The notes under the pieces were generated by a model. The model did no database searches, was not told the origin of the DNA, and saw only the letters and a list, made by a program, of their open reading frames with translations. Positions 1 to 64,000 of a stretch of 64,000 nucleotides of DNA are shown one piece after another. Position 1 is the first letter of the stretch; each line of letters begins with the position of its first letter. The stretch is taken from assembly GCA_026016225.1 (NCBI GenBank), contig CP061210.1, positions 450,000 to 513,999 of the forward strand, in the 5' to 3' direction. Both the position numbers and the translations under genes were made by a program. Source of the stretch: Candidatus Nealsonbacteria bacterium (GTDB lineage: Bacteria; Patescibacteriota; Minisyncoccia; Minisyncoccales; JANBVM01).

Positions 1-108
1 GGTAAATTAATTGCAATAAAAATTCGATGCGGCATAATATTTTACTATAGCATGGCTTAAAATTTAGTAAAAATTGATGATTTTGCTTAAATGTTTTAAG
101 ATTAAAGA

Positions 109-1302
109 GTGATATTAAATTTTTCAAAAAAAGAACCAAGAGAATCTTTGGTGGGAATAAGTGAGATGGGAGTTGTAATTCCCGAATTTTTTATTGGAGC
201 TGAAAAAATGGCTGAAGAACAACAGCTTTCTTTAGAATATGTAAATGGAGGATTAGGATTAATGCAAGCCAGAATACCCTATAATGTTTCCCTTCAAGAC
301 CTCATAATTAAAGCTGTTCAGAAAATAAAGTATCAAGACGCAGAGAGGTTTATTATTGCCACTGAGTCAGATTACGATTTATCAAAAGCCGTAATGGCAA
401 TAAAATCAATTAATAAGGGTTTAAAACTTACAATACTTCCCTTTCAATTAAAATTTGCCTGTTTAGCTGGAGTTCAAGCTCTACTGCTGGCTTCAGAGTA
501 TGCCATATCTCATAATAAACCTGCTATTGTCATAGTGGCAGACCGTTCCATTTACGGAGATAGGAAAGCAGAAGTAACTCAGGGAACTGGAGTAATAGCA
601 TTAAGAATAGAAAAAAATCCTGAGTTATTAGCTTTGGATTTTAGAAATTATGGTCAATACGTAGAAGATATAGATGATTTTAAAATTCCGGTAAATACAG
701 CACCCTTCCCTGAAGTTGACGGTCCCTTAACAAAACCAGCTTATATAAAATGCGTCATTAAGGCATATGAGGATTACAAAAAAAAGAATCTTCAATTTAA
801 AACACCATTAGAAAAAATTAATTATATTGTAATGCATACTCCTTTTCCCAAAATGGTTGTTTGGACTTCAGCTGTCCTTTGGCGTTATGAAAAATACAGA
901 GAAAAAGAATTTATCAAGTTATTGGAAGAATCTGTAGCTAATCCGAGTTTATTTAAAAAGTTTAAAAAACTACTTGATGAAATAAGAACTCTTCCAGAAT
1001 TTCAAAAATTCTTTCAGCAAAAGGTTAAGCCCGGTTTAAAATACAATTCTTATATTGGAAATTGCTACAATGCTTCTATTTTTATTTCCTTACTACCAGT
1101 CTTGGAACAAATCAAGGAGAACCAACAGGTCTTTATTATGGGTTATGGTTCAGGTTCGGGTTCTCTTACAATAATGGCAAAGGCAATAAAACAGGGATTT
1201 CAAAGCGACTTAAAAGAGCAAATAAAAAAAGGTAAAGAGCTTACCGTTGCTCAATACCGAGAGTGGAGAAATAATGTAATAAGAGAAATTAGAAGCCCTT
1301 AA
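109..1302 (+). CDS. HMG-CoA synthase-like condensing enzyme (thiolase fold)
   Basis: 397-aa ORF with GTG start. N-terminal VGI...P motif, Cys in LKFACLAGVQAL, His in MHTPFPKM and GNCYNASIF resemble the HMG-CoA synthase family. Ends 8 nt before the next gene. Confidence 0.65.
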   Translation: MILNFSKKEPRESLVGISEMGVVIPEFFIGAEKMAEEQQLSLEYVNGGLGLMQARIPYNVSLQDLIIKAVQKIKYQDAERFIIATESDYDLSKAVMAIKSINKGLKLTILPFQLKFACLAGVQALLLASEYAISHNKPAIVIVADRSIYGDRKAEVTQGTGVIALRIEKNPELLALDFRNYGQYVEDIDDFKIPVNTAPFPEVDGPLTKPAYIKCVIKAYEDYKKKNLQFKTPLEKINYIVMHTPFPKMVVWTSAVLWRYEKYREKEFIKLLEESVANPSLFKKFKKLLDEIRTLPEFQKFFQQKVKPGLKYNSYIGNCYNASIFISLLPVLEQIKENQQVFIMGYGSGSGSLTIMAKAIKQGFQSDLKEQIKKGKELTVAQYREWRNNVIREIRSP

Positions 1303-1310
1303 TTTAAGCT

Positions 1311-2327
1311 ATGAAAGAAGCTTATCTTTACAAAAAATTAGATAACAAAAGAGTGCAATGTAAGAATTGCGCCCATTATTGTGTTATTGAACCCGGAAAA
1401 AGAGGAATTTGCGGTGTCAGAGAAAATATTGATGGAAAATTATATGCCTTAAATTATAAAAAAGCAATAGCAGTAAATATTGATCCGATTGAGAAAAAAC
1501 CTTTTTTCCATTTTTTGCCAGGCAGTCATTCCTTATCCATTGCAACGGTTGGATGCAATTTGAGGTGTTTGAGTTGTCAGAATTGGGATATTTCCCAGGG
1601 TTTTAAAGAAAAAAAAGAAATTCCGGGTCAAAATTTAACTCCAAAAGATATTGTTAAATTGGCAATCAAAAATAATTTACCAAACATCTCTTATACTTAT
1701 ACTGAACCCACCATATTTTTAGAATATGCTTTAGACACTATGAAATTGGCAAAAAAAGAGGGAATAAAAAATACCTGGGTGAGCAATGGGTTTATGACAG
1801 AAGAATCAGCAAAATTAGTTATCCCCCATCTTGATGCCAACAATATTGATATTAAAAGTTTTTCTGATGAATTTTATAAGAAATACTGCGGAGCTAAACT
1901 CAAACCTGTTTTAGAAACAGCAAAACTAATGAAAAAATCTGGAGTTTGGGTAGAAATTACAACATTGGTTATTCCTACCTTGAGCGACTCTGAGCAAATG
2001 TTTAAAGAAATTGCCAAATTCATTAAAACCGAGTTAGGACCTGAAACACCCTGGCATATAACTCAATTCTCAGGAGCTATTTCCTGGAAACTTCAACATC
2101 TGCCCGAAACCCCTGTTAAAACCTTAGAGAAAGCTTATAATATCGGTAAAGAAGCAGGTTTAAGATACGTTTATACCGGAAATATCCCGGGTTTGCCGTC
2201 TGAAGATACAATTTGTCCCAAATGCAAAGCTTTAGCTATTGATAGAAGAGGTTATATTATTAAACGATACGATAAAAATGGTAAATGCCCTGAGTGCGGA
2301 GAAGATTTAAATTTAATTTTAAAATAA
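1311..2327 (+). CDS. amrS: AmmeMemoRadiSam system radical SAM enzyme
   Basis: GCNLRCLSCQNW (CxxxCxxC radical SAM cluster) and C-terminal CPKC...CPEC pair. Clustered with Memo/LigB-like and AMMECR1 genes. Confidence 0.8.
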   Translation: MKEAYLYKKLDNKRVQCKNCAHYCVIEPGKRGICGVRENIDGKLYALNYKKAIAVNIDPIEKKPFFHFLPGSHSLSIATVGCNLRCLSCQNWDISQGFKEKKEIPGQNLTPKDIVKLAIKNNLPNISYTYTEPTIFLEYALDTMKLAKKEGIKNTWVSNGFMTEESAKLVIPHLDANNIDIKSFSDEFYKKYCGAKLKPVLETAKLMKKSGVWVEITTLVIPTLSDSEQMFKEIAKFIKTELGPETPWHITQFSGAISWKLQHLPETPVKTLEKAYNIGKEAGLRYVYTGNIPGLPSEDTICPKCKALAIDRRGYIIKRYDKNGKCPECGEDLNLILK

Positions 2328-2328
2328 A

Positions 2329-2943
2329 ATGTCTAAAATAGTTTTTGCAACTTTTGCTCCTCATCCTCCAATACTTCTTCCTTCTGTTGGTTCTGAACAA
2401 GACCGCCTTAAGCTTAAAAAAACTATTCAAAGTTTGGAAACCTTAGGAGAAAAGCTGAAAGAAAAGGCGCCTGATGTAATTTTAATTTCTTCTCCTCATC
2501 CTGATTGGGGATTTAACGTTCCTTTGTTTTTTTTAGCTAAAAATTTCAGGGGTAAAATAAAAACCTATTTAATGGGAGTAAGAGAACCTGAGTTTTATTT
2601 TAAAGAAGGGAAAAAAGTCTACCAAAGTCTTGAAAAAGGTAAAAAATATGCTTTAATTGCTTCAGGTGACCTCTCCCATTGTTTAAAAGAAGAAGGACCT
2701 TACGGTTTTAATCCACAAGGTCCCAAATTTGATAAAGCCTTAATTGAATATTTGAAAAAAAAGGATATTGATAATTTTTTAAAACTAAATGAATATTTTC
2801 CCGAAGCCGGAGAGTGCGGTCTTCGTTCTTTTTGTTTCTTGTTGGGAATTTTAGAGGCTTCAAGCATCAATTGGAAACCAGAAATCTTATCCTATGAAGG
2901 ACCTTTTGGTGTAGGTTATTTAGTAGCCAATTTTAATCTATGA
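2329..2943 (+). CDS. Memo/LigB-superfamily (class III extradiol dioxygenase-like) protein, probable protein-B equivalent of the AmmeMemoRadiSam system
   Basis: FAPHPPILLP near the N-terminus, SSPHPD and ASGDLSHCL motifs. Starts 2 nt after the amrS stop and overlaps the next ORF by 4 nt. Confidence 0.55.
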   Translation: MSKIVFATFAPHPPILLPSVGSEQDRLKLKKTIQSLETLGEKLKEKAPDVILISSPHPDWGFNVPLFFLAKNFRGKIKTYLMGVREPEFYFKEGKKVYQSLEKGKKYALIASGDLSHCLKEEGPYGFNPQGPKFDKALIEYLKKKDIDNFLKLNEYFPEAGECGLRSFCFLLGILEASSINWKPEILSYEGPFGVGYLVANFNL

Positions 2944-4307
2944 AAAACTTAAATTTTAAAACAGAAACTGATGTTTTAAGTTTTCTTAAAAAGAATGAAA
3001 ATAATATTCGATTTGTTAGGATAATCTTCCCTGATGTTTTAGGAAGAGAAATGAGCTTTTGCATTCCCTCAGAAAAAATGAAATCTGCTTTTTTGCAAGG
3101 AGTAGGATTTGATGGAAGTTCAGTAGAAGGCTTTGCCAGGGTTGAAGAGTCAGATTTGATTATTGTACCTGCCCCTGAAACCTTCAGGGTTTTGCCCTGG
3201 GGTTATGAGTTTCAAGATGTGGGGTGGAAGGAGGCTGTTGTTTTTGGTGATATTTTTACATCAAAAGGAAATCGCTTTCAAGGAGATTCTAGGTATGTTT
3301 TAAAGAAAAGCTTAGAAAAAACAAAAAAATTTGGCAACCTTTACGTAGGTCCTGAACTTGAATTTTTTATTTTTGAAAATGAAAAACAACCAAAATTATT
3401 AGACCATGGAGGTTATTTTTATGGGGGGAAATTGGGAGAAATTAGAAAAATTGTTCAAATTTATCTTCAAGAAATGGGAATTAAAGCTGAGTGCGACCAT
3501 CATGAAGTAGCTCCAAGTCAGCACGAAATAAATTTAAGATATAGTGATGCTCTAAGTGTGGCTGACTCAATAGTTTTAGCCAAATATGTAATAAAAAGAG
3601 TGGCTCGAAATTTTGGCTTTTTCGCCTCTTTTATGCCAAAACCAATCGCCAGAATTAATGGTTCCGGGATGCATCTCCATTTATCTTTGTGGGAAAAAGA
3701 CAAAAATTTATTCTTTAAAGACAAAAAAGAACCCTTATCTAATTTAGCTAAAAAATATCTAACAGGATTAATCAAGTATGGCAGAGAAACTCAATTAGTT
3801 TTGAATCAATGGGTTAATTCTTACAAAAGATTAATTCCAGGTTATGAAGCTCCTGTATATTTGGCTTGGGGAAGAAAAAATAGGTCAGCCTATATTAGAG
3901 TTCCTGAGACTCACCTGGCAAAAGCAAACACTTCCACCAGAATTGAAGTTAGGTCTCCTGACCCTGCCTGTAATATCTATTTAGCTTTAGCTATTATCCA
4001 GGCAGCGGGGGTTCAAGGAGTTAAAGAAGATTTGAAGCTTTTACCTCCCCAAGAAAAGGACATTTTTGAAATGAAAGAAAGCGAGATGAAGAAAAGAAAG
4101 ATTAAAATTTTAGCTAAAAATTTAAACGAAGCTTTAAGGCATTTTAAGAATAGTAAATTAGTTAGAGAGACCCTTGGCGAGCATTTATTTAAGAAAATAA
4201 TCCAAAACAAGAAAATCGAATGGGAAAGATACAAAAAAGCAGCTGGTAAAAAATTTGAAAAGTCAGTTAGTCCGTATGAAATAAAAGAGTATTTACCGGT
4301 ACTTTAA
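2940..4307 (+). CDS. Glutamine synthetase family protein (ATP-dependent amide ligase)
   Basis: 455 aa. FDGSSVEGF, GPELEFF, HHEVAPSQHEIN and NGSGMHLHLSLW are classic glutamine synthetase motifs. ATGA overlap gives translational coupling with the upstream gene. Confidence 0.8.
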   Translation: MKNLNFKTETDVLSFLKKNENNIRFVRIIFPDVLGREMSFCIPSEKMKSAFLQGVGFDGSSVEGFARVEESDLIIVPAPETFRVLPWGYEFQDVGWKEAVVFGDIFTSKGNRFQGDSRYVLKKSLEKTKKFGNLYVGPELEFFIFENEKQPKLLDHGGYFYGGKLGEIRKIVQIYLQEMGIKAECDHHEVAPSQHEINLRYSDALSVADSIVLAKYVIKRVARNFGFFASFMPKPIARINGSGMHLHLSLWEKDKNLFFKDKKEPLSNLAKKYLTGLIKYGRETQLVLNQWVNSYKRLIPGYEAPVYLAWGRKNRSAYIRVPETHLAKANTSTRIEVRSPDPACNIYLALAIIQAAGVQGVKEDLKLLPPQEKDIFEMKESEMKKRKIKILAKNLNEALRHFKNSKLVRETLGEHLFKKIIQNKKIEWERYKKAAGKKFEKSVSPYEIKEYLPVL

Positions 4308-4317
4308 TTAATTCTTT

Positions 4318-4626
4318 ATGAAGTTTACGGTAAAAAATAAGAAAAAACATAATATTACAACTTTAATCAGAGCGATTGGTTATCGTTATTTAGGTGAAGA
4401 TGAAGATAGAAAAGAAATAAAACTTGTCAGACCTTTAGAAATAGGCGGCTATCCAAGATTTCATCTTTTTTTGAAGACAGAACCTAAAAATCAAGAGTTT
4501 CTTTTTAATCTGCACTTAGATCAAAGGAAGCCGGTTTATAAAGGCGCTCCGGCTCATGCGGCTGACTATGAAGGAGAAGCTGTAGAAAGAGAGGCAGAAA
4601 GAATTAAACAAATTTTAGAAAAGTAA
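4318..4626 (+). CDS. Hypothetical protein (102 aa) inside the AmmeMemoRadiSam operon
   Basis: ORF only. Co-oriented with 10-20 nt gaps to its neighbours. No recognisable motif. Confidence 0.45.
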   Translation: MKFTVKNKKKHNITTLIRAIGYRYLGEDEDRKEIKLVRPLEIGGYPRFHLFLKTEPKNQEFLFNLHLDQRKPVYKGAPAHAADYEGEAVEREAERIKQILEK

Positions 4627-4646
4627 TGTGCTAAAAATTAAAATAA

Positions 4647-5324
4647 ATGTTTAAAGATTATAAGTGGCTTTCACCAAAATTTAAAAGAACGCAGGCAATA
4701 ATAAAACCAATGCTGAAAATGCTTCAGGAAGAAGGAAACAATCTGAAGGTTCTAGATATAGGATGTGGGAATGGCGTGGTTTCAGAATTGATAGTTAAAA
4801 TGGGAAATGAAGTTTGGGGAATTGATGAAAATGAAGAAGCACTTAAAGAAGCTAAAAAGAGAGAAGTGAGAGTTTTTAAAGGAAACTTGGAGAAAAATCT
4901 TCCTTTTGAGAATAAATCTTTTGATGTGCTTTGGTGTTTGCGGGTCTTAGAACATATTTTTCACACAGAGCACTTTCTAAAAGAATGCCACCGTATTTTA
5001 AAACCTAAAGGCGTATTGGTTATTACCGCTGACAACATAGTTTCTCTACCTAATCGAATAAGGGTATTTTTCGGCCTTTATCCCCTTAGGGTTGCTCCCA
5101 GTGAAAATTATCCACGGTTTACCGACCACGTAAGATGTTTTACAAAATCCACTTTTAAAAACATTTTAAAAAATTCAGGTTTTAAATTAGAAAAAATCAC
5201 ATCAGACTTTGTTTGTTTTAATTTTGGTCAATATAGTTTTCCCCCTCGTTCAGAATTTTTGGGGAAAATACTTCCATCATTAGGCTCGACATTAATTGCC
5301 AAAGCGAGAAAAACTGAGATATGA
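4647..5324 (+). CDS. Class I SAM-dependent methyltransferase
   Basis: VLDIGCGNG (motif I), FDVLWCLRVLEHI and LKPKGVLVI motifs. Confidence 0.8.
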   Translation: MFKDYKWLSPKFKRTQAIIKPMLKMLQEEGNNLKVLDIGCGNGVVSELIVKMGNEVWGIDENEEALKEAKKREVRVFKGNLEKNLPFENKSFDVLWCLRVLEHIFHTEHFLKECHRILKPKGVLVITADNIVSLPNRIRVFFGLYPLRVAPSENYPRFTDHVRCFTKSTFKNILKNSGFKLEKITSDFVCFNFGQYSFPPRSEFLGKILPSLGSTLIAKARKTEI

Positions 5325-5884
5325 ATGATTACATTTCACTTGCAAAAACAGCAGTTGAAAACTATATAAAAGAGAAAAAAGTAATTTCACCCCCCGAAGA
5401 TTTACCAAGGGAATTTTTTGAGATAAAATCTGGCGTTTTTGTAACTATTGAGAAAGACGGAAAATTAAGGGGTTGTATTGGAACTTATTTAGCGACCAAA
5501 GAGAATATTGCCAGAGAGATTATTTCAAATGCTATTGCTGCTGCCATCGAGGATTATAGGTTTGGTTCCACTCGGGAAGAAGAACTTCCCTATCTTTCTT
5601 ACACTGTTTATATTCTAAACGAACCTGAACAAGTTAAAGATATTAAAGAATTAGATACTAAAAAATATGGTATAATTGTAAAAACCATTCCTATTGTAGA
5701 TGTAGATAAAACAGATGTAGTCTTTAATGGCCATTTACCTCATAAAACAGGACTTTTACTTCCTGATTTGGAAGGAGTAAACACCATAGAAAAACAAATT
5801 TCAATTGCCTGCCAAAAAGCAGGAATTAATCCTCAAAAAGAAAAAATAATCATCTACCGATTTATTGTAAAAAAGTATCAATAG
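5321..5884 (+). CDS. amrA: AMMECR1 domain protein (AmmeMemoRadiSam system protein A)
   Basis: LRGCIGTY motif diagnostic of AMMECR1. Overlaps the methyltransferase gene by 4 nt. Confidence 0.8.
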   Translation: MNDYISLAKTAVENYIKEKKVISPPEDLPREFFEIKSGVFVTIEKDGKLRGCIGTYLATKENIAREIISNAIAAAIEDYRFGSTREEELPYLSYTVYILNEPEQVKDIKELDTKKYGIIVKTIPIVDVDKTDVVFNGHLPHKTGLLLPDLEGVNTIEKQISIACQKAGINPQKEKIIIYRFIVKKYQ

Positions 5885-5893
5885 TTTGGAATT

Positions 5894-5934
5894 AAAAAAA
5901 GCGGCTTCAGACCTCTCAAAAAAGCCGCTTTTTT
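5894..5934. terminator. Bidirectional rho-independent terminator
   Basis: aaaaaagcggctt...aagccgctttttt: GC stem flanked by an A-run and a T-run, between convergent genes. Confidence 0.7.
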
Positions 5935-5950
5935 CTCAATTTTCTTTACT

Positions 5951-6250
5951 TTACAATTTTTCCAATAATTCTTGAGAAAAACTTTTCATCTTTTCAAGTT
6001 CTCTTATTCCTTTTTTTGTTGTGCTAAAAGCAGGTTTTCCCTTAAACCTTTCTTTTTTAATGTATCCCTGAGTTCTGAGAAGATATAATACTCTTTTTGT
6101 TAATAACTTGCCAGGCAAAAAGCCAAATTTTTCAAAAATCAAACTTCTAATTTCTTCATTTGTAATTTCTTTTTCTTTTCCCAGGGTTAGAATATAAATC
6201 CAGAGATTATTTTCAGTATTTGATTTTTTAAATCTCTCAAATGGTAACAT
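5951..6250 (-). CDS. PadR-like winged-helix transcriptional regulator
   Basis: 99 aa. NLWIYILTL...YLLRTQGYIKK pattern. Paralogue of 7416..7718, with which it shares MLPxERxxKSNTxxNLW. Confidence 0.6.
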   Translation of the reverse strand: MLPFERFKKSNTENNLWIYILTLGKEKEITNEEIRSLIFEKFGFLPGKLLTKRVLYLLRTQGYIKKERFKGKPAFSTTKKGIRELEKMKSFSQELLEKL

Positions 6251-6256
6251 AAATTT

Positions 6257-7360
6257 CTATTTTTCTCTTTTTCCTAAAATGAAATCTTCAACCATTTCTC
6301 TTGCTTTTTCGTCTGTAAATTGAATCGGTGGTGATTTCATAAAATAAGCTGAAGCTGAAATTAAAGAACCTCCTATATTTCTATCTAAGGCAATCCTTAA
6401 TAATCTAATAGCATCAATCACGCACCCTCCAGAGTTTGGAGAATCTTCAACAGAAAGTCTTAATTCAACTTCAACCGGCATATTACCGAACTTTCTTCCT
6501 TCAATTCTGATAAAACAAACTTTATTATCTTTTAACCAGGGAACATAATCTGAAGGACCCACATGTAAGTTGTCATAACTTAATCTTTTTGAAAGCTGAG
6601 ATTCAACACTTTCTGTTTTTGAGATTTTTTTTGATTTAAGGCGTGAGCGAGAAAGCATATTTAAAAAGTCAGTATTTCCTCCTACGTTTAGCTGATAAGA
6701 TTTATCTATTTTGACTCCCCTTTCGGAAAAAAGATGGCTCAATATCCGATGAATAATAGTAGCTCCTACCTGAGACTTAATATCATCTCCGATACAAGGT
6801 AGATTTTTCTTTTTGAACTTTTCTGCCCAACTTTTATTTGAAACTATGAAAACCGGCATACAGTTTAAGAAAGCGCACCCGGTTTTTAAAGCTGCTTTGG
6901 CATAAAATTCTGTTGCTTTTTGAGAGCCAACAGGACAATAATTTATTAAGATTTCAGCTCCTGACTTTTTTAATTCTTTTACAACGTCTACAGGTTTTTC
7001 TTTTGATACGGCAAACCTTTTTTCTTCAGGATAATTTTTTAAGTGTTTAGCTACTCCGTCTAAAACAGGACCCATTTTTACTTTTGCCTTCAAATTTGGT
7101 ATCTTAGAATTAAAGACTTTTGTACAATTAGGTTTGGCAAAGATTGCTTTTGAAATATCTTTTCCAACCTTTCTCTTATCAATATCAAAAGCAATTACAG
7201 GTTTTATATCAGACACTCTGTATTTGTTAATAAGATTGTGCATTAAACCGGGTATTAATTCATCGTCAGTTTTTACGTTTTTATAGTAAAAAATACCCTG
7301 GATTAGAGATGAGGCACAATTCCCCAGTCCTACAATAGCAATTTTGATTCCTTTTTTCAT
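6257..7360 (-). CDS. myo-Inositol-1-phosphate synthase
   Basis: 367 aa. N-terminal Rossmann motif IAIVGLGNCASSLIQG plus GDDIKSQVGATI and SPNSGG motifs typical of archaeal/bacterial MIPS. Confidence 0.75.
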   Translation of the reverse strand: MKKGIKIAIVGLGNCASSLIQGIFYYKNVKTDDELIPGLMHNLINKYRVSDIKPVIAFDIDKRKVGKDISKAIFAKPNCTKVFNSKIPNLKAKVKMGPVLDGVAKHLKNYPEEKRFAVSKEKPVDVVKELKKSGAEILINYCPVGSQKATEFYAKAALKTGCAFLNCMPVFIVSNKSWAEKFKKKNLPCIGDDIKSQVGATIIHRILSHLFSERGVKIDKSYQLNVGGNTDFLNMLSRSRLKSKKISKTESVESQLSKRLSYDNLHVGPSDYVPWLKDNKVCFIRIEGRKFGNMPVEVELRLSVEDSPNSGGCVIDAIRLLRIALDRNIGGSLISASAYFMKSPPIQFTDEKAREMVEDFILGKREK

Positions 7361-7415
7361 TTTATTATATTATTAATACTATTTTACGCTGGTAAAATAG
7401 TCTGTCAAGAGCAAG

Positions 7416-7718
7416 ATGTTGCCAATGGAACGACTTCAAAAATCAAATACCAAGGAGAATTTATGGCTCTATATTCTTTCTCTGCTTAAAAAGAGGAAGA
7501 TTTACGGTTGGGAAATCCCCACTCTCATTAAAAAAAACTTTAATTTTAAACCAGGTAGAATTACTCCCTACAGAGTACTCTATAGATTAGAAAAAGAAGG
7601 TTTGGTTAAAAGCAAAATGGAAGAAAGAAGAAGAATTTATCAAATTACAAAAAAGGGGGAAGAAGAATTGAAACGAGCTAAAGGATTTTACAAAGAAGTT
7701 TTGAAAAAATTAAAATGA
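7416..7718 (+). CDS. PadR-like winged-helix transcriptional regulator
   Basis: 100 aa. Paralogue of 5951..6250, divergently placed from the MIPS gene. Confidence 0.6.
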   Translation: MLPMERLQKSNTKENLWLYILSLLKKRKIYGWEIPTLIKKNFNFKPGRITPYRVLYRLEKEGLVKSKMEERRRIYQITKKGEEELKRAKGFYKEVLKKLK

Positions 7719-8383
7719 TTAATAAAAAAGTAGCTCAAATATTATACGAGATAGGAGAATTATTAGATATTCAGGGAATAGCTTATAAACCTAAAGCCTA
7801 TCGAAAAGCTGCCAAGGCTTTAGAGAACCTGAAAGAAAATATTTCTCAAATTTATAAGAAAGAAGGAATTAAAGGGATTAAAGAGGTTCCGGGTATTGGG
7901 AAAAGTATTGCCGAAAAAATTGAAGAATATTCAAAAAATAAAAAAATTAAATATTATGAAGAGCTAAAGGAGAAATCAGTCATTCGACAAATTATTACTC
8001 ATTATTTTAAAACGAAGGGATTGAGTTTAGTAGAACTTAAAAAAGACGCTAAAAAAAGAAAAATAGTTTACTCCCGCTTCACTAAACCAGCTAAGCAACT
8101 TTTAGTATTAGCGGGATCTGTAGAAAAGGCAAAAAAAGCCATTGACAAAGTAGCTAAATGGGCGAAGTCAAGAGATTTAGATTATGCCATTGAAACAGTT
8201 TTTAAGAAATGGTTAGAATTAGACAGGTTAAAGCCAAAAGAAATTATAAAAAAACCCTATTATAGAGGAGATCCAATGATTTGGTCAGAAACAAAAAGAA
8301 AATGGTATGTTATAGATGAAACAGGCAGGTGGTTAGAATTTGTCGGCAAAGAATCAGAAATGGAATGGAGAATTATAAAATAA
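7715..8383 (+). CDS. Helix-hairpin-helix protein related to the N-terminal (8-kDa/HhH) region of family X DNA polymerases; no polymerase domain
   Basis: VAQILYEIGELLDIQGIAYKPKAYRKAAKALENL and VPGIGKSIAEKIEEY resemble the Pol X N-terminus. The C-terminal 120 aa are unrecognised. Confidence 0.45.
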   Translation: MINKKVAQILYEIGELLDIQGIAYKPKAYRKAAKALENLKENISQIYKKEGIKGIKEVPGIGKSIAEKIEEYSKNKKIKYYEELKEKSVIRQIITHYFKTKGLSLVELKKDAKKRKIVYSRFTKPAKQLLVLAGSVEKAKKAIDKVAKWAKSRDLDYAIETVFKKWLELDRLKPKEIIKKPYYRGDPMIWSETKRKWYVIDETGRWLEFVGKESEMEWRIIK

Positions 8384-8415
8384 GCATTAATAATTGAATA
8401 TTGAATACTAATACT

Positions 8416-8979
8416 ATGGTTTCTTATTCTGAACTAAAAAAAGGCGTAAAAATTATTTTAGAAAAAGAACCCTATGAAATAATTGACTCAGCTCCCATGT
8501 TTAAAGCAAGGGGGCATTCTGTTTTGCAAACGAGGTTAAGGAACTTAAAAACAGGAAATGTTATTTCCCGTACTTTACATCCTTCTGATTCCTTTGAAGA
8601 AGCAGATATTTTAAAAAAGAAAGCTAAATTCCTCTATTTCCATAGAGAAAAGTATGTCTTCTGTGATAAAGACAATCCTTCAAATAGATTTGAATTAAAA
8701 GCTGAACAAATTGAAGGAAAAAAAGGATTTTTAAAACCAAATCAGATTGTAGAAGCTTTAATTTTTGGGGATGAAATAATTAATATTTCTTTGCCCATTA
8801 AGATTAATTTGAAAGTAACAGAGGCTCCGCCCGGTCTCAAAGGTGAAAGGGCTCAATCAGGAACAAAAACAGTTAGTTTGGAAACAGGAGTTAAAATAAA
8901 TGTTCCCCTCTTTGTTAAGAGAGGAGACATAATTGAGGTTAATACTGAAACAGGAGAATATGTAAGAAGGATTGAATAA
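8416..8979 (+). CDS. efp: Elongation factor P
   Basis: SYSELKKGVKI...EPYEIIDS...LQTRLRNLKTGN pattern and three-domain length. ATG at 8416 preferred over the TTG at 8401. Confidence 0.85.
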   Translation: MVSYSELKKGVKIILEKEPYEIIDSAPMFKARGHSVLQTRLRNLKTGNVISRTLHPSDSFEEADILKKKAKFLYFHREKYVFCDKDNPSNRFELKAEQIEGKKGFLKPNQIVEALIFGDEIINISLPIKINLKVTEAPPGLKGERAQSGTKTVSLETGVKINVPLFVKRGDIIEVNTETGEYVRRIE

Positions 8980-8989
8980 TAATTAATCC

Positions 8990-9343
8990 CTATTTTTTTC
9001 CTGGGTGGTTACTGGAATTTGTAGAATAACCGCCAAACCTTTTAATTCGAACATGCTTAAAATTTTCTAAACCGTCAGGCAATTCCTGGTCATATCCTAA
9101 CGCAATTATATCAGGCTTTATCATTTCTACAATTTTTGTTTTATTTTTAGGGTCCCCTATTAAAATTCTATCAGCTATATTTAAAGACTTTAATATTTTT
9201 TTTCTTTCTTTAGCTGAAATAGCATAAGGTTTTTTATTATTTTTATCATTGGTTAAAACGACGATTAACTCACCACCGAGCTTCTTCGCCTCTTTTAAAA
9301 AGTATATATGTCCTGGATGGATTAGGTTGAAGCATCCACCCAC
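8990..9343 (-). CDS. Cytidylyltransferase-like nucleotidyltransferase (archaeal PPAT/RibL-like)
   Basis: GGCFNLIHPGHIYFLKEAKKLG is an (H/T)xGH nucleotidyltransferase motif. GTG start. Lies next to coaB, which suggests phosphopantetheine adenylyltransferase. Confidence 0.55.
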   Translation of the reverse strand: MGGCFNLIHPGHIYFLKEAKKLGGELIVVLTNDKNNKKPYAISAKERKKILKSLNIADRILIGDPKNKTKIVEMIKPDIIALGYDQELPDGLENFKHVRIKRFGGYSTNSSNHPGKK

Positions 9344-9414
9344 TAATATTTTTTTCTTGGATTTTGTTTTGATATTAAAATTTTCCTTTAAAAATTTTCT
9401 AAATCACTATTGGA

Positions 9415-10098
9415 TTATCTTTCTTCTTTAATTTTACTGTAAATTACATCCCAAACTCCTGCCGCTATTTTTTGCTTCGTATTAATAGCAAAGTGAACAA
9501 TCTTTTTAGTTGAGTTGATAATATAAACTTCATTGGTATCGACTCCGAAACCACAGCCTTCTTTTCCTATATCATTAGAAACCATCAAATCTAATTCTAC
9601 TTCTTTGAGTCTGTTGTATGCCTTTTCAATTAACATCTTTTTAGATACATTAACTTCTGCCTTAAAAGCACAAATAAAGACACGGGGAGCCACTTTTCTT
9701 GCCCGTTCAATTACTTTTGGTGTTGGTTTTAAAGGAATAACGAGGCCTTTTTGTTTGGATGGAATTTTACTTCCTTTTTTTTTAACAGGAGTGTAGTCAG
9801 CCGCTGCTGCAGTTGCAACAAAAACATCATAATTTTCCTCTTTTAATTCTTTGACCACGGCTCTGCACATTTCTTTCGTTGTTTCAACATTAATTACTTT
9901 AGCATTCTTGGGCAGTTTTGCTGTTCCCTTTCCCCAGACAATGGTTACCTTAGCTTTTCTATCTAAGGCTTCTTGGGCCATTGCTACCCCCATCTTTCCG
10001 GAAGAGGCATTGCTTATAAAGCGAATGGGGTCAATATATTCCCTGGTGGCACCGGCTGTTATTAATACTTTTAAATTTCTCAAAGCTGAACTTTTCAT
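9415..10098 (-). CDS. coaB: Phosphopantothenate--cysteine ligase (CoaB domain only)
   Basis: ITAGATREYIDPIRFISNASSGKMG signature. No CoaC domain is fused. Confidence 0.85.
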   Translation of the reverse strand: MKSSALRNLKVLITAGATREYIDPIRFISNASSGKMGVAMAQEALDRKAKVTIVWGKGTAKLPKNAKVINVETTKEMCRAVVKELKEENYDVFVATAAAADYTPVKKKGSKIPSKQKGLVIPLKPTPKVIERARKVAPRVFICAFKAEVNVSKKMLIEKAYNRLKEVELDLMVSNDIGKEGCGFGVDTNEVYIINSTKKIVHFAINTKQKIAAGVWDVIYSKIKEER

Positions 10099-10162
10099 CA
10101 GATGTTTTATTTCTTATTGACTTAAGATAACAGGTCTGTTTGATGGCTAATTAAACCCGTTT

Positions 10163-11611
10163 TTATTCCCCACTTAACTTCTTCTCTAAATGTGCCCGGG
10201 TTGAAGATCCGACAAAACCAGTGCCTTTTATCAATCTTATGGGTGCTAAAATTTCTGAAGCGTATTTTTCTTGATATCTAATCACTGCTGCCTTAGTAAT
10301 CAGCCCGAAATATCCCGTAGCTCCAATACCTGGTCTTTCCCATACTCCTTCTTCTATTAATATCCTTTGTAAAGCTTTAACATCATCACCCTTCATTCCT
10401 AAAGTTAAATTTAGATTAAAAGTTAATTCTTTTTGTTCAACCGATAAAGATAATTTTTTTAAATAGTCTTTAGTTTTTGAGCCGAAATATCCTGTTCCAG
10501 ATTTCAGATTAAGTGGTTCTAAAATATCTTGACTGTATTTCTCTTGAAATTTTGCCAGAGTGGTTTTGGTAATTGGTCCAAAATAACCAGTAGCCCCGAC
10601 CTCAGCATCCCATAAACCTTCATTTATCAATATTTGCTGTATAGTTCTTACTTCTTCTCCCTTACTTCCTAATGTTAAACTTTTATCCCAAAGAGAAGAG
10701 GGAAATAGCATTAAATCTCTTTTTAAATCATTTAGTTTGGCATAAATAGAGGCTTTCCTTACTTGAACTTCTTCTTCAAACAAATCTGCTACTTCTTGGG
10801 AAATTTCTTCTAATTCTTTTTTAGTTAATTCCACAGGATATCCATAATTACTAAACCAATAACGTCCGTAGTAACTATAAGGGACATTGGTGAATTTAAC
10901 TTCTTTTTTGGTAATAAGAAATAGATTAATCTCAGCTCTACTTTCACTAATTTCCGAAATTCCGCTGATGAGAATTGGATAATAAAGAAAGTCATTTTCA
11001 AAACTATAAATTAAGGGTTTTATACTTTCTTTTTCCTGACCCGCTTCAATAACATCAAAAACAAAGTATTTTATATCTTTCTTCAAATAATTAGCTACCC
11101 CATCTTTGAATTCAGAAGAAATTTCTTTTTGCTGAAATCCTTTATTTTTAGCAAAATCTCTCACCCAATCTAAGAAATAATCTAAATCATTTACTTTAAC
11201 CACCGTTATGTCATGGGCTCCAATTCTTTTTTGAAAAGTAATTTCTATCCCAATAGCTGGCACCTGAGCTTCTTTGTCCCCTAATCCCGGATATTGCTTT
11301 CTGGCTGCTTCTATTTTCTCGTTCATAATCTCTATTAGCCTTTCAAAAGATTCAAAAGTTCCTTCTTTGATTTCCGAAGGATTAGAGGGCAAGGGTATAA
11401 TCCTTAAAGCAGTGGTATTAGCAGAACTTTCTATATTAATGGAAAGAATAATTATTTCCTCATCGCCATTCCAGGCCACTATTGCATTCTGAGCAGATTG
11501 ATCTAAATGAACATCAGGAGGCCAGGGAATCATTCCCCCATCAGCAAAAACCAAAACAGGAAAGATTAGAATCAAAAAACTTATTAAAAGGTAAAAATAT
11601 ATTTTTTTCAT
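10163..11611 (-). CDS. Secreted protein with two C-terminal peptidoglycan-binding (PG_binding_1-like) domains
   Basis: N-terminal signal/TM segment. Two copies of LTLGxKGxxVxxxQxILIxEGxW...ATGYFGxITKxAxxxxQEKY. Confidence 0.6.
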   Translation of the reverse strand: MKKIYFYLLISFLILIFPVLVFADGGMIPWPPDVHLDQSAQNAIVAWNGDEEIIILSINIESSANTTALRIIPLPSNPSEIKEGTFESFERLIEIMNEKIEAARKQYPGLGDKEAQVPAIGIEITFQKRIGAHDITVVKVNDLDYFLDWVRDFAKNKGFQQKEISSEFKDGVANYLKKDIKYFVFDVIEAGQEKESIKPLIYSFENDFLYYPILISGISEISESRAEINLFLITKKEVKFTNVPYSYYGRYWFSNYGYPVELTKKELEEISQEVADLFEEEVQVRKASIYAKLNDLKRDLMLFPSSLWDKSLTLGSKGEEVRTIQQILINEGLWDAEVGATGYFGPITKTTLAKFQEKYSQDILEPLNLKSGTGYFGSKTKDYLKKLSLSVEQKELTFNLNLTLGMKGDDVKALQRILIEEGVWERPGIGATGYFGLITKAAVIRYQEKYASEILAPIRLIKGTGFVGSSTRAHLEKKLSGE

Positions 11612-11697
11612 GTTTTTATTTTTTACTTAATTGTTTAATTGTTAACCTTTATATCATTCTATCACAACAAAAACCCAAGAAAAACTCTCGGGCAGCG

Positions 11698-12273
11698 CTA
11701 TTGTTCTTCAAACTTTACTTCTTCCGGGAATAACAATTGAAATGGATAACCTACATAATTCCTTTTTATCTTTCCACAACCAAGGTTTTTAAGAAAATCT
11801 ATCATTTCTTCTGTAATTTTTTTGGGATTTGGGTTTTTATCGGGACCAACATATTCAATTTCCACGAAATATCCAAGTCCTTTTACTGAATCTAAGGAAA
11901 TTTCGTAATCTTTGTATCTCCAAACTCTCCTTTTTTTATCCACTTTAACGATGGATTTAAAATTAAGAACATCTAATATCTTTTTTAATTGAGTTAAATC
12001 TTCTAGATTGGTCTGGTATTCATTACAATAATGGCTTTCCCCACTTTCATCAAAGTGCCAATTTTTATAGTTTATAGAGTGTTTACCATCTGAATTTCTT
12101 AATCTTAGCCACTCCTTTACAGGACGAACTTCAATAAAATTGCGATGAGTTGGAGAAAAGTACTCATCTATTTGATGTTTTTCTGATTTAAATTCAGCAT
12201 TTCTTTCTAAAAAATCTATTAAAGGCTTACTTTCTTCAATATTGACTTGAATTTCAATTTCAATATCTTTCAT
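11698..12273 (-). CDS. CYTH-domain protein (class IV adenylate cyclase / triphosphate tunnel metalloenzyme)
   Basis: N-terminal IEIEIQV (ExExK-like) strand and ~190 aa length. The leaderless-type promoter module sits directly upstream. Confidence 0.65.
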   Translation of the reverse strand: MKDIEIEIQVNIEESKPLIDFLERNAEFKSEKHQIDEYFSPTHRNFIEVRPVKEWLRLRNSDGKHSINYKNWHFDESGESHYCNEYQTNLEDLTQLKKILDVLNFKSIVKVDKKRRVWRYKDYEISLDSVKGLGYFVEIEYVGPDKNPNPKKITEEMIDFLKNLGCGKIKRNYVGYPFQLLFPEEVKFEEQ

Positions 12274-12279
12274 ATTTGT

Positions 12280-12288
12280 ATTCTATCA
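12280..12288 (-). promoter_or_regulatory. Extended -10 box TGATAGAAT, 6 nt from the ATG (leaderless-type)
   Basis: Minus strand reads TTTTTTGATAGAATacaaatATG, directly after a terminator T-run. Confidence 0.5.
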
Positions 12289-12354
12289 AAAAATCGCCTA
12301 AAAGGCGATTTTCTGAAGCTAACTCCCACTATTGGACGCGTTCAGAACCGTTGA
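12288..12354 (-). repeat. S-type intergenic repeat (tRNA-Gln 3'-end-like core plus terminator hairpin)
   Basis: Minus strand: AACGGTTCTGAACGCGTCCAATAGTGGGAG...AAATCGCCTTTTAGGCGATTTTTT. Confidence 0.6.
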
Positions 12355-12411
12355 TTGGGGAAAGATTAGAGAAAATCTTCAAGATTTGAAGACTCTTTTG
12401 GTTAAAGTTTA

Positions 12412-12446
12412 AATAAAAAAATGGTTTATCTGTTTAAACAAACCAT
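12412..12446 (-). terminator. Rho-independent terminator of 12459..12836
   Basis: Minus strand: ATGGTTTGTTTAAACAGATAAACCAT followed by TTTTTTT. Confidence 0.65.
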
Positions 12447-12458
12447 TTAAAATGTTTT

Positions 12459-12836
12459 TTAACCATCTATCGTTTCTGTGTAAACCCCAGCCTCTTCCGC
12501 TGCCACCATTAGTTTTCCATCGGGAACTTCATTACGAGAACGCATAACATCAATTCCTTCCTCATCAGTTCTCTTAACTAAAGCTTTCGTTTCAAGCTGT
12601 TTTTCATTTTCAACTCCATCAAGCCAAGTAACACTTGGATAAAGACTCCAAGAGCCATCTTTATTCTGTATTTCTACTTTTCTTAGAAGCATTACTCTGT
12701 TTCCATCTTTTTTCGGAAGAGCTGGGTCATAATTACAATGACACGATAATTCAATTAAATTTTCTTCATCAAAACGAAGAGCAATTTCTTTATAGGTGCC
12801 TCTTAAATAATCCTTCGTCTCTACTATTCTTTCCAT
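12459..12836 (-). CDS. Hypothetical protein (125 aa)
   Basis: ORF with SD-like AAGGAAGAGAGGTG upstream. No recognisable motif. Confidence 0.5.
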   Translation of the reverse strand: MERIVETKDYLRGTYKEIALRFDEENLIELSCHCNYDPALPKKDGNRVMLLRKVEIQNKDGSWSLYPSVTWLDGVENEKQLETKALVKRTDEEGIDVMRSRNEVPDGKLMVAAEEAGVYTETIDG

Positions 12837-12887
12837 TGTTAAAGAATCACCTCTCTTCCTTATTTAGCAAACTCTACAATAAAAGTC

Positions 12888-12948
12888 AAGACCGAGCCAA
12901 AGGCTCGGGCTTCAATAACTCCAAGAGACGGACAAGGTTAGAACCTCT
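12888..12948 (-). repeat. S-type intergenic repeat
   Basis: Minus strand: AGAGGTTCTAACCTTGTCCGTCTCTTGGAGTTATTGAAGCCCGAGCCTTTGGCTCGGT. Shares an exact ~31-nt block with 13674..13738. Confidence 0.7.
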
Positions 12949-12966
12949 TTAATGAAGGTTTTGGAA

Positions 12967-12992
12967 TAAAAAAAAGAGGTTAGTAGCCTCTT
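12967..12992 (-). terminator. Rho-independent terminator of 12992..13576
   Basis: Minus strand: AAGAGGCTACTAACCTCTT followed by TTTTTTT. Overlaps the stop codon. Confidence 0.6.
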
Positions 12993-13576
12993 TAAGAAGT
13001 TTCTATAGACAAAACAGGGGTTGTTGCCAATTCAAGTCCAGAATCATCAAGGCGTTCAAGCACCATCTCGTCACCGATAATAAGCTTTGTTATCTTGCAA
13101 CGACTGAAATCAAGTGGTTTTCTATCACGAGAAACGTTCCGCTCCCCTTCCTCGTCCTTGCCAAAACGATATACAGAGTTCCTGGTTTTAACTATAAATG
13201 ATCCATTGGGAATTTCTTGCTCTTTCCTTAGCTTCAAGCCTAAAACCCTTTTATAGATGTCTGAAAACATTTCTTGAGTTTTACTAAACCCAACAATTTC
13301 ATGATGTCTGCCTCCTATGTCGGGATGTTGGTATTCTGGGTCTCTGTTGTAACGTTTTTTTAAGGAATCCAGATATTCTTTATGTTGTTCTAATAAATCC
13401 AACACTTCTTTGATTTTTTCTTCGTCTTGGTCGGTTGCGTGCATTAAGACATTAATAACATCGAATAACAGGCCTTCCCCATAACTATCTAAAATCTCTT
13501 CTACTCTTTTATACAAAGAGCCAAGTTTATCTTTTAGAAGTTTTTTTGCAGCTTCAACATTAAACCTTTCTACCAT
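12992..13576 (-). CDS. Hypothetical protein (194 aa)
   Basis: ORF only. Looks less AT-rich than its surroundings. Confidence 0.5.
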   Translation of the reverse strand: MVERFNVEAAKKLLKDKLGSLYKRVEEILDSYGEGLLFDVINVLMHATDQDEEKIKEVLDLLEQHKEYLDSLKKRYNRDPEYQHPDIGGRHHEIVGFSKTQEMFSDIYKRVLGLKLRKEQEIPNGSFIVKTRNSVYRFGKDEEGERNVSRDRKPLDFSRCKITKLIIGDEMVLERLDDSGLELATTPVLSIETS

Positions 13577-13673
13577 TTATATCATCTCTTTTATATTCCT
13601 TTTCATACTAAAGATTATTCAATTTTACATATTCCACTGATGAGTCTTCCATAAATTTAGAGATTAGTCAAAT

Positions 13674-13738
13674 AAAAACCCGAGCCAAAGGCTCGGGCTT
13701 CAATAACTCCCCGCAATAGACGATGTTAGAACCTGTTA
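13674..13738 (-). repeat. S-type intergenic repeat
   Basis: Minus strand: TAACAGGTTCTAACATCGTCTATTGCGGGGAGTTATTGAAGCCCGAGCCTTTGGCTCGGGTTTTT. Confidence 0.75.
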
Positions 13739-13760
13739 TCTTTGCTGTTTGTTTTTGCGG

Positions 13761-14261
13761 TTATTCTACACCGTCTTCGATTACTATATGCTCTTCGTCA
13801 TCGTCTAGTGGCTCAAAACGTTTTTTGAAAGTTTTAATTGCCGCTTCGTTTATATAAAAAGCGTCTTTTGGTGAATCATCGCTACGTTTTAAAGTTCGTT
13901 GCTTCATCAATTCATCGGAGCATTTAATGTGATAGAGCTGAAAATTTGCCCCTGCTTTTGTGATGCGATCTCTCATTTCATCTCGTCGAGACCTACTCCA
14001 AAAACCATCGTCCAGAATGATATCAACACCAGCTTTTAGACATTTAAAAGCGGTATCTAACAAAAGCTTGGTCGTTCGTTCATGGTACTCGGCAAACTTT
14101 TCAGCGGGTGGATTGCTACCGTATAGAGAAATCATCCACTCATCGTTTGTAAATCGCAAAGCACCTGTTTTCTTTTCAAGCTTTTTAGCAAATGTAGTTT
14201 TACCAGCACCGACGAACCCATAAAGCATATGAGCAACGGGCTTTTTATTAGACTTTTTCAT
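13761..14261 (-). CDS. P-loop kinase / AAA_33-like ATP-binding protein (zeta-toxin-like fold)
   Basis: Walker A GFVGAGKTTFAKKL and Walker B-like IILDDGFW. 166 aa. Confidence 0.65.
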   Translation of the reverse strand: MKKSNKKPVAHMLYGFVGAGKTTFAKKLEKKTGALRFTNDEWMISLYGSNPPAEKFAEYHERTTKLLLDTAFKCLKAGVDIILDDGFWSRSRRDEMRDRITKAGANFQLYHIKCSDELMKQRTLKRSDDSPKDAFYINEAAIKTFKKRFEPLDDDEEHIVIEDGVE

Positions 14262-14535
14262 AAAAAACGTTTTGAGTTGTAATCGATTATATCACCAAGC
14301 GGAGCAAAAACAAATGGCAGATAACTCGTTTTTATACGAAGTCTATTCATAATTTATAATAAAAATGTATATTATACGAAATCATGATCAAATTACATAA
14401 TCCTTCCTTAGATTAACTCTATTAAGAGGGGTGTCAAGAAGAAAATATGGCTATCGTCTTCTTAGTTTTCCCTTTTTATAAGCAAGGTTTTCTACCTTCA
14501 AAATAACTCTATTTTCCGAAAAATTCAAGGAAACT

Positions 14536-14716
14536 AAAACCCGAGTTTCTAGCTCGGGTTGAGTGGTCACGTAAAATGACTGCGTCGTCACGTGGCCGCG
14601 TGATGAATTCTGTAAAGAATTCATTTTACGCGGCTCCGGCGGCAGGATTCGAACCGAGGCCTCTCGGTCCTCGAACTACGCACAGCGATGCTGGCATCCT
14701 CGGTCTAGAACTTGAA
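14536..14716 (-). repeat. T-type composite repeat (tRNA-like GGTTCGAATCC...CCGCCGGAG fragment plus unique long hairpins)
   Basis: Minus strand: AGTTCTAGACCGAGGATGCCAGCATCGCTGTGCGTAGTTCGAGGACCGAGAGGCCTCGGTTCGAATCCTGCCGCCGGAG..., ending in CCCGAGCTAGAAACTCGGGTTTT. Confidence 0.7.
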
Positions 14717-14796
14717 TTTCAAAAAAAATAGGAGAAAGAAATTTCTTATTTCATCTCCCTTAATATCTCATTATCTGAATAAATTGATTAAATTAC

Positions 14797-15099
14797 TTAG
14801 TTCTTTAGTGCTTGTTTAAGTTCTCTAGCAGATTTTTCAAGTTTATTTATAACTTCTTCTCTCCAAACTTCCTCTTTTTCTTTTTTTTCCTTTGGCCACA
14901 CTATCTCTCCCAAAAGGACACAAAAAACATAGTAATTGATTTCGGGTTCATCCCACTTACCTTCGTTGTAATTCCACTCTTCTAGCAGAACTCCATTTTC
15001 TTCTGCTATTCTTTCAGCTATCCTCCTCTCCCACTTTTCAAGTACAATCGCTTTTCCCAATTTTATACCTGATTCACCATAATCATAATAATATGACAT
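14797..15099 (-). CDS. Hypothetical protein (100 aa)
   Basis: ORF with SD AAAGGAGTGA upstream. No motif. Confidence 0.5.
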   Translation of the reverse strand: MSYYYDYGESGIKLGKAIVLEKWERRIAERIAEENGVLLEEWNYNEGKWDEPEINYYVFCVLLGEIVWPKEKKEKEEVWREEVINKLEKSARELKQALKN

Positions 15100-15200
15100 C
15101 CAATCACTCCTTTTTTTATTTTTAAAATATCTTTTATATTATTTAAAGTTACAATAATTTATTAAAAAAAGCAAGTTCATTACAGCTTGAAAAAAATTAA

Positions 15201-15276
15201 CTCCGGCGGCAGGATTCGAACCCCTCTCGGTCGTCCTAGGAGGATAGGCGTCTCGGTCTCTTGAACCAAGCACAAG
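15201..15276 (-). repeat. T-type repeat (tRNA 3'-half-like fragment)
   Basis: Minus strand: GCTTGGTTCAAGAGACCGAGACGCCTATCCTCCTAGGACGACCGAGAGGGGTTCGAATCCTGCCGCCGGAG. T-loop plus acceptor-like strand but no 5' half. Confidence 0.7.
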
Positions 15277-15345
15277 TATTATTCTTCATTCTAATAGTAA
15301 GCAAAATGTAAGTTGGAGGATTGGAATTTCTATACTTGCTCCTGA

Positions 15346-16539
15346 TTATTTCTTTCGAATTATTGATGGTATAAATGTATTTTCGCCCGTCCATCTGCCT
15401 GCGGCAGTAATATTCTCTCCAGATTGAAAATCTTTTAATTCTACCTTGCCTCCATCTTTGTTCAAAAGTGTCGTTTTCTCGGTAATTGCCAAACTTATTT
15501 CCTTCCCTTGCTCATCTCGTATTGTGATGACTTTGGCACTTAATGCTATATCTGTAATTGTTCCTATTATAGTTTCGAGAAGGTATTTTTCTATGTTCTC
15601 TTTGTGTTCCTCGTAGGTTTTGGCAAGGTGAATTTGCCCCTCGCTGTCGTGTAAGTAGTAAAGGTAATCGCTGGGCTGGTCGTAGACTACTGCTTCAATT
15701 GCTGCTAATCCCGGATTGCAGATTGGGGCTGGCGGTTTACCTTCGTGCAGGTAAGTATTATATGGCGATTCTATTTTGTATTCTTCTGGCGTTACTGGTC
15801 TCCACCACCTGCCTTGTTCTCCGACAACGTATTGGATGGTTGCGTCAATTTCTAACGGCATTGGTTTAAGCAATCTGTTCCAAATAATTCCCGCTATCAA
15901 CGGCATCTCTTCTTCATTGGCTGCTTCTCTTTGAATGATAGAGGCAAGAATGATTGCGGTATCATTACGGATGTTTTGCTCTGCGAATTCTTTAAATATT
16001 TCTTGACACTTCTCATTAAAATTACTTTCCATTCTTTTAGCCGCTTGTTCTGCCATATTTTCAAAATTAAGCACTTGAAGTAAATAAGTGTCGGGGAACA
16101 AATATCCTTCTTTGGCGTAATCTAAGAATTCCTCTTTTCTGTTGTCTAACCAATAAAGTTCTTCTTGTAATATCTCGGCAATTTCTTCCTTCCGCAGTCC
16201 TTCTGGTATTACTACCCAATTCTGGTATCGAAATCTAATAAAAGTATCTACTAAAGTCCAGACATTCATATTTTTTGAAATTTTGTATCCACCTGGCTCT
16301 ATCTTTCCTTCCCATCCTTTTGTTTTTAATACAAACCTAAATGCCCACTCGCTTCTTATATAACCCTGTTCTTTTAGTTTATATATTAGTTCTTCTTCGG
16401 TTGTACCGAGATTAATAACGATTCTCTCCATTTCTAATCCTTTTTCTGGAGCTGAAAATAAACATTGGTATATTCCAATAGGAATCCCTATCACCAAAAT
16501 TATCCCGCTTATAATTCCAATTTTTTTATTTCTAGTCAT
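15346..16539 (-). CDS. mltG: Endolytic murein transglycosylase MltG (YceG-like) with C-terminal extension
   Basis: N-terminal TM segment. KEGYLFPDTY and LASIIQREA motifs of the YceG family. Confidence 0.8.
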   Translation of the reverse strand: MTRNKKIGIISGIILVIGIPIGIYQCLFSAPEKGLEMERIVINLGTTEEELIYKLKEQGYIRSEWAFRFVLKTKGWEGKIEPGGYKISKNMNVWTLVDTFIRFRYQNWVVIPEGLRKEEIAEILQEELYWLDNRKEEFLDYAKEGYLFPDTYLLQVLNFENMAEQAAKRMESNFNEKCQEIFKEFAEQNIRNDTAIILASIIQREAANEEEMPLIAGIIWNRLLKPMPLEIDATIQYVVGEQGRWWRPVTPEEYKIESPYNTYLHEGKPPAPICNPGLAAIEAVVYDQPSDYLYYLHDSEGQIHLAKTYEEHKENIEKYLLETIIGTITDIALSAKVITIRDEQGKEISLAITEKTTLLNKDGGKVELKDFQSGENITAAGRWTGENTFIPSIIRKK

Positions 16540-17276
16540 AGTTTTTCACCTTCTTTTATCTCTTTAAGATTTTGATAGATGAGATAGTTGTAGATTACAG
16601 AAAATGGAGTAAAGAGAATCATAAAAGCAAACTGACCAAGATAAGGAATAAATTGGGCGCCCATAGAAAGAGGAATGGTAATAATTATTATGGCATAAAC
16701 TCGCTTGGCTGTCGGCCACCAGTATCCTTTAACTAATTGTTTGCTTCTTGAAAGGGCTTTAAATCCTCTTTTGTCTTCGCAGATAACTATATAATAAGAA
16801 AAAACAAACCAGATAGCAAAAATAATACCAGGGATTATAAAAAGCAGAAATCCCAGCCCAATAGCCAGTCCAGTTAATAGAGAAACCAAAAAGAAAGGCC
16901 AATATTTAGACCAGCCGTTTTTAATGGCATCTTTAATTCTCCATTCTTTGGGAACTTCTTTAACGGCAGAAATAAGAGAAGTGGCCCCCAAAATACTTAC
17001 GAGAGATGTGGCTAAAATAATGGACAAGAATAAATACCAAGGCAGAGTTAAAAGCGGTTCGGCTTTGGCGGGCATAAAAATAGGAGTAGGTGAAGGTTGG
17101 ACTCTCGCTTCAGGGAGTTTGGGAATTTCCAAACCGATAAAATTCATTATTAAACCCGTGATTCCAAAAAAGATAACCGCAATCACTAAAAACTTCTTGA
17201 AATCCTTTTTATAGATATTCCAAGAACTTCGGAATAGATCCTTTATGCCTATCAGTTTTTGTGTTTCATTTGTCAT
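16536..17276 (-). CDS. Polytopic membrane protein
   Basis: 246 aa with several hydrophobic helices. 4-nt overlaps with both neighbours indicate an operon. Confidence 0.5.
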   Translation of the reverse strand: MTNETQKLIGIKDLFRSSWNIYKKDFKKFLVIAVIFFGITGLIMNFIGLEIPKLPEARVQPSPTPIFMPAKAEPLLTLPWYLFLSIILATSLVSILGATSLISAVKEVPKEWRIKDAIKNGWSKYWPFFLVSLLTGLAIGLGFLLFIIPGIIFAIWFVFSYYIVICEDKRGFKALSRSKQLVKGYWWPTAKRVYAIIIITIPLSMGAQFIPYLGQFAFMILFTPFSVIYNYLIYQNLKEIKEGEKL

Positions 17277-17521
17277 CTTTGCTTTTTTTCTATTCTCTTA
17301 TTTAGATAACCCTGGAGAAAGAAATAAACAACAAAAAACACTAAAGCACCAATTAATGATTCAATTAAATCAAATTGTCCGTGCCGAAGGTATTTTACTA
17401 GTGAAAAAGCAATAAAAAACGAAACTGTTGTGATGATCGCAATCGGCAAAGGATTCTTTTTTTGTTTTAGATTACTTCTTAACATATTTCCTTGATTTAT
17501 TACTGTAATAAAATAAGGCAA
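17273..17521 (-). CDS. Small membrane protein
   Basis: 82 aa, two hydrophobic segments. Start uncertain because it overlaps the upstream ORF. Confidence 0.35.
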   Translation of the reverse strand: MPYFITVINQGNMLRSNLKQKKNPLPIAIITTVSFFIAFSLVKYLRHGQFDLIESLIGALVFFVVYFFLQGYLNKRIEKKQR

Positions 17522-17876
17522 TACTGAATACCAATAAGATAAGGAATATCAGAATTACTAAAGGTGGTGGTATTTCAGAATCCTTTATATAAGCGTGGAT
17601 TCCAAAAACGAGCATTAACAAGCAGGTAAAAGCATAGAGAGAAGCAAACATATATCCCACAGGTATTACATCAGAAAGGGCCTCCTCTTCGCTTCTTTTA
17701 TAAAATCTTTTGATGAACAAAGCTATAATTACTCCGATTATTAAATAAGCAAATAATCTAATACCATAATTTGCTGGTAAATGTTCTAAAATAAGATATA
17801 AAACAGCGGGAACAAAAACTATGATTATTAATGATAACCTGAATATAAATTTTAATGTTTTTCTTGGGTCTTTCAT
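17472..17876 (-). CDS. Membrane protein
   Basis: Four hydrophobic segments. The ATG at 17876 is preferred because the upstream ATG lies inside the TGGTAGAAT -10 box. Confidence 0.45.
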   Translation of the reverse strand: MKDPRKTLKFIFRLSLIIIVFVPAVLYLILEHLPANYGIRLFAYLIIGVIIALFIKRFYKRSEEEALSDVIPVGYMFASLYAFTCLLMLVFGIHAYIKDSEIPPPLVILIFLILLVFSIALFYYSNKSRKYVKK

Positions 17877-17883
17877 CACTCCC

Positions 17884-17892
17884 ATTCTACCA
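17884..17892 (-). promoter_or_regulatory. Extended -10 box TGGTAGAAT, 7 nt from the ATG (leaderless-type)
   Basis: Minus strand: GGCGGTTTTTTGGTAGAATgggagtgATG. Confidence 0.5.
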
Positions 17893-18049
17893 AAAAACCG
17901 CCCGAGAGGCGACTTTTTGTTTATACTTAAAATTCGATTTCCTAGACGGATATGGCGATTTTTTCTCGAACTGCTTTTAAAATATGAGGACTTTCGGTCG
18001 CTCGAAAGGTCTCACTAGTCTGCTCTACTACTGAGATTAGAACCTGTCT
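17888..18049 (-). repeat. Composite S/T-type repeat
   Basis: Minus strand: AGACAGGTTCTAATCTCAGTAGTAGAGCAGACTAGTGAGACCTTTCGAGCGACCGAAAGTCC...GTCGCCTCTCGGGCGGTTTTTT. Starts ~10 nt after the pyrD stop. Confidence 0.7.
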
Positions 18050-18058
18050 AATGGGTAT

Positions 18059-19696
18059 TTAAATCTGGTGAGACTTTAAAAAATTACCATCAACGCAACT
18101 CCTATATCCTTTTGAAGTTGCACAACTCCCACATAAACCAATTCCACATTTTGTTAAAAACTCTATTGCAGAATATATTTTCTCCGGATTTATATATTTA
18201 CTTTCCTTCCGGATAGCAGCTTTTACCATAGGCTTTGGACCACAGTTTATACAATACTCTGGTTGGGTATTTTTTATAATTTCTTCTAACACATCGGTTG
18301 CTAATCCTTTGTAACCTATTCCACCGTTTTCTGTAACAAAATAAACTTCATCAAACACTTTCTTAAACTTTTTTAAATCAGGCAAATGATTTTTATCCTT
18401 TGCTCCTAATAATGCAATCATATTTTTGTTTCTTTTGCCAAAAAGATATAAAGCAGCAATACCCGTTCCTCCTCCAACCAAAAGAGTCTCCCCTTTTATT
18501 TTTGGAGAAGTTCCGTAAGGACCACGTGTGTAAATAACATCATCTTTTTTCAAATTTAATAACTCATTTGTAAAATATCCTCTTTTCTTAACAAGTAGAG
18601 TTAAAGGTTCATCATCAAACACAGAAAACGGTTTCTCTCCCTTCTCCGGTAGCCAGACAAAAATAAATTGCCCTGGCTCTACGTTTATACCTCTGTCTAA
18701 CTTTAAAATAAATAAATCCTCAGCTATCTGTTTATTCTCTTTCACCCTGTATCTTTTATATTCCATTTTAGTATCTTTTAAAAAGCCTTCTGCGTTGTTT
18801 GTTCCGTTTTCTAAATCCAATAGCAATTCGTAGAAATATCTTTTTATCTCTTCTGTATTCATTCCGACCAATGCAGAGCCTATTCCAAAAAAGTTGGCAC
18901 CTGCTTCCTTATATCTTTTTATATCTTTTATTGTTGAAATGCCGCCGCATGAAATTATTGGCAAATTTGTAATTTTTCTTAGCTCTCTTACACATTTTAA
19001 ACCAATCTCTAAAATTGCCTTTCCAGAAATACCTCCAACTTTATTTGAAAGAATTGAATAGCTGTCATGTAAGCACGTTTCCGGTCCCTTTGTATTTATT
19101 GCTGTTATTCCAGAAGCACCTCCTCTAATTGCATATTTTACAGTTTCTTTTACATCTAAATTGGGAGAGATTTTTACGAAAACAGGTTTTCCTAAAGAAG
19201 CAATACTTTTTGTTAATCTCTCTACCAATTCCTTATCTCTACCCACAACCTGACCGTATTCTTCAGAATGAGGACAAGATATATTTAGCTCAAATCCATC
19301 ACTATAATTATATAGAATTTTGGATATTTCTTTTAATTCCTTTTCACAATTTCCAAATACTGAAGTCAATAAGAATTTATCATTTGGAATACTTATTTTT
19401 GATAATCTTTCTGCGAATTCTTTTGCTCCGGGGTTAGTGAGACCAACAGCATTAATAAAAGATAAAGGAGCATATTGGGCAATAATAGGTTCTTTATTTC
19501 CTTCACAGGATTTTATACCAATACTTTTTGTAGTTATTATTCCCAATTCCGGGATTTCATTAGCAAACTTTTCAATAACTGATACCTCTGTAGTAACTAT
19601 ACCTGAGGGTATTGTAAAAGGCGCACTAATTGTTTTGTGAAAAAAATTATACATAGGCGTAACGGTCAGCATATAATTGTAGGGTATGGCGAGCAT
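18059..19696 (-). CDS. pyrD: Dihydroorotate dehydrogenase (class 1B-like catalytic domain) fused to a PyrK-like FAD/NAD(P)-binding and 2Fe-2S electron-transfer domain
   Basis: N-terminal TIM-barrel motifs (GLTNPG, NISCPH, AINTKGP, GGISG, SCGGIST). C-terminal LLVGGGTGIA and CGIGLCGSC. The start may be an internal Met. Confidence 0.75.
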   Translation of the reverse strand: MLAIPYNYMLTVTPMYNFFHKTISAPFTIPSGIVTTEVSVIEKFANEIPELGIITTKSIGIKSCEGNKEPIIAQYAPLSFINAVGLTNPGAKEFAERLSKISIPNDKFLLTSVFGNCEKELKEISKILYNYSDGFELNISCPHSEEYGQVVGRDKELVERLTKSIASLGKPVFVKISPNLDVKETVKYAIRGGASGITAINTKGPETCLHDSYSILSNKVGGISGKAILEIGLKCVRELRKITNLPIISCGGISTIKDIKRYKEAGANFFGIGSALVGMNTEEIKRYFYELLLDLENGTNNAEGFLKDTKMEYKRYRVKENKQIAEDLFILKLDRGINVEPGQFIFVWLPEKGEKPFSVFDDEPLTLLVKKRGYFTNELLNLKKDDVIYTRGPYGTSPKIKGETLLVGGGTGIAALYLFGKRNKNMIALLGAKDKNHLPDLKKFKKVFDEVYFVTENGGIGYKGLATDVLEEIIKNTQPEYCINCGPKPMVKAAIRKESKYINPEKIYSAIEFLTKCGIGLCGSCATSKGYRSCVDGNFLKSHQI

Positions 19697-20579
19697 TAGG
19701 CTCTATTGGAAGATCACGGAGTGCAATTTGTGCCGGTATCCAAATATAATCTTCTGCCTCTTCGTTTAATCTAACATGCTTACTTTTCACATTAACTACG
19801 TTATCAACAAAAATATGTTGTATCCCTGACAAGTAATAACCAGAATTCTTTATTTGATCAAAAGTGCAAAGATGCTCTCCAACTTTCCCCTCTAAACCTG
19901 TTTCTTCTTTAACTTCTCTAAGTAAAGCATTTTCAAGGCGTTCATTTCTACGAACTTTGCCACCTACAATTGAATAACGCCCCTTCCACTTATGAGTTTT
20001 TACAAGAAGAATTTCTTTTTCTTTTTTTCCAGAATCATATTCAATAATTCCTCCTGCAGCCACAACAGAACCAGGAACCATTAAGTCTTCCCAGAGTTTA
20101 TGAATTGTTTGTTGGTCCTGCGTTATTTTAGGTTCTGGAAGTTGCCCGTATTCTTGAATAAATCCAGCAAGATCTCGGGCTTTCCAGATGGAATTTTTAT
20201 GCACATATACAGGATGATCCCGTGGGCTCTCTGAAAAAAAACATCTTACATTTGTAACTTGAGCGATACCGAGCTCATAAGATGCACTTTTACCTATGTA
20301 TCCTTCTGGATCTATAAAGTAACTGAAACCGTTTTCTCCTAATCTCTTCAGATTATGCAAATATAATAATTCAATTATCCGAGGATCTTTATTTTCCTCT
20401 CCTTCTAAAAACGCAAAACCCTCTACAGAAGAAGTGATTTCTGCTTCACGTGGCGCTAAAACTTCAATGCCAGCTTCAGTAAAAATACGGTGAGTATTTT
20501 TAATTAAACCCCAATATTTGCGGAAACTGCCGTGCAACACACACCGAAAAGCTGTTTTTTTATTATTAGCTAATTCCAT
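19647..20579 (-). CDS. Nucleoside 2-deoxyribosyltransferase-like domain fused to a NUDIX hydrolase domain
   Basis: N-terminal half has GKSASYELGIA (NDT/DNPH1-like catalytic Glu context). C-terminal NUDIX box GGKVRRNERLENALLREVKEETGL. Confidence 0.65.
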   Translation of the reverse strand: MELANNKKTAFRCVLHGSFRKYWGLIKNTHRIFTEAGIEVLAPREAEITSSVEGFAFLEGEENKDPRIIELLYLHNLKRLGENGFSYFIDPEGYIGKSASYELGIAQVTNVRCFFSESPRDHPVYVHKNSIWKARDLAGFIQEYGQLPEPKITQDQQTIHKLWEDLMVPGSVVAAGGIIEYDSGKKEKEILLVKTHKWKGRYSIVGGKVRRNERLENALLREVKEETGLEGKVGEHLCTFDQIKNSGYYLSGIQHIFVDNVVNVKSKHVRLNEEAEDYIWIPAQIALRDLPIEPNARHTLQLYADRYAYV

Positions 20580-20613
20580 ACTTTTCCCGTCTTCATATTT
20601 ACCCGATATGATG

Positions 20614-20709
20614 AAAAAATCAAGCTTAAAATGAGCTTGATTTTACTATCTTGGCTCTTGGACGCTTGCCCTTCCGAAGCTAAAGCTGAGGAAGGATGTT
20701 AGAACCTGA
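20614..20709 (-). repeat. S-type intergenic repeat with internal hairpin insertion
   Basis: Minus strand: (TAG stop)TCAGGTTCTAACATCCTTCCTCAGCTTTAGCTTCGGAAGGGCAAGCGTCCAAGAGCC...ATCAAGCTCATTTTAAGCTTGATTTTTT. Confidence 0.7.
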
Positions 20710-21237
20710 CTAAGCTATCCCATCTCTTAAACTTTTATCTGATGTATTATTATATTTACCTTTCCAAGTATCTTTCTTACCTTTCTTTAGAATCTTATCA
20801 ACCAGTTCAATTTCTTCTCTAAGACCAGGAACGAATTTGTATTTATCTAACTCAACTGCTGTAATCCAGGCATAATCTACTGATTCTTCTGAAAGTTTAA
20901 CCTCTCCTGAACCATAGTCACAATAAAGACTAATAATTATAGTTGGAATATCATCTGCTCTAATGAAAGAAAGACTTAAAAGGTAACGAATGTTTTTAAC
21001 CTTTAATCCGACTTCTTCTTCAATTTCTCTTTCTAAAAGATTTTCCAGGACATTATACCAGTGGTCAGCTGTGTCTTTGGGCAGGCTTGAGTAATCACTC
21101 TGTTTAAGTTTTCCTCCAGGAACCGTCCAAAGTCCTGGAAATGCTTTTTCTTTTGGACTTCTTTTTGTAATCAAATATTTACCATCTTTAACAATAATTC
21201 CAGTAACTACTACATAGTGAAGTTTTTTGTCTATCAT
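20710..21237 (-). CDS. NUDIX hydrolase
   Basis: NUDIX box GGKLKQSD...LLEREIEEEVGL. 175 aa. Confidence 0.8.
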   Translation of the reverse strand: MIDKKLHYVVVTGIIVKDGKYLITKRSPKEKAFPGLWTVPGGKLKQSDYSSLPKDTADHWYNVLENLLEREIEEEVGLKVKNIRYLLSLSFIRADDIPTIIISLYCDYGSGEVKLSEESVDYAWITAVELDKYKFVPGLREEIELVDKILKKGKKDTWKGKYNNTSDKSLRDGIA

Positions 21238-21243
21238 ATCTTG

Positions 21244-21252
21244 ATTCTACCA
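21244..21252 (-). promoter_or_regulatory. Extended -10 box TGGTAGAAT, 6 nt from the ATG (leaderless-type)
   Basis: Minus strand: TTAGATTGGTAGAATcaagatATG. Confidence 0.5.
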
Positions 21253-21286
21253 ATCTAAAATAGGATTTTTACAATGTTTATTTTTT

Positions 21287-21514
21287 CTACTTTAATACCT
21301 CCTCCATCCTTTCCTTTATTTTTGCAATTTCTTCATCTAGTTCATCTTCCCGAGATTCTAATGCCTTCTTTTTTCCCTCTCCTAATTCATCAGGGTGTAT
21401 AAGTTTTGTCTCGATATCAGCTTTCTCCTCCATTAATTTTTTCAATTTCTCTGCTAATTCCTGCGCTTCGGGAGTCGGTTCTCTTGACTCTCCTCTTGGT
21501 TCTCCTATTGGCAT
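21287..21514 (-). CDS. Small acidic coiled-coil protein (75 aa)
   Basis: ORF only. E/K-rich. Confidence 0.35.
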   Translation of the reverse strand: MPIGEPRGESREPTPEAQELAEKLKKLMEEKADIETKLIHPDELGEGKKKALESREDELDEEIAKIKERMEEVLK

Positions 21515-21581
21515 ATTTATAAAAAATAAATTAAATATTAATAAAATCGACCTTTTATTTTATCCCACTTCCTTACAAGAT

Positions 21582-21653
21582 AAAACCCGAAACAACAACT
21601 CTCGGGCAAAAAATCGTAACTCCCGCCGACTGGACGCTGTTAGAACCTGTTTG
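21582..21653 (-). repeat. S-type intergenic repeat
   Basis: Minus strand: CAAACAGGTTCTAACAGCGTCCAGTCGGCGGGAGTTACGATTTTTTGCCCGAGAGTTGTTGTTTCGGGTTTT. Confidence 0.75.
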
Positions 21654-21663
21654 GTTGGATTAA

Positions 21664-22872
21664 TTACTCTGAGAAGCCAAAAGTAAAAAGGATTTGGCTG
21701 TAGAGCGTTTTATTATCTTCGTTGTCTACATCTAACATACTAATCTTAAAAAGTTTATCATTCTTTATGAAGTAAGTATCTTCTTGAGAATAAGCCATAG
21801 GTGATTTGGGGGTATAGACTCTGATAGCTGGTATTCCGTCTACTTCCATATTTATCTCATCGGGAATATCTTCGTAATAAGGAAAGTTTTCTTTAACCCA
21901 TTGAACAAGGTCTGTGCCAACAGGAGGACTATAATAATCAACATAAATAGAATGGAAAACAACGAATGAAGCACCGGTTAAATCAGATTTTGTGCCGGTA
22001 AATGTTCCGAGAGACACGCTGTCTGGATCTTCGCCATTTAAGTAACACAGGCATTCTCGAGGTCTTTCTTCTGGTGGTTTTAGTTTACAATAACCGGGCA
22101 AAGGACCATAAAGACAGTCTGTGGGATACTTAAAAGAGTAGCCATATTTTTCACTCGTATAAACCTGCCAGTCCTCGGTTGCATATTCCATCTCGGTTTT
22201 CTCTAACTTGCCGCATTTGACAGTTATATCCCACTCCCACTTATCAGCTTCAGGCATAATCATCGGACCTTCTGCCTCTTTATATCCAGTAAGACCTCCT
22301 GCAACCGCACAAACATCTTTATCTTTCTTGTATCCTGTTGATTCCGAAATAGTGCCAGCTGCTATATTGTAAAGATCTACCTCAAAGCCATTATCTTTTA
22401 AAAACTGTTCAATACTATCATATTGTTCACTTGATATTCTATTAGCTTCAAATCCTTTTCCAACCACAATCTCCTCTGTTATTTCTGGGTCTACCTTAAC
22501 AATCCACTTAAATTCAACTTCTTCTGCTTCTGAAAAATCTATAACTGTCTCTTGCTTAAGATTTTCAAGAAGAGCTAAAACCTCATCTGAAGATACACAC
22601 TCACTTCCGTTAAAGCATTTGTCGGGTCCGCAATCACAAATTTTTACTTGATGACTGTTTTCTGGCGAACAGCCACAAGGACCAATAAGGCACAGGTTAG
22701 GAAAATCACCGGTTGCTTTGCAGCACAATGAAGTTGATACCTCTCCTCCAGAATCTATACAAGCTTGTTCTTTTTCGGTTAGTTCTTCAGGCGTTGTCAT
22801 TAATTGGTAAATCCAGTAACCCATTCCTGCAACAATTATTATAATAATGATTGCAATTATTGTTTTTGACAT
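21664..22872 (-). CDS. Membrane-anchored, Cys-rich extracytoplasmic protein (402 aa)
   Basis: N-terminal TM helix, then a Cys-dense segment (CIDSGG...CCKATG...CLIGPCGCSPEN...CDCGPDKC). Confidence 0.5.
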   Translation of the reverse strand: MSKTIIAIIIIIIVAGMGYWIYQLMTTPEELTEKEQACIDSGGEVSTSLCCKATGDFPNLCLIGPCGCSPENSHQVKICDCGPDKCFNGSECVSSDEVLALLENLKQETVIDFSEAEEVEFKWIVKVDPEITEEIVVGKGFEANRISSEQYDSIEQFLKDNGFEVDLYNIAAGTISESTGYKKDKDVCAVAGGLTGYKEAEGPMIMPEADKWEWDITVKCGKLEKTEMEYATEDWQVYTSEKYGYSFKYPTDCLYGPLPGYCKLKPPEERPRECLCYLNGEDPDSVSLGTFTGTKSDLTGASFVVFHSIYVDYYSPPVGTDLVQWVKENFPYYEDIPDEINMEVDGIPAIRVYTPKSPMAYSQEDTYFIKNDKLFKISMLDVDNEDNKTLYSQILFTFGFSE

Positions 22873-22927
22873 ATTATTTTATCATTAAGCTTATATTTTG
22901 ACCTTTCGTTTCTATTCTACCACAAAC

Positions 22928-22990
22928 AAAACCCGATAAAAATTCTCGGGCGTGCCATGTTGCGGATATTGGATGATATTACCTGTTCAG
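22928..22990 (-). repeat. S-type intergenic repeat (divergent core)
   Basis: Minus strand: GAACAGGTAATATCATCCAATATCCGCAACATGGCACGCCCGAGAATTTTTATCGGGTTTTG. Confidence 0.6.
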
Positions 22991-23000
22991 TAGGAAATTA

Positions 23001-23498
23001 TTAACCTTTTTCTCTTTTAAAAATCCCCAACTTAATTAAATAAAATAATATTCCAACCAAAAAGGATAAAGCACAAAAAAGATAAATTTGTTGGGATGAA
23101 AACAAGCCAAAAAATGGATTGTTTTCAAAGGGGTAAAATGGATTCATCTCTTTATAGAGGAATGAATCTAAAAGAAGATGGAAATAAACGCCAAAAAATG
23201 ATGTCCAGAGGATTTTTTTAAATGAGGAATCTTGAGGTATTTTGAAAATAGCCATTATTTTTTTAATCTTACCTTTTAAAAGATATAAGATTATGGCAGC
23301 TAACACTGCTAATATTGAGCCACCCAAAAAGCTATGAAAGAATCCATGAAGCGGATAATTTAAGTTTAGAAAAAGAACACAAAAGGGCTCAATATCAACT
23401 ATGACACTGGCTATAAGAAGCGTAGGGAAATCAAGAATCTTAAATAGAAGTAATCCTATCCAAGAACTTGGTCCCCAATGAAAAGGTGTAAGTGGCAT
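23001..23498 (-). CDS. Polytopic membrane protein, possibly a metal-dependent hydrolase (His-rich motifs)
   Basis: MPLTPFHWGP..., HGFFHSFLGG and YFHLLLDS motifs. 165 aa. Confidence 0.35.
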   Translation of the reverse strand: MPLTPFHWGPSSWIGLLLFKILDFPTLLIASVIVDIEPFCVLFLNLNYPLHGFFHSFLGGSILAVLAAIILYLLKGKIKKIMAIFKIPQDSSFKKILWTSFFGVYFHLLLDSFLYKEMNPFYPFENNPFFGLFSSQQIYLFCALSFLVGILFYLIKLGIFKREKG

Positions 23499-23516
23499 TT
23501 TTAAAATTTTAGTTCT

Positions 23517-24383
23517 TTAGGACTCAACTTCTATCAAACTTTTCTCATAAGCCCACCTTAGCTTTTTATCTCCCTCATATTTTTTCCTTATTTCCCAAGC
23601 TTTCTTTGAGTCATTGCCAGCTAAACTCATAAGAACTTCAGCAGGAGTAACATCTTCGAGTTCATTTCTTAACTCCCAGGATTTTTCTGAATCAAGGCCA
23701 GTAGTACTTCTTACCACATCACCTGGTAAATATAATCCCCATAATTTTTTTCCTAATCCTGTATTAAAAGCCTCTTTTAATCTAAAAAACCTTTCTGATT
23801 TATGAAGACCAATAGATTTTTGAATCCTTGCCCATACTCCTCCTCTAATTCTGTTTACTTTTGAATCGAATTTAAGGTGGTCTCTTATTTTCCAGGCTTC
23901 TTCCGAATCATCGCCCATCAGCCCCCGGCTTATTCCCCACCATAATTTTAGAGTTTCTTTATGTTCATCTAACCATTCTCGGGATTTTTCAGATGCTACA
24001 CCAGCTAAACTTATACATACGTCTGTTGCATCTTTACTCTCTCTTTCTTTCCAGGCTTCTTCTGAATCATCCCCCATTAGATCCTTAAGCGTTTCCGGGA
24101 CTCTTTCTCCCATTACTTCTTTTATTGTCTCTAAATTTTTTTCTTTTCCTTCAGACTTTTTCTCTTCTGATTTTTCTTTCTCTATTTTTTTAAATGTTTC
24201 TTCTAACTCTTCTTGTGTTCTTTCTATCTTTTCTTCTTCCTCTTTTTGCATTTTTTCTAACTCTGCCTGGTTGAATTCTTTTTCTATTTCCTTTTTTTCT
24301 TTGATTTCTTCTTCCACCCTCTTTTCTTCTTCAGGCTTTTTTTCTGTCTCCTTTTCTTTAAATTTTGGTTCTTTTTCGAACAT
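23517..24383 (-). CDS. Acidic repeat protein with (S/G)L(A/M)G-x-DS-x-x-(A/S)W-x-x-R repeats
   Basis: E/K-rich N-terminal half. At least 5 repeat copies (LMGDDSEEAWKER, SLAGVASEKSREW, LMGDDSEEAWKIR, TGLDSEKSWELR, SLAGNDSKKAWEIR). Confidence 0.5.
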   Translation of the reverse strand: MFEKEPKFKEKETEKKPEEEKRVEEEIKEKKEIEKEFNQAELEKMQKEEEEKIERTQEELEETFKKIEKEKSEEKKSEGKEKNLETIKEVMGERVPETLKDLMGDDSEEAWKERESKDATDVCISLAGVASEKSREWLDEHKETLKLWWGISRGLMGDDSEEAWKIRDHLKFDSKVNRIRGGVWARIQKSIGLHKSERFFRLKEAFNTGLGKKLWGLYLPGDVVRSTTGLDSEKSWELRNELEDVTPAEVLMSLAGNDSKKAWEIRKKYEGDKKLRWAYEKSLIEVES

Positions 24384-24415
24384 ATATTGATTAAACTAGA
24401 AGTTAAATAAAGCCT

Positions 24416-24937
24416 TTATAAGCCCTGTTTCGTACCCTTAACTTTCTTAATCAACTCTTCCCTTAATTGCTCTGCTATTTGAACATCAAGTCCAGGAAGC
24501 TTACCTTCAGTTCTTCCTATTTCATAACGCCCATATCCTCCTGAATAGCCAGCGGTTTGAATCTGGAGGTTACTTAGTCCAAGAAGTCTTGCGAAAACTC
24601 CTCTATAAATATCAACATTTTGAACTCTTTCATAGGGAATTGAAATATATTTTTTCCAGATTACTCCTTTTTCTATTTTTATCGCGTCTTCGGTTAATTC
24701 ATAACGCCAGAAACGATAAGTTAATTTAGCCCAAATGTAACAGAAAATAATATATAAAAGAAAGAATAAAATTAACCATTCCCTTGGAAGAGCAAACACT
24801 TCTTGGCTAATTGCTTTCTGAATCGTTATAAGAAAGGGCACAATGAAAAAGATGGCCAAAAGGAATCCGAAAATACCGAAGGCGAAAAAAAACTGGAAGA
24901 AAAATAACCAAACTGCTTTAGGGTGTAATTTTTCCAT
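24416..24937 (-). CDS. Membrane protein with bacterial PH domain (bPH_2 / YdbS-like)
   Basis: Two N-terminal TM helices, then YRFWRYELTEDAIKIEKGVIWKKYISIPYERVQNVDI. Confidence 0.7.
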   Translation of the reverse strand: MEKLHPKAVWLFFFQFFFAFGIFGFLLAIFFIVPFLITIQKAISQEVFALPREWLILFFLLYIIFCYIWAKLTYRFWRYELTEDAIKIEKGVIWKKYISIPYERVQNVDIYRGVFARLLGLSNLQIQTAGYSGGYGRYEIGRTEGKLPGLDVQIAEQLREELIKKVKGTKQGL

Positions 24938-24997
24938 ATTTAAACTTTATTTTAACTATAATAACCGACCTTTCTTTTTATTATATCATTATATCAT

Positions 24998-25063
24998 AAA
25001 AACCCGAGAAAAGAAAAACTCTCGAGCCGGGCCATGCTGCAGGTCTTGGACGAGAAAGTTTAA
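24998..25063 (-). repeat. S-type intergenic repeat (5'-truncated core)
   Basis: Minus strand: AAACTTTCTCGTCCAAGACCTGCAGCATGGCCCGGCTCGAGAGTTTTTCTTTTCTCGGGTTTTT. Confidence 0.6.
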
Positions 25064-25113
25064 ATAAAAAAGAGCGGCTCTATATTACCGCATCTCTATT
25101 TTATTAGATAGAA

Positions 25114-25413
25114 CTACTTAATTTTAAGAATACTGAATTTTGCTTTTTTTATACTAATGTCAAATACCCAGTCATCAGGGACAGTGTTACCATTTACCTC
25201 TAAGAGATACCAATAGTCATCAAAAAAAACACTAAAATTGTGAAAGCTATTCTTTGCTGAAACAAAGAGAATTTCTTTTAATTTTTGTATTGCTTCTTCA
25301 AAAGAATCTGCTTCTATTTCTTCTTTTCTTTTTCTGGCATCCTTATATTGTGGCCGTATCATGCTTCCAGAACACTCTTCCGTAAACTTAAAAACAAACT
25401 TTTTACTTAACAA
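25114..25413 (-). CDS. Hypothetical protein (99 aa)
   Basis: ORF only, non-ATG start. Confidence 0.35.
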   Translation of the reverse strand: MLSKKFVFKFTEECSGSMIRPQYKDARKRKEEIEADSFEEAIQKLKEILFVSAKNSFHNFSVFFDDYWYLLEVNGNTVPDDWVFDISIKKAKFSILKIK

Positions 25414-25480
25414 CCTAACATCACATTTTATTTTTTATACTTTTTAAAATTGGAGCTATACCAAGTTTATCAAAATCTAT

Positions 25481-25554
25481 AAAAAAATCAAGTTCAGAAC
25501 GAGCTTGATTTTACTCACTGGGGGCCTTGGACGATGTTAGAACCTGTTTTATGA
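25481..25554 (-). repeat. S-type intergenic repeat
   Basis: Minus strand: TCATAAAACAGGTTCTAACATCGTCCAAGGCCCCCAGTGAGTAAAATCAAGCTCGTTCTGAACTTGATTTTTTT. A separate terminator precedes it. Confidence 0.8.
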
Positions 25555-25563
25555 TGGTTTGAA

Positions 25564-25597
25564 TAAAAAAAATAGCCTTGTTGTATTACCAAGGCTT
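25564..25597 (-). terminator. Rho-independent terminator of the dUTPase-deaminase gene
   Basis: Minus strand: AGCCTTGGTAATACAACAAGGCT followed by ATTTTTTTT. Confidence 0.7.
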
Positions 25598-25610
25598 GCA
25601 TGTTTAATGA

Positions 25611-26462
25611 TTATAAATTTACATAACGAACACTAATTCCCGCTTCTTTTAACACACTTATTCCATCAGTAGTAGAGACTTCTTCTAATAAAATTACATT
25701 TTCTATTCCACTTTGGACAATCAATTTTGAACAAATATCACACGGTGCAGCATTAAGATACATATCAGCGCCTCTTGAAGAGGTGCCACCAGTAGCTACT
25801 AAATTACTCAAAGCTTGCATTTCAGCACAAATTATGCCTTTATTCCCCATGGAAATTATGTTAGAATTTTTAACTATTAAACAACCTGCTCCTTCAGGAG
25901 AATGTTCAGCTACTAATTGAACAATCGTCATATAAAACTTATCTTTTTCTTTAATCTGTTTTTGATACTCTGTAGTTCCCTCTTTAATTTCAAATAGACC
26001 GGTAGAACCAAAACCTCCTGCCCCCCTAAGGGTTTCTGGAAGATCTTCAGATTCTTCTAATACAGGAATTTTAACTTCAGAGAAAATTAGCTGAGCAACT
26101 CTCATACTTTCTTCTACTATAAAAGGTTTCTTACCCCGGTTCCTTAAGAGAACCCCTGCCTCTCCCCTGAAATCTGGATCAATGGTCCCAGGAGAATTAG
26201 ATAATTCAATATCATATTTGCATGCCAAACCACTACGGGGCCGCACTTGAGCTTCATATGTCCAAGGTATTGCAAATTGGACCCCTATTCCAATTAAAGC
26301 GCTTTCTCCAGGTTTTATTGTTATTGGGAGTTTTCCAGTTATCTCTTTGGTAATTTTATTTAACACTATTGAAGCATAAGCATCGAAACCTACTGCATTA
26401 TACGTGGCCCTTTCCGGTATACGAGCATTTTTTCTAATCTTTCTTACTTTAACATTATTCAT
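25611..26462 (-). CDS. dUTPase fused to a dCMP/cytidine deaminase-like zinc domain
   Basis: dUTPase motifs VGFDAYA, RPRSGL, GTIDPDFRGE and RGAGGFGSTG. C-terminal CAEMQAL...PCDICSKLIVQSGI deaminase motifs. Confidence 0.75.
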   Translation of the reverse strand: MNNVKVRKIRKNARIPERATYNAVGFDAYASIVLNKITKEITGKLPITIKPGESALIGIGVQFAIPWTYEAQVRPRSGLACKYDIELSNSPGTIDPDFRGEAGVLLRNRGKKPFIVEESMRVAQLIFSEVKIPVLEESEDLPETLRGAGGFGSTGLFEIKEGTTEYQKQIKEKDKFYMTIVQLVAEHSPEGAGCLIVKNSNIISMGNKGIICAEMQALSNLVATGGTSSRGADMYLNAAPCDICSKLIVQSGIENVILLEEVSTTDGISVLKEAGISVRYVNL

Positions 26463-26532
26463 TTCTTTTTCATCACTTCCGACTTTTAAAGAGCTTTTTC
26501 TTTTTAATAAGTCATATTATTAAATAATTATT

Positions 26533-26604
26533 AAAAAATCAAGTTCACTCTGAGCTTGATCTTAGCATCTGCGGGTCTTGGACGATTTTAGAATTTGTTC
26601 GATG
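26533..26604 (-). repeat. S-type intergenic repeat
   Basis: Minus strand: CGAACAAATTCTAAAATCGTCCAAGACCCGCAGATGCTAAGATCAAGCTCAGAGTGAACTTGATTTTTT. Confidence 0.75.
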
Positions 26605-26617
26605 AATACAAATTATT

Positions 26618-27145
26618 CTACTTCAGCTTTTTTAATATCTTTTGAATAAAAGCTGATTTGCGGGTCGTATATGTATCACGGTCATATTTATATTTCTGTG
26701 CTAATTTCTTTTTTAACTCCGTATATTTTTTAGCAATCTTTTTGTTTTTACGAAGATAATCTCTAAAAAGTATATGATTTTTCCAAAGTTCTCCGCTTAA
26801 CTTCTCTATATGGACATAATGAGTTCTATTAACCTCGCTTCCCTTTGCAAAGAAATGTCTTCCTCTTATGCCCGCATCTCCTTTATATTCATATCCTAAT
26901 TTTTTAAGAAGCTTAATACATTCTTCTCCAACTTTTAGAGATTTTACGCCAATAGCTATATCAATTATGGGTTTAGCTTTAACTCCAGGAATTGAAGTAG
27001 CACCAACATGTTGAATATCTAAAACATATTTTCCAATCGTAGAAAGAAGTAGTTTTTCTTCTTTTTTATATAATTTTTTCCATTCTGGTTTGTAAGTGGA
27101 TAATTTAACTTTACCTCTTTGGAGACCTATAATTTTTGATTTCAT
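26618..27145 (-). CDS. GrpB family protein
   Basis: HVGATSIPGVKAKPIIDIAIGV motif. Start moved to Met45 (27145) because the 5' extension of the tracked ORF runs through a repeat/terminator and a -10 box. Confidence 0.7.
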   Translation of the reverse strand: MKSKIIGLQRGKVKLSTYKPEWKKLYKKEEKLLLSTIGKYVLDIQHVGATSIPGVKAKPIIDIAIGVKSLKVGEECIKLLKKLGYEYKGDAGIRGRHFFAKGSEVNRTHYVHIEKLSGELWKNHILFRDYLRKNKKIAKKYTELKKKLAQKYKYDRDTYTTRKSAFIQKILKKLK

Positions 27146-27152
27146 ATACTTT

Positions 27153-27161
27153 ATTTTATCA
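27153..27161 (-). promoter_or_regulatory. Extended -10 box TGATAAAAT, 7 nt from the ATG (leaderless-type)
   Basis: Minus strand: CGCGTTTTGTGATAAAATaaagtatATG. Confidence 0.45.
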
Positions 27162-27162
27162 C

Positions 27163-27262
27163 AAAACGCGAGAGAAAAACTCTCGGGAGCTAGTGGATCC
27201 GGGGATGGTACAATATACAAACCGCTACGCTGTAATTCCTTCGGAATTAAGAGAACTTGGTT
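27163..27262 (-). repeat. S-type intergenic repeat (divergent)
   Basis: Minus strand: AACCAAGTTCTCTTAATTCCGAAGGAATTACAGCG...CTAGCTCCCGAGAGTTTTTCTCTCGCGTTTT. Confidence 0.5.
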
Positions 27263-27361
27263 TGTAAGCTTGTCCAATTAGAGCCTTGACAGAAATTAAG
27301 AGATAGGTTAAAAGTAAGGTAGAAAATTAAATTATTAATAAAAGATAACTTGTGATAAAAA

Positions 27362-27682
27362 TTGGAAATATATACTCCAGGGTTTAATAAGATTAGAAGG
27401 CTTTTATATCCTATCATTTTAGACTTTTTAGGAAAATACGGGGAAGCTAGTGGAACGGAAATTATGGGATTCATTAAAAAGATGAAGGGAAAGGAGGAGA
27501 AAAAGTTTAAGTTAATAGATTTTGTATATAGATCTTTAGCAGATTATAGCGACCAGATTCAGGAAGTTCTTGTAGATATGATAAGACTTTGTTTAGTTGA
27601 CCAAACAAGATTTGGATATAAATTATCATTATTAGGAAAAGATTCTATTGGTAAAGATTTTGATGAAATAATATTAGGATAA
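27362..27682 (+). CDS. Hypothetical small protein, possibly winged-helix
   Basis: 106 aa. The only plus-strand ORF in the 12-42 kb array. A plus-strand terminator follows it. Confidence 0.35.
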   Translation: MEIYTPGFNKIRRLLYPIILDFLGKYGEASGTEIMGFIKKMKGKEEKKFKLIDFVYRSLADYSDQIQEVLVDMIRLCLVDQTRFGYKLSLLGKDSIGKDFDEIILG

Positions 27683-27722
27683 AATATAGAAAACAAAGGA
27701 AGATTAATTTATTCGATAATTT

Positions 27723-27748
27723 GGTGCAATAGCACCTATTTTTTTTAT
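27723..27748 (+). terminator. Rho-independent terminator
   Basis: ggtgcaatagcacc followed by tatttttttt. Confidence 0.6.
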
Positions 27749-27756
27749 TTCTAAAC

Positions 27757-27897
27757 CTTAAAATCCGAGACAATCCGCCAGCTGGCAGAACCCGGGTTTT
27801 AAAAGCCCCCTTAGTCGGTCTCGAACATAGTTTTTAAGGGGAAACTAAGGGCTTTTTGAAGGTGTCCCACAATGCCCCTCGGTCGGAGCTGTTTTAA
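27757..27897 (-). repeat. L-type long intergenic repeat
   Basis: Minus strand: AAACAGCTCCGACCGAGGGGCATTGTGGGACACCTTCAAAAAGCCCTTAGTTTCCCCTTAAAAACTATGTTCGAGACCGACTAAGGGGGCTTTTAAAACCCGGGTTCTGCC... Confidence 0.7.
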
Positions 27898-27909
27898 ATA
27901 AGGAAAATT

Positions 27910-28938
27910 TTAGTCTAAAATTTCTGTGAACCATCTTTTGATCACTTCTTTTGTTTTTGGGTTCTGTTCAATAAAAAATCCTGGAAGATCTACTTCGAGA
28001 AAATAAAATCTAAAAGCAAAAAATCCAACAACCTTGTCCTTTCCCTTTTCAAGCACTATTTCATAGGCTCTGGCAATCTCTTCTTCATTCCAAGGTCCGC
28101 CCATCAACACTCCAAATTCAGTAATTATGACACCCTTGCAGCCATCCCTCTCTGCTTTGGCGAGCATGAAATCTAAAGCTCCTTCAACACTTTCTGAATA
28201 CTCTTCTAACGTCTGCTCAGACATTAACATACTGCCAAACCCTATATAATCATATCCTGCGAAATCGCCCGGGGGCTGTTCAGGTGTTTTGGATATCGAT
28301 TCTTTATCAGGAAAGCCAGGCATAGCCCCATTCCAAGCAACCTCGCCATTGTAAACCTCTTTTATCTTTAGGAGAATCTCCTGTCTCCACACTCCAATAT
28401 TTTTCTTAAAAATCTTCTCCGGTTCATTTAAAGGAGTAAAAAGTTCAACATCATACTCTTCTGCCAGTTTAGCCACCTCAATGATTCTGGAATTAAGAGC
28501 TTCTAAATCTACGTTTTCTGGCACAGGAGGATCCCCTACAGTTAATGCAACCTTCAAACCATTTCTGTGAACAGTTTGGATGTTATTAATTATAAGCTCT
28601 TTTTCAACAGGAAGGATCTCTTTAAGCTTTTCAAGCAGCTCAGGAGAAAAAACTTCTCTAATTCTTTCAAAATCAGGCTCGGCAAGAGGAGAAAGGGCCG
28701 CAATGAAAATCGTATTGATCCCAAGATCTTTCAGCTTCTGTATATTGGAAGCCAGGTAATTCGGATCCTGAAGCAATAACGTGGGCATCCAAGCTCCTTT
28801 ATAAATATAAACTTCTTCCTCTGCTTTTTCTTCCTTTGTTTTTTCCGTATCAGCAACAAAAATATTTTTATAGACAAAAAATCCTCCTATACCTAAACCA
28901 ATCAAAATTATTAAAATGATTAAAGTTTTTGTTTTCAT
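27910..28938 (-). CDS. Secreted/anchored TIM-barrel glycoside hydrolase-like protein (GH5-like)
   Basis: N-terminal TM helix. FTPLNEPE (acid/base NEP) and VIITEFGV (nucleophile-like) motifs. Confidence 0.5.
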   Translation of the reverse strand: MKTKTLIILIILIGLGIGGFFVYKNIFVADTEKTKEEKAEEEVYIYKGAWMPTLLLQDPNYLASNIQKLKDLGINTIFIAALSPLAEPDFERIREVFSPELLEKLKEILPVEKELIINNIQTVHRNGLKVALTVGDPPVPENVDLEALNSRIIEVAKLAEEYDVELFTPLNEPEKIFKKNIGVWRQEILLKIKEVYNGEVAWNGAMPGFPDKESISKTPEQPPGDFAGYDYIGFGSMLMSEQTLEEYSESVEGALDFMLAKAERDGCKGVIITEFGVLMGGPWNEEEIARAYEIVLEKGKDKVVGFFAFRFYFLEVDLPGFFIEQNPKTKEVIKRWFTEILD

Positions 28939-28946
28939 GTTTCTTT

Positions 28947-28955
28947 ATTCTACCA
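28947..28955 (-). promoter_or_regulatory. Extended -10 box TGGTAGAAT, 8 nt from the ATG (leaderless-type)
   Basis: Minus strand: GCGGTTTTTTGGTAGAATaaagaaacATG. Confidence 0.5.
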
Positions 28956-28973
28956 AAAAACCGCTTGCAACCA

Positions 28974-29288
28974 CTATTTCCATCTATTCTTATCTCTCTT
29001 CTCATACTTTTCCAATACCTTATTAAAAGCATCTTCCAAGTCTATTTCCATTGAATTAGCCATACACACCAAAATATAGAGAATATCAGCTATTTCGGAA
29101 CTAATTTCTTTTTCTTTTTCATTTGCCTTCTTAGTCTTCTCTCCGTATCTATGATTTATTTCCCTTGCTAATTCTCCAACCTCTTCGGTTAGTCTCGCCA
29201 TCATGCTTAACGGCTTCCAATAGGTCTGAGTGCGAGTGTTCTTCTTTATCCAATCATCTACTTTTTTTTGCATCTCTTGTATCTGCAT
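28974..29288 (-). CDS. MazG-like nucleotide pyrophosphohydrolase
   Basis: LTEEVGELAREI and EIADILYILVCMAN (EExxE/ExxD-type helices). 104 aa. Confidence 0.75.
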   Translation of the reverse strand: MQIQEMQKKVDDWIKKNTRTQTYWKPLSMMARLTEEVGELAREINHRYGEKTKKANEKEKEISSEIADILYILVCMANSMEIDLEDAFNKVLEKYEKRDKNRWK

Positions 29289-29327
29289 AGTTTTATTGTT
29301 TTTAAATTTATCATCTTATATTATAAC

Positions 29328-29398
29328 AAAAACCCGATAAATAATCTCGGGCTAAACAGAGCTCCGGGGGCTGGACGATGTTCAAACCTATTTTATGA
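29328..29398 (-). repeat. S-type intergenic repeat
   Basis: Minus strand: TCATAAAATAGGTTTGAACATCGTCCAGCCCCCGGAGCTCTGTTTAGCCCGAGATTATTTATCGGGTTTTT. Confidence 0.75.
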
Positions 29399-29539
29399 AT
29401 AATAAAGAGGTTTTTGAGATGCCAGTTTTGGCTGATCTTTGATCTTACCCCACCCTGCTACTCACTATTTTAAAATATAGCTCAAAAAAAACAACCCACC
29501 GAGAAAATCCCGATAGGCTGTCTTTTATTTAAGACTGGA

Positions 29540-30403
29540 TTAAAATTCTATCTTTATATTTCCGTTGTCCAATCCTGTCCTTGCAGTTCCTACACAATCA
29601 CTTTCATCTGTAAAGTCACCATCATGAGTATCGTATATTGCACCTCCTTGAGGGTTAAAAATCTGTACCCGTGCCGTATCATAAATTCTTGGTTCGCCGG
29701 AATCTCCAGCCCTGAAAATCATCTTATAGCCAGGCTCATGATTCAATTCTCCCATTGCAGTAAAGTTCATGGCAGAGCAAGTTGTGCCCGTAAAGAAATT
29801 CAAGTCCGTTATATTGGTCATATGAAATTTGGACTTATTAAATTCTTCTGTATTAACATTGTGGAAATTAACTTGCCACTCACCAATTAATCCATAACTA
29901 CCTACATTAGCAACAGCTCCTCCAAAGCTAATATCTAGCTAGTCCTTACGTTTACCTTCAACCTCTTCTAGTAAATGCCCTCCACCACTTATATAATCAT
30001 CATTGATAATCCAGAACCAGCGTGTAAGGCGAACATCTATAGCACCTGCATCTTCTCGAGGATTTAATATAAAGCAATACTTTCCAGAAGTCCAGGTGGA
30101 TACATCGGCAGTTGCACTGAATAAGCTTCCATCCCATAAATATGGGTCATTGTAACCATCGACATTTCCTAAAACAGTATTAGTGCCAGCAGCACAAGTA
30201 CCTTCTCTAACCGCCCAAGAAACAGGATCCCAATCTTTATTCTCATCAATATAGATGGCTTTTAGATTTATAGTTCCAAAAACAAATTCACCTTCGTCTG
30301 AAGAGGTAATTGTACTGTTACTTAAAGCAAGTCCAGGTAATGTTAAAATCATACTACTTGAAAGAGTGACTGTGGTTATAATTGCAATAATAAGTTTTTT
30401 CAT
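29540..30403 (-). pseudogene. Secreted protein gene interrupted by a single in-frame TAG (29939..29941): pseudogene or read-through candidate
   Basis: ORFs 29939..30403 and 29540..29821 are in the same frame. Manual translation of 29822..29938 shows no other stop (..GKRKD*LDISFGGAVANVGSYGLIGEWQVNFHNVNTEEFNKSKFHMTNIT..). Confidence 0.6.
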
Positions 30404-30506
30404 TTTTTATATGGCCGATTTAATTTTTATTTCTCGACCTTTGCTCCTCCTTTTCGCTTTCACACTAAAGCTCATTTATTGAAAAGTCAAGCCCGAAATG
30501 GACTTT

Positions 30507-30586
30507 CTACCAAAAAACCGCCCTCTTGAGAAAACGATTGAAGTTGGCTGTGGGTCATGGACGACATTAGAACCTGTTTTATGACT
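30507..30586 (-). repeat. S-type intergenic repeat
   Basis: Minus strand: TCATAAAACAGGTTCTAATGTCGTCCATGACCCACAGCCAACTTCAATCGTTTTCTCAAGAGGGCGGTTTTTTGG. Confidence 0.75.
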
Positions 30587-30671
30587 ACAGAAAGGTTTGT
30601 TGTTATACCGAATTATACATAAAAAACTCCCCTCTTTAAGTCTGTCCAGAGAGTTCATAAATAAAGAGGTG

Positions 30672-31649
30672 CTATTTTTCTTGTTCTAATTTTGGTTCTT
30701 TATCTAAATCTACTTCTACTTCTCCGACTTTTAATTTCTTTTTATTTATCCAAACAAAACCTTTGTCTGGAGTGATTACGGCAACATCAACAAGACCTCC
30801 AACTCCAGGTATACCCCCTGGGTCAGCTGCAATACCATCAGAGAAGCGCTGAATAGCAGAAGTGGTTTGAATCATCAAAACACAAAAGTCAATTGCATCT
30901 TGAAGGGTCATTGTTCCCCACTGAATAACGTATTCTAAATTTCTGAGTTGCTTATGTACTTCTTCCTGCCCATATTTATCAGCCGCTTCATTAACAAACT
31001 TTATGTTCCTAATCCGACCGTCCCAGCCCAAAACAATCCTTGAAACTACATCAATCTGTCCAATCCAAGAAGCCCCGTATTCTTTGCCTTTTTCTTTACC
31101 ATCTCTTTTCTTTTGGATCTCGCCAGGAATATAGCACGTATAAACCTCATGTGAACCATCTTTGTTATAACCTGCTATAATGAAATTTATCACATCGACC
31201 CCACCTACGCCATTTTTCAAATTACCTTTAGCATCTTTAAAACGGAACTTAACAGCGTATTGCTCTTTTTTAATCTCTATAACTTCGCAACCCTGTTTCT
31301 GAAGGTCATTTTTAATCTTTTCTGGTAATTTATCTAATTGTTCCTGCCAGTTATATTTCTTATTAAATAAATAATGTAATTTTTCAGCTGCCTCCTTAAC
31401 ATCTAATTTTTCTATATCTATTTCTCGCTTAAATTGCTCGATAAATTTACTAATATTTTTCATTATTCCATCCTCTGGTAAAAAAGCTAGACCGGTTACT
31501 GCTACACCAATTCTTTTATTCAACTGAAAAAGCTTAGAAGCATTATCGCTTCCAATCCGTGCCATTCCTTTCCTGTTACGATAGGACTGCCGACTATCAG
31601 CAGCTAAAATGATTCCTTCTGGAGTTGTAGTGTTAATTGCTAAGGACAT
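30672..31649 (-). CDS. Proteasome beta-subunit/HslV-type Ntn hydrolase homologue with large insertion
   Basis: MSLAINTTTPEGIILAADSRQS (Thr nucleophile context), NASKLFQL, GVAVTGLA and IIAGYNKDGSHEVY. 325 aa. Confidence 0.65.
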   Translation of the reverse strand: MSLAINTTTPEGIILAADSRQSYRNRKGMARIGSDNASKLFQLNKRIGVAVTGLAFLPEDGIMKNISKFIEQFKREIDIEKLDVKEAAEKLHYLFNKKYNWQEQLDKLPEKIKNDLQKQGCEVIEIKKEQYAVKFRFKDAKGNLKNGVGGVDVINFIIAGYNKDGSHEVYTCYIPGEIQKKRDGKEKGKEYGASWIGQIDVVSRIVLGWDGRIRNIKFVNEAADKYGQEEVHKQLRNLEYVIQWGTMTLQDAIDFCVLMIQTTSAIQRFSDGIAADPGGIPGVGGLVDVAVITPDKGFVWINKKKLKVGEVEVDLDKEPKLEQEK

Positions 31650-31651
31650 AC

Positions 31652-32278
31652 TTAAAGATCGTTTTGAAAGATAAATTTAAGGAGAGGTTGGTATAAGGTT
31701 AAGACCCTATTGTTCCAAGTTGTGTCGAAAGCGGTGAACCCTACCTGGTTATTTTTGCCACACCACTTACTTCTAATGTTTACGTATTCTGAAGAAGAAG
31801 AATCCACACTGTTGCAGTCCATCGTCAGCATTTCATATTGCTGGCTAGAAATAACATAGTATCCTTCGTTCCGAAGAGCTTTCGTTAGATTAGTGTTATC
31901 ACTCACTCGGATAAAATTTTGGGGGTACTCAAAAAGTGAAAAATGCTGACCTTCTATGCCATAGGAGGTAGCAAGATTATCAAGACGAGAAGGATATGAA
32001 GAACGCCAGGCCGATGATTCAGGATAATCTACCGTAAAATGGTCCTCCCAAAAAGCATCGCTTGAAAGTTCTGTAAAACTACAAGAACAGAATATTCCAG
32101 AGGCAAACCCCAAGACCATCGCATTTTTCTCTTCTGAGGGCAAAAAGCAATCTTCCTTTTTGTGGGTTCCAAAAATATAAGCAGAGCCAGCACTATCACC
32201 CTCAAAAACAAACTTTACTCTACCCCCATGGTAGCGTTCAATAACTTCTTTCTGACTATAAAATAAATCTTTTTTCAT
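31652..32278 (-). CDS. Hypothetical protein (208 aa), operon partner of the proteasome-like gene
   Basis: Its stop lies 2 nt before the start of 30672..31649. No recognisable motif. Confidence 0.5.
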   Translation of the reverse strand: MKKDLFYSQKEVIERYHGGRVKFVFEGDSAGSAYIFGTHKKEDCFLPSEEKNAMVLGFASGIFCSCSFTELSSDAFWEDHFTVDYPESSAWRSSYPSRLDNLATSYGIEGQHFSLFEYPQNFIRVSDNTNLTKALRNEGYYVISSQQYEMLTMDCNSVDSSSSEYVNIRSKWCGKNNQVGFTAFDTTWNNRVLTLYQPLLKFIFQNDL

Positions 32279-32394
32279 ATTTCTTATTATTCTTATTATC
32301 TATGAATATTTAAGAAATGTCAAACTGGGCGGAACTCTTATTCCTAGCTAGAAATCGACTTCTTAGTATGGAGTATAAACTAACTTTCTATTAC

Positions 32395-32450
32395 TACGAA
32401 TCGAACCCCTCTCGGTCTCTCGAAAGTCTCACAGCTTAGCTCCCCCTAAT
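32395..32450 (-). repeat. T-type repeat fragment
   Basis: Minus strand: GGGGAGCTAAGCTGTGAGACTTTCGAGAGACCGAGAGGGGTTCGATTCG. Confidence 0.6.
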
Positions 32451-32715
32451 ATATGACTCGGCTATGGAAATAACTATGGGAACACCAAATATGAGAACCC
32501 AAAACCACCAAAATGGCTTTATAAAAGTTATCCAAAATGTTCTTATTAGTTTCGTATAATCAATGTGGATCATTCTTTATTGATTTTAACACAAAATAAG
32601 ACAAATGAGAGAGTATAAAAAGGTTCGACATGATTTTAATATTATTAAAAAATCAGAGTTGACACGATTTTTAGTTCACAAAATTTTGATTTTTGACAAA
32701 TAGTTATTTCTCTTA

Positions 32716-34641
32716 TTACAAATCCGCTTTTTGAGTGCATTGAGAATCAATATAAATTTCGCTATCAATGGAATTGAAAAAATATCCTGGGTAATAAATA
32801 GACTTAGGACACCAGGACACTACTCTTTGGGTGCAATTACTATCCCAGTACTCGTTATACCCATCATAGTAAGTATCGGAATAATTGGGAGAGGGCCTAC
32901 AGAAGATTGCCCTCTGGATGCACCAAGAATCAGAATAATAATCAACACCGTTATAAAAGTATCCTGGATAATTTGTTGATTTAGAACATCCCTTTACTAC
33001 TTTTTGAGTGCAATTACTATTCCAGTAAAATTCTTCTCTATTAACATCCCAATAGAAATCAGGGTTATCTGGATAACGAAGACAGGTGGTTAAATTTCGA
33101 CATTGGTTGTCTGAATAATAATTACTACCGTCATAATAATAACCAGGAAAGTCTGGTGAAGCGTAGCAGGGTTTTATATATCGCGGGTACACAGTAATTG
33201 ATTCATTGGAAGGAATTTTAACTATTGAGGCAGAGACATTACGATATTCGGGTGGTAAATCTCCAATACTAAACTCTTCGCCAGTTGTTTCAAAGTAGTA
33301 GTAATTTCTACCATTACTTAATGGATAATAATAGCCGCTAGGGTTGTTAGAAAATGGTACCGCTACGGCCATGTGGCCTGGTAATTCAACTAAGACAACA
33401 TCAATAGGCATGGCAATAATAACTGCTGCAGCTAAATAACTAGTATCTTCGCAATCTCCATTTTGTTCTGCAATTGTTTCCAATGGATATTTAGGATAGT
33501 CGTTATAACCTATAACATCATCGCCAACATACCCTAGTGATTGGATAAACGATATGGCAAAATCAGATTTTGTGTAGCCATTATCATCAGCAGTTTTTTT
33601 AAGCATTTCTGCTATTTGTTTAATATATTTATCATCGTAGGTAACATAAGTTGCTCCATGCGATTCACGTTTTTTATTTTTATAATAATCATACCAATCC
33701 GATGGGAAAGAATAATCCCATTTCCAAGATTCACCGCCATAGTCCCATTCAAAATGCTGAGCTATTAACCTCCCTCCCCCAGCTGGATGAGAATCTAGGC
33801 TGTCGATAATCCCATCGCTATCGGAATCGGGGTTTAAATCTGATGTCCCAGCAACTAATTCTTGAGCGTAAGTTAAGCCGTCGCCATCATTATCGGCATT
33901 CATTCTTTTTTCTTCAGCTTCTTTTTCTGACAATTTCTGTTCGGCGATTTTCCTCTCTAATTCTTCTTGAGCTCTTTTAGCTTCTTCTTTGGCTCTTTTG
34001 ACAGCTTCTTCCTTTGCTTTTTGTTCAGCTTCCTCTCTGGCTATTTTTTCTCCAGTAAGCTCTCCTTCAACTATTTTCCTTTTTGCCTCTTCTATTTTAG
34101 TTTGAGCTTTTTGATAATAAAAAGACTGTTCAGGAAGCTCTGACAATAAATCTACGGCTTCTTGATAATTACCCTTACCGAACTCATCTAATCCTTGATT
34201 ATATTTTGATAAATCTTTGATTAGCTTCTCGGTCTCTTCTTGTTTATTAGTAATTTCTTGCTTTTTAATACCTAAATTTTTAACAAACCAACTAATCTGA
34301 GCGAGATTTAATTTTTCGCTCGCCTCATTATATTTTTCTTCCGTTGTTAACCGTTCGGCCTCTTTTACCAATTTAGAAATTTTATTATATTCAATCGCTC
34401 CATAAGCAATTCCTGTAGTTACTAAAATAGAGACTACAATTCCTGCCAACAGCGGAATCTTAATAAGGTCTTTATTTTTCTTTATCGTTTTCTTATATCT
34501 TCCGAGATTCTTTCTTAAATCATCAGAAAGCGCTTTAAAAGCTCTATTTAAGACTTCAGGTTTTGCTTTATAAATATATCTCAGTTTTGTCTTTTTATTT
34601 TTTCGTCTCCCTCTTTTATTTTCCTTAATTTTTTCTTTCAT
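32716..34641 (-). CDS. Large membrane-anchored protein: coiled coil, Ca-binding Asp-rich (thrombospondin type-3-like) repeats, transglutaminase-like Cys protease core, C-terminal Cys/Tyr-rich repeats
   Basis: TM helix near residue 65. DNDGDGLTY...NPDSDSDGIIDSLD. NGDCEDTSYL...PGHMAVAV (Cys/His core). Four or more copies of a PGY(F/Y)YxGxxYYSDxxC-like repeat. Confidence 0.6.
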   Translation of the reverse strand: MKEKIKENKRGRRKNKKTKLRYIYKAKPEVLNRAFKALSDDLRKNLGRYKKTIKKNKDLIKIPLLAGIVVSILVTTGIAYGAIEYNKISKLVKEAERLTTEEKYNEASEKLNLAQISWFVKNLGIKKQEITNKQEETEKLIKDLSKYNQGLDEFGKGNYQEAVDLLSELPEQSFYYQKAQTKIEEAKRKIVEGELTGEKIAREEAEQKAKEEAVKRAKEEAKRAQEELERKIAEQKLSEKEAEEKRMNADNDGDGLTYAQELVAGTSDLNPDSDSDGIIDSLDSHPAGGGRLIAQHFEWDYGGESWKWDYSFPSDWYDYYKNKKRESHGATYVTYDDKYIKQIAEMLKKTADDNGYTKSDFAISFIQSLGYVGDDVIGYNDYPKYPLETIAEQNGDCEDTSYLAAAVIIAMPIDVVLVELPGHMAVAVPFSNNPSGYYYPLSNGRNYYYFETTGEEFSIGDLPPEYRNVSASIVKIPSNESITVYPRYIKPCYASPDFPGYYYDGSNYYSDNQCRNLTTCLRYPDNPDFYWDVNREEFYWNSNCTQKVVKGCSKSTNYPGYFYNGVDYYSDSWCIQRAIFCRPSPNYSDTYYDGYNEYWDSNCTQRVVSWCPKSIYYPGYFFNSIDSEIYIDSQCTQKADL

Positions 34642-34647
34642 AGATTA

Positions 34648-35049
34648 TTAAACTCCTCTAATTTTGCGATATTTAGAGATTAAATTATTTATACTTTCTG
34701 AAGATAAATATCCTGTTTGTTCTTCTATTTTTAAAATAAATTCAATAAACCCTAATAGATCTTTGGGATTTGCTTTTAAAATTTCTCCTTCTGTTTTAGA
34801 ATCATACATTCTTGCTTTTGAAATACGCTGAAAAATATCTTTATCAGCAAGATATTGCATATTCGATTTATAACAAAAATAACCATCTACTACTGTTATT
34901 ACCGTAGCCTCTGGTAAGCCCATTAATACAAAAGTTGGTAAGTTTCTACCAGTAATCTTCCTAATAAGATTAGCTAACGGTTCTCCCCAAAGTGGCTTTA
35001 ATGATTGTTTAGGTTGCTTACCAAATAGAATTCTTTTAATTTTTTTCAT
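34648..35049 (-). CDS. Hypothetical protein (133 aa)
   Basis: ORF preceded by a leaderless-type promoter module. Confidence 0.45.
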   Translation of the reverse strand: MKKIKRILFGKQPKQSLKPLWGEPLANLIRKITGRNLPTFVLMGLPEATVITVVDGYFCYKSNMQYLADKDIFQRISKARMYDSKTEGEILKANPKDLLGFIEFILKIEEQTGYLSSESINNLISKYRKIRGV

Positions 35050-35055
35050 ATTTCT

Positions 35056-35064
35056 ATTCTACCA
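35056..35064 (-). promoter_or_regulatory. Extended -10 box TGGTAGAAT, 6 nt from the ATG (leaderless-type)
   Basis: Minus strand: GGTTTTTTGGTAGAATagaaatATG. Confidence 0.5.
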
Positions 35065-35210
35065 AAAAACCATCCACCTCGTCGAGCGAAGCGAGACAGG
35101 CCTTCCTACCCACAATGTTTCATATGTAAAAAGAAAAGTTATTTTATATATAACACTTATTTTGTCAAACTAAACTAAGAACAAATCCAGAATAGACCCA
35201 AAAATTTTAA

Positions 35211-35249
35211 CTCAGCCCCCCCTGGTGCCACAATTTTAGAATCTGTTCT
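35211..35249 (-). repeat. S-type core (divergent, no adjacent hairpin)
   Basis: Minus strand: GAACAGATTCTAAAATTGTGGCACCAGGGGGGGCTGAG. Confidence 0.5.
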
Positions 35250-35286
35250 TATATATTTGTCCTTAAAAATTACCTTATAAATTTGC

Positions 35287-36276
35287 TTAAGATGCTAACT
35301 GACCACAAGCAGCTTTAATATCTTGACCAAAACGATAACGCTGGGTAACCTGAACACCCCCTTTTTCCAAAATTTCTTTGAACTTTTTCATACGCCAAGA
35401 TGAGGATGGTTTAAAAACTCCTGTTGGATTGTAGGAAATTAGGTTTACAAAATAAAGAGGTTTTTTCATTAACTTGCTTAATTTTTGGGCGTAGACGTCA
35501 GAATCATTTAAGTCTTTCATCATCAGATATTCAAACATAACTTTACGTTTGGTTTTTCCAATATAATCATCAACTACCTCAAGCACATCAGCAATAGGAT
35601 ATTTTTTATTTATTGGCATTATTTTTGAACGCAAATCATCATCAGGAGCATGAAGAGAGATAGCTAAATTTACCTGAAGTTTTTCTTCAGCTAATTTCTT
35701 AATGCCTTCTAAAATCCCAACGGTTGAGATAGAAATATGTCTGGCTCCCAAATTAAACCCTTCTTTGTCATTTAAAACCCTTATAGCGCTAATAACATTC
35801 TCATAATTCAGAAAAGGTTCTCCCATTCCCATAAAAACAATATTGGTAACTTTTTCTCCTTTTTTCTTTAGGTGACGGGCAAAAAATAGAACTTGTTCCA
35901 CAATCTCAGAAATTTCAAGGTTTCTTTTGAAACCAGTTTGTCCGGTAGCGCAAAATGAACAACTCAAGGCACAACCCACCTGTGAAGAAATACAAACAGT
36001 ATTCCGACCATCTTTATGTTTCATTAAAACAGACTCAATCTTTAGTCCATCTTTTAATATAATGAGAGTTTTTGCAGTCTTTTTGTCTTTAGAAAAAAGA
36101 GTTTGAGCATTAATTTTAATGGGACATATTTTGTTCAGATTCTCTCGCAACAACAAAGGCAAAATATTCGCTTCTCTCCAGTCTTCAATCAAATCAACAA
36201 ATAAGGCTTTTTTGGCTTGTTTTAGACGATAGGGATGTTCCTTATTAAGAAGGTTTTCAAGTTGAGTTAAATCCAT
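35287..36276 (-). CDS. rlmN: 23S rRNA/tRNA (adenine-C2)-methyltransferase RlmN (radical SAM)
   Basis: GCALSCSFCATG cluster motif, MGMGEPFLNY, and C-terminal GQDIKAACGQL. Confidence 0.85.
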   Translation of the reverse strand: MDLTQLENLLNKEHPYRLKQAKKALFVDLIEDWREANILPLLLRENLNKICPIKINAQTLFSKDKKTAKTLIILKDGLKIESVLMKHKDGRNTVCISSQVGCALSCSFCATGQTGFKRNLEISEIVEQVLFFARHLKKKGEKVTNIVFMGMGEPFLNYENVISAIRVLNDKEGFNLGARHISISTVGILEGIKKLAEEKLQVNLAISLHAPDDDLRSKIMPINKKYPIADVLEVVDDYIGKTKRKVMFEYLMMKDLNDSDVYAQKLSKLMKKPLYFVNLISYNPTGVFKPSSSWRMKKFKEILEKGGVQVTQRYRFGQDIKAACGQLAS

Positions 36277-36284
36277 ATTGACTT

Positions 36285-36293
36285 ATTATATCA
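36285..36293 (-). promoter_or_regulatory. Extended -10 box TGATATAAT, 8 nt from the rlmN ATG (leaderless-type)
   Basis: Minus strand: GGGTTTTTGATATAATaagtcaatATG. Confidence 0.5.
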
Positions 36294-36385
36294 AAAACCC
36301 GAGCTAAATGCTCGGGCTTTAAAAACTTGCACTGAGCTTGCCGAAGTGCTCCCCGCAATAGACGATGTTAGAACCTGTTTTATGA
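36293..36385 (-). repeat. S-type intergenic repeat (long spacer)
   Basis: Minus strand: TCATAAAACAGGTTCTAACATCGTCTATTGCGGGGAGCACTTCGGCAAGCTCAGTGCAAG...GCCCGAGCATTTAGCTCGGGTTTTT. Confidence 0.8.
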
Positions 36386-36525
36386 CTTTTTCTTGGGTAT
36401 GAAACAAAAAACCATACCAACCAAAGAATCCAAAGAGCTTCTAAATAATCTCCATTTATAATTCCTATTATTCCTTTTATTCCAAAAAATCCCAGAAATC
36501 CAAATACCCATCTTTTACGCATCAT
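36319..36525 (-). CDS. Possible small membrane protein whose predicted C-terminus is encoded by the S-type repeat
   Basis: The N-terminal ~45 aa are hydrophobic. The tail ...SHKTGSNIVYCGEHF... is the translation of the repeat core. Confidence 0.3.
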   Translation of the reverse strand: MMRKRWVFGFLGFFGIKGIIGIINGDYLEALWILWLVWFFVSYPRKSHKTGSNIVYCGEHFGKLSASF

Positions 36526-36650
36526 AAACTAATTGTTTAGTTATCAATTAAAACCCTTACTATATTTTATCAAAAAACCACCTAACTGATTATGAAAAAA
36601 AAGCCCAAGAATGGGCTTGATTTCATTTATTTGATTTACTGAATTAATTC

Positions 36651-36848
36651 TTAAAGGCGGGTTACGTTTGTTGCGTTAGGGCCCTTTGGAGAATCAGCTT
36701 TTTCGAAAGACACTCTATCACCTACTTTTAACTCTTCGTAGGTTACGCCCTTAAGTTCGTTGCTGTGAAAGAATAAATCTTTCTCTTCACCATCAACGGT
36801 AATAAATCCAAATCCTTTATCTGTAAGGTTTTTAATTGTTCCTTCCAT
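36651..36848 (-). CDS. Cold-shock protein (CspA family)
   Basis: KGFGFI (RNP1) and DLFFH (RNP2-like) motifs. 65 aa. Confidence 0.9.
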   Translation of the reverse strand: MEGTIKNLTDKGFGFITVDGEEKDLFFHSNELKGVTYEELKVGDRVSFEKADSPKGPNATNVTRL

Positions 36849-36951
36849 GATTGTGATATAAATTAATTAATATTTTAAGGTTTTATCCTAAAGTTTAGTT
36901 TCCTGAAAAAACTCAACTAAATTTTCATTAGGCAACTATCTTATGTAAATA

Positions 36952-36980
36952 ATATTAACATCTAAAAAATAATTGGTCAA
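36952..36980 (-). promoter_or_regulatory. Sigma70-type promoter of the csp gene (TTGACC-17 nt-TAATAT), giving a ~100-nt 5'UTR
   Basis: Minus strand: TTGACCaattattttttagatgtTAATAT. Confidence 0.5.
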
Positions 36981-37110
36981 CCAAAAAACCACCTAACTGA
37001 TAAGGTGGAAAATGCGAGCTCCCATACTCGGTCTAGAACCTTTGTTTTAAGGGGAAATTCAGCAGTTTTTGGAGCCTTTGAATAACGCGTCTCGGTCAGG
37101 GTATTTTAAG
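36981..37110 (-). repeat. L-type long intergenic repeat
   Basis: Minus strand: CCCTGACCGAGACGCGTTATTCAAAGGCTCCAAAAACTGCTGAATTTCCCCTTAAAACAAAGGTTCTAGACCGAGTATGGGAGCTCGC...CCACCTTATCAGTTAGGTGGTTTTTTGG. Confidence 0.7.
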
Positions 37111-37141
37111 CTAAAATGAGACAAATGAAACAGTAAATAGG

Positions 37142-37939
37142 CTAAAGAATATATTTTTCTTCAACTAAGAATCCTGGATGTTTAAAGATAGCTATAGCGA
37201 ACTTGTTATCTGGGGAGGTAACAATATAATTGTGTTTATCTTTATCTAATGGCACGGGCTCATATTTTTTCACGCTTGAGCCCTCAGGGATATATTGAAG
37301 ATCAAAAACAGGAGAAATAAAATAGCAATTAGCGTTTACCTTAAAGAACTCGTCTAAATCTTCGCTTTTGTAATTCAAAAAGTCCCTTTGATAAACCAAA
37401 ACAATCTCTTCGTAATTTTTTACTATCATTTGAAGTTTTTCAACATCTATGGGTCGGAAGGGAGATAAGGAATCACCTACTAAATTTTCATAATCAACAT
37501 ACTCTTTAACTTGGAAAAGATAAGGTAAATGTTCCGCAGGCAATCTGAGCTGTTTATCGTCCAATTTATCAATCTTTACTCCGGGTTCAACAATCATCAC
37601 CGCAGTATCGCACGAGGATTCTTTTTTTGGCAAAACAACAAAAATTAAACTACCGGAAGGGAACTTACTTTCCAAATATCTGAGGAATACTGTTGTAATA
37701 AATAACTCTTTTACCTTCTGTCCGTCTATTTGTTTACTGGCTACTGTAAGTTGGTCTTGTGCATTTAATTTGAAAATAGAATCGGTTAATATTTGGGCAT
37801 CAACAGGAATTACACTACCAGGCGGAAGATTCTTGAATTTATATGCTAAAGCAGCTCTAAAAATCTCTTCATAAACTCCCTGACAATTTACTCCCTCCTC
37901 ACGGCGATAGCCAAAAATTATTTTCCATGGTGTTTGCAT
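37142..37939 (-). CDS. Hypothetical protein (265 aa), third gene of a three-gene operon
   Basis: ORF only. Starts 6 nt after the upstream gene. Confidence 0.5.
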   Translation of the reverse strand: MQTPWKIIFGYRREEGVNCQGVYEEIFRAALAYKFKNLPPGSVIPVDAQILTDSIFKLNAQDQLTVASKQIDGQKVKELFITTVFLRYLESKFPSGSLIFVVLPKKESSCDTAVMIVEPGVKIDKLDDKQLRLPAEHLPYLFQVKEYVDYENLVGDSLSPFRPIDVEKLQMIVKNYEEIVLVYQRDFLNYKSEDLDEFFKVNANCYFISPVFDLQYIPEGSSVKKYEPVPLDKDKHNYIVTSPDNKFAIAIFKHPGFLVEEKYIL

Positions 37940-37945
37940 TATAAC

Positions 37946-38203
37946 TTACTTCAGGTCAATATTTTTTATTCTATCTAAAATTTTTTGATACCATTGAATT
38001 TGTTTTATTGTATCTTCAAAATCGTAATATGTTAATTTCCTATGTATTCTATTCCAAATAGCTGATCTTGTTATCGTTCCATTTTTGAAGAAAATATACA
38101 TCTTGGATTCAACAGAAGCGCCACCGTACACAAGCGGATATGTTCTAACAGTTTCGCCCCTCTCTTTTGCTTCTTCTTTTATTAGTTTTGTTAGCTCTGT
38201 CAT
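37946..38203 (-). CDS. Hypothetical protein (85 aa)
   Basis: 4-nt ATGA overlap with the upstream ORF. Confidence 0.45.
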   Translation of the reverse strand: MTELTKLIKEEAKERGETVRTYPLVYGGASVESKMYIFFKNGTITRSAIWNRIHRKLTYYDFEDTIKQIQWYQKILDRIKNIDLK

Positions 38204-38754
38204 ATTTTCAAAATTTTAATTTTCTTAATTTTTTCTTTCATAAGAACTTTAATTAATTTATCCCAGTCTCCAGTTATATGCAATTCTCCTCTTTCAATCG
38301 CCCTCTCAAGGTTGGTCTTTCTTTCTAATAATAAGAAAGAAAAGTCTCCTAATTTTTGTTCATCTGGATAGTATTTGTAGTTGGTGTTTTCAGAAACAGT
38401 CAGGTAAATACACTTTATTTCTTTATTGACTCTTTTTATAGAGCCAAATACCTTTTTTATATTTTCAACTCCCTCTTTTGAATAAATCCCTCTGAATTTT
38501 ATTTCCAAAACTGCAATAACTTGCTTAGGTTTATAAAGTAAATTTTCTTGAGCTTTTTCTCCTTCTTTTAGCACTATCAAATCTAATTCATAAGGAATGC
38601 CTTTGATAAAAACATCTCTATTACTTACATTGAGTCCCTTTTTAATGAACTCTTTTCTTAAAAGCTCGATAGTTAATGCACCAATGAATTTGGTAGCTCT
38701 CATTTCGTTCCTAAATTTCATTATTGTGTTTAGTAGTTTGAGTTCCTTTTTCAT
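38200..38754 (-). CDS. PD-(D/E)xK nuclease-fold candidate (184 aa)
   Basis: YELDLIVLK ... VIAVLEIKF spacing fits a D...ExK catalytic core, with a preceding helix Glu (LTIELL). Confidence 0.4.
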   Translation of the reverse strand: MKKELKLLNTIMKFRNEMRATKFIGALTIELLRKEFIKKGLNVSNRDVFIKGIPYELDLIVLKEGEKAQENLLYKPKQVIAVLEIKFRGIYSKEGVENIKKVFGSIKRVNKEIKCIYLTVSENTNYKYYPDEQKLGDFSFLLLERKTNLERAIERGELHITGDWDKLIKVLMKEKIKKIKILKI

Positions 38755-38836
38755 CTATTTTATGATTTCTAAAAATCAGTTTCTCTGCTTTTAAAATAAC
38801 CTCATTTCTTTGAAATTTCAAGCCGAAATAAAAATT

Positions 38837-38850
38837 GCCCAGCGATGGGC
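38837..38850. terminator. Hairpin GCCCAGCGATGGGC with flanking A/T runs (copy 1 of 3 identical)
   Basis: aaaaattGCCCAGCGATGGGCtttttaaat. Identical 14-mers at 61905 and 63214. Confidence 0.6.
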
Positions 38851-38894
38851 TTTTTAAATCAAATTAAGAAAAAACTAATTTATCCATCAAAAAT

Positions 38895-39674
38895 TTAAAC
38901 ATCCATTTTTTCTTCAGCAACTTGTTTAATCTTCTGTTGAATTTTCTCTTTAAATTCCTTACCAACTGAATCAAATAGTGTTAAAAGCTGTTCGAAGGTA
39001 TCTTCGCCACCGAGAAAATTCCAATATTCTTCACCAATTAAAAATTCTTTTCCTCTTTCTAAAACTCCTTGTTCTGTAAATCTTTCGTATGGCTTTGGAT
39101 GATAGGGATTATAGGGGAAAGATAGGAAAACTTTTACTGGTTTTCTGCGCCGTGCTATCCATTCTAATAATTTTGTCTTTGATTTTGTAAAAACATCGAT
39201 ATTAGGTTTTACGGTTTTAATTTCAAAATAATGTTCTACGCCCCCTTTAAGTATATAAAGGTCAGCTATTCTACCTTCTTTCTGAGCCTTACCATCTCTT
39301 GGAGAAGCACTTAAAACTTCTTTCATTTCTCTTTCACTATTTACCCTTCTTTCCTTATTCCTTAATTCGCGGACTATATTACCTATAATGGACTTTTGCT
39401 CTTTTGAAAGTACGCCACCAATATCATATTTAGTAAAACATTCTTTGGCAGAATCAGAAGCAATAATTTTTGAAACGTCTTCATAAATAGACATTCCTAA
39501 CGTCGTAGCTAAAGAATGAATAAAGGAATAAGCAGCAACTTTTTCGCTGTCTTGAATAAGACGAGTAAGAAATGGCATTGAGGTAGTTTCTCGGCTATAT
39601 CTTTTTAACTTACTCTCAATTTTTTGCTGTAATAATCCTTTAATCTGTTGTTTTTGATTGCTTGATAATGGCAT
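38895..39674 (-). CDS. Probable type II restriction endonuclease (TdeIII-like by recollection)
   Basis: Starts 5 nt after the methyltransferase gene. FIHSLATTLGMSIYE and YFEIKTVKPN (ExK-like) motifs. The family assignment needs an HMM check. Confidence 0.45.
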   Translation of the reverse strand: MPLSSNQKQQIKGLLQQKIESKLKRYSRETTSMPFLTRLIQDSEKVAAYSFIHSLATTLGMSIYEDVSKIIASDSAKECFTKYDIGGVLSKEQKSIIGNIVRELRNKERRVNSEREMKEVLSASPRDGKAQKEGRIADLYILKGGVEHYFEIKTVKPNIDVFTKSKTKLLEWIARRRKPVKVFLSFPYNPYHPKPYERFTEQGVLERGKEFLIGEEYWNFLGGEDTFEQLLTLFDSVGKEFKEKIQQKIKQVAEEKMDV

Positions 39675-39679
39675 AGGAT

Positions 39680-40855
39680 CTAGTGATTTTTAATAAAATA
39701 ATAAATGCTTTCGCTAAACCTTATGTTGTCACGCTCTGTTCTCATAAGAACAGGGCGGTGATATATTTTTTCAATACTGTAATTACAAAGTTTAGCGATG
39801 TCCGGATAGAGATTATCTCTGTCATTAACAACGACAAATATTTTTGCTTTTGGTTTCAACCACTGATTAATATTTTTAAAAACTTCAATAATATCCCTTT
39901 TATACTCTTCTTTGGCTTCCTGACTTTTGCCTTTTGATGCAGGGCCAATTTCTTTTACACAATTATTATCAAACCCAAAAAGCTCATAAGCATAACGGTG
40001 TTGGTCGTGATAATCGATTAAGCCAATATAGGGAGGAGAGGTAAAAATGCCGTCAAATTTACCACCCTTATAATCCGGAAGCTCATTTAGTTTTATTTCC
40101 CTTGAGTCTCCTTGAATAATTTTCATTTTAGCGTTAGTTCTTAACTCATCAAATTCTTTAATACGCCTTATAGTACCTAAACTGTAACGATTTATGAATT
40201 TTAGAGCTTCATCAACTGGCCGACATGTCCTCTTGTGTTTTATACACCAATAGGGCTTTTTTATTGGCTTTTTAGGTCTTGCCAAATCATAATGAGGTAT
40301 TTGACGAGCACTCCGAGCCGAACGACTTAATATTATTTTTAGGATATCTTGGTTTTTATAATTTTTAATTTGTTCTCGATAAAACAAAATCTCCTGCAAT
40401 GCTCTTTTAGAGAACCATGTATTGAAATAATTATTATCTATCGTAAACTCTTTGTATCCCTTTTTAAACAAGGCAGGTTGTTTTGAATGTCGATACCAAT
40501 TACTAAAATCTTTTGTTTTAGATAGAATATCCTTAATCTCAGCTTCTACTTCTGGAATGTTATATTTTTTTGTTTTAATTTCAGAAATTAAACAATTAAA
40601 AAGGGAAATCTCTATACCTGCTGAATTCATACCAAGGATGTTAGATTCAATAAGAGCAGTTCCTGACCCCAAAAAGGGATCTAATATCCAATCTCCTTTT
40701 TTGAAGTAATGTTTTAAAAATGCCTCTACGAGTTGCGGTATAAATTTACCTAAATAAGGATGTAAACGATGGACATGTTTTGTTCTTTTATATTCTTGCA
40801 CATTGGCAAAAGATAAATCTATCCCGTTTAATGATGTTAGAGATTTGTTTGACAT
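39680..40855 (-). CDS. DNA methyltransferase (N6-adenine/N4-cytosine type)
   Basis: DPFLGSGT (SAM motif I) in the N-terminal part and FTSPPY (catalytic motif IV) in the C-terminal part. Confidence 0.75.
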   Translation of the reverse strand: MSNKSLTSLNGIDLSFANVQEYKRTKHVHRLHPYLGKFIPQLVEAFLKHYFKKGDWILDPFLGSGTALIESNILGMNSAGIEISLFNCLISEIKTKKYNIPEVEAEIKDILSKTKDFSNWYRHSKQPALFKKGYKEFTIDNNYFNTWFSKRALQEILFYREQIKNYKNQDILKIILSRSARSARQIPHYDLARPKKPIKKPYWCIKHKRTCRPVDEALKFINRYSLGTIRRIKEFDELRTNAKMKIIQGDSREIKLNELPDYKGGKFDGIFTSPPYIGLIDYHDQHRYAYELFGFDNNCVKEIGPASKGKSQEAKEEYKRDIIEVFKNINQWLKPKAKIFVVVNDRDNLYPDIAKLCNYSIEKIYHRPVLMRTERDNIRFSESIYYFIKNH

Positions 40856-40902
40856 ATCTATTCCTTAATTTACCTTACACTTATTTTTGTTTTTTATCAA
40901 AT

Positions 40903-40938
40903 GATTTTTGACAATTTTTGACGACTTTTGACAAAAAA
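40903..40938 (-). promoter_or_regulatory. Three helically phased direct repeats GTCAAAA (10-nt period) upstream of the methyltransferase gene
   Basis: Minus strand: TTGTCAAAAGTCGTCAAAAATTGTCAAAAATC. Lies ~50-80 nt upstream of the ATG. Confidence 0.45.
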
Positions 40939-40960
40939 CGAAGCCTTATGGTTTCGCTAG
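40936..40960 (-). terminator. Rho-independent terminator of 41051..41704
   Basis: Minus strand: CGAAACCATAAGGCTTCG followed by TTTTTTG. Confidence 0.5.
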
Positions 40961-40978
40961 GATAATTTTTTTATATAG

Positions 40979-41105
40979 ATTTTGGCTGCTTGCATTGAGC
41001 TTGCCGAACTGCTAGCATTCTCGGTCCAGAACAGAAATTTTAAGAGGAAATTAAGGGCTTTTTGGGGGTGTTTCAGAACGCGTCTCGGTCGGTTCGTCTT
41101 TGGTG
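40979..41105 (-). repeat. L-type long intergenic repeat (overlaps the 3' end of the upstream ORF)
   Basis: Minus strand: GACCGAGACGCGTTCTGAAACACCCCCAAAAAGCCCTTAATTTCCTCTTAAAATTTCTGTTCTGGACCGAGAATGCTAGCAGTTCGGCAAGCTCAATGCAAGCAGCC. Confidence 0.7.
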
Positions 41106-41704
41106 GGTTGCGGCGGCTGGGTTGCGGCGGACGGCTTTTTCTTCTTATAGACCCAGGAATATATCCATTCTATGGGCATCGGCTTCACTTGTTTTTTTGA
41201 TATTTTTTCAATTTCTTGATTTAGATAAAAAAGCATTATACTTGCAATCGTTAAAAAATCACCTCTAGCTCCCTCTGGATAAATACTTCTTGCCTCTTGT
41301 AAATTTCTTACAATATCGGAAGAGTAAATTAAAGTAGTTAATAGGTCTTTTACAACACCACTTTCTAGATTTGAGCCATATACATTATGAGCAAAATCAT
41401 TTCTTATTTTTCTTATTATATGAAGATCATGCGCAAGTTTTTGACTAATTAAACCTAAACGATGTGCAAATTGTACTTTCGAATTGAAATTTGACAGGGG
41501 AGCTGTAGGACCATCAAATAATTCATCATCCTTGGTGCTTACCTGAACAAGATAATTTTTTAATAAAGTAGTTAGTGTGTTCTCAATTAGAGAGGCGGTT
41601 AAAATCATGGCCGCACGATCTGTTTCTTTAGAAAACTCCTCTAAAAGAAAATCTGCCCAATATTCTGGCAAACTTTTTTTTATTTTTTTTTCATTATCTG
41701 GCAT
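41051..41704 (-). CDS. DUF4145-like protein (domain common in R-M/abortive-infection contexts)
   Basis: IRKIRNDFAHN motif. Start moved to MPDNEKK because the upstream 25 codons lie in the tRNA-like repeat. The Pro/Thr-rich C-terminal tail is encoded by the L-type repeat. Confidence 0.5.
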   Translation of the reverse strand: MPDNEKKIKKSLPEYWADFLLEEFSKETDRAAMILTASLIENTLTTLLKNYLVQVSTKDDELFDGPTAPLSNFNSKVQFAHRLGLISQKLAHDLHIIRKIRNDFAHNVYGSNLESGVVKDLLTTLIYSSDIVRNLQEARSIYPEGARGDFLTIASIMLFYLNQEIEKISKKQVKPMPIEWIYSWVYKKKKPSAATQPPQPTKDEPTETRSETPPKSP

Positions 41705-41759
41705 AAATTTATATATATTTTTCGTTAATCTCGAAACTATATCTACATCCGCTGACGTC

Positions 41760-41869
41760 CTCTCGGTCGCAAAAACCAAGCACTAACCTGCTCCGGCGTT
41801 AGGATTCGAACCCCTCTCGGTCGCCCTAACGCCATAAGCGTCTCGGTCCTCGAACTGCGCTCAACGATG
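41760..41869 (-). repeat. T-type tRNA-like repeats directly abutting the 3' end of tRNA-Gln
   Basis: Minus strand after the tRNA: GCATCGTTGAGCGCAGTTCGAGGACCGAGACGCTTATGGCGTTAGGGCGACCGAGAGGGGTTCGAATCCTAACGCCGGAGCAGGTTAGTGCTTGGTTTTTGCGACCGAGAG. It contains a 9-bp stem, GGCGTTAGG/CCTAACGCC. Confidence 0.75.
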
Positions 41870-41940
41870 CTGCGGGGCTAGGATTCGAACCTAGATTGAG
41901 TTCTTCAAAGGAACCTGTGCTACCATTACACCACCCCGCA
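41870..41940 (-). tRNA. tRNA-Gln (anticodon UUG)
   Basis: Minus strand: TGCGGGGTGGTGTAATGGTAGCACAGGTTCCTTTGAAGAACTCAATCTAGGTTCGAATCCTAGCCCCGCAG. Manual cloverleaf has a 7-bp acceptor (U1-A72), anticodon loop CTTTGAA and T-loop TTCGAAT. No encoded CCA. Confidence 0.85.
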
Positions 41941-41951
41941 TTAATAAGTGA

Positions 41952-43076
41952 TTAAGCCAGTGATTCAGTAATTTCAACTATTGCCAGTTCTAAAGGTAGT
42001 TGTGGAATTGAGGAGTATTTCATTTTGTTTTGGGCCTGCAAAAATATATCTACAATTTTTCTCAAATCTTCTTGTTTAAATTTCTCTGTTTGTCTCTTAA
42101 GTGTTCTAATTTCTTCTTTTGTCAAACCTGATAAATATCCATACGAAGAAGCAGGATTTTCACCCTCCCCCATTATCTTAAGAATTAATGCTTTTCTTAG
42201 ATAACCAACCAGGGTTTTAGCAAACTCGTCTAAATCTAAACCCTTTCCACTAATTTCATTTAAATATTCTATTGTTTTAAAGGTTTTTTTATCCGAGAGA
42301 AAATCAGTGAATTTGCTGACTAACTCTATCTCTACCAAGCCTAATAAATCTTTAATGTCTTCAGCTTTTATCTCTTTTTCAGAATCTTTATAAAAAGTAG
42401 AAACCTGGTCTAATAAGCTTTCTGCATCTCTGATTGAACCTCCGGCATTTAGAGCTATTAATTCTAAGGCTGGTTTTTCGATTTTAATATTTTCCTTTTT
42501 AATGATAATTGTCAACTTTTTTATAATTTCTGACAAGGTGAACTTTCTAAAATCAAATCTCTGACATCTGGAGATGATTGTTGGAATCATTTTATGGATT
42601 TCTGTTGTAGCTAAAACGAAAATAGCATGGGCTGGCGGTTCCTCTAAAGTTTTCAAAAGGGCGTTAGCAGCATCTTTTGAAAGTTGATGAGCTTCATCCA
42701 GAATAAAGACTTTATATTTTGATTTTGTTGGAGAAAATCTAATTCCATTTTTCAGTTCTCTGATATCATCAATTCCCCTGTGGGAAGCAGCATCAATTTC
42801 AATTAAATCTATTGCTCTTCCTCCCATAATTTCAACACATGAAGAACACTTATCACAGGGTTCAAATTCCCCTTCTTTTCTATTTTGACAATTAACAGCT
42901 TTAGCTATTAGCCGGGCCATAGTTGTCTTCCCCGTTCCCTTAGGTCCTGAAAATAAATAAGCATGGGAAATCATTCCCTTTGAAATTGCATTGGTTAAGG
43001 TTTTGGCAATGTGTTCTTGACCAATAAATTCAGCGAAAGTTTGGGGACGATATTTTCGATATAGAACTAAAGACAT
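41952..43076 (-). CDS. dnaX: DNA polymerase III subunit gamma/tau (short form)
   Basis: GPKGTGKTTMARLIAKAVNC Walker A, zinc module CxxC, and SRCQRFDF sensor motif. Confidence 0.9.
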   Translation of the reverse strand: MSLVLYRKYRPQTFAEFIGQEHIAKTLTNAISKGMISHAYLFSGPKGTGKTTMARLIAKAVNCQNRKEGEFEPCDKCSSCVEIMGGRAIDLIEIDAASHRGIDDIRELKNGIRFSPTKSKYKVFILDEAHQLSKDAANALLKTLEEPPAHAIFVLATTEIHKMIPTIISRCQRFDFRKFTLSEIIKKLTIIIKKENIKIEKPALELIALNAGGSIRDAESLLDQVSTFYKDSEKEIKAEDIKDLLGLVEIELVSKFTDFLSDKKTFKTIEYLNEISGKGLDLDEFAKTLVGYLRKALILKIMGEGENPASSYGYLSGLTKEEIRTLKRQTEKFKQEDLRKIVDIFLQAQNKMKYSSIPQLPLELAIVEITESLA

Positions 43077-43077
43077 A

Positions 43078-43674
43078 TTATTTCTTAAATACTATGAATT
43101 TATAGCCTAAAAAATTCCAGACAAAACCAATAAAAACAGCAGTCATATTTCCAATACTTGCCCACATCCGCTCACTTACTCCGAATCTTACACCAATAAT
43201 ATTTATTACAATATAAATAATTATGGTATGGATTAAAAGTCCTCCAGACGTTACAAGGAAAAACTGCACTGCCTCTTTAACTTTATTTTGGGTATCCTTT
43301 TTTTGAAAGGTCCAGAACTTATTCCAAAAATATGAATTTACTGCTCCACAGGCAAAAGATACAATTTTAAACAGAACAGGCAGCCAGCCAGAAGCAACGG
43401 AAAAAAACCATGTTAAGCAATCAAACACTCCCATATCAATGGAACTATTTAATATTCCAACCAAAAACGATTTTCCAAATTGTACAAGAGTGGAAGTTTT
43501 TTTAAAAACAGTTTCTAAAATCCAGACGCCCAGTAAAGACAAAACAGGTAGAAGTACTGGGAAATATTTTAATACCTGCTCGGGAAAAACTCCTGCAAAA
43601 AGGACGACACGGGGTAAGATAAATCCGCATGCTAAACCAATAATTAAAGAAGCTAAAATATCTCCTTTTTTCAT
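43078..43674 (-). CDS. GtrA-like membrane protein
   Basis: FLVGILNSSIDMGVFD and FWNFLGYKFIVF motifs. Its stop lies 2 nt... upstream gene dnaX follows with a 1-nt gap. Confidence 0.6.
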   Translation of the reverse strand: MKKGDILASLIIGLACGFILPRVVLFAGVFPEQVLKYFPVLLPVLSLLGVWILETVFKKTSTLVQFGKSFLVGILNSSIDMGVFDCLTWFFSVASGWLPVLFKIVSFACGAVNSYFWNKFWTFQKKDTQNKVKEAVQFFLVTSGGLLIHTIIIYIVINIIGVRFGVSERMWASIGNMTAVFIGFVWNFLGYKFIVFKK

Positions 43675-43777
43675 TGAATTATTTTATCACGAATTAGCTA
43701 AAAATCAAACCGCTAACACTCTTTTTAAAGAAATATTTAAATGCAGACTTGTTCATTTAAATAAAAAAAAGAGCTGA

Positions 43778-44662
43778 TTATTCGCTCTTTAATGCTTCTA
43801 AAATTTTTTTAAATTCTTTATATCGGGTTCTTAATGTTACTTCAGTTACGTTAGCGGCCTTAGCTAATTCCCGTTGTGTTATCTTTTCACCATATTGTTT
43901 GCAAGCGAGATATAGGGCAGCAGCTACTAATCCAGTAGGTTTTTTTCCCAGGGCGAGACCACCTTCTTCAGCCGTTTTTAAGAGCTGGCCAGCCAGAATT
44001 TGACTTCTTCCAGAAATAGCAAGCTTTTCAGAAATTCCTGGAATATATTTTAGTGGATCTAACGGTGCAATTTTTATATCAAGCACATTGAGTAAAAGTT
44101 TACAATAGCGATTAATAGTTTTTTTGCTGATAGAAGTTATCTCTGAAATTTCTTCAATAGTTTTTGGAATTTCCTTTACTCTATAGGCAATATAAATAAC
44201 AGCAGCAGCTAAATGTTCAAAACTTCTACCTTGAGTAGGAAGTTTTTTTAAAGCTTTATATAAAATCACTGCTGATTCTAATTTAACGGGCCATTCAACA
44301 TTGAGCTGGCTTAATAAAGAATGAAGTCTATCCATTGCTACATTAATTCTGTGTTTTTCTGGACCAAGGAGGCAACTGTGCCATTTTCTCATTCGATTTA
44401 TTACAGGTTGTGTATGTGAGGGAATTTTGTTTCCTCTAAAATCAAGATTTTTATGATCTATATAGCCTCCTGGGATTCCGTAATAAGTTATCGCTCCTAC
44501 AGGATATTTCGGCTCTCCATATTTTCGTTTTACACCTCCTGTCTGGTCTAATTCTTTATCCCTGATTATAAGTCCGCATTCACAACACCATTCACCTCTT
44601 GTCAGGTCGTAACTGAAATTACTATTTCCACATTCCGGGCATACTTCAACCTCTTCTTTCAT
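43778..44662 (-). CDS. Transcription factor IIB / archaeal TFB homologue
   Basis: N-terminal zinc ribbon CPECG...CCECG. Two cyclin-like repeats (GRSFEHLAAAVIYIAYR...TINRYCKLL and GKKPTGLVAAALYLACK...TLRTRYKEF). Confidence 0.8.
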   Translation of the reverse strand: MKEEVEVCPECGNSNFSYDLTRGEWCCECGLIIRDKELDQTGGVKRKYGEPKYPVGAITYYGIPGGYIDHKNLDFRGNKIPSHTQPVINRMRKWHSCLLGPEKHRINVAMDRLHSLLSQLNVEWPVKLESAVILYKALKKLPTQGRSFEHLAAAVIYIAYRVKEIPKTIEEISEITSISKKTINRYCKLLLNVLDIKIAPLDPLKYIPGISEKLAISGRSQILAGQLLKTAEEGGLALGKKPTGLVAAALYLACKQYGEKITQRELAKAANVTEVTLRTRYKEFKKILEALKSE

Positions 44663-44796
44663 TCAATCACCTATTCTTTTTTAAATGAGCAAACATATTA
44701 TTTTAATGTTGAATTATAACAGAGTTTCTAATTTTGTCAAAATAGTAAAGAAATTATAATTTGGTATAATAAAATTGATAATAATTTATTTAGTCT

Positions 44797-46155
44797 ATGT
44801 TGAAACTATACAATACTTTAACTCGGAAAAAAGAAATTTTTAAGCCAATTAAAAAGGGCCGCGTTGGGATGTATACCTGCGGTCCCACGGTCTATGGTCC
44901 GGGTCATTTAGGTCATGGTCGAAGCTATGTGAACTTTGATATCTTAAAGAGAGTATTTCTTTATAGTAGATACAAGGTAAAACACATTCTTAATATCACC
45001 GATGTCCATGATGATATGATTAAAAAAGCCAAGGAAATAGGAATCACTATCCGCCAGTTAGCTAACCTCTACACCCCCCTCTTTCTAAAAGATTTGAAAG
45101 ATTTGAATGTTATTCCGGCCGATGAGTATCCTACAGTTACAGGGCATATACCAGAAATTATTAAGATGGTTAAAATTTTGGTTGATAAAGGCTTTGGTTA
45201 TGTAGAAAAAGATGGATCTGTTTATTATGATGTTTCGAAATTTAAAGACTATGGTAAGCTTTCTGGTATTAAGTTAGATAAATCAAAGACTGGAACTAGA
45301 GTAGAGACTGATAAATACGAAAAGGGAGATGTGGCTGATTTTGCGCTTTGGAAAGGATGGAAGAAAGGAGAGCCTTATTGGAAAAGCCCCTGGGGAAAGG
45401 GCAGGCCAGGATGGCATATTGAGTGTTCGGTGATGGCTAATAAGTATTTAGGAAAGACGATTGATATTCATGGGGGCGCGATGGACTTAAAGTTTCCTCA
45501 TCATGAGAATGAAATTGCCCAATCTGAGGCAGCCAATGGAACAAAATTTGTTAACTATTGGTTTCACGCAGGGCTTTTAGAGATTGAAGGACAGAAGATG
45601 AGCAAATCTCTAGGGAACTATATTGAAATTCATGAAGTAAAAGATAAGGGTTTTGACCCTCTAGTCTTGCGCTACCTATTTTTAACAGCTCATTATCGCT
45701 CGAAAATGAATTTTACCTGGAAAAGTTTAGAAGCGGCAGAGAAAGCATTAGATAATCTTCATGAGAGGATAAGAGAAATGAAATCAAATATCAAGAAGCA
45801 AGAAGCAAGAAGCAAAAAAATAAAATATTATCAGAAAAAATTCTTGGGGTTTATTAATGATGATTTAAATACTCCTAAAGCTTTAGCTTTAATGTGGAAG
45901 GTGGTTAAAGATGAAAAAATATCTAATAAAGGAAAATACACTCTTTTATTAGACTTTGACAAGGTTTTTGGTTTAAATTTAACAAAGGTTAAAAAAATAA
46001 AAATTCCTCAAAAAGTAAGGAAGTTAGTTAAAGAAAGAGAAGACTATCGAAAGAAAAAAGAATGGAAGAGGGCTGATAAAATTAGAAAGGAGATAAAAAA
46101 ATTAGGTTATTTGATTGAAGATACAAAGGAGAAACCTAAGATTAAAAAAGCCTAA
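44797..46155 (+). CDS. cysS: Cysteine--tRNA ligase
   Basis: CGPTVYGPGHLGHGRSY (HIGH), WHIECS and QKMSKSLGN (KMSKS). Confidence 0.95.
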   Translation: MLKLYNTLTRKKEIFKPIKKGRVGMYTCGPTVYGPGHLGHGRSYVNFDILKRVFLYSRYKVKHILNITDVHDDMIKKAKEIGITIRQLANLYTPLFLKDLKDLNVIPADEYPTVTGHIPEIIKMVKILVDKGFGYVEKDGSVYYDVSKFKDYGKLSGIKLDKSKTGTRVETDKYEKGDVADFALWKGWKKGEPYWKSPWGKGRPGWHIECSVMANKYLGKTIDIHGGAMDLKFPHHENEIAQSEAANGTKFVNYWFHAGLLEIEGQKMSKSLGNYIEIHEVKDKGFDPLVLRYLFLTAHYRSKMNFTWKSLEAAEKALDNLHERIREMKSNIKKQEARSKKIKYYQKKFLGFINDDLNTPKALALMWKVVKDEKISNKGKYTLLLDFDKVFGLNLTKVKKIKIPQKVRKLVKEREDYRKKKEWKRADKIRKEIKKLGYLIEDTKEKPKIKKA

Positions 46156-46164
46156 ATTTATTTT

Positions 46165-47316
46165 TTATTCTAAAAGAGAAATTTTAATTTTTCTCTTTTT
46201 TAATTTGTTCTTGTGACAAAGTTCATAGAAATTTAAAACCCTATCGACAACCTTGTCCCAGGAGTATTCTTTCGCTTCTTTAATCCCCTGTTCTGCTGTC
46301 TCTTTTCTTAATTTTGGATTTTTAATTAAGACTTCGATTTTTTTAGCTAAGCCCTTGTAATCTTTTGGCTTTGCCAAAAATCTTTCACCTGATTTTCCTT
46401 TCAAAAAACCTGCATAACCTTTATTGGCAAAAGCTACAACAGGTGTTCCACAAGCCATAGCTTCTAAAAGCACCAACCCAAAACTTTCTCCAAAAATAGC
46501 CGGACTGACAAAAATATCTGCTGTTCTGTAATAAAAGGCAACTTCTTTTGTTTTCTCGCCTTCAAAAATAACATTCTTTAATTCTTGCTCTTTAACATAT
46601 TCTTTACACTCTTTTTTTAAAGGACCCTTGCCGACAATAATTAATCTTAGGTTTGAAAATTTTTCTTGTAAGATTTCAAACGCTTTAATCAAGTAAATTA
46701 ATCCTTTTCTTTCTTCGATTCTACCAACAAACAAGATATTAGTTTTGCCATCGCAAAATTTCTTAATTTTGGGTACTTTGGTATTAAATTTATCAAGGTC
46801 AATTCCATTTGGTATAACTGTTTTCAGACCCTTAAAATCTTTAAAATAATCTAAAGCTAAAGGAGCTACTCCTATTACTCCATCTATTTTCCATCGGCAG
46901 GTTTTATTTAAAATATATAAAAGAGTAGGAGACTTTTTTAAGAGCTTACTCCTGCTGTGGAAAGTTAAGATATTTAAGGTGTTTGAAGTAGAAGGACTGA
47001 GTAATATTTGTAGTGTTGAAGGAAGTCCACAATTATGGAAGTGTAAAACATCAAATTTTTCTTTTCTGAGAGTTCTCTCAATAGATATAGGATTAAAATG
47101 GATATCAAAATCTGATTGACTTCCATCAACAACCATTGGAAAAGAGGTTCCCAACAAAATTACATTTCTGCCATAGTTCTCTGAGCTTTTCCTTCTTGGG
47201 ACAATAATTTTGGTCTCAATCCCCTTTTTCTTAAATTCTTTAAACAATCCTAAGATATGCCTTTTTACTCCGCCCGGGTTAGAAAAAGAATGGAAAGAGA
47301 TTAAACCAACTTTCAT
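46165..47316 (-). CDS. Glycosyltransferase family 4 (GT-B)
   Basis: GRIEERKGLIYLIKAF and ESFGLVLLEAMACGTPVVA motifs. Confidence 0.85.
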   Translation of the reverse strand: MKVGLISFHSFSNPGGVKRHILGLFKEFKKKGIETKIIVPRRKSSENYGRNVILLGTSFPMVVDGSQSDFDIHFNPISIERTLRKEKFDVLHFHNCGLPSTLQILLSPSTSNTLNILTFHSRSKLLKKSPTLLYILNKTCRWKIDGVIGVAPLALDYFKDFKGLKTVIPNGIDLDKFNTKVPKIKKFCDGKTNILFVGRIEERKGLIYLIKAFEILQEKFSNLRLIIVGKGPLKKECKEYVKEQELKNVIFEGEKTKEVAFYYRTADIFVSPAIFGESFGLVLLEAMACGTPVVAFANKGYAGFLKGKSGERFLAKPKDYKGLAKKIEVLIKNPKLRKETAEQGIKEAKEYSWDKVVDRVLNFYELCHKNKLKKRKIKISLLE

Positions 47317-47369
47317 AGTGTAAATCTAAGACTTGCCAAACTTGGAAGTCTTTTGCTATATTATACTTG

Positions 47370-48743
47370 ATGGTTAATAATTCTTCAATCTCTAACTTAC
47401 CTGAGAAATTACCTCCTCAGTCAATCGAAGCTGAGCAAGGTGTACTTGGTTGTTTAATGCTCGATAAATTAGCTATTATAAAGGTGGCTGACTTTTTGTC
47501 ACCCGAAGACTTTTATCGTAAAACTCATCAGCAAATTTATAGAACATGCATGGAGCTTTTTGAAAAAAATGAACCGATTGATTTTTTATCAGTTTCAAAC
47601 AGATTAAAAGAAAAAAATTTATTAGAACAAATAGGAGAAAACAGTTATTTGACAGAATTAATAAATCTTGTTCCTACCCCCTACCATGTTTTAAATTATG
47701 CAAAGATTATTTATAATAAGAGAGTTTTAAGAGACTTAATCGGTGCTTCTCAGGAAATAGCCCATTTGGGATACAATGAGGCCGAAGACATAAATAGTCT
47801 TTTAGATAAAGCTGAAAGAAGAATTTTTAGTATTGCCCAAAAAGGTCTTTGCCAGGAATTTATACTTATAAAAGATACCTTAGAGGAAGCTTTTGAGAGA
47901 ATTGATAACTTATCCAAACATAAATCAGGTCTTAGAGGAGTGAGTACCGGTTTTGATGATTTAGATAATATATTAGCTGGTTTCCAAAAATCTGACTTAA
48001 TAATTTTAGCTGCACGTCCTTCTCTTGGAAAGAGTGCTTTAGCTCTTAACTTTGCAGCCAATTTAGCCATTAATCAAAAGATGCCTGTGGGGATATTTTC
48101 TTTAGAGATGTCAAAAGACCAGGTAGTTGACAGATTAATAGCCAGTCTTTCGGGAGTTGATTTGTGGAGATTAAGAACGGGCAGGCTTTCTGGTGAAGGT
48201 CAAAACAATGATTTTACAAGAATCCAACAAGCTTTAGCAATTTTATCTGAAGCTCCTATCTATGTTGATGATGTTTTTTCTTCCACTGTTTTACAAATGA
48301 AGGCAATGTCCCGGAGATTGCAGGCAGAGAAAGACCTGGGAATGATTATTGTAGATTATCTGCAGTTAATGGAGCCCTTAAATCCAAATGCCAGCCCTGT
48401 CCAGCAGGTATCTGAAAATTCAAGAGCTTTGAAAGGTTTAGCTAGAGAACTTAAGGTACCGGTACTGGTAGTATCTCAATTATCTCGAGCTGTTGAACAT
48501 CGGTCTCCGCAAATTCCAAGATTAGCAGATTTAAGACAGTCAGGAACCATTGAACAAGATGCAGATGTTGTTATGTTTATTTATCGAGAGAACCGTTATC
48601 AGGAGGAAACCTCAAAAAAGAATATTGCTGATTTAATTATTGCTAAACACCGTAACGGTCCGGTTGGAAGAGTTAAGCTTTATTTTGACGAAAGAAGGGT
48701 AACTTTTAGGAGTTTAGAAAAATCCATTGAAAATCAACAATAA
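47370..48743 (+). CDS. dnaB: Replicative DNA helicase DnaB
   Basis: PPQSIEAEQGVLGCLM, Walker A ARPSLGKSALALN, DYLQLM and SQLSRAVE motifs. Confidence 0.95.
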   Translation: MVNNSSISNLPEKLPPQSIEAEQGVLGCLMLDKLAIIKVADFLSPEDFYRKTHQQIYRTCMELFEKNEPIDFLSVSNRLKEKNLLEQIGENSYLTELINLVPTPYHVLNYAKIIYNKRVLRDLIGASQEIAHLGYNEAEDINSLLDKAERRIFSIAQKGLCQEFILIKDTLEEAFERIDNLSKHKSGLRGVSTGFDDLDNILAGFQKSDLIILAARPSLGKSALALNFAANLAINQKMPVGIFSLEMSKDQVVDRLIASLSGVDLWRLRTGRLSGEGQNNDFTRIQQALAILSEAPIYVDDVFSSTVLQMKAMSRRLQAEKDLGMIIVDYLQLMEPLNPNASPVQQVSENSRALKGLARELKVPVLVVSQLSRAVEHRSPQIPRLADLRQSGTIEQDADVVMFIYRENRYQEETSKKNIADLIIAKHRNGPVGRVKLYFDERRVTFRSLEKSIENQQ

Positions 48744-48754
48744 ACTCAATTCGA

Positions 48755-49387
48755 ATGAACTATCCACCTACTATTGAAAAATTAATTAAACTTTTCTCCA
48801 AATTCCCAACGGTCGGGCCAAAAACAGCTGCCCGTTTTGTTTTTTATCTTTTAAAATCCAAAAAAGAAGATATTGATGAACTTATCGATACTATATTCCG
48901 TCTTAAAAAAAACGTAAAAGCTTGTAATTTGTGCTTTAATTCTTTTGAGCCCTCCTACGCTGAAGCTACGAAGGGCAAGTCATCCGAAGCGAAACTATGT
49001 GATATTTGTTCTAATCCTACCAGAGATAAAAGTTTACTTTGTATTATTGAGAAAGAAACTGATTTATTAGCTATTGAAAAGACAAAAAAATATAAGGGAC
49101 TTTATTTTATTCTGGGAGGAATAATTTCAACTCTAAGAAAAAAAGATATTGAAAAAATAAGAAGTGAAGAGCTAAAAGAAAGAATAGAAAAAGACCTCGT
49201 AATTAAAGAAATTATTATTGCCACAAATCCAACCTCAGAAGGGGAAGCTACAGCTTTATATTTAGAAAGATTATTAAATCCTTTTAATAAAAAAATCACC
49301 CGTTTAGCCCGAGGATTACCAGTAGGAGGAGAGTTAGAATATGCTGACGAGGAAACCCTAAAAAGTGCATTGGAAGGAAGGAAATAA
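48755..49387 (+). CDS. recR: Recombination protein RecR
   Basis: PTVGPKTAARFVFYLL HhH, a C4 zinc finger (with an insertion) and a Toprim segment. Confidence 0.85.
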   Translation: MNYPPTIEKLIKLFSKFPTVGPKTAARFVFYLLKSKKEDIDELIDTIFRLKKNVKACNLCFNSFEPSYAEATKGKSSEAKLCDICSNPTRDKSLLCIIEKETDLLAIEKTKKYKGLYFILGGIISTLRKKDIEKIRSEELKERIEKDLVIKEIIIATNPTSEGEATALYLERLLNPFNKKITRLARGLPVGGELEYADEETLKSALEGRK

Positions 49388-49399
49388 TTTGGACATTAC

Positions 49400-49423
49400 A
49401 AAAACAGCCAAAAGGCTGTTTTA
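49400..49423. terminator. Bidirectional rho-independent terminator
   Basis: aaaaacagccaaaaggctgtttt, between convergent recR and rplU. Confidence 0.7.
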
Positions 49424-49445
49424 AAATCTCTATGTTTATTAATAC

Positions 49446-49760
49446 TTACTCTTTTTCAATTTTAGTTATTTCTACCTCTGTAAAGCGTTGTCTGTGACCC
49501 TTTTTAACCTTATACCTCTTACTCGCCTTATATTTAAACACAATCACTTTTTTGGATTTGCCCTGTTTGATAATCGTTGCCTCAACCTTTGCCTTCTTAA
49601 CCAAAGGAGTTCCAATTTCCAGTGTTTTGCCTTTTTGTAACAACAAAACCTCATTGAAAGTTGTTTTTTCACCTTCTTCCTTGTTTATCTTTTCTATTTT
49701 TATTTTGTCTCCCGGGGAAACAATATATTGTTTCCCGCCTGTTCTAATTATTGCAAACAT
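49446..49760 (-). CDS. rplU: 50S ribosomal protein bL21
   Basis: MFAIIRTGGKQYIVSPGDKI N-terminus and KKGHRQRFT motif. Confidence 0.9.
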   Translation of the reverse strand: MFAIIRTGGKQYIVSPGDKIKIEKINKEEGEKTTFNEVLLLQKGKTLEIGTPLVKKAKVEATIIKQGKSKKVIVFKYKASKRYKVKKGHRQRFTEVEITKIEKE

Positions 49761-49765
49761 AGTGA

Positions 49766-50764
49766 TTAATTCGGTCCTTCTAACTTTTTATTTTCTTTTA
49801 TTTCTAATAATTTTTCTACTCTGCCTGAAAATAAAGTAAGACGTTTTTCTGAATTATCGTAGGCAGAAATAGCATGTTTTAAATGGCTGCCGAGCTTTTT
49901 AAAGCTTCCTTCTAATTTTTCTGCGTCTTGATTAATTCTATTCAATCGTTTTAGAATTTGCTGGGTTTGCCTTGAGATTTGAGTATCTTTAAACCAGTGT
50001 TCAATTGTTCTTAAGGTCAAATAAATTGTATTAGGAGAGGTTAAAACAATTTTTTTTGCCCAGGCATAATTAGTAGCATCTTCTTTTCTTAAATCAAACA
50101 TTATTTGATAATAAATAGCTTCAGCCGGAATATACATTAAAGCAAAATCGACCGTTCCTTCTGAAGGAAGAACATATTTGGAAGAAATTTCATCTATTCT
50201 TTTTTTTAAATCTCGAAGAAATCTTTGTTGGTAAAGATTTTTTTTCTCTTCTGAAACAGAGCTTATCATTCTTTCAAAATTATCTGAAGAGAATTTGGAA
50301 TCAATTGGCAAAATTTTGCCGTTTGGAAGTTTTAAGACCGCATCCACTTTTTCTCCCGAAGAGAAAATATATTGTTTTTTCCAAAGTTCTTGAGGAAAGT
50401 GCTGGGTTAAGATGTGTTCTAATGAAGCCTCTCCCCACTGTCCCTTTAATTTTGGGGATTTAAAAATCTCCTGGAAGGTAGAAACGTCTTTAACTCTTTT
50501 CTGAATTTGCTTTAAATCCTCTCGAATCTGAGTTGTTCCTTCAGTAAATGCTCTTATTTGCTCATTAAGGACTCTTGAAGCGCCATTTTGAGTATCTCTA
50601 ATTTCTTTCATTTGATTTATCATTAAATCTGTCAAACGTCTTTCCAAATCTCTAATAGATTCACTTTGGGTTTCATCAATTTTTGATTTTTTTCTGAAAA
50701 AAATAAAAAATACAGCCCCGATTAAAACAAAAACACCTATGAGAATAAAAAAAACCTCGTTCAT
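49766..50764 (-). CDS. rmuC: DNA recombination protein RmuC
   Basis: N-terminal TM helix, coiled coil, DAVLKLPNGKILPIDSKF nuclease-core motif. Confidence 0.8.
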   Translation of the reverse strand: MNEVFFILIGVFVLIGAVFFIFFRKKSKIDETQSESIRDLERRLTDLMINQMKEIRDTQNGASRVLNEQIRAFTEGTTQIREDLKQIQKRVKDVSTFQEIFKSPKLKGQWGEASLEHILTQHFPQELWKKQYIFSSGEKVDAVLKLPNGKILPIDSKFSSDNFERMISSVSEEKKNLYQQRFLRDLKKRIDEISSKYVLPSEGTVDFALMYIPAEAIYYQIMFDLRKEDATNYAWAKKIVLTSPNTIYLTLRTIEHWFKDTQISRQTQQILKRLNRINQDAEKLEGSFKKLGSHLKHAISAYDNSEKRLTLFSGRVEKLLEIKENKKLEGPN

Positions 50765-50801
50765 TGCTCTATCTTAATTTATGAGGGGCTTTTAGTCAAC
50801 T

Positions 50802-51758
50802 TTATTTAAGAAAAATTTCTGTGGCAACAAAAAAGATATAAATTCCAAGCAAAAATATAGCCTCTCTTTTGGTAATTCTACGGTCAGTTCTGGCAAAAAT
50901 GACAAAAAACAAACAAGTGGCTACCGTGAAGATAATCCCCCTCAGATAGGGTGAAAAATCAGAAACATCAAAAGGGGAAATTAAAGCTGTCAAACCTAAT
51001 ACTAAAGTAGAGTTAATTATTACAGAGCCCATTACATTTCCAAGAATCATTTCTTTGTGACCCATAGTAATTGACCTTATTCCAAAAGCTATCTCTGGAA
51101 GAGAAGTTCCTAAAGCTACAAAAATAGTACCGATAATTACCAGAGGTAAATTAAGAGAAGCAGCTAATTTCATTGCTGAGAAAACAACCCCTTCAGCACT
51201 TATTAAGAGTAGACCGGACCCTATCCAAAACATCGCCAGGTTCTTTAAGAATAATTTAAAGTAAGGCCAGTCTTCTTTAAAATGATTTGAAAAAATTTTA
51301 GTAAATCTTTCTTCTTCAGATAAAAGCTGATCGAAATAAAAACTCAAGGCTAAAAGCAAAACTATTCCATCTACTCTGGAAACTCTACCATCCAACATTA
51401 AAAGAAGAGGGAAAAGTCCATAAATCCCAGCATAGACACTTGATTTTTGTAGGATTTTTCCTTTAAACTTTAGTCCCCCTGCTAATATTACCCCAATAGT
51501 TATTACTAAGGTAAGAACAATAATGTTAGAACCAATAATGTTTCCAAATGAGAGTTCAGGTTTTTGATGAAGGGCTGAGGTAATTCCAATAAAAATCTCT
51601 GGAAATGAAGTTGAAAAGGCTATCAAAACAGAAGCTACTATAAATTCCTTCCATTTCAAAAATTGAGCTATTTTAGTTAGACTTTTTACTACCCAGACTC
51701 CTGAGCGGATTAAAACCAGACAAGAGATAATAAAAATTAGAATATAAAGCCAGACCAT
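50802..51758 (-). CDS. Ca2+/cation antiporter (CaCA family, YrbG-like)
   Basis: Two alpha-repeats, GNIIGSNI and GNVMGSVI. ~10 TM helices. Confidence 0.8.
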   Translation of the reverse strand: MVWLYILIFIISCLVLIRSGVWVVKSLTKIAQFLKWKEFIVASVLIAFSTSFPEIFIGITSALHQKPELSFGNIIGSNIIVLTLVITIGVILAGGLKFKGKILQKSSVYAGIYGLFPLLLMLDGRVSRVDGIVLLLALSFYFDQLLSEEERFTKIFSNHFKEDWPYFKLFLKNLAMFWIGSGLLLISAEGVVFSAMKLAASLNLPLVIIGTIFVALGTSLPEIAFGIRSITMGHKEMILGNVMGSVIINSTLVLGLTALISPFDVSDFSPYLRGIIFTVATCLFFVIFARTDRRITKREAIFLLGIYIFFVATEIFLK

Positions 51759-51759
51759 T

Positions 51760-52914
51760 TCACTGTTTTAAGAAGTAAATTATTTGTAAAATGAAACCTG
51801 CAACAAAAATTAAAATTAAGGGCAGGGTTAAAAGCCATGTTTTTTTACCCTTACTTCCTTCGGTTTTTCTCAGAACAAGTTTTTGGTACATTAATAAAAT
51901 TAAAATTCCTTCAACACCGAGCATAACTCCCCCAGCTATACTTATTACCGTAATAAAACTTTTAAGACCGAGCAGAAAGAGAATTAAGGGAGGAAAACAA
52001 GTAAGTGCCCAGGCTAAATTCTTTCCTATCTTTAAATCATACCAAAAAACGCGTTTTAAAGTAAGTCCCAAGGTAATAAAAGAAGTAAAAGTTGTTAAAA
52101 GACCAAATAAAAGAGTTAAATTAACCAATCTTCCACCCAGGTAATTAGACAATCCTGTTAATGCAGATTCTGTTGTTTCCGGCCCTGTAATCCCTAAAAC
52201 TAAATAAATAAAGAATATGTAGATTATTATCGGTATAAAGGTAGCAACAGGAATTATTTTTTGAAGTAAATTCTTATCTTTTCCTAACATTTCTTCCACT
52301 TCCGGAATTAAGACCGCTCCCCAAAGTGAAAAAAGAACTGCTCCATAGGGCAAGAAAAAAGTTAAAATATCAAGATTAGCCGGGGGTAGAAAAAACTGTT
52401 CTATTCTAATAATAGGATAGGCACGAATAAAAATAATGATTAAAACAGCAAAAAAGAGAATTAGTCCCCAAACCTCTATTTGAGCTATAATTTTAATTCC
52501 AAGGAAGATAAGAATAGCTCCTGTAATAAAATAAAGCAGAGTATAAAAAACATTTCCTTCAATATTGAGGATTGGAGAAAGTAAACTTTCTAAAAAACTA
52601 CCGCCTACGATTAAATAAGCTAAAATTGCACCAAATGCTCCTAAAACCGCACAAATAAAAGCTATTCTTTCACCCCACTTACCTAAATGGAATTTTGCAA
52701 AACCGGGCAGTCTCTTAAAATCAGGAGTGGCAATAGCCAGTTTTCCAAAGAGTGAATGAATTATGGTAACTATTATTCCCAGAACTAAAAAATAGCCAAG
52801 CATTACCCAAAAGCCAACTTTTGAAGCTATATAAGGTAAAGAAAAAAGACCTACTCCTATGGTGGTACCAGAAAGAGTAGCTATTGAATAAATAATTTTT
52901 TTCAGTTTGGACAT
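51760..52914 (-). CDS. Amino-acid-transporter-like polytopic membrane protein
   Basis: 384 aa, ~11 TM helices. The N-terminal GTTIGVGLFSLPY motif resembles the aromatic/hydroxy amino acid permease family. Confidence 0.5.
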   Translation of the reverse strand: MSKLKKIIYSIATLSGTTIGVGLFSLPYIASKVGFWVMLGYFLVLGIIVTIIHSLFGKLAIATPDFKRLPGFAKFHLGKWGERIAFICAVLGAFGAILAYLIVGGSFLESLLSPILNIEGNVFYTLLYFITGAILIFLGIKIIAQIEVWGLILFFAVLIIIFIRAYPIIRIEQFFLPPANLDILTFFLPYGAVLFSLWGAVLIPEVEEMLGKDKNLLQKIIPVATFIPIIIYIFFIYLVLGITGPETTESALTGLSNYLGGRLVNLTLLFGLLTTFTSFITLGLTLKRVFWYDLKIGKNLAWALTCFPPLILFLLGLKSFITVISIAGGVMLGVEGILILLMYQKLVLRKTEGSKGKKTWLLTLPLILIFVAGFILQIIYFLKQ

Positions 52915-52920
52915 AATACT

Positions 52921-55566
52921 TCAGAGCTCTGTTTGATGCCTAACAATAAAATACCATTTGGTAGCTTCAATTAAAGTTATTTCAATCAACCCTAAGGATA
53001 TTATGATTGTCCAATCTTGAAGATTAAGAGGAACGGTTTTTAAAAGCGTTTGAAATAAAGGGAGGTAGATAGCCATGACAAGCACTAAAACTCCAATTAT
53101 TAAAGCTGCAATCAAAAGTTTATTTGAAAAGGGATTAATATGCCATAGATTGCGCCTTAGACTCTTGCAGGAAAAAACATAAAAAAGAGAATCAATAGAT
53201 AAGCAAGCGAAAATCATTGTTCTAATATGAACAATATTATGGTCTTTATGGAAAAGCCAAAAGAATAATCCCAAAAGTATTAAATCTGTAATCAGTCCGA
53301 TGATAAAAATTATTACCTTCATTTCTTGGGTCAGAAGATGAATCTTATGGGCTGCAGGCTTCATTTTCATTAAATCCTTTTCTTTCGGTTCAAAAGCTAA
53401 GGCAATATCTGGTAATCCGTCTTCAATTAAATTTACCCATAAAATTTGGATAGCTGTAATTGGTAAAGGAAATCCAGCTAAAATACTTACACTGATTAAG
53501 ATTACTTCTGTAAAGCTATCTGAAAGTAAATAAGTTATAACCTTTCTGATGTTGTCCAAGATTGCTCTACCTTCTTCAACTGCTTTAACAATTATTGAAA
53601 AGCTATCATTTAATAAAATTAAGTCAGAAGTTTCTTTAGCTACCTCGGTTCCAGAACCTAAAGCCACCCCAATATCAGCTTTTTTTAAAGCCGGAGCGTC
53701 GTTTATTCCATCGCCTGTCATAGCTACCACCTCTCCTCTTTTTTGCCAGGCTTCAATAATTCTTGTTTTGTGTTTTGGTTCAACCCTGGCATAGATTTTG
53801 ATTTTTTCTAATATCTTTTCAAAATCTTTATCGGAAAGTTTATCTAATTCTTTTCCCTCTAAAATATTTTCTTTTGCTATTTTAAAACCAATTTCTTTAG
53901 CCACAGATTCTGCTGTTAATTTATGGTCACCAGTAGCAATAATTGTTCTCATCCCTGCCTGGCGGCAGATTCTTATGGCTTCCTTGACTTCTTTTCTTAT
54001 AGGGTCTTTTAGGGTGATAAAACCTGCAAATAATAGATTGTTAATTTGGTCTTCTAATTTTTGAGTTGTTAGTTTTGAACCTTGAACTTTTTTGTATCCT
54101 GTTCCGACCACTCTCAATCCGGCTCTTGCTAATTTTCTTAGTTCTGATTGGAACATTTTCAGAGTTTCAGGACTAAGAGGAAGAATATCATCTTTTAATT
54201 GGTAAAAATTACAACGTTCTAAGATTCGTTCTGGAGCTCCGCAAACATAGAGAAAATGTTTTTCATTTTCTTCAAATACCGTCGCAATAAATTTATTTAT
54301 TGGATTGAAAGGAAGTTCAGCAATTTTTTTCTTTTCAAATTCCTTTTTCTGATTAAACCCTGCTTCAATTCCAGCTTCCAAGAGAGCTTTATCTGTAGGT
54401 CTTCCTCTTAAAATCCATTCTTCTCTGGGAGATTCTGGATTTTCAATAAAAGCCTCTGAAGTTAAGGCAGCAATTTTAAGAGTCAAGAACTCTGCTTTTT
54501 CATTAGGTTTTTTTTCCAAAATTTGACCGGGAGTTATTATCCTGTTTACTTTCATTTTTCCCTCGGTTAAGGTGGCTGTCTTATCCGTACAAATTATAGA
54601 GGTACTTCCAAGGGTCTCTGCCGAAGATAATTTTCTAACCAATCCACCTTTTTTCAAAATCCTCTGCATTCCAAGAGCTAAAATTACAGTCATTGCTACA
54701 GGTAGTCCTTCGGGAATGGCAGCTACAGCTACAGCTACTGCAATAATAAACATTTCTATAAATTCTCCCCCTGTTATTATTCCCTCAATAAAAATTCCAA
54801 AACATACTATTCCAATTATTATTCCGATAGCTCCTGAAAATCTTGCTATTTTTTTTTGATAAGGGGTTTTTTCCTCCGGAGTCTCCTTAATCATTGTGGC
54901 TATTTTTCCAATTTCGGTTTGAACTCCAGTTTCAACAACTACTGCTTTTCCTTTTCCATCTTCAACAATTGTTCCCATATAAACCATATTATCTCTGTCA
55001 GCCAGGGGCGTTTCTTTTGTTAAAACATCTGCTTTTTTTTCTGCCGATAACCATTCTCCCGTTAAAGTCATTTCATTTGTCTTAAGATTATGACTTTCTA
55101 TTATTCTCCCGTCAGCAGGGACCTTGTCTCCTGGATTTAAGATAATAATATCGCCGGGAACTAATTCGCTTGAATCAATAATTTTTAAATTTCCTTCCCT
55201 TAAAACTTCGGCTGTATATTTTACTAGCTTTTTTAGTTCTTTTAGGGTTTTGGATGCTTTATTTTCTTGAATATATCCTACAACAGTATTTAAAAAAACA
55301 GCGCCAAAAATCACAATGGCGTCTGTAAATTCTTTTAGAACTAAAGTAATAATTCCTGCAATCAACAAAATATAAATTAAAGGGCTTTTAAATTGTTCTA
55401 AAAATATCCTTAATCTTGAAAGAGGTTTTTCTTTGGGAAGTTCATTTTTACCAAATTCTTTGAGAGACAGTTTTACTTCTTTTTCACTTAAACCTTTTTC
55501 AATATTGGTTCTTAAAATTCTTTCTACTTCCTCTATTTCCAAATTGTGCCAAAAAAACTTAGCCAT
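52921..55566 (-). CDS. P-type ATPase, type IIA/IIB Ca2+-transporting-like
   Basis: TGEW (TGES-like), ICTDKTATLT (phosphorylation motif with Gly to Ala), TGDHKLTA, MTGDGINDAPALKKADIG. 881 aa. Confidence 0.9.
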   Translation of the reverse strand: MAKFFWHNLEIEEVERILRTNIEKGLSEKEVKLSLKEFGKNELPKEKPLSRLRIFLEQFKSPLIYILLIAGIITLVLKEFTDAIVIFGAVFLNTVVGYIQENKASKTLKELKKLVKYTAEVLREGNLKIIDSSELVPGDIIILNPGDKVPADGRIIESHNLKTNEMTLTGEWLSAEKKADVLTKETPLADRDNMVYMGTIVEDGKGKAVVVETGVQTEIGKIATMIKETPEEKTPYQKKIARFSGAIGIIIGIVCFGIFIEGIITGGEFIEMFIIAVAVAVAAIPEGLPVAMTVILALGMQRILKKGGLVRKLSSAETLGSTSIICTDKTATLTEGKMKVNRIITPGQILEKKPNEKAEFLTLKIAALTSEAFIENPESPREEWILRGRPTDKALLEAGIEAGFNQKKEFEKKKIAELPFNPINKFIATVFEENEKHFLYVCGAPERILERCNFYQLKDDILPLSPETLKMFQSELRKLARAGLRVVGTGYKKVQGSKLTTQKLEDQINNLLFAGFITLKDPIRKEVKEAIRICRQAGMRTIIATGDHKLTAESVAKEIGFKIAKENILEGKELDKLSDKDFEKILEKIKIYARVEPKHKTRIIEAWQKRGEVVAMTGDGINDAPALKKADIGVALGSGTEVAKETSDLILLNDSFSIIVKAVEEGRAILDNIRKVITYLLSDSFTEVILISVSILAGFPLPITAIQILWVNLIEDGLPDIALAFEPKEKDLMKMKPAAHKIHLLTQEMKVIIFIIGLITDLILLGLFFWLFHKDHNIVHIRTMIFACLSIDSLFYVFSCKSLRRNLWHINPFSNKLLIAALIIGVLVLVMAIYLPLFQTLLKTVPLNLQDWTIIISLGLIEITLIEATKWYFIVRHQTEL

Positions 55567-55589
55567 TATATTATTTTATCTCAAAACAG

Positions 55590-55616
55590 AAATAAAAAGA
55601 AGAGACATGTCTCTCT
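55590..55616 (-). terminator. Candidate terminator upstream of the ATPase gene
   Basis: Minus strand: AGAGACATGTCTCT palindrome followed by TCTTTTTATTT. Confidence 0.4.
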
Positions 55617-55775
55617 TTAAACGAACTTTTTCAAAACAAAAAAAGGAGATAAAAGTTTAAAGAAAAAAAATGAATTTAATTATTATTTATAAATAAGGGA
55701 GGAAAGGTTCTTGTTCTACTTCTTACCTCTTTGAGGGAGACATAATTACCCTTTTAAGGAGCGTACACTCCAACC

Positions 55776-55994
55776 TTACCTTAGTTTTTTTCTCAGAGAG
55801 CTAATCTCTTCTCCGCATACTTCTGTTATTAGAATCTTTGCGAACTCCGAAAGTTCAGTTAGAGGAATGCCAGTTTCTTGACTGATATTGCCCAAATCTC
55901 TCTTAATATTACTTATCTCACCAATATGCATCCGTTTTTTGACATCCCTTTTAGTTAACTCCCAGGCTATTTCTCCTTTTCTCTTCTCGTCCAT
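55776..55994 (-). CDS. Hypothetical small protein (72 aa)
   Basis: Strong SD, AAAGGAGGTGA, 7 nt upstream of the ATG. Confidence 0.5.
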   Translation of the reverse strand: MDEKRKGEIAWELTKRDVKKRMHIGEISNIKRDLGNISQETGIPLTELSEFAKILITEVCGEEISSLRKKLR

Positions 55995-56136
55995 TTTTTT
56001 TCACCTCCTTTTTATTATTTTTATATATTATAAAAGATCTTAATAAGAGCAAAACTCTTACGCTTTTATAATACAAAATTTATTAGCTTTTGTCAAGTTA
56101 ATATATTAAAAAATTAGTCTTTCAGCTAATCTTCTG

Positions 56137-56209
56137 TGGCCCCAAGGGGAGTCGAACCCCTGTTACCGGGATGAGAACCCGACGTCCTAAACCATTAGAC
56201 GATGGGGCC
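56137..56209 (-). tRNA. tRNA-Glu (anticodon CUC)
   Basis: Minus strand: GGCCCCATCGTCTAATGGTTTAGGACGTCGGGTTCTCATCCCGGTAACAGGGGTTCGACTCCCCTTGGGGCCA. Manual cloverleaf has anticodon loop TTCTCAT. Confidence 0.85.
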
Positions 56210-56294
56210 AGTGGCAGTACGAATTAAACTAAATTTTATATTTTTAATATTATACTCAAAAAATTAAAAAAAAGCAACCTATCATTCCCAACAA

Positions 56295-57953
56295 CTATTC
56301 CTCATAATCAGGTGGAATTTGATACTGATGAATAATATATTCTGCTAATTCTTTGAATATCGGTACAGTTGAATATTCAGCTGTTTTTGTTTCGGGGTTA
56401 TCTAATTTTACTAAAATTAGAAACTGAGGATCAAAAGCTGGAGCGAAACCAATGAAGGTTTGAATGGTTTTTTCAGAGTAACCTTCTTTCTCAATTCCTA
56501 AAGCACCGAAAGAAACCTGGGCTGTTCCCGTTTTACCGGCAATGAAATAACCCGGAACCTGAGCTTGTTTTGCAAAACCATTTTCAACAACGCTTACCAG
56601 CATAGCGGTTAATTGATAAGCTATCCTGGAGGAAATAATTTTTTCTTCTTCAGTTTCTATATCACTTTTTAAATTATAGTCTTTTACAATGTCATCTGGA
56701 TTTGTGATTTTTTCTACTAAATAGGGCTTTATTAATTTACCCCCATTGGCAATAACACAATAAGCCCTGACTAATTGGATTGGAGTCATTTGAATTCCTT
56801 GACCAAAGGAAGCTGTAGCAAAATTTATTTCTCTGCCCTTTTTTAATTCTTCATTTAATGAATAGGTTTCCTGGACATCAATTCCGGTGGGCTCAAAAAA
56901 ACCGAACTTTTCTGCATATTTTAAAAAAAGATTTTGTCCCAGTTCTTTTTGAACAAAAACAGCCCCGGTATTAATTGATTTTTCCAAAACATTGGTCATT
57001 GTTTGTTCTCCATGAACTTTCTGACCGTAATTATAAATAGGAGTCGGATAACCATCAATTTTTACAGACCCTTCGTCAATGTAAGTTGTTTGAGGGGAAA
57101 TTTTATTTTCTTCCAAGGCAGCGGCCATTGTTATTGCTTTAAAAACAGAACCTGGTTCAAACAGGTCTTGAGTAGCCCTATTCTTAAAAATTTCCAGATT
57201 GCCTTCTTTAGCATATTTTTCATAATGATTGGGATTAAAATTAAATAAATCTGCCATTGCCAATATTTTTCCAGAATCAGGTTCAATAACAATAATTTGT
57301 CCACCTTCAATATTAAAATTCTCTTTTGCTTTTTGTAATATTTTCTCTGCCTGGAATTGAACGTTATAATTAATGGTTAATGTTAAATCAGAACCTTTTT
57401 CTTCATCTATCAGGCTTTTTTTAGCTTCCAAAACATTATTATACGACTGTTCCAAACCGTATTGTCCTTTTCCTTCAGCTCCTAAGAAACCAGTTATCTG
57501 GGAAGCCAAAAGCTCTTTCGGATAATATCTTCCTATTTCTTTTTTCAGATAAATACCTTTTAGATTTAAATTTTTTAAACTTTCAAACTCTTCCTCATTT
57601 AGCTTTCTTTTTAATAAAGAATAAGAATTATCTTTGTCTAATTTTTCTAAAATAAAGTTTTCTTCGAGATTAAGAATTTGACTTAAAATTTGAGCGGTTT
57701 CTTCAGTATTTTCAATTTCTTTAGGGTGGGCAAAAACTAACGGCCAATCTATATTAATAGCCAAAGATTCTCCTCCTTCTAAAAAAATCTTTCCTCTATC
57801 TCCCTGGTTTTCATTAAAAGAACTATGGAGTCCTTGTGAAAGAGCCCGATAGAAACCACCTTGAAGGATTTGAATAAAAACTAAGCGACCTATGATAGTC
57901 GCTGAGATAATAAGAAAAGCAAGAAAAACAATATTAATCCTCCAGTTTTTCAT
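56295..57953 (-). CDS. ftsI: Penicillin-binding protein 2 / FtsI-type transpeptidase
   Basis: N-terminal TM helix. SVFK (SxxK), SIN (SxN) and KTGTA motifs. Confidence 0.85.
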   Translation of the reverse strand: MKNWRINIVFLAFLIISATIIGRLVFIQILQGGFYRALSQGLHSSFNENQGDRGKIFLEGGESLAINIDWPLVFAHPKEIENTEETAQILSQILNLEENFILEKLDKDNSYSLLKRKLNEEEFESLKNLNLKGIYLKKEIGRYYPKELLASQITGFLGAEGKGQYGLEQSYNNVLEAKKSLIDEEKGSDLTLTINYNVQFQAEKILQKAKENFNIEGGQIIVIEPDSGKILAMADLFNFNPNHYEKYAKEGNLEIFKNRATQDLFEPGSVFKAITMAAALEENKISPQTTYIDEGSVKIDGYPTPIYNYGQKVHGEQTMTNVLEKSINTGAVFVQKELGQNLFLKYAEKFGFFEPTGIDVQETYSLNEELKKGREINFATASFGQGIQMTPIQLVRAYCVIANGGKLIKPYLVEKITNPDDIVKDYNLKSDIETEEEKIISSRIAYQLTAMLVSVVENGFAKQAQVPGYFIAGKTGTAQVSFGALGIEKEGYSEKTIQTFIGFAPAFDPQFLILVKLDNPETKTAEYSTVPIFKELAEYIIHQYQIPPDYEE

Positions 57954-57967
57954 ATAGTGGTATTTAG

Positions 57968-58276
57968 TTATTTAGTTACAACTGAACCTTCTAAAATTTG
58001 AATATATTTTACCTGACTCTGAGTGGGTTTTACAAAATCTCTATTGGCAAGATAATTTTCAATATTCGATAAAGAACTCATTTTTGAAAAATTAATATCT
58101 AAACTTTTGTTATTTTCTAAAAGAGTTGCTAATTTTATTTTGTAATCTTCAACTAAATATATATCTTGGCTTAAGCCTCCCACTTGAAAAAGATAATAAA
58201 TCATAACAAACAGACCCGAGATTATAGTTAGAATAAAGAGAAGATTTATATTTAATAGTTTAGTTGTACTAGACAT
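57968..58276 (-). CDS. FtsL-like small bitopic cell-division protein
   Basis: 102 aa, single TM helix followed by coiled coil. Lies between mraZ and ftsI. Confidence 0.45.
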   Translation of the reverse strand: MSSTTKLLNINLLFILTIISGLFVMIYYLFQVGGLSQDIYLVEDYKIKLATLLENNKSLDINFSKMSSLSNIENYLANRDFVKPTQSQVKYIQILEGSVVTK

Positions 58277-58313
58277 AATTTTACTGAACCTTTTTTACTT
58301 TTAATAACTTAGG

Positions 58314-58745
58314 TTAAATACCAAGTTCTTCTAAACGACCTGCCATGTCTCCAATTTCTTTTTCGGTTTTTTGTCTGTAATCCTTCCAAGTTTTCTCATC
58401 CCAGATTTCTATTTTATTAGAAAGACCTATGATAACAACATCTTTTTTTAAGCCAGCATATTTTTTTAAATAATCAGGGATTAAAATTCTTCCCAGTTTA
58501 TCGAGGTTTACATCTACTGCTCCAGACAGTATTATTCTTGAAAATCCCCTGGCATCTATTTTACTGCTGGGTAGATTTTCTAATTTTTCACTTACTTTTT
58601 GCCATTCATTAATTGGATAGACAACTAAACAATTATCTAATCCTCTAGTAATAACCGCCTTTTTCCCAAGACTTTTGCGAAACTTCGAAGGTATAGATAA
58701 TCTTTTTTTATGGTCAATTATATATGAGTATTCACCAATAAACAT
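58314..58745 (-). CDS. mraZ: Transcriptional regulator MraZ
   Basis: MFIGEY...DHKKRLSIPSKFR and a second GRILIPDYL SpoVT/AbrB repeat. Confidence 0.9.
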   Translation of the reverse strand: MFIGEYSYIIDHKKRLSIPSKFRKSLGKKAVITRGLDNCLVVYPINEWQKVSEKLENLPSSKIDARGFSRIILSGAVDVNLDKLGRILIPDYLKKYAGLKKDVVIIGLSNKIEIWDEKTWKDYRQKTEKEIGDMAGRLEELGI

Positions 58746-58755
58746 ATTAATTTAA

Positions 58756-58806
58756 TTATCCACAGTTTTAGTCTCTTATTAACATATTTATCCACAATTC
58801 CCCACC
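58756..58806 (-). promoter_or_regulatory. Candidate MraZ operator: GTGGGG / GTGGAT / GTGGAT direct repeats upstream of mraZ
   Basis: Minus strand: GGTGGGGAATTGTGGATAAATATGTTAATAAGAGACTAAAACTGTGGATAA. The first two boxes are 10 nt apart and the third is 32 nt further. A fourth TGTGGAT lies at 58898..58906. Confidence 0.45.
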
Positions 58807-58913
58807 TACATTCACTTTATCTCACTTTATATATTATAGTCAACCTATAATAAAAATATACTCAAATTGAATATAAAAATACAACTTTATACACAGGAAA
58901 TCCACAGTATATC

Positions 58914-58986
58914 AAAAAACCCAAGAGAAAAACTCTCGGGATAGTGATTTATCCTGAGCTTTCGGAATTAGAACTTTAGACTGGAG
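58914..58986 (-). repeat. S-type intergenic repeat (divergent)
   Basis: Minus strand: AAAGTTCTAATTCCGAAAGCTCAGGATAAATCACTATCCCGAGAGTTTTTCTCTTGGGTTTTTT. Confidence 0.55.
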
Positions 58987-59001
58987 AAATGCTTAATTAT
59001 T

Positions 59002-59030
59002 AAAAGAGGCGCCAATATTTGGCGCCTCTT
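59002..59030. terminator. GC-rich hairpin terminator
   Basis: aagaggcgccaatatttggcgcctctt. Confidence 0.6.
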
Positions 59031-59043
59031 ACATATTCTTCTT

Positions 59044-59157
59044 TTACCACTCCTCTCCTTCCTCTTCTTCCTCTTTTTCTGATTCTTCCTTTTCTTCTTC
59101 CTTTTCCTCTTCTTCTGGGTCGTAATCTTCTTGTAGTTTGAATTTTCTCAGAAGCAT
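59044..59157 (-). CDS. Possible 37-aa highly acidic micro-protein
   Basis: Manual translation: MLLRKFKLQEDYDPEEEEKEEEKEESEKEEEEEGEEW*. The hairpin at 59002..59030 follows immediately. Below the ORF-track length cutoff. Confidence 0.25.
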   Translation of the reverse strand: MLLRKFKLQEDYDPEEEEKEEEKEESEKEEEEEGEEW

Positions 59158-59356
59158 TATTTTCAGGAACTTCTTAATGCTTTTAAGAAAATCTAAAGAT
59201 TTTCTGTTATTGCATTATTGAAGCTTATATTTTGCGAAAGTTCAACGGGAGACCAACCCCGTAAAAACCATTCTAAGAAAATTGTATGCTAACCAGAATC
59301 CTTGTCAATTGTGAATAACTTATAAGTATTTATCTAACTTCTCTTGTAGAAAAATA

Positions 59357-59665
59357 TTAAAACCTTCTTTTATCAAATCCTTTGCGATTACCAGAGAATT
59401 TTCTGAAAGGTTTCTCTTCCCTCGGCTTGGCTTCATTCACTATGATGTTCCTTCCGTCTAATTCTTTTCCATTAAACATTTCTATCGCTTTTTTTGCTTC
59501 TTTTTCTGAAGACATCTCCACGAATGCAAATCCCTTTGATCTGCCAGAGAATTTATCCATCACAATAGAAACAGAATCTACTGTTCCAGCCTTGGAAAAC
59601 AAATCTTTTAAAGTGTCTTCAGTTGTGTTAAAAGAAAGACTTCCTACGTAAACTTTATTTGTCAT
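59357..59665 (-). CDS. RRM-type RNA-binding protein
   Basis: VYVGSLSF (RNP2) and KGFAFVEM (RNP1). Gly/Arg-rich tail. Confidence 0.9.
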   Translation of the reverse strand: MTNKVYVGSLSFNTTEDTLKDLFSKAGTVDSVSIVMDKFSGRSKGFAFVEMSSEKEAKKAIEMFNGKELDGRNIIVNEAKPREEKPFRKFSGNRKGFDKRRF

Positions 59666-59782
59666 CTTTTTTTAGAAATTTATTAAACTTACCGACCTAC
59701 TTCTAAGCTCTCACAGATAAAAAATTTAACGTAAGATTTAGATAGTACGACATTTCTCTTTGTAAAAAGGAAAGTAATTTTA

Positions 59783-59810
59783 AGTATACATTTAACATTT
59801 ATTTTGTCAA
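59783..59810 (-). promoter_or_regulatory. Sigma70-type promoter of the RRM gene (TTGACA-16 nt-TATACT), giving a ~110-nt 5'UTR
   Basis: Minus strand: TTGACAaaataaatgttaaatgTATACT. Confidence 0.5.
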
Positions 59811-59825
59811 ATTAAATAATCAACT

Positions 59826-59860
59826 TCTCCGAGGAAGGGACTATGTTAGAATCTATTTGG
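59826..59860 (-). repeat. S-type core abutting the stop of 59862..60083
   Basis: Minus strand: CCAAATAGATTCTAACATAGTCCCTTCCTCGGAGAAG. Confidence 0.55.
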
Positions 59861-59861
59861 T

Positions 59862-60083
59862 TTAAAGTTCTTCTTTTTGAAATTTCTCTTCCTGGGTTTT
59901 ATCTAACTTTCTAATGAGTTTTATTAACTCAGCAACATGTTCTTTTTCGTCATCTCTAATATGACCTAAAACCTTTTTCACTTCTTCATTGTCAATTTCG
60001 TCTATATGTTCTTGATATTGATTGATAGCCCCTAATTCTCCTATTAAATCTTCTCTTAAATTTTTTAAATCTTTGTTATCCAT
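59862..60083 (-). CDS. Small ferritin-like four-helix protein (encapsulated-ferritin/rubrerythrin-like)
   Basis: ELGAINQYQEH...DDEKEHVAELIKLI (ExxH-type di-iron ligand pattern). 73 aa. Confidence 0.45.
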   Translation of the reverse strand: MDNKDLKNLREDLIGELGAINQYQEHIDEIDNEEVKKVLGHIRDDEKEHVAELIKLIRKLDKTQEEKFQKEEL

Positions 60084-60107
60084 AACCTTTAATATTATTT
60101 ACTTAAG

Positions 60108-60794
60108 TTAAGATTTAAAATCAGTTATATTCTTGAAACTGCATGTACACGGTGCGTTTTTACACACATGACAATTATTAGAGAACATTACAGAAAGCTC
60201 TTTTGCCATACTCATTCCTAATGAGTTGAAAGCACTCATTATACAAGAGAAAAAATCAGCAGCTTCTAATTCAAGAGTTTTAAAATCTTCATCTGTATGT
60301 TCTCCACGATAAGTTAATAATGCTTCTGAAAACTCACCTGCTTCCTCCGCCAAATGAATACCTGCATGCTCTATGGTTCGTCTTTCAGCTGGATATATCT
60401 TATTAAACATATCTTGAAATTCTTCAAGCGTTCTTGGTCGCTTACTTTCATCTACAGAGACATTTTGTCTTTTCTCTATCTTTTTTTCCTTACAGAAACA
60501 TGGACACGAACCACAATAAGAGCACAGATAGGGAAATCTCTTCCATATTTGACTTTCTATATCAATATGAAGCTGATTCATTATAGACATAAACCAGCTA
60601 AAAGCTATTAATAAATTAATTTTTGTCTTTTCTTTATTGTTTTTTCTAATACCTTTAAGTCCCCTCATCATAAAACGCTCCATATTACTAATCATATCCC
60701 ACAAACTAAAATATCTATCATTAGATAAGCCATATACCTTTTTTACGAAACTCTGATATTCTTTTATTGTTGTATTTTGTTTAACTGAAGCCAT
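60108..60794 (-). CDS. MazG-like NTP pyrophosphohydrolase domain protein with two Cys clusters
   Basis: HLAEEAGEFSEAL and LELEAADFFSCIMSAF helices. CSYCGSCPCFC and CHVCKNAPCTC clusters. Confidence 0.5.
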   Translation of the reverse strand: MASVKQNTTIKEYQSFVKKVYGLSNDRYFSLWDMISNMERFMMRGLKGIRKNNKEKTKINLLIAFSWFMSIMNQLHIDIESQIWKRFPYLCSYCGSCPCFCKEKKIEKRQNVSVDESKRPRTLEEFQDMFNKIYPAERRTIEHAGIHLAEEAGEFSEALLTYRGEHTDEDFKTLELEAADFFSCIMSAFNSLGMSMAKELSVMFSNNCHVCKNAPCTCSFKNITDFKS

Positions 60795-60802
60795 ATTATC
60801 CC

Positions 60803-60811
60803 ATTATACCA
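60803..60811 (-). promoter_or_regulatory. Extended -10 box TGGTATAAT, 8 nt from the ATG (leaderless-type)
   Basis: Minus strand: CTCGGTTTTTTGGTATAATgggataatATG. Confidence 0.5.
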
Positions 60812-60873
60812 AAAAACCGAGCTAAATGCTCGGGCTACAAAAATTCCGAGGGGCGGACGATGTTAGAACCTGT
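60811..60873 (-). repeat. S-type intergenic repeat starting immediately after a stop codon
   Basis: Minus strand: (TAA)ACAGGTTCTAACATCGTCCGCCCCTCGGAATTTTTGTAGCCCGAGCATTTAGCTCGGTTTTTT. Confidence 0.8.
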
Positions 60874-61716
60874 TTACTTGAATTTTGCAGCGTGTCCTAA
60901 CCCGAAATAAATAGTTACAGGAATCTTATATTCCTTTGATAACTGCCTAATCTTGCCTTGGGCTTTATTGTAGAACTCATAAAATTTCTTTTTATTAAAA
61001 AGCGTTTCTTGTATTTCGGATAAGAGTTTTGGATAATTTTTTTTGAGCACTTTTTCTACACCAGTCCAGTTTCCTCCAACAGTATTAAAACTTTCTGTAA
61101 AGATATACTTTACCCTCACCCTTTTAAACTCTTTAAATAGGGCTTCGGGGTTTGTGAAAACTGGCCAGTATGGACCCATCATCACCAAAACAGTTATTCC
61201 TTCCTTAGTTAGCTTTTTCACTGCTTTTAAGCGTTGTCTTATTGTTGAGGAATTTGGTTCGATGAGCTTTTTCCATTTCTCATCAAGCGTAGTAACTGTA
61301 AAGTTAACATCAACATCTTTCATTTTTTTCAACAAAGCAATATCGCGGAGCACCAAATCAGATTTTGTAAGAATACTTACTGGGTTCTTATAATCTATTA
61401 AAACTTGTAATATGCCCCTTGTAAGCTTATATTCCTTTTCAATCGGCTGATATGGGTCAGTAACGGTTCCTATAAAAATTCGTTCACCTTTATATTTAGG
61501 TGACTTTAATTGTTTTTTAAGGACATCAGCAATGTTTATGCGTGCATCTACAAAGGTTCCCCATTCTTCAGTATGGCCTGTAAATCTTTTGATAAAACGG
61601 GCATAGCAATATACGCAACTATGGCCACAACCAACATAAGGATTTATTGCTAATCCGCCTCCGGGAAAACCACACTTTCCAATCGCTGATTTGCATTGTA
61701 TTTCTCTGACTTTCAT
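60874..61716 (-). CDS. Radical SAM protein of the SplB / DNA-repair-photolyase-like family
   Basis: NPYVGCGHSCVYCYARF cluster motif. 280 aa. Confidence 0.7.
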   Translation of the reverse strand: MKVREIQCKSAIGKCGFPGGGLAINPYVGCGHSCVYCYARFIKRFTGHTEEWGTFVDARINIADVLKKQLKSPKYKGERIFIGTVTDPYQPIEKEYKLTRGILQVLIDYKNPVSILTKSDLVLRDIALLKKMKDVDVNFTVTTLDEKWKKLIEPNSSTIRQRLKAVKKLTKEGITVLVMMGPYWPVFTNPEALFKEFKRVRVKYIFTESFNTVGGNWTGVEKVLKKNYPKLLSEIQETLFNKKKFYEFYNKAQGKIRQLSKEYKIPVTIYFGLGHAAKFK

Positions 61717-61731
61717 TCTTTTATTTTACAT

Positions 61732-61826
61732 AAAAACCGCCTTCTTGGCGATTTTTTATGCCTCTCGGTCGCTCGAACCGAGCACTATTCTGCTCCGGGG
61801 AGCAGACGACGTTCGAACCTATTGGC
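61732..61826 (-). repeat. Composite S/T-type repeat
   Basis: Minus strand: CAATAGGTTCGAACGTCGTCTGCTCCCCGGAGCAGAATAGTGCTCGGTTCGAGCGACCGAGAGGCATAAAAAATCGCCAAGAAGGCGGTTTTT. Confidence 0.75.
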
Positions 61827-61904
61827 TTAATACCAAAGAATATTTTGAAATACCGGTTTTGGCTATTCCTTAATCTGCTCATTCGCTACTCGCTATTTCT
61901 TGAT

Positions 61905-61918
61905 GCCCAGCGATGGGC
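61905..61918. terminator. Hairpin GCCCAGCGATGGGC (copy 2 of 3 identical)
   Basis: gatGCCCAGCGATGGGCtttttgttgg. Confidence 0.5.
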
Positions 61919-61952
61919 TTTTTGTTGGCTTCATTAGTACAAAGTTAAGAAA

Positions 61953-63134
61953 CTATTTTGAGTAAACAGGTTGAAAGGCTTCTTCTGTGTAAACATTTGA
62001 TGAGCTCCACAGCATAAAACCCCTAAAATTGTCTTTGGTGGCATCGTAAACCGCTTTAATCTCAGACCTTACCATTTCAGCATCATAAATGGCTCCTAAA
62101 CTAAAATCCTGAAGCCAGGGACGTAATTGAACGTTTCTTTTTTTTATTTGGTTATAGGCTGATAATCTCCTTAAAGCACTCTCCATCGAATATTTTACCA
62201 CTTCATAAGGATAATCGGCTGGGTTTTGATAGCCTAAAAATCCCTCGGCGTAGTGAGAAGGATAAATCATTGGACATACATAATCAAAATATTCAAAAGC
62301 ATCTTCAATTATTTGACCTACCCCCAAATCATTATAACTAACGGTAGATAATCCAAAAAAGTCAATCGATAACTTAACATCAGGAAGCTCTTGTCGAAGC
62401 TGTTTAAAAAACTCCTTGATGATTAAATGTTTTGAAATACTTTCATTCCAAAAAGAAAAACTCATATCTTTTAAATCGCCGTCCGAAGGAAATCTAACAT
62501 AATCAAAATTTATTTCATCAAATCCTTGTTTTAGAGTATCTTTGGCAATAGCAATATTGTAATCCCAACTTTCTTTTGCGGCAGGATCAATCCAGGCTAA
62601 TCCCGATTTATCAAGCCAGAGAGAAGATAGAGAAAGAGGTGCAAAAGCTAATTTAGATTTACTATGAACTGCTAAATCCGGCCTAGCTTCAGCTAATCTT
62701 GGGTCTTGAAAGATAGTGATTCTGGCAATTACATAAATTCCTTCTTCATGAAGTCTTTGGATAAGAGAACCAATATCTTTAATTCTGATACTTTTTGCAT
62801 TATATTTCTCCACCTTTGGCACTTTTGTATCATAGTCCACATATCCAGACCAATCCTTAATGTCAATTACGACGCTGTTAATTTCTGTATTCTTTGCAAT
62901 ATCAATTACATGATTAATGTAATCTTCTTTGGTTGCTGACCAACTTGTTACATAGATGGCTTTTACTACTTCCGGTGGCTGAAAAGGTGGTTTTGGAGTT
63001 TCAGAAATAACACTGGTGTCCTGACCTAGTTTTACTGCTGATTTTTGAAAGAGAATAAAAAATATCCCGATTATTGTCAGGGTTACCACAATTAAAAGAA
63101 TTATTATGTAAGGCTTGGCTAATTTCATAATCAA
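61953..63134 (-). CDS. Membrane-anchored putative glycoside hydrolase (DUF4015-like TIM barrel)
   Basis: N-terminal TM helix. VKAIYVTSWSA...INSVVIDIKDWSGYV and DEINFDYVRFP motifs. Confidence 0.6.
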   Translation of the reverse strand: MIMKLAKPYIIILLIVVTLTIIGIFFILFQKSAVKLGQDTSVISETPKPPFQPPEVVKAIYVTSWSATKEDYINHVIDIAKNTEINSVVIDIKDWSGYVDYDTKVPKVEKYNAKSIRIKDIGSLIQRLHEEGIYVIARITIFQDPRLAEARPDLAVHSKSKLAFAPLSLSSLWLDKSGLAWIDPAAKESWDYNIAIAKDTLKQGFDEINFDYVRFPSDGDLKDMSFSFWNESISKHLIIKEFFKQLRQELPDVKLSIDFFGLSTVSYNDLGVGQIIEDAFEYFDYVCPMIYPSHYAEGFLGYQNPADYPYEVVKYSMESALRRLSAYNQIKKRNVQLRPWLQDFSLGAIYDAEMVRSEIKAVYDATKDNFRGFMLWSSSNVYTEEAFQPVYSK

Positions 63135-63213
63135 AAATAGCTACCTATAACTGGTCTCAACAGAAAAAAGTTAATTACTTTATTATACATTTTAAACAGA
63201 AAATAAAAAAATT

Positions 63214-63227
63214 GCCCAGCGATGGGC
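63214..63227. terminator. Hairpin GCCCAGCGATGGGC (copy 3 of 3 identical)
   Basis: aaaaaaattGCCCAGCGATGGGCttttttgtttg. Confidence 0.6.
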
Positions 63228-63249
63228 TTTTTTGTTTGTTTAAATAAAA

Positions 63250-63370
63250 TAAAACAGGGTTAAAAACCCTGTTTTCGCTGCTGAGGTCCGGCGGTAGGAC
63301 TCGAACCCGTCTCGGTCTCTCGAACCGAGCACTAGCCTGCTCCCCAATAGGACTCGAACCCCTACGGGTT
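63250..63370 (-). repeat. T-type repeat with two tandem T-loop-like units
   Basis: Minus strand: GTAGGGGTTCGAGTCCTATTGGGGAGCAGGCTAGTGCTCGGTTCGAGAGACCGAGACGGGTTCGAGTCCTACCGCCGGACCTCAGCAGCGAAAACAGGGTTTTTAACCCTGTTTT. Confidence 0.75.
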
Positions 63371-63601
63371 GATTCTTAGTTAAAAATCAAAGTTGACACC
63401 ATTTTTTGCAATTAATTCTTCGACTTTTTGTTTTCAATAGAATTTTAAAAAAATCAGAAATGTTTTTAATCAACCTCGGGTGTTGAGTAATTTTTGGAGA
63501 GTTTTCTTATTTATTTTTTCTAAAGAGGGGCTGAAAAACCGCTGCCGGAATTTTAGTTTTCTAATTTTATTTTACCTAATTGGCCTTTAGATAGATTGTT
63601 T

Positions 63602-63916
63602 TCATCTTGCTAACTTATTTAATTCTACCTGAAATATTATCATAGCCACTGGAGGTAGAAAAAAATACAGCAAGAACCACAATATTCCTTTATTGTCTTT
63701 TTTAACATAGGTGGAGAATCCATCAGCATATTTATACCAGAAGTAAAAATTAGCTATAGGTATGATGAGTAAAAATGCGGTTGGTATATCCGCTCCTAAT
63801 CTATTTATTTCGTTTTTTGTCTTCACGGCCCAATAAATGGCATATAGGCCAAATGTAATAATGCTAAATATTATCACGAATGCAGGATTTCTTTTTTTTA
63901 TCTTTATACCATTCAT
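63602..63916 (-). CDS. DUF4234-like small membrane protein
   Basis: RNPAFVIIFSIITFGLYAIYWAVKTKNEINRLG pattern. 104 aa. Confidence 0.65.
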   Translation of the reverse strand: MNGIKIKKRNPAFVIIFSIITFGLYAIYWAVKTKNEINRLGADIPTAFLLIIPIANFYFWYKYADGFSTYVKKDNKGILWFLLYFFLPPVAMIIFQVELNKLAR

Positions 63917-64000
63917 AATTTTGCTATCTCTTTTTTAATATTTAATTTTCGACCTTTGCTCCTACTTTTAATTTTAACACTAAAGTTTTGTTAATATAAA

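Follow-up and report, generated by a model that had tools for sequence, protein, structure and literature searches.

Dispersed tRNA-Asn 3'-end-like modules in Candidatus Nealsonbacteria, one of them behind a tRNA-Gln gene, are probable attachment sites of large serine recombinases

A tRNA gene that is followed without a gap by pieces resembling the end of another tRNA raises the question of which tRNA these pieces came from and what they do. The locus lies in a 64-kb stretch of DNA (hereafter the window) that is bacterial, has 33.6% G+C and carries the majority of its genes on the minus strand. Its tRNA-Gln(TTG) has a U1:A72 pair and G73, CCA is not encoded, and the trailer begins at the base immediately after the tRNA 3' end. 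The minus-strand sequence quoted for this flank in a preliminary description of the window was present as written and gapless. Inspection of the flank revealed three modules, namely the trailer of tRNA-Gln itself, a 48-nt module ending in GGTTCGAATCCTAACGCCGGAG (the T module), and a second trailer (Table 1). The first trailer is of the Gln type, which was also found 3' of tRNA-Gln in the loci L023, L137, L139, L163, L171, L084 and L125. The perfect 9-bp inverted repeat that had been claimed for the flank was located in the T module, where the 21-nt loop between the arms GGCGTTAGG and CCTAACGCC consists of GCGACCGAGAGG and GGTTCGAAT. A functional tRNA gene was considered for the module and rejected, as tRNA-Gln and tRNA-Glu were the sole tRNA genes that ARAGORN and Rfam gave for the window, and none of the modules obtained a score with the tRNA model at E ≤ 1.

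Table 1. Features of the tRNA-Gln flank and of the other module copies and genes discussed (positions in the window)
Feature	Coordinates	Strand	Basis or remark
DnaX	41952-43076	-	
tRNA-Gln(TTG)	41870-41940 (start 41869/41870)	-	ARAGORN; Rfam RF00005, 62.6 bits
Gln-type trailer module CATCGTTGAGCGCAGTTCGAGGACCGAGACG	41839-41869	-	Degenerate version of the trailer after tRNA-Gln genes in relatives
Long-form T module, pseudo tRNA-Asn 3' end, proposed recombinase attachment core	41791-41838	-	
T module, left arm GGCGTTAGG	41825-41833	-	Sequence
T module, 12-nt GCGACCGAGAGG	41813-41824	-	Sequence
T module, GGTTCGAAT	41804-41812	-	Sequence
T module, right arm CCTAACGCC	41795-41803	-	Sequence
T module, terminal GGAG	41791-41794	-	Sequence
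Asn-type trailer module CAGGTTAGTGCTTGGTTTTTGCGACCGAGAGG	41759-41790	-	Family listing; also 3' of real tRNA-Asn genes
Variable gene block downstream of the module	34648-41707	-	Pfam
N6/N4 DNA methylase	39680-40855	-	Pfam
TdeIII-type restriction endonuclease	38895-39674	-	Pfam, E = 1.6e-57
Pseudo end (GTTCTAGACCGAGGATGCCAG), Gln-type trailer and short-form T module (GACCGAGAGGCCTCGGTTCGAATCCTGCCGCCGGAG)	14634-14711	-	
Trailer module and long-form T module ending GGTTCGAATCCTGCCGCCGGAG	15201-15286	-	Families D9, D10
YceG	15346-16539	-	
Trailer module and truncated T module (TTCGAGAGACCGAGAGGGGTTCGATTCG)	32395-32424	-	Family D15
D1-type pseudo end (AGGTTCGAACGTCGTCTGCTCCCCGGAG) and Asn-type trailer, right before a terminator	61761-61823	-	Families D1, D10
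Tandem of T-like end, Asn-type trailer and short-form T module (GGTTCGAGTCCTACCGCCGGAC), then a terminator	63286-63365	-	

The modules were found to be multiplied in the window. The sequence GACCGAGA occurred in 13 copies, exclusively on the minus strand, where 0.54 were expected for the window; GGTTCGARTCCT occurred in 6 copies (0.02 expected) and the trailer 19-mer GGAGCAGGYTAGTGCTYGG in 3 copies (0.01 expected), all of them likewise on the minus strand. Read on this strand, the T module follows the pattern GGGGTTCGA(A/G)TCCTnnCGCCGGAG. The long form, which was frequent, is preceded by ..CTATnnnnnTAGGGCGACCGAGAGG, and the short form stands directly after a trailer module. Two types of trailer module were distinguished, one reading ..GGAG followed by CAGGCTAGTG..GTTCGAGnGACCGAG and the other ..GCAG followed by CAnCnTTGAGC..GTTCGAGnGACCGAG. 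The recurrences listed in the preliminary description were recovered at 15201-15258, 32395-32424, 61761-61798 and 63286-63360; the one placed at 14536 was about 100 nt off and corresponds to the copy at 14634-14711 (Table 1). The end of the copy at 15201-15286 was identical to the tRNA 3' end of L196, a tRNA-Asn, and the copy nearest the end of the window held two T-loop motifs. The tandem units were also considered as coding sequence, which was ruled out by their spacings of 55, 57 and 80 nt, mostly not multiples of three. A related motif, D1 (AACAGGTTCTAACATCGTCC..(G/C)AG), was present in at least 15 copies in the window, immediately 3' of stop codons and 5' of intrinsic terminators, for example at 12919-12949, 13707-13737, 21621-21651, 25518-25548, 29362-29392, 36349-36379 and 60844-60874. 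It ends like tRNA-Asn or tRNA-Gln and is then followed by the matching trailer type.

Other features of the window were noted in passing. An 80-nt repeat family, starting with GACCGAGACGCG and ending with GTTCTAGACCGAG, was found on the minus strand at 27805-27884, 37018-37097 and 41011-41090, with two copies flanking the restriction-modification block downstream of tRNA-Gln. The boxes TGGTAGAAT or TGATATAAT were observed a few bases past intrinsic terminators (e.g. 60795-60873, 17886-17920 and 35050-35070); they look like extended -10 promoter elements, so that termination and the next promoter would be packed together. An ORF of 294 aa at 43778-44662 on the minus strand matched the Pfam TFIIB repeat with E = 1.1e-32 and the TFIIB zinc ribbon weakly. 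It is a transcription factor of archaeal/eukaryotic type in a bacterial genome, and the gene may have been acquired from an archaeal host.

The source of the T module was sought among the tRNA genes of related loci. ARAGORN found 13 tRNA-Gln and 10 tRNA-Asn genes in the family loci, with U1:A72 and G73 in all of them; as the preliminary description states, module and tRNA-Gln share this end type. A tRNA with the acceptor 5'-TCCGGCG, which had been predicted from the module, exists in the relatives L175, L061 and L196, and it is tRNA-Asn. The tRNA-Asn(GTT) of L175 reads TCCGGCG...GGTTCGAATCCTACCGCCGGAG; those of L061 and L196 are equivalent, the latter ending in GGTTCGAATCCTGCCGCCGGAG. From the T loop to the discriminator, the T-module consensus agreed with the tRNA-Asn of L175 and L196 at 22/22 bases. 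The window copy agreed with the tRNA-Asn of L175 at 21/22 bases, compared with 19/22 for the neighbouring tRNA-Gln. As for the trailers, GGAG followed by CAGGCTAGTG and the trailer module stands behind real tRNA-Asn in L133, L143, L169, L173, L180 and L189, and real tRNA-Gln genes have a 3' trailer of the type GCAG followed by CAACCTTGAGC; in the family listing the GCAG end goes with the CxxCxTTGAGC trailer type. A trailer module is found behind real tRNA-Asn and tRNA-Gln in most relatives, and tRNA-Gly, tRNA-Thr and tRNA-Glu are without it. Because end type and trailer type go together across the family, the repeated unit is a tRNA 3' end plus its trailer. Judged by this sequence comparison, the T module was shown to copy the T loop, the 3' T-stem strand, the 3' acceptor-stem strand and G73 of tRNA-Asn. 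The resident tRNA-Asn acceptor stems differ among genomes while there is one T-module consensus, implying that the modules are not freshly copied from the local gene. The earlier proposal that a tRNA 3' end was multiplied across the region together with its trailer was borne out. It was also observed that a tRNA-3'-end-like fragment, GTGAGTTCGAATCTCGCCTCCGGCTC, lies about 20 nt after tRNA-Thr(CGT) in L084:3717-3770 and in L147 (same sequence), which suggests the same kind of duplication at another tRNA.

The T-module 22-mer was present in 73 metagenome contigs and in 0 viral contigs. Scans of viral contigs yielded no CPR (candidate phyla radiation) phage with the module; the matches there were only GC-rich phages that carry tRNA genes or have tRNA-Asn as attachment site. 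When species genomes were scanned with a 17-mer, most matches were chance ones in GC-rich genomes, the useful part being Nealsonbacteria and related loci; the matches listed include Candidatus Nealsonbacteria, with two complete genomes (0.64 and 0.69 Mb), and related genomes. In total, 91 copies in 84 loci were collected, with tandem units of 55-80 nt, and the family is confined to one lineage, Candidatus Nealsonbacteria and related Parcubacteria. Gln-type T modules exist elsewhere in it (L136, L163 and L139). The composite itself recurs at a non-orthologous site in another species, where L073:2085-2188 and window 41762-41864 share 90% identity over 104 nt; the L073 block follows a D1 motif behind a protein gene, away from any tRNA. 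Literature searches found no description of such a tRNA-Asn-like module family.

The copies are intergenic and lie between a stop codon and an intrinsic terminator, in the same direction as the upstream gene. In tandem gene arrays, copies oriented with the genes outnumbered those oriented against them by 44:1 (T core) and 35:0 (D1 motif), which makes 79/80 in total. All markers of a locus were on one strand, and minority-strand genes rarely have room after them; an attempt to separate transcription coupling from replication coupling by strand analysis failed, there being no locus with markers on both strands. No inverted doublets were found, every copy being in direct orientation. A reading of the modules as DNA uptake sequences was rejected because the orientation is strict and the copies are confined to intergenic DNA.

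Comparison of related loci showed that gene order breaks at the T module. At the feoB locus, L185 was matched at 92-93% identity by L134 and L165 for 2.6 kb or more and by L187 along its 577 nt, and the identity ended exactly with the final base of the T module. What follows this base on the right was a terminator (L134), an Asn-type trailer (L165 and L187) or a recombinase element (L160 and L185). In the window, the identity to orthologous dnaX-tRNA-Gln loci ended at 41791 (L125) and 41789 (L163), and the orthologous copies were 78-82% identical where dnaX DNA was 70-72% identical. The tRNA-Gln flank, which the preliminary description proposed to compare among related genomes, is retained in L125 and L163, and is missing in L170, where tRNA-Gln is directly followed by a terminator. 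The block downstream of the module in the window encodes a hypothetical protein, the methylase, the restriction enzyme, three hypothetical proteins, a radical-SAM protein and a 133-aa ORF. No homologues of these proteins were found downstream of tRNA-Gln in L125 and L163, where DnaX and a 641-aa protein do have homologues, and the block is presumably island cargo. It was further observed that L088, L128, L132, L153, L156, L164, L167, L183 and L191 share up to 126 nt of identical left flank plus the T module, followed by at least six different right flanks, one of which is a recombinase gene; several contigs start or end there. Integration at this site may vary strongly within one population, or the assemblies may break there at a repeat.

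Clustering of the 528 ORFs of the 84 loci yielded 14 large serine recombinases in 14 loci, an enrichment whose figure is biased because possession of the module was the criterion by which the loci had been retrieved. Two lines of evidence stand outside this bias, namely a fixed recombinase geometry and an independent homologue search. Pfam assigned Resolvase and Recombinase domains to all 8 recombinases scanned from related loci, and Zn_ribbon_recom to 7 of them; for the set of 14, Resolvase and Recombinase were counted in each and the zinc ribbon in 13. The recombinase gene was antisense to a T module in 8 loci, whose proteins share no more than 26-35% identity with the reference recombinase (L156). 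In 6 of the 8 loci, representing four distinct sequences (L141/L158, L156, L160/L185 and L192), the stop codon was placed 17 nt 5' of GGTTCGA and was the CTA of ..CTAGGGCGACCGAGAGGGGTTCGA; the C-terminus was ..LRRQDSNPSRSP (..SRSH in L141/L158), which corresponds to the module read in antisense. The recombinase frame of L126 and L142 stopped at another point in or beside the module. The independent search retrieved 1844 proteins at E ≤ 1e-20, and the few source-named ones were from Parcubacteria-group lineages. Among the best 120 of these 1844 homologues, 87 had C-terminal tails that are the antisense of such a tRNA end: 45 ended in the antisense T-loop peptide, and 42 at ..LLR(R/G/E/W/C), the antisense of ..CCGCCGGAG.

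The same arrangement was seen at real tRNA genes. In L194 and L196, a homologous recombinase overlapped a real tRNA-Asn(GTT), by 28 nt in L194, where the tRNA lies downstream of dnaG-rpoD. The block with this recombinase carries terminase and primase-like genes, and since the L194 element has a terminase and a DnaG-zinc-ribbon protein, it was regarded as a small prophage-like element. The element-side sequence GGAG followed by CAT(C/T)TCAGGACAAACGGACGC was common to the real tRNA (L194) and the T module behind feoB (L160 and L185). At least six host contexts are in use, including tRNA-Asn, sites after feoB and a PLP-enzyme gene, and in L163 a recombinase was found 1.1 kb downstream of the tRNA-Gln units. 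Small prophage-like elements with a large serine recombinase sit at the tRNA-Asn 3' end or at T modules behind ordinary host genes in related genomes. Neither a far element junction nor a second T-like copy was found in the available sequence of L185, L160, L194, L196, L156 and L192, and Pfam and sequence searches found no recombinase, integrase or transposase gene or fragment in the window. As a separate observation, the LOOT RNA motif (Rfam RF03000, 81-102 bits) was located beside or inside serine-recombinase elements in six loci (L128:3517-3642, L150:1581-1701, L169:7684-7803, L191:1574-1689, L194:205-328 and L156:4588-4712). In four of the six it followed a recombinase gene of the 445-aa type on the same strand, at a distance of about 40 nt, and in the other two it lay at the far end of the element, the near end being tRNA-Asn or a T module. 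The element may use LOOT as a cofactor or as its second attachment target.

From these results we consider it probable that T modules are tRNA-Asn-derived, DNA-level attachment sites for serine-recombinase elements and that the window copy is an island edge. The attachment-site idea of the preliminary description holds in so far as T modules are probably the recombination or attachment points of serine-integrase elements in related genomes. The site of a large serine recombinase is about 40-50 bp long, with imperfect inverted half-sites around a central crossover dinucleotide, and long repeats are not required. The window copy has 9-bp arms and a 21-nt centre; across the family the right arm is conserved and the left arm variable. 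The T modules would act as such sites, primary-like or secondary, and the 9-bp inverted repeat would be a pair of protein-binding half-sites instead of an RNA stem. The copy at tRNA-Gln would mark the edge of a variable restriction-modification island that is now without a recombinase; we infer that recombination does occur at T modules and that the restriction-modification block of the window arrived by integration at one. The attachment model fails to explain several observations: the co-orientation of 79 of 80 copies, the placement between stop codon and terminator and the tandem arrays of T module plus trailer. Moreover, the window has no recombinase, the second junction of the elements was not found in the available sequence, and the exact 22-mer is absent from viral contigs. 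Because placement after genes, strict orientation, tandem arrays and the D1 motif are left unexplained, an RNA-level reading and a selfish-repeat reading stay as partial rivals. A wider version of the attachment model, which we regard as speculative and rather doubtful, would make the modules genome-wide landing sites for a large clade of serine recombinases. These would insert and exchange cargo of a prophage-like or defence kind, for example restriction-modification systems or nucleases of the OLD family (one of which is present in L128). This would amount to a cassette exchange built on a serine recombinase and a tRNA mimic, loosely resembling an integron, with the recombinase frames ending inside the site and LOOT perhaps as a second site or cofactor.

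The modules could instead work in transcripts as a tRNA-like processing or stability signal, for instance as a minihelix behind whose GGAG RNase Z or RNase P would cut, or by blocking 3' exonucleases, with phage elements merely landing there. The intergenic position before a terminator and along the upstream gene is in line with this, as are the presence of the trailer module behind real tRNA-Asn and tRNA-Gln, but not behind tRNA-Gly, tRNA-Thr and tRNA-Glu, in most relatives, the higher identity of the orthologous copies relative to dnaX DNA, and the good folding of the window copy, whose 111-nt flank gave -42.5 kcal/mol with z = -2.58. Nevertheless, the covariation that had been expected of the 9-bp stem was absent in 63 distinct long-form copies: 77.0% of cells were paired compared with 76.4% in shuffles, and 60 of 500 shuffles reached the observed value. 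Of the 63 copies, 51 had a broken fifth T-stem pair, and the outer pairs were disrupted in the majority. For the trailer modules, RNAalifold gave a stem, of 4 bp, in only one of the two classes, and compensatory changes were absent. ACCGAG was invariant across the family while the strand supposed to pair with it varied. No Rfam family matched the modules at gathering thresholds or at E ≤ 1, nor did the tRNA model score any of them. What is conserved across the family is sequence, not pairing, and an RNA-level function was judged to be unlikely as the main explanation.

Selfish or neutral repeats of the REP, BIME, BOX or MITE kind, spread by transposition or ectopic recombination and surviving only after genes, would account for a modular, multi-copy, intergenic and lineage-specific family whose units are arranged in tandems and mosaics. 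As the L073 copy indicates, the composite moves as one block, and the single T-module consensus in the face of differing resident acceptor stems is also compatible with such spread. The link to recombinases would then be incidental. Against this, terminal inverted repeats and target-site duplications were not found, neither the scanned ORFs of the window nor the recurrent protein clusters of the loci included a transposase, and all copies are in direct orientation. The fixed stop-codon offset in recombinases as divergent as those described above, together with the overlap with real tRNA-Asn, argues that the link is not incidental, and we hold the repeat explanation to be quite improbable. The original suggestion of fragments of a second Gln-type tRNA, with the tRNA-Gln flank as ancestral attachment site or master copy, could draw on the U1:A72 pair, G73 and 19 of 22 bases shared by tRNA-Gln and module and on the Gln-type T modules of L136, L163 and L139, but it is very hard to maintain, since the consensus and the trailer are those of tRNA-Asn(GTT), whose native trailer is GGAG followed by CAGGCTAGTG, recombinase elements sit at real tRNA-Asn genes, the composite in L073 is far from a tRNA, and L170 has a tRNA-Gln without the flank.

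If the attachment-site reading is confirmed, it would explain much of the non-coding DNA of these genomes, would provide a simple marker for prophages and defence islands in the recombinase C-terminus ..LRRQDSNP, and would contribute natural multi-site serine integrases whose target, of at least 22 nt, is defined. It is unusual that the multi-copy target is a dispersed sequence mimicking a tRNA 3' end, and that a serine recombinase takes the place of a tyrosine integrase. The host is unusual as well, being a bacterium of the candidate phyla whose genome measures about 0.65 Mb and whose mobile-element biology is poorly known.

Integration beside tRNA genes is textbook biology, and duplicates of tRNA 3' ends, from the T loop to the 3' end, are found at the attachment sites of integrative elements and prophages. 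The T module resembles them in that it spans exactly the T loop to the discriminator, lies at a gene-order break and has an integrase adjacent in related loci. A classical arrangement was seen in L223, where tRNA-Asn and a 25-nt 3' duplicate flank a 10-kb prophage. The T module differs in that its enzyme, instead of being a tyrosine integrase, is a large serine recombinase whose frame ends inside the site; that the module occurs at many sites behind ordinary genes and far from tRNAs; and that no bounding pair of direct repeats was found. The elements BIME/REP, BOX and ERIC are modular intergenic repeats after genes. Our family shares with them short mosaic modules that are intergenic, often just before terminators, and lineage-specific, but it lacks inverted doublets, a covarying hairpin and a REP-associated transposase, and is derived from a tRNA end and its trailer.

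The tandem repeats of the tyrT operon of E. coli encode rtT RNA, with rttR inside the tyrT repeat unit, and each unit carries the tRNA-Tyr 3' end. As in tyrT, a tRNA gene is directly followed here by units of tRNA 3' end plus trailer. In contrast to tyrT, the repeated end is that of Asn beside a Gln gene, and the units, 55-80 nt in size, are genome-wide, present in many species and tied to a recombinase. The element phiRv1 of Mycobacterium tuberculosis integrates into REP13E12 repeats. The concept of multi-targeting large serine recombinases was described by Durrant et al. 2022 (PMC10083194), with a clade marked by DUF4368 (PMC10083194). Unlike in these recombinases (PMC10083194), DUF4368 was not seen in the 8 recombinases scanned with Pfam, and the target here mimics a tRNA 3' end. 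What the T modules have in common with the targets of the multi-targeting recombinases (PMC10083194) and of phiRv1 is that the target sequence, here a putative one, is present at several places of the host genome.

Follow-up and report, generated by a model that had tools for sequence, protein, structure and literature searches.

A strain-variable TFB homologue without its B-reader at a fixed chromosomal site of Nealsonbacteria-like CPR bacteria

TFB/TFIIB is a transcription factor of archaea and eukaryotes, whereas bacteria use sigma factors. [quoted passage not shown] The motifs DKGPEWRAF, VHDKGLSTD and RLRKWQ of canonical TFBs make contacts with archaeal RNAP and TBP, and BRE recognition is the function of the C-terminal helix-turn-helix (HTH) of TFB (PMC7289017). 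Sulfolobus TFB3 is no substitute for TFB and works alongside it in trans (PMC7289017).

Here, we describe a TFB homologue encoded in a 64-kb window (the whole stretch of DNA analysed) from Ca. Nealsonbacteria. Some CPR proteins of this kind are already labelled TFIIB at NCBI, and our full-text search of a literature library found no paper describing them. We have very high confidence in the identity and origin of the protein and the cassette behaviour of its gene, taken jointly.

A TFB core that has lost the B-reader and B-linker

The ORF (43778..44662, minus strand) encodes 294 aa, and an identical protein is recorded at NCBI as IB617_02640, on a 661,413-bp contig of Ca. Nealsonbacteria. The TFIIB repeat of Pfam (PF00382) matched it twice, with 112 bits against a cut-off of 23.6 and a whole-protein E-value of 1.1e-32. 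The NCBIfam TFIIB model PRK00423 aligned over the full length (residues 2-289) but scored 212 bits, where its cut-off is 384. The top sequence matches in the PDB were the TFB cores of P. woesei (1d3u_B and 1ais_B, E=4e-31), and the AlphaFold model (pLDDT 73.9, with 74-94 in the core blocks) superposed on 1d3u_B (Pyrococcus TFB) with 1.8 Å over 190 columns and a TM of 0.86. A sequence-only reading had proposed a TFB homologue, and the two Pfam repeats, the four-Cys ribbon and the 1.8 Å core establish it as a true one.

The zinc ribbon spans residues 8-30 (44573..44641, minus strand; C8, C11, C26/C27, C29 and G30) and forms three strands in the AlphaFold model. Its four cysteine columns (CxxC...CxxC) show no variation in any CPR or archaeal relative. 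In the Pfam check that had been suggested, the TFIIB repeats scored far above the cut-off, while Zn_Ribbon_TF remained sub-threshold (20.7 vs 29). Besides, 13 residues separate CPECG from CCECG, and not 15 as first stated. Between the Cys pairs, the surface loop of the window allele is very unlike that of locus L001.

Residues 31-105 (44348..44572, minus strand) correspond, according to the alignment and the model, to a degenerate B-reader/B-linker region. The window allele has 'TGGVKRKY' where archaeal TFBs have 'GPEWRAF', with a deletion of ~7 aa. The E-W-R columns of the B-reader, conserved in 81% of 161 archaeal TFBs, are deleted here, and among 14 derived CPR alleles their conservation is no higher than 0-7%. 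The B-linker motif HDKGLST has also been lost and ITYYGIPGGYI stands in its place; sister alleles L008, L011, L032 and L079 retain it. Only 'RMRKWH' (archaeal RLRKWQ) is retained in the whole region, in which residues 34-69 have a pLDDT <50.

Both cyclin-fold repeats were delimited by Pfam, PDB match, superposition and alignment. Repeat 1 (residues 106-200; 44063..44347, minus strand) carries clade-specific changes at positions conserved in archaea (N->R, Y->L, I->F, R->K), and repeat 2 (residues 201-289; 43796..44062, minus strand) shows the highest conservation in the protein (GKxPxG, Y251, Q263). The C-terminal HTH (residues 263-283, QRELAKAANVTEVTLRTRYKE; 43814..43876, minus strand) is the counterpart of the BRE-recognition HTH of TFB. 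Its sequence VTEVTLRTRYKE is conserved, with T276, R278 and R280 invariant, and BRE recognition is predicted for it. Sigma70_r4 gave weak matches on both HTHs of the protein, far below the cut-offs. The window allele has therefore kept the Zn ribbon, both cyclin folds and the BRE-type HTH, while the B-reader and B-linker are gone; because of this loss, the non-canonical role suggested beforehand is reasonable for this allele.

Regarding its origin, the window protein is 38-40% identical to 312-aa Bathyarchaeia TFBs (P0329, P0338), and the canonical alleles of this CPR locus reach 67%, which supports the horizontal, archaeal origin claimed for it. Two such alleles, L032 and L079, have all archaeal motifs intact (DKGPEWRAF, VHDKGLSTD, RLRKWQ) and are 62% identical to each other, with an omega of 0.25 and a dS of 1.16, equal to that of their flanks (70-74% aa). 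The B-reader and B-linker erode stepwise from Bathyarchaeia to L079/L032, L011, L008 and the window, whose allele falls in a derived, B-reader-less clade retaining the ribbon, the cyclin core and the BRE-type HTH. Of the proposed phylogeny with archaeal TFBs, the Bathyarchaeia affinity held; the NJ bootstrap trees did not resolve the backbone, with 49% for the canonical CPR group and, depending on the taxon set, 54% or 99% for the derived clade. Judging from these similarities, the window ORF is an archaeal-derived TFB xenologue, most similar to Bathyarchaeia TFB.

Chromosomal site and expression signals

The neighbours of the gene in the window all belong to bacterial families (dnaX, GtrA, cysS, GT4, dnaB, recR, L21p, rmuC, PBP2 and MraZ), in agreement with the earlier assignment of the contig to bacteria and with its CPR identity as Ca. 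Nealsonbacteria. The GC content is flat across the window at ~0.33, with no break, and the GC3 of the TFB gene (0.22) is similar to that of neighbouring genes. In assemblies drawn from NCBI, ENA, JGI and Logan, a survey of CPR conservation and synteny of the kind proposed found the arrangement cysS <-> TFB -> gtrA-dnaX at the same site in no fewer than 16 independent assemblies, one of which is the complete genome CP179891.1 (L008). TFB is fixed at this single chromosomal site in a family of Nealsonbacteria-like CPR bacteria. Many related CPR loci have no TFB, and cysS there adjoins gtrA directly.

On one side lies the divergently transcribed cysS (44797..46155, plus strand), which is also hypervariable between near-identical genomes. 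On the other, gtrA (43078..43708, minus strand) has its own promoter (TTGATT...TGTGATAAAAT, 43681-43708); the identical gtrA promoter is present in relatives lacking TFB, which indicates that the TFB unit was inserted upstream of gtrA.

The TFB gene is preceded by a sigma70-type promoter, TTGACA-16-TATAAT (44713..44740, minus strand), with 12/12 matches and a TG before the -10. A TTGACA core (TTTGACAAAAT or a close variant) lies 5' of the first TFB gene at every inspected locus, and a TTGACA-containing core also lies 5' of the second copy in L017. The Shine-Dalgarno sequence AGGTGA (44667..44672, minus strand) is located 4 nt 5' of the ATG, preceded by a conserved 5'UTR block, TTTAAAAAAG. At the other end, a terminator-like hairpin (AAAGAGC-loop-GCUCUUU followed by a U-run; 43763..43789, minus strand) overlaps the TFB stop codon and constitutes the conserved 3' end of the cassette. 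The divergent intergenic region between cysS and TFB (44663..44796) is conserved beyond the flanking coding DNA, with a mean column identity of 92% among loci that encode proteins of 50-80% identity. From these signals (sigma70 promoter, Shine-Dalgarno and terminator-like hairpin), we read TFB as a self-contained monocistronic unit with predicted bacterial expression signals, and the shared promoter and insertion site favour a single acquisition of TFB.

Allele exchange and selection

In strains whose flanks are 96-100% identical, the TFBs are merely 42-80% identical. Between the window and L001, the flanks share 97-100% aa identity and the TFBs 80%, with 60 nonsynonymous and 14 synonymous codon differences (omega 1.0); between the window and L008, the values are 97-100% for the flanks and 48% for TFB. 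The pair L013-L015 has flanks of 80-92% and TFBs of 33%, and in L021-L019 the flanks, including cysS, are 96-98% identical and the TFBs 42%. In this last pair the divergent block (4989-5908) coincides with the ORF (5009-5884) within ~25 nt at each end. We also found three TFB paralogues in tandem in L017/L018, and the relationships among TFB alleles are incongruent with those among genomes. Hence, it is the TFB ORF, and not its ends, that is hypervariable and exchanged between strains.

Compared with CP179891.1, otherwise 94-97% identical, the window shows a low-identity tract at 44198..45682, a recombination mosaic that takes in the intergenic region (79% identity) and, on either side of it, two-thirds of TFB and of cysS, in both genes from the 5' end. 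The cysS of that genome carries an inserted endonuclease-like ORF. An Rfam search of the insert for a group I/II intron gave no hit, and this candidate was dropped. Events in cysS may have contributed to this particular mosaic spanning both genes. As a general by-product of cysS events such as this homing-endonuclease-like insertion, the TFB variability was rejected, since in L021/L019 cysS is 96% identical and TFB alone has been replaced.

Regarding selection, omega values of 0.25-0.58 between the more divergent TFB alleles indicate purifying selection. In the window-L001 comparison no segment had an omega significantly >1; the best one, residues 98-120, contained 15 nonsynonymous and 1 synonymous differences (p=0.12). 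Positive selection on TFB was thus discarded, with omega ~1 overall and a non-significant local excess. At least 14 divergent alleles have an intact ORF, and split copies are found in L074 (103 + 211 aa) and on a single 1.3-kb contig (P0078 and P0036).

Candidate roles and comparison with known systems

We know of no partners in bacteria for the TFB motifs that contact archaeal RNAP and TBP. A Pfam scan of ~59 window ORFs detected neither TBP nor an archaeal RNAP subunit, and phmmer with the P. woesei TBP found no TBP in all six-frame ORFs of the window and 100 loci (870 kb); the claim that the window has no visible TBP is borne out, and the check advised for TBP and archaeal RNAP subunits was negative over this range. 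The maintenance of canonical motifs in these bacteria, where no partner is known for them, points to an archaeal target, and the hypervariability of the ORF and its exchange between strains make an external target in archaea likelier than a partner inside the cell. Methanogenic archaea carry Ca. Nealsonbacteria and other Paceibacteria as epibionts, and hosts with attached epibionts show a changed ribosomal activity (10.1101/2022.04.20.488981; PMC10936435). Among the sequences studied, L001 and L003 come from a cold seep and the L012 genome from deep-sea sediment.

The explanation that we prefer, though it falls somewhat short of probable, is that the protein has no role in starting transcription inside the bacterium and would act as a TFB mimic or competitor on the machinery of TBP, promoter and RNA polymerase in the archaeal cells that carry these epibionts. 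The B-reader-less allele would sit on TBP/BRE-TATA complexes, and perhaps through its ribbon on the polymerase dock, without permitting initiation, and such occupancy would damp or redirect host transcription. The diversity of alleles may then track host diversity or host counter-adaptation. A fuller version, in which CPR bacteria hold a library of TFB mimics derived from Bathyarchaeia-like archaea, exchanged as ORF cassettes and delivered into archaeal hosts, where canonical forms would drive initiation and B-reader-less ones block it, is more tentative still.

As a precedent for this host-directed reading, TFB homologues are carried by an archaeal virus (Sulfolobales virus YNP2) and by the viral family phrog_20431. 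The latter matched the window protein over its full length (E=4e-34) and the 'Zinc finger, TFIIB-type' protein of YNP2 is 26% identical to it; searches of phage and plasmid collections for relatives returned archaeal matches only. Against the host-directed reading, the protein has no signal peptide or recognisable secretion signal, and its N-terminus, MKEEVEVCPECG, is hydrophilic. The gene sits amid housekeeping genes with no adjoining secretion system, and no secretion genes were found within the 64-kb window. To our knowledge, delivery of a protein from CPR bacteria to archaea has never been demonstrated. T4SS are widespread in Patescibacteria (PMC12102498). The erosion of the B-reader and B-linker would be equally expected if these elements were useless inside the bacterium.

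This last point belongs to the strongest rival, which we consider doubtful but worth weighing: the TFB core may have been domesticated in the CPR cell, either as a DNA-binding protein independent of TBP or as a factor associated with RNAP. Such a regulator might bind the cysS-TFB intergenic region and control itself, cysS or other genes, with the B-reader and B-linker decayed as useless. In its favour, conservation peaks in the HTH and the second cyclin repeat, and TFB is always divergent from cysS across an unusually conserved 130-bp region, a classic regulator-target layout. The strong bacterial promoter and the stable position amid core genes point the same way, as does the erosion of RNAP-contacting elements, which fits the loss of an unneeded function, and archaea do use TFB paralogues such as TFB3 for non-canonical regulation (PMC7289017). 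However, the partners of such a regulator are 97-100% identical between strains whose TFBs differ by 20-58%, and neither this divergence nor its replacement ORF by ORF would have an obvious reason. An internal role also leaves unexplained the intact B-reader, B-linker and ribbon motifs of the sister lineages (omega 0.25), although, given the 49% bootstrap for monophyly of the canonical CPR group, this purifying selection could partly reflect archaeal-donor history. Besides, stable DNA binding by TFB normally requires TBP (PMC7289017), and none was found in the window and loci.

We find it unlikely that TFB is a passenger or selfish cassette, a spreading, weakly selected and decaying insert at a recombination hot spot on the cysS side, of no use to the cell. 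The many TFB-less loci with cysS directly beside gtrA, the omega of ~1 between the two closest alleles (window-L001), the split copies, and the mosaic state of the adjoining cysS, with its endonuclease-like insert in L008, would suit such an element. On the other hand, the intact divergent alleles, the purifying selection at deeper divergence, the invariant Cys, GKxPxG and HTH columns, the conserved promoter, Shine-Dalgarno and terminator, and the retention of TFB in lineages with dS >1 apart all speak against it; L021/L019 show that the variability is no by-product of cysS.

A part in conflicts with mobile elements, with TFB variants working for or against viruses or plasmids (e.g. as decoys for virus factors) in an arms race, is very unlikely. 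A hypervariable cassette and tandem expansion are typical of defence and counter-defence loci, a strain-variable R-M/defence island lies 2-6 kb off, past dnaX, and a viral TFB family exists. But a conserved gtrA-dnaX-tRNA block lies between the TFB unit and that island, and the known viral TFBs belong to archaeal viruses and not to bacterial phages. In PADLOC, the sole match of the window TFB was a short HTH stretch (residues 168-191) to mad1, of which no stretch passes alone; membership in a defence system was rejected for want of a meaningful match.

Finally, a chimeric assembly, which had been called unlikely, or a bacterial bin contaminated with archaeal DNA, a reading for which nothing speaks beyond the oddity of the gene, is refuted by junctions that repeat in the independent assemblies including CP179891.1, by GC and GC3 values that agree with the host genome, and by the bacterial promoter and Shine-Dalgarno immediately 5' of TFB, and its probability is negligible.

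TFB in these ultra-small symbiotic bacteria is therefore no stray gene: it appears as a long-retained, selected lineage with bacterial expression signals, whose canonical and eroded forms share one locus with strain-level cassette exchange. If the host-directed reading is true, it would offer a testable molecular handle on the manipulation of archaeal hosts by CPR bacteria and prediction of the host from the TFB allele type; delivered TFB mimics would be the first known cross-domain effector against the basal transcription machinery, and would serve as genetic markers for the host range of CPR bacteria living with archaea. An internal target would make it the first case of a TFIIB fold recruited to bacterial gene regulation, and would bear on the proposed sigma/TFB relationship.

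By comparing the window protein with known systems, we find that it has in common with the 312-aa archaeal TFB of Bathyarchaeia the architecture of ribbon, linker, two cyclin folds and C-terminal BRE-type HTH. Unlike archaeal TFB, it is encoded by a bacterium under a predicted sigma70 promoter, has its B-reader (EWRAF) deleted and its B-linker (HDKGLST) lost, lies below the NCBIfam TFIIB cut-off (212 vs 384), has no TBP or archaeal RNAP seen near its gene, and is hypervariable between strains. Bacterial sigma factors are functional analogues of TFB, but the window protein shows no significant sequence membership among them, and the analogue of region 3.2 is exactly the part that has been lost. 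The TFBs of archaeal viruses (phrog_20431, YNP2) also have a carrier that exploits an archaeal cell, as these bacteria would, although the carrier there is a virus and here a cellular bacterium, and the sequence relationship is distant. Sulfolobus TFB3 and the haloarchaeal TFBs, many of them on plasmids, are TFB copies off the general-factor role, as the window TFB seems to be, and the multiple TFB copies per archaeal genome or plasmid resemble the three tandem copies of L017. Those paralogues, however, work in archaeal cells together with TBP, canonical TFB and archaeal RNAP, whereas the cell of the window TFB is bacterial.

The TFB homologue and its locus

By both fold and sequence, the 294-aa ORF at 43778-44662 (reverse strand) belongs to the TFIIB superfamily, as the sequence-only reading had claimed. 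The Pfam TFIIB repeat matched it twice (E=1.1e-32; 112 bits versus a cut-off of 23.6), and the NCBIfam TFIIB model aligned to it end to end, with 212 bits, below the strict cut-off of 384. Among solved structures, the TFB cores 1d3u_B and 1ais_B of Pyrococcus woesei matched best (E=4e-31). The AlphaFold model of the protein (pLDDT 73.9, with 74-94 in the core blocks) leaves residues 34-69 disordered and superimposes on 1d3u_B with 1.8 Å over 190 columns. The four cysteines reported for the zinc ribbon were found, with a spacing of 13 residues instead of the 15 first given; the Pfam ribbon score is sub-threshold. Also in line with that reading, no TFB partners were seen nearby. An identical protein (IB617_02640) is present in NCBI on a 661,413-bp contig of a Candidatus Nealsonbacteria MAG, and some relatives are labeled ‘transcription initiation factor IIB [Candidatus Nealsonbacteria]’ or ‘TFIIB-type zinc ribbon-containing protein [Patescibacteria group bacterium]’.

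All the neighbors of the window TFB are bacterial (dnaX, GtrA, cysS, a GT4 glycosyltransferase, dnaB, recR, L21p, rmuC, PBP2, MraZ and EF-P). GC content is flat at ~0.33, and the GC3 of the TFB (0.22) is at the level of the neighboring genes. The order permease, Na/Ca exchanger, rmuC, L21, recR, dnaB, GT4 and cysS, then the TFB (divergent from cysS), gtrA and dnaX is shared by independent assemblies of ENA, NCBI, JGI and Logan. These homologous CPR loci come from a South China Sea cold seep (L001, L003; PMC9357000), a complete genome of 694,748 bp (L008; CP179891.1) and deep-sea sediment (L012; SDBT01), together with L013/L014, L015/L016, L017/L018, L019/L020 and L011. Hence, a chimeric contig, already judged unlikely from the sequence, is excluded. 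A metagenome scan anchored on GtrA gave further TFB loci (L021, L024, L026, L032, L074 and L079), as well as many related CPR loci without a TFB, in which cysS directly adjoins gtrA (L027, L033, L035, L039, L042, L043, L045, L054, L068 and L085). In these, gtrA has an upstream TGTGATAAAAT-type promoter, and the same type lies 3' of the TFB unit in the window, which indicates that the TFB is an insertion upstream of the gtrA promoter. The TFB is thus a fixed feature, at one site, of a CPR family.

Regarding expression signals, a perfect sigma70-type promoter (TTGACA-16-TATAAT, with a TG before the -10) lies upstream of the TFB at 44740-44713, and a Shine-Dalgarno (SD) AGGTGA stands 4 nt ahead of its ATG. 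At the inspected loci, the first TFB gene is preceded by a promoter core with TTGACA (TTTGACAAAAT or a close variant), by the 5'UTR block TTTAAAAAAG and by a GGTGAT-type SD; variant forms also precede the canonical alleles described below. A hairpin (AAAGAGC...GCUCUUU) with a U-run at 43763-43789 overlaps the TFB stop codon and folds with -7.7 kcal/mol (z=-2.7). Its sequence was found at the corresponding place in the other inspected loci, with two of the four folds tested being no better than shuffled (z -1.1 and -1.9).

Beyond dnaX and tRNA-Gln (41869-41940), the window has a strain-variable island (37142-41940) encoding a restriction enzyme of the TdeIII type (38895-39674) and an N4/N6 DNA methylase (39680-40855), besides several ORFs without a family. 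At this position L001 has GIY-YIG, zinc-ribbon/DZR proteins and a KAP NTPase, and L008 a BsaWI R-M system, HEPN and Mrr. The dnaB genes of L015 (3437-5215) and L016 (2808-4586) contain an intein (592 aa versus ~455 aa), which is another selfish element within the conserved block. Elsewhere in the window we found an AmmeMemoRadiSam-type trio (1311-5884) of radical SAM (1311-2327), LigB/Memo-like (2329-2943) and AMMECR1 (5321-5884) genes with an intervening glutamine synthetase and methyltransferase, close to an HMG-CoA-synthase-like gene (109-1302) and a myo-inositol-1-phosphate synthase (6257-7360). A 325-aa ORF (30672-31649) gave a weak N-terminal Proteasome-family match (27 bits, no stretch passing alone), and a 641-aa ORF (32716-34641) has no Pfam family.

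Cassette exchange at the TFB site

The TFB ORF is hypervariable, and strains exchange it as a cassette. Between the window and L001, seven neighbors share 97-99% aa identity (dS 0.03-0.10, omega 0.07-0.2) and the TFBs 80%, with dN 0.116, dS 0.112, an omega of ~1.0 and 60 nonsynonymous versus 14 synonymous codon differences. Compared with L008, the flanks are 97-100% identical and the TFB 48%; nucleotide identity is high until 45682, low, and high again from 44198, a mosaic tract that takes in the spacer and, on either side of it, the 5' two-thirds of the TFB and of cysS. The same was observed for L013-L015 (flanks 80-92%, TFB 33%) and L021-L019 (flanks including cysS 96-98%, TFB 42%). In this last pair the low-identity block (4989-5908) matches the ORF (5009-5884), with an abrupt rise to 92-100% on either side; cysS was kept while the TFB was replaced, so TFB turnover is independent of that of cysS. 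Besides, the distant L012 shares 62% TFB identity with the window and the near-twin L008 only 48%, so allele and genome relationships conflict.

At the usual locus, one genome (L017 6736-9929, also L018) has three TFB paralogues in tandem (379, 296 and 323 aa). In L017, a separate TTGACA promoter is present for at least the first two copies, the first copy has an additional C-terminal cyclin-like repeat, and a PALP-domain gene follows on the opposite strand. The TFIIB-like proteins P0014, P0017 and P0019 (431-440 aa; P0019 labeled Patescibacteria) are also two-stretch matches. Copies split into ribbon and core ORFs were found in L074 (1820-2809) and on a 1,303-bp ENA contig (P0078 and P0036), and are either pseudogenes or assembly frameshifts.

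The cysS gene (44797-46155) is likewise mosaic among near-identical genomes (60% aa identity to L001, flanks 97-99%). High-identity alignment stops at 45682 against both L001 and L008, and with sliding windows the L001 transition falls nearer 45840. The L008 cysS (7456-9866) is split by an ORF of 301 aa in a different frame, with a weak Phage_endo_I match; no Rfam intron was found in this insert.

Origin and erosion of the alleles

An exhaustive HMMER search returned 5,414 TFB-like proteins, and outside its own clade the window TFB is at most ~41% identical to any of them. Two loci from the CPR family of the window, L032 and L079, have TFBs that are fully canonical, including the motifs DKGPEWRAF, VHDKGLSTD and RLRKWQ. 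These TFBs reach 67% identity with 312-aa Bathyarchaeia TFBs that cluster tightly; the dnaB, dnaX and GT4 of the two loci are 67-77% identical to the window counterparts. The two TFBs share 62% identity (omega 0.25, dS 1.16), with flanks at 70-74% and similar dS. The alleles form a graded series: B-reader and B-linker are intact in the Bathyarchaeia TFBs and in L079 and L032; L011/P0016 has the B-reader GGYERRAF and keeps the B-linker; L008/P0013 has KGGVR plus a deletion and keeps the B-linker HDKGLQT; and the window has TGGVK plus a deletion and has lost the B-linker.

We then asked how far 14 derived CPR alleles retain the columns whose conservation reaches at least 75% in 161 archaeal TFBs. 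The ribbon Cys/Gly, R90, GKxPxG, Y251, Q263 and the HTH residues T276, R278 and R280 are 86-100% retained, and the B-reader E-W-R columns 0-7%. The derived alleles share the cyclin-1 substitutions N->R, Y->L, I->F and R->K, and form one clade in NJ bootstrap trees (54% support with one taxon set, 99% with the other). Canonical CPR alleles fall beside the Bathyarchaeia cluster with 49% support, on an unresolved backbone. One capture followed by divergence is favored because insertion site and promoter are shared; repeated capture is possible. The window protein should be called a derived xenologue of TFB rather than ‘the’ TFB of the organism.

Candidate roles and known systems

TFB docks on RNAP through its ribbon, enters the cleft with B-reader and B-linker, positioning the template strand, reads the BRE with its second cyclin fold and stabilizes TBP on DNA (PMC7289017). 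The window TFB keeps ribbon, core and HTH, and its cleft-entering elements are missing. It would plausibly still join TBP/BRE-TATA complexes and would be unable to promote initiation canonically. It might thereby act as a mimic or competitor on archaeal host transcription, a step that we infer and propose tentatively. The complete motifs that contact the archaeal polymerase, under purifying selection in sister lineages, argue for a partner outside the bacterium; we know of no bacterial partner for them. So does the variability of the ORF, which differs by 20-67% in strain pairs with 80-100% identity in their own proteins (three of the four pairs lie at 96-100%); this is expected of a gene meeting a variable external partner, unlike a regulator fitted to invariant internal ones. 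An epibiotic life on methanogenic archaea is documented for Ca. Nealsonbacteria and other Paceibacteria, and host ribosomal activity is altered upon their attachment (10.1101/2022.04.20.488981; PMC10936435). Together with a TFB homologue carried by an archaeal virus, this lifestyle, the sister motifs and the variability favor a host-directed mimic. No export signal is visible in the window TFB, and to our knowledge no protein transfer from CPR bacteria to archaea has been described. T4SS are widespread among Patescibacteria (PMC12102498).

The main rival reading is that the TFB is an endogenous, TBP-independent DNA-binding regulator. The 134-bp spacer between cysS and the TFB (44663-44796) has 92% mean column identity versus 50-80% for the proteins, exceeding the coding DNA on both sides. 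Its conservation also exceeds that of synonymous sites in the genes around it, including in comparisons to genomes whose dS is above 1 (e.g. L012). A back-to-back promoter pair may be insufficient as a full explanation, and a regulatory site, possibly TFB-bound, is conceivable. This conservation fits an endogenous regulator, as do the divergent layout with cysS, the HTH conservation and the loss of unneeded parts, but hypervariability and canonical sister alleles fit it poorly, and we consider it somewhat less likely than the host-directed mimic. At deeper divergence TFB omega is 0.25-0.58 (neighbors 0.07-0.25), hence the TFB is under selection, weaker than its neighbors, and in no TFB segment is omega significantly above 1; a decaying passenger cassette seems improbable, and an involvement in conflicts with mobile elements more improbable still.

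A full-text literature search on the topic gave no paper describing a TFB in CPR bacteria, the fixed locus or its cassette behavior. Among known systems, the closest functional analogies to the window TFB include non-canonical archaeal TFB paralogues (e.g. TFB3) and the TFB copies of viruses.

Follow-up and report, generated by a model that had tools for sequence, protein, structure and literature searches.

The second array and its flanks

The 64-kb window (the whole stretch of DNA analysed) holds two arrays of genes punctuated by short repeats, which occur as S-type and T-type copies. The parts of the second array, in the order in which they are read, and the anchor of the first array are as follows.

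63339..63365, minus strand: T-type copy a, a pseudo-tRNA 3′ end (GTAGGGGTTCGAGTCCTATTGGGGAGC) at the head of the second array
63309..63338, minus strand: link module AGGCTAGTG with a T-arm-like hairpin, CTCGG-TTCGAGAGA-CCGAG, joining the two T-type copies
63285..63308, minus strand: T-type copy b, a literal tRNA-Asn 3′ end (GGGTTCGAGTCCTACCGCCGGACC) without the 5′ strand of the T-stem
63205..63275, minus strand: two hairpins with T-runs (63251–63275, and GCCCATCGCTGGGC at 63205–63227; terminator scan, repeat family D18), then the DUF4015 promoter region
61953..63134, minus strand: cassette gene for a DUF4015 glycosyl-hydrolase-like protein (Pfam E = 3e-94)
61792..61824, minus strand: S block CAATAGGTTCGAACGTCGTCTGCTCCCCGGAGC (nhmmer E = 7e-5; family D1)
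61723..61791, minus strand: link hairpin (61762–61791), T-run hairpin (61732–61757) and −10-like box ATGTAAAAT (61723–61731), immediately ahead of the radical-SAM gene
60874..61716, minus strand: cassette gene for a radical SAM protein (Pfam E = 2e-16)
60844..60875, minus strand: S block AAACAGGTTCTAACATCGTCCGCCCCTCGGAA, an exact core match with a 2-nt overlap with the TAA stop of the radical-SAM gene
60803..60835, minus strand: hairpin GCCCGAGC-ATTT-GCTCGG with a T-run, and the extended −10 box TGGTATAAT of the 228-aa gene (families D2, D5, D7)
59862..60794, minus strand: two-gene cassette for a 228-aa Cys-rich protein and a 73-aa EncFtn-like protein, the genes 24 nt apart with no repeat between them
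59827..59858, minus strand: S block AAATAGATTCTAACATAGTCCCTTCCTCGGAG (nhmmer E = 3e-5)
59357..59810, minus strand: RRM cassette with promoter (TTGACA-N16-TATACT at 59783–59810), conserved leader of about 120 nt and gene (59357–59665)
58906..58979, minus strand: distal relic unit ahead of mraZ, adjoining the core dcw genes, with a degenerate S core (58953–58979, CTAAAGTTCTAATTCCGAAAGCTCAGG), a good T-run hairpin (58914–58940) and −10-like box TGATATACT (58906–58914)
41790..41940, minus strand: first-array anchor, with tRNA-Gln(TTG) (41869–41940), link module and T-type copy (41790–41814)

In copy a, an acceptor-like strand and AGC come after a canonical T-loop (GGTTCGAGTCC); the copy is called a tRNA by neither ARAGORN nor Rfam. 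Copy b is identical to the tRNA-Asn(GTT) gene (AGGTTCGAGTCCTACCGCCGGAGC) of L063, one of the loci used for comparison, apart from the first and the last of the bases compared. The second array is headed only by such pseudo-tRNA fragments, and no intact tRNA was found there.

The initial annotation had placed repeat copies near five positions of this array, all on the minus strand. Units do sit where it reported them, and the exact coordinates confirm the strand. Four of the five are solid (59827, 60844, 61792 and the double T-type copy at 63285–63365); the one near 58953 is a degenerate relic that the profile search missed. The starts given as 58914, 60811 and 61732 identify the right units but are the positions of each unit's hairpin. 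The claim that a repeat follows the TAA stop at 60873/60874 with no spacer also holds, the S block (60844–60875) overlapping the stop codon (60874–60876) by two A's. Among the proposed gene labels, those of RRM protein (PF00076, E = 1e-23), ferritin-like protein (EncFtn, Pfam E = 1e-11), radical SAM protein and glycosidase fit Pfam; that of a MazG-like protein is unconfirmed, the 228-aa protein having no Pfam match.

Repeat anatomy, tRNA homology and distribution

The S block is a sharply bounded 33-nt sequence, A-AACAGGTTCTAACATCGTCC-N7-GGAGC. Its conservation has abrupt edges at −1 and +31, the right edge being the position equivalent to a tRNA 3′ end, and RNAalifold predicts no base pair in the core. 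T-type copies are literal 3′ ends of tRNA-Asn. In S-type copies, a conserved unstructured 20-mer (AACAGGTTCTAACATCGTCC) stands in place of the T-arm half; what remains of the tRNA is the 3′ T-stem/acceptor strand with the discriminator G and a C. This right half resembles the 3′ end of tRNA-Asn (the best match in 159 of 282 copies) or tRNA-Gln (60 of 282). The 7-nt variable part is often unlike the acceptor strand of the resident tRNA (e.g., L039, L095, L110). On the 3′ side of each copy come a linker or T-arm-like hairpin, a hairpin with a T-run and a −10 box, of the same kind as in the flank of real tRNAs. Each unit thus looks like a tRNA 3′ end, the tRNA terminator and the next promoter.

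The exact 19-mer of the repeat occurs in at least 120 stretches of MAGs from many Patescibacteria lineages (labelled Saccharibacteria, Nealsonbacteria, Paceibacterota, Colwellbacteria, Moranbacteria, Peribacteria and others); these loci were ascertained by the repeat itself, so that the counts describe repeat-bearing stretches, not whole genomes. Across MAGs of many lineages, almost every position of the 20-mer that makes up the non-tRNA part of the S block is >90% conserved, while neighbouring genes are down to 70–85% amino-acid identity or no longer homologous at all. We found no description of this repeat in the literature of the paper library.

The arrays are anchored at tRNA-Asn and tRNA-Gln genes. 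The 120 loci retrieved by the 19-mer contain 47 tRNAs, 20 of them one of these two (binomial p = 5e-12), and wherever tRNA-Asn or tRNA-Gln is in range the S blocks lie downstream and co-oriented. The genes upstream of the anchor tRNAs are core genes (dnaG-rpoD, ftsE-ftsX, dnaX), and the first array of the window begins at tRNA-Gln (41869–41940). The link module is found directly 3′ of genuine tRNA-Asn or tRNA-Gln genes (L039, L028, L062, L014 and 41869 of the window) and also 3′ of S blocks (L038, L058, L096, L046). In L108, an identical terminator follows the tRNA and the S block; in L115, a 25-nt direct repeat, TCGCGGAGCAAATTAGCCTCAAAAG, does so, and in L037 and L119 the flank is likewise common to both. 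One gene is found behind tRNA-Gln in L062 and behind an S block in L086.

Some 300 copies went into an iterated nhmmer profile, which detects 11 copies in the window, all within 13.7–36.4 kb or 59.8–61.8 kb. The T, U and link modules detected by motif scans are restricted to 12.9–41.9 kb and 58.9–63.4 kb. With both searches, no copy occurs in 1–11.6 kb or 42–58.7 kb, as had been noted for 41952–58745 (the dnaX-to-mraZ block, which is core and largely operonic). The same had been claimed for 1..12273, where indeed no core is found, but a unit-type hairpin and promoter without core lie at 11662–11693 and the first array therefore probably ends near 11.6 kb, not 12.27 kb. Intergenic gaps contain an element in 24 of 33 cases within the two arrays versus 0 of 12 elsewhere (Fisher p = 1e-5). 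The motif GGTTCTAACATCGTC, with up to three mismatches, has 13 matches in the window versus 0.75 expected from shuffles; 12 are minus-strand intergenic copies, and the other, at 51519, has three mismatches and lies within a coding region. Other genes of the window use plain hairpin terminators without the core (e.g., 5885–5950 and 49388–49445). With an unpaired core and core-less hairpins serving other genes, the earlier proposal of elements confined to compartments, and distinct from a generic terminator, is supported: the conserved core is not a terminator and the elements are restricted to particular stretches, in a density scan of the window and about 0.9 Mb of loci selected for carrying the repeat. 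The compartments are arrays of single-gene units starting at, or mimicking, the 3′ end of a tRNA-Gln or tRNA-Asn gene.

Comparisons among strains and relatives

Among genomes otherwise 96–99.5% identical, cassettes of the arrays are gained, lost and reordered; whole genes differ, with breakpoints at the repeats. In the second array, the radical-SAM and 228-aa unit and genes for 204-aa and 61-aa proteins are variably present (CP179892, CP179891, scaffold_184). The radical-SAM gene is present in the window and CP179892 and absent from CP179891 and ENA scaffold_184. In CP179891, an additional, inverted copy of the S unit flanks the DUF4015 gene and an additional 204-aa gene precedes it, and the EncFtn gene has its own link hairpin, hairpin and TGATAGAAT promoter. 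In scaffold_184, the same 228-aa gene has another S block and another gene upstream of it. The stretch from the RRM gene to mraZ does not differ among the five related contigs. The RRM cassette adjoins mraZ in the window and lies between PsbP-like and NUDIX genes in CP179887 (L058); homology between the two begins right after ...GGAG, and the upstream genes differ. In the first array, CP179891 is without an 8.7-kb block of about ten genes (26594–35287 of the window) and has a 100-aa cassette at a different position. The copy ahead of the CspA cassette is of the T type in CP179891, of the U type in the window and of the S type in CP179887, each time with the junction right after AGC.

The ends of BLAST homology between loci cluster at the S block. 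The breakpoints vary in position: some come after GACCGAG in the link hairpin (as between CP179892 and CP179891, inside the link module of 61723..61791), some after the T-run of the hairpin, and one CP179891 junction is entirely without S block. We did not observe excised or circular cassettes. Flanks that switch at a 33-nt repeat would likewise result from homologous recombination within it.

Searches with Pfam and PHROGs find no recombinase in the window. In 884 kb of repeat-bearing loci there are only four Xer-like ORFs, and none consistently adjoins an array. The L128 array holds a Y1_Tnp gene flanked by inverted repeats, a motif of which recurs at 63382–63400 of the window; only 2 of the 137 loci have Y1_Tnp, and the repeats beside it differ in sequence from the S unit.

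Origin of the arrays and related systems

The S and T copies are probably the junction repeats of tRNA-seeded, integron-like islands, that is, of arrays of mostly single-gene cassettes. We infer a mechanism of cassette exchange, and a direction and order of insertion events, in which recombination at a 3′ end, that of the tRNA gene or that of a copy already in place, would let a gene in, with the junction right after ...AGC. The incoming DNA would bring its own copy, and each event would add one gene unit and one co-oriented repeat; recombination from copy to copy could also delete, invert or reshuffle units. The outcome would be a flexible island made up of insulated transcription units, most of them with a single gene, next to a core left untouched. 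As against exchange by homology only, the 20-mer may be read as DNA by a recombinase encoded elsewhere, integron-like or of the att-site type.

It is unlikely, though worth weighing, that the repeat acts instead at the RNA level, as a single-stranded 3′-UTR element bound by a conserved protein or RNase. It could set the 3′ end, stabilize the mRNA or mimic a tRNA 3′ end, and rearrangement would be a by-product of many similar sequences. Both neighbours are co-oriented with 160 copies and both opposed for 8, as such an element would have it, and copies lie 0 to 90 nt past stop codons with a peak directly at the stop. The copy at 60844, between the stop codon and the only terminator hairpin of its gene, must therefore be in the transcript. 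Strict conservation without structure also suits a single-strand RNA-binding site, and the array encodes an RRM protein. However, many copies are downstream of the hairpin and T-run of the upstream gene, and would therefore rarely be transcribed with it; all gene ends of the core block are without copies; no Rfam family matches even at E = 5; and a UTR signal needs neither the exact edge at the tRNA 3′ end nor literal T-type fragments tied to tRNA-Asn and tRNA-Gln. We give somewhat less credit still to passive scars of decayed integrase-bearing elements (phages, islands) in tRNA-Asn and tRNA-Gln genes, with the present reshuffling due to homologous recombination or transformation. In the tycheposon island model (10.1101/2020.12.28.424599), elements inserted in tandem at a tRNA leave behind partial tRNAs in one orientation, the older elements being pushed distally by newer ones, and plain tRNA-Asn fragments as T-type copies and scattered breakpoints are consistent with it. 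Scars should decay, yet the 20-mer of the S block keeps its >90% conservation while nearby genes diverge; the repeat is at nearly every gene, not every 5–50 kb, and integrase remnants were not found in the arrays.

There is little to recommend the S unit (core and hairpin) as a non-autonomous MITE or REP/REPIN-type element, spread by a transposase such as an IS200-like Y1 and moving into intergenic regions without neighbouring genes. The whole unit, linker and hairpin included, is nearly identical within one genome (L027, L031, L039), which suggests recent copying or concerted evolution, and the Y1_Tnp gene of L128, with its motif in the window, points the same way. But orthologous regions gain or lose whole genes plus repeats, not bare repeats, the unit is without terminal inverted repeats and its block is non-palindromic, the rare Y1_Tnp has other flanking repeats, and the right part of the unit is the same as the sequence downstream of the tRNA itself. 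Hardly any weight can be given to a generic transcription terminator of the organism or to chance similarity. Most copies are accompanied by a hairpin with a T-run, but the conserved block is distinct from it and forms no pairs, and core genes use other hairpins without the block. The shuffle test (13 matches versus 0.75) and the 19-mer in at least 120 stretches of other genomes speak against chance, and the 24/33 versus 0/12 gaps likewise contradict this reading.

For the tRNA-seeded arrays proposed here, the best parallels among known systems are tRNA islands of the tycheposon type and integrons. In Prochlorococcus, tycheposons build tRNA-seeded flexible genomic islands; they are multi-kb, with their own tyrosine or serine recombinase and replication genes, and rare (1–2 per genome), and the repeats are plain tRNA segments (Hackl et al., 10.1101/2020.12.28.424599). 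As in those islands, the arrays start at a full-length tRNA gene and have co-oriented partial-tRNA repeats scattered inside, insertions at the tRNA would push older material distally, and strain variation is confined to the islands, the rest of the streamlined genome being unchanged. Here, in contrast, a repeat follows almost every gene, most repeats carry the non-tRNA 20-mer conserved in MAGs of many Patescibacteria lineages, each unit repeats the tRNA terminator and a promoter, and no recombinase was found in or beside the arrays.

Integrons comprise attI, attC and IntI. The attC sites are imperfect palindromes, which are recognized in folded single-stranded form; they have R boxes (GTTRRRY) and are little conserved in sequence, and integron cassettes need not carry the recombinase. 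The arrays share with integrons the long series of units in one orientation, most with a single gene and each bounded by a short repeat resembling a recombination site, the single anchor site at the head, the variation of cassette content and order between close strains and a recombinase that need not be cassette-borne. Unlike attC, the S block is non-palindromic and conserved in sequence; the anchor is a tRNA gene 3′ end with no intI-like gene beside it, and the cassettes supply their own promoter and terminator. A class of integrase att sites in tRNA genes, reportedly described by Williams in 2002, has the crossover at the extreme 3′ end. Similarly, the repeat spans the T-arm to the 3′ end, with the junction to new DNA at the tRNA 3′ end, whereas a cognate integrase was not found here, each array has dozens of sites and the left half of the S block is non-tRNA sequence. 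REPs are palindromic hairpins, REP/REPIN elements are associated with RAYT (Y1) transposases, and MITEs have terminal inverted repeats. Like them, the repeat is abundant, short, intergenic, downstream of genes and often homogenized within a genome; it is tied to tRNA 3′ ends and to gene-sized presence/absence differences, whereas REPs and MITEs are not known to be tied to either.

Given its presence in many lineages of Patescibacteria, the repeat is probably the mark of a widespread means by which these bacteria add and swap genes.

The second array and the confinement of its repeats

The window is AT-rich (G+C ~33%), and nearly all its genes from ~9 kb on are carried by the minus strand. Its sequence has 99.5% identity to the complete genome CP179892.1, a sister of Ca. 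Nealsonbacteria CK12Hparc1 (CP179887.1). In the second array (58.9–63.4 kb), genes alternate with S blocks (a junction repeat of ~33 nt), T-type copies (tRNA-Asn 3′ ends) and link modules (T-arm-like hairpins).

Features of the second array (window coordinates), in the order read on the minus strand.
DUF4234 gene, minus strand: head of the order, preceding the T-type copies
63339–63365 and 63285–63308, minus strand: two T-type copies, joined by a T-arm-like link hairpin
Between the T-type copies and the S block 61792–61824, minus strand: DUF4015 hydrolase-like gene (Pfam)
61792–61824, minus strand: S block, with a link hairpin and a hairpin with T-run, ahead of the radical-SAM gene
Between the S blocks 61792–61824 and 60844–60875, minus strand: radical-SAM gene (Pfam)
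60844–60875, minus strand: S block, then a hairpin and TGGTATAAT, ahead of the 228-aa gene
Between the S blocks 60844–60875 and 59827–59858, minus strand: 228-aa gene (no Pfam hit) and EncFtn-like gene (Pfam)
59827–59858, minus strand: S block, then the promoter TTGACA-N16-TATACT, ahead of the RRM gene
After the S block 59827–59858, minus strand: RRM gene (Pfam) and a small acidic ORF
58953–58979, minus strand: degenerate core, then a hairpin and a −10 box, ahead of mraZ

The initial annotation had placed all the copies of this stretch on the minus strand, which is confirmed by the coordinates, a 15-mer, an nhmmer profile and motif scans. The copies that it listed stand as the S blocks at 59827, 60844 and 61792 and the T copies at 63285–63365, but the one at 58.9 kb is a relic. 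The core had been seen to abut a TAA stop without a spacer at 60873/60874, and the S block at 60844 indeed overlaps that stop, with two As shared. Pfam backs the labels RRM, ferritin-like, radical SAM and glycosidase-type, but not the "MazG-like" given to the 228-aa protein.

The 15-mer GGTTCTAACATCGTC, with up to three mismatches, occurs 13 times in the window vs. 0.75 expected by chance; 12 of these occurrences are intergenic on the minus strand, and the remaining one is a weak match within a gene at 51519. An iterated nhmmer profile yields 11 copies in the window, every one within 13.7–36.4 kb or 59.8–61.8 kb, and motif scans confine the T, U (a further copy type) and link modules to 12.9–41.9 kb and 58.9–63.4 kb. 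Elements are present in 24 of the 33 intergenic gaps of the two arrays, vs. none of the 12 gaps elsewhere in the window (p = 1e-5). Neither the profile nor the T, U and link scans find a copy in the block from 42 to 58.7 kb, as had been claimed. Positions 1–12273 had also been described as free of repeats; the gaps outside the arrays are empty, but the first array probably reaches 11.6 kb. The boundary previously set at 41952 is explained because that array starts exactly at tRNA-Gln 41869–41940. The gap counts, together with an S block devoid of predicted pairs, bear out the earlier suggestion that the elements mark compartments and are not a generic terminator.

Two other features of this region may be mentioned. 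A 294-aa ORF (43778–44662, minus strand) encodes a TFIIB-type zinc ribbon together with two TFIIB cyclin repeats (PF00382, E = 1e-32); the genome is plainly bacterial otherwise (dcw genes, DnaB, RecR, L21p). Another ORF with Zn_ribbon_TFIIB is found within an array in L128 (L-numbers designate repeat-bearing loci of other genomes). Between the last repeat unit and mraZ (58750–58905, minus strand), there are three TGTGGAT(A/T) boxes (read on the other strand, DnaA-box-like TTATCCACA), which could be MraZ or DnaA sites; similar TGTGGA(A/T) boxes occur 3′ of S blocks in L039, L103 and L104.

The S block and its relation to tRNA 3′ ends

In a sequence logo built from 271 non-identical copies, the S block has sharp edges at −1 and +31, with no conservation beyond them. 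The consensus is A-AACAGGTTCTAACATCGTCC, then 7 nt mostly variable, then GGAGC (or GCAGC/CCAGC). Half of the copies were picked by the exact 19-mer, so that the conservation within the 19-mer is inflated; the 147 non-exact copies give the same pattern as the full set. Insertions of the size of a hairpin are tolerated at three points, after TAAC, ATC and GTCC. The stop codons of upstream ORFs fall between 90 nt ahead of the block and the block itself; in many cases, the upstream gene has a hairpin and T-run of its own, unique to it, before the block. On the 3′ side comes either a short linker or a "AGGCTAGTG + CTCGG-TTCGAGAGA-CCGAG" hairpin, then a hairpin with a T-run, often merging into the extended −10 box (TGGTAGAAT or TGATATAAT) of the next gene. 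The G+C-rich hairpin and T/U run of Rho-independent terminators are found only in the separate hairpin after most copies, not in the S block. A structured RNA can be rejected: RNAalifold predicts zero base pairs for 40 diverse S blocks, and with Rfam 15 only tRNA passes the gathering score in the window (two tRNAs), no family overlapping any element at E up to 5.

Some variants of the block have particular surroundings. One subtype (GGTTCTGAAC / GGTTCTAAAATCGTCC...CGAGC) is preceded by a conserved stretch (window 12300–12458; L046 ~688 and ~7448; L120 ~1050 and ~4660; L048 ~7491; L026 ~3366), the opposite strand of which can be read as a short ORF (…DDFRT-L(D/R)W..(V/I)F…) that varies in a third-position-like manner. 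In a group of loci (L034, L036, L085, L090, L093, L099), the block stands behind a LuxR-type C-terminus (…KLGI.NRVVA…), and 7–9 nt just upstream of it are complementary to its acceptor-like tail, which could therefore close a stem around the 20-mer there. A second repeated hairpin, GCCCATCGCTGGGC, is bidirectional terminator-like, with four copies in the arrays (window 36603, 38837, 61905 and 63214).

The repeats are derived from tRNA 3′ ends. The geometry of the right half (CC-N3-N7-G-C) of the S block is that of a 3′ T-stem strand, a 3′ acceptor strand, a discriminator G73 and C74; the best tRNA match of this half is tRNA-Asn for 159 of 282 copies and tRNA-Gln for 60. The T-type copy at 63285–63308 (GGGTTCGAGTCCTACCGCCGGACC) is a literal tRNA-Asn 3′ end when compared with the tRNA-Asn gene of L063 (AGGTTCGAGTCCTACCGCCGGAGC). 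ARAGORN and Rfam RF00005 call only two tRNA genes in the window, tRNA-Gln 41869–41940 and tRNA-Glu 56136–56209, and none at S, T or U copies, even at E = 5.

The repeats are also anchored at tRNA-Asn and tRNA-Gln genes. ARAGORN finds 47 tRNAs in 120 loci (fetched with the 19-mer), 20 of them tRNA-Asn(GTT) or tRNA-Gln (p = 5e-12), and in every locus holding such a tRNA the S blocks lie downstream in the same orientation. The island adjoins the 3′ side of a full-length tRNA in the first array of the window (tRNA-Gln) and in all 19 other tRNA-Asn/Gln loci; at the head of the second array are two pseudo-tRNA 3′ ends and no intact tRNA. Upstream of the anchor tRNAs, the genes are core: dnaG–rpoD (eight loci), ftsE–ftsX (three loci) or dnaX (window and L014).

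Flanks are shared between tRNAs and S blocks within a genome. The terminator after the genuine tRNA is identical to that after an S block in L108, a 25-nt direct repeat covers the tRNA end and flank in L115, more than 60 nt (promoter included) are common to the two flanks in L037, and the flanks are likewise similar in L119. Each S/T unit thus copies "tRNA 3′ end + tRNA terminator". Between loci, one gene is found behind tRNA-Gln in L062 and, in L086, behind an S block whose tail is Gln-like. The S form has a conserved non-tRNA 20-mer in place of the T-arm half.

The link module GTTCGAGAGACCGAGACGG (63309–63338, 61762–61791 and 41840–41860) is similar to the group I intron R/P7 core (GUUCAGAGACUACA…GACGG). 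RF00028 (group I intron) has no match in the window, and the tRNA-Asn group I introns reported from Patescibacteria (10.1101/2025.07.03.662931) are a feature of another kind.

Gene-sized units that differ between close genomes

For the second array, we compared contigs encoding an identical RRM protein. The unit with the radical-SAM and 228-aa genes is absent from CP179891, in which a 61-aa gene between two link hairpins takes its place; CP179891 has, in addition, a 204-aa gene after DUF4234 and an inverted additional S unit. In the ENA scaffold_184, the genes preceding the 228-aa one are wholly different, and another S block stands before the same promoter. The RRM-to-mraZ end is unchanged across all contigs compared, which fits an array with its far end against the core. 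Gene content is variable inside the island with constant flanks, both for the second array (window and CP179892 vs. CP179891 and scaffold_184) and for the first (window vs. CP179891).

In the first array, CP179891 is without window 26594–35287 (8.7 kb, about ten genes), its 100-aa cassette (window 14797–15099) adjoins CspA, and the sequence that follows tRNA-Gln in the window is found in the middle of the array, after a U-type copy. Ahead of the CspA cassette stands a T copy in CP179891, a U copy in the window (37018) and an S copy in CP179887, with the junction directly after AGC each time. The RRM cassette (promoter, leader and gene) adjoins mraZ in the window and lies between PsbP-like and NUDIX genes in CP179887, the homology beginning after GGAG. 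Over all loci, the ends of BLAST homology are enriched at the S block, and most junctions fall directly after AGC. Elsewhere, one junction falls after GACCGAG of the link hairpin and one or two after the hairpin T-run; one CP179891 junction is without any S block. The repeats bound gene-sized units that differ between close genomes.

Across MAGs of many Patescibacteria lineages, the repeats share a conserved sequence and lack structure. The exact 19-mer occurs in at least 120 stretches, often with several copies per 8 kb, in MAGs labelled Saccharibacteria, Nealsonbacteria, Paceibacterota, Colwellbacteria, Moranbacteria, Peribacteria or Minisyncoccia and in a few of other phyla. Among the latter, L016 and L100 (2.7-Mb chromosome OY970208.1, labelled Zixibacteria) and other MAGs not labelled Patescibacteria could reflect mis-binning, transfer or a wider distribution. 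Both neighbouring genes are co-oriented with the copy in 160 cases and both opposed in eight. The literature searched (for the sequence itself and for Patescibacteria repeats, islands and cassettes) contains no description of the repeat; coverage was incomplete, and an earlier description may exist.

Integration, exchange and known systems

The elements are probably the junction repeats of tRNA-anchored cassette arrays. Genes would enter by recombination at a tRNA 3′ end or at an existing copy, every insertion event would add one unit and one repeat, and the 20-mer would be the DNA recognition sequence of a recombinase encoded elsewhere. A broader proposal, which we put forward tentatively and with the balance somewhat against it, is that Patescibacteria have an undescribed integron-like gene capture: the tRNA-Asn/Gln 3′ end as primary insertion site, the 33-nt S block (20-mer and tRNA-like tail) as cassette-borne site, and a putative recombinase encoded elsewhere moving promoter–gene–terminator cassettes within and between lineages. 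What speaks most strongly for specific recognition is that the non-tRNA half is conserved while the surrounding genes diverge or are unrelated. The weakest point is the recombinase, together with the ambiguity of the flank switches. There is none in the window (Pfam on 69 window ORFs, PHROGs on those without a family); a phmmer search of 884 kb of loci with XerD and Hin gives four scattered Xer-like ORFs, none adjoining an anchor tRNA; and upstream of the anchor tRNAs there is no recombinase but dnaX, rpoD–dnaG or ftsEX instead. Homologous exchange at the shared 33-mer would equally lead to a switch of flanks there, and it is not separable from site-specific recombination at these junctions because the block itself is shared.

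The main rival places the block at the RNA level, as a 3′-UTR signal. The co-orientation of copies with genes agrees with it, and some copies, such as that at 60844, must be transcribed; but many copies lie behind a terminator, and this, the restriction to arrays and the anchoring at tRNA genes speak against it; we consider it improbable. A coding sequence or C-terminal tag is rejected on the lack of codon periodicity in the block variation, on upstream stops at −90 to −2 and on the block's TAA being the stop in only seven cases. A DNA uptake sequence is rejected because copies in both orientations are found in only 1 of 121 loci and copies are confined to arrays. For a phage or plasmid origin, the 2.9 M contigs of IMG/VR give a single match, located at the extreme end of a phage-like contig; collections of cultured phages and of plasmids contain no 19-mer, only chance 17–18-mers. 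REP/RAYT elements or MITEs are rejected with a block that is not palindromic and a Y1_Tnp gene in only L128 and L131, where the flanking repeat differs from the S block. The likeness of TTCTAAC to RYYYAAC of integron attC is partial, and the inverted partner is absent. Complementarity to rRNA, compared by eye with conserved 16S segments, gave a weak 790-loop resemblance and was dropped as unsupported.

Three side observations touch on these candidates. A few small ORFs run through the S block; among them, a small membrane ORF (window ~36400–36600, minus strand) and its CP179887 orthologue (L058 ~2300–2700) read through it in frame (…KTGSN(I/L)V…); no stop precedes the block, which therefore supplies their C-termini. 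The IMG/VR contig (L126 14690–14819, UViG_3300009529_003397) carries terminase, portal and capsid genes at ~52% G+C, and its last 110 nt are AT-rich and Patescibacteria-like, with the S block exactly at the composition switch, after ...GGAGC; this end may be either an integration junction or an assembly chimera. The IS200/RAYT-like Y1_Tnp gene of L128 (3263–3973) lies inside a related array between inverted copies of GGTGTCAACTCTGAATTT, and a near-identical motif, GGTGTCAACTTTGATTTTT, is found just upstream of the window T copies (63382–63400) and near 32.65 kb.

The closest known kind is the tycheposon islands of Prochlorococcus, tRNA-seeded flexible islands built by tycheposons (10.1101/2020.12.28.424599). 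Both are seeded at tRNA genes, contain partial-tRNA repeats, accrete distally and keep variation within islands; tycheposons differ from the arrays in carrying recombinases of their own, in their large size and rarity, and in the plain tRNA fragments that they leave behind. Co-oriented partial-tRNA direct repeats are present here (Asn-like T copies, Asn/Gln-like right halves of S, the 25-nt repeat of L115), and no tyrosine or large serine recombinase is found in the window, the four Xer-like ORFs in the 884 kb of loci adjoining no anchor tRNA. In integrons, the attC site is an imperfect inverted repeat (R″/L″...L′/R′, GTTRRRY) foldable as a hairpin, with intI and attI at the array head. The arrays share with integrons co-oriented, mostly single-gene cassettes, one site each, that differ between strains, but the units have no inverted partner of the core and no predicted structure, and no recombinase stands beside the anchors. 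REP/RAYT, MITEs, Rfam RNAs and tRNA-Asn group I introns (10.1101/2025.07.03.662931) do not fit.

A short junction repeat that is defined by its sequence and marks the places of gene gain, loss and exchange is a searchable handle on the flexible genome of Patescibacteria. These bacteria have very small genomes with much strain-level gene variation and, to our knowledge, few recognisable mobile elements and mostly no CRISPR. A 33-nt profile could map flexible islands in any MAG, cassette boundaries would become definable to the nucleotide and cassette pools comparable between lineages, and an enzyme reading the conserved 20-mer could be searched for. Annotation is concerned too: gene and tRNA callers can be misled by the pseudo-tRNA ends and by the small ORFs that cross them. 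Should there be a dedicated recombinase, an integron-like system would have been invented a second time, independently, and the repeat could serve as a landing site for genetic tools in a group that is very hard to manipulate.
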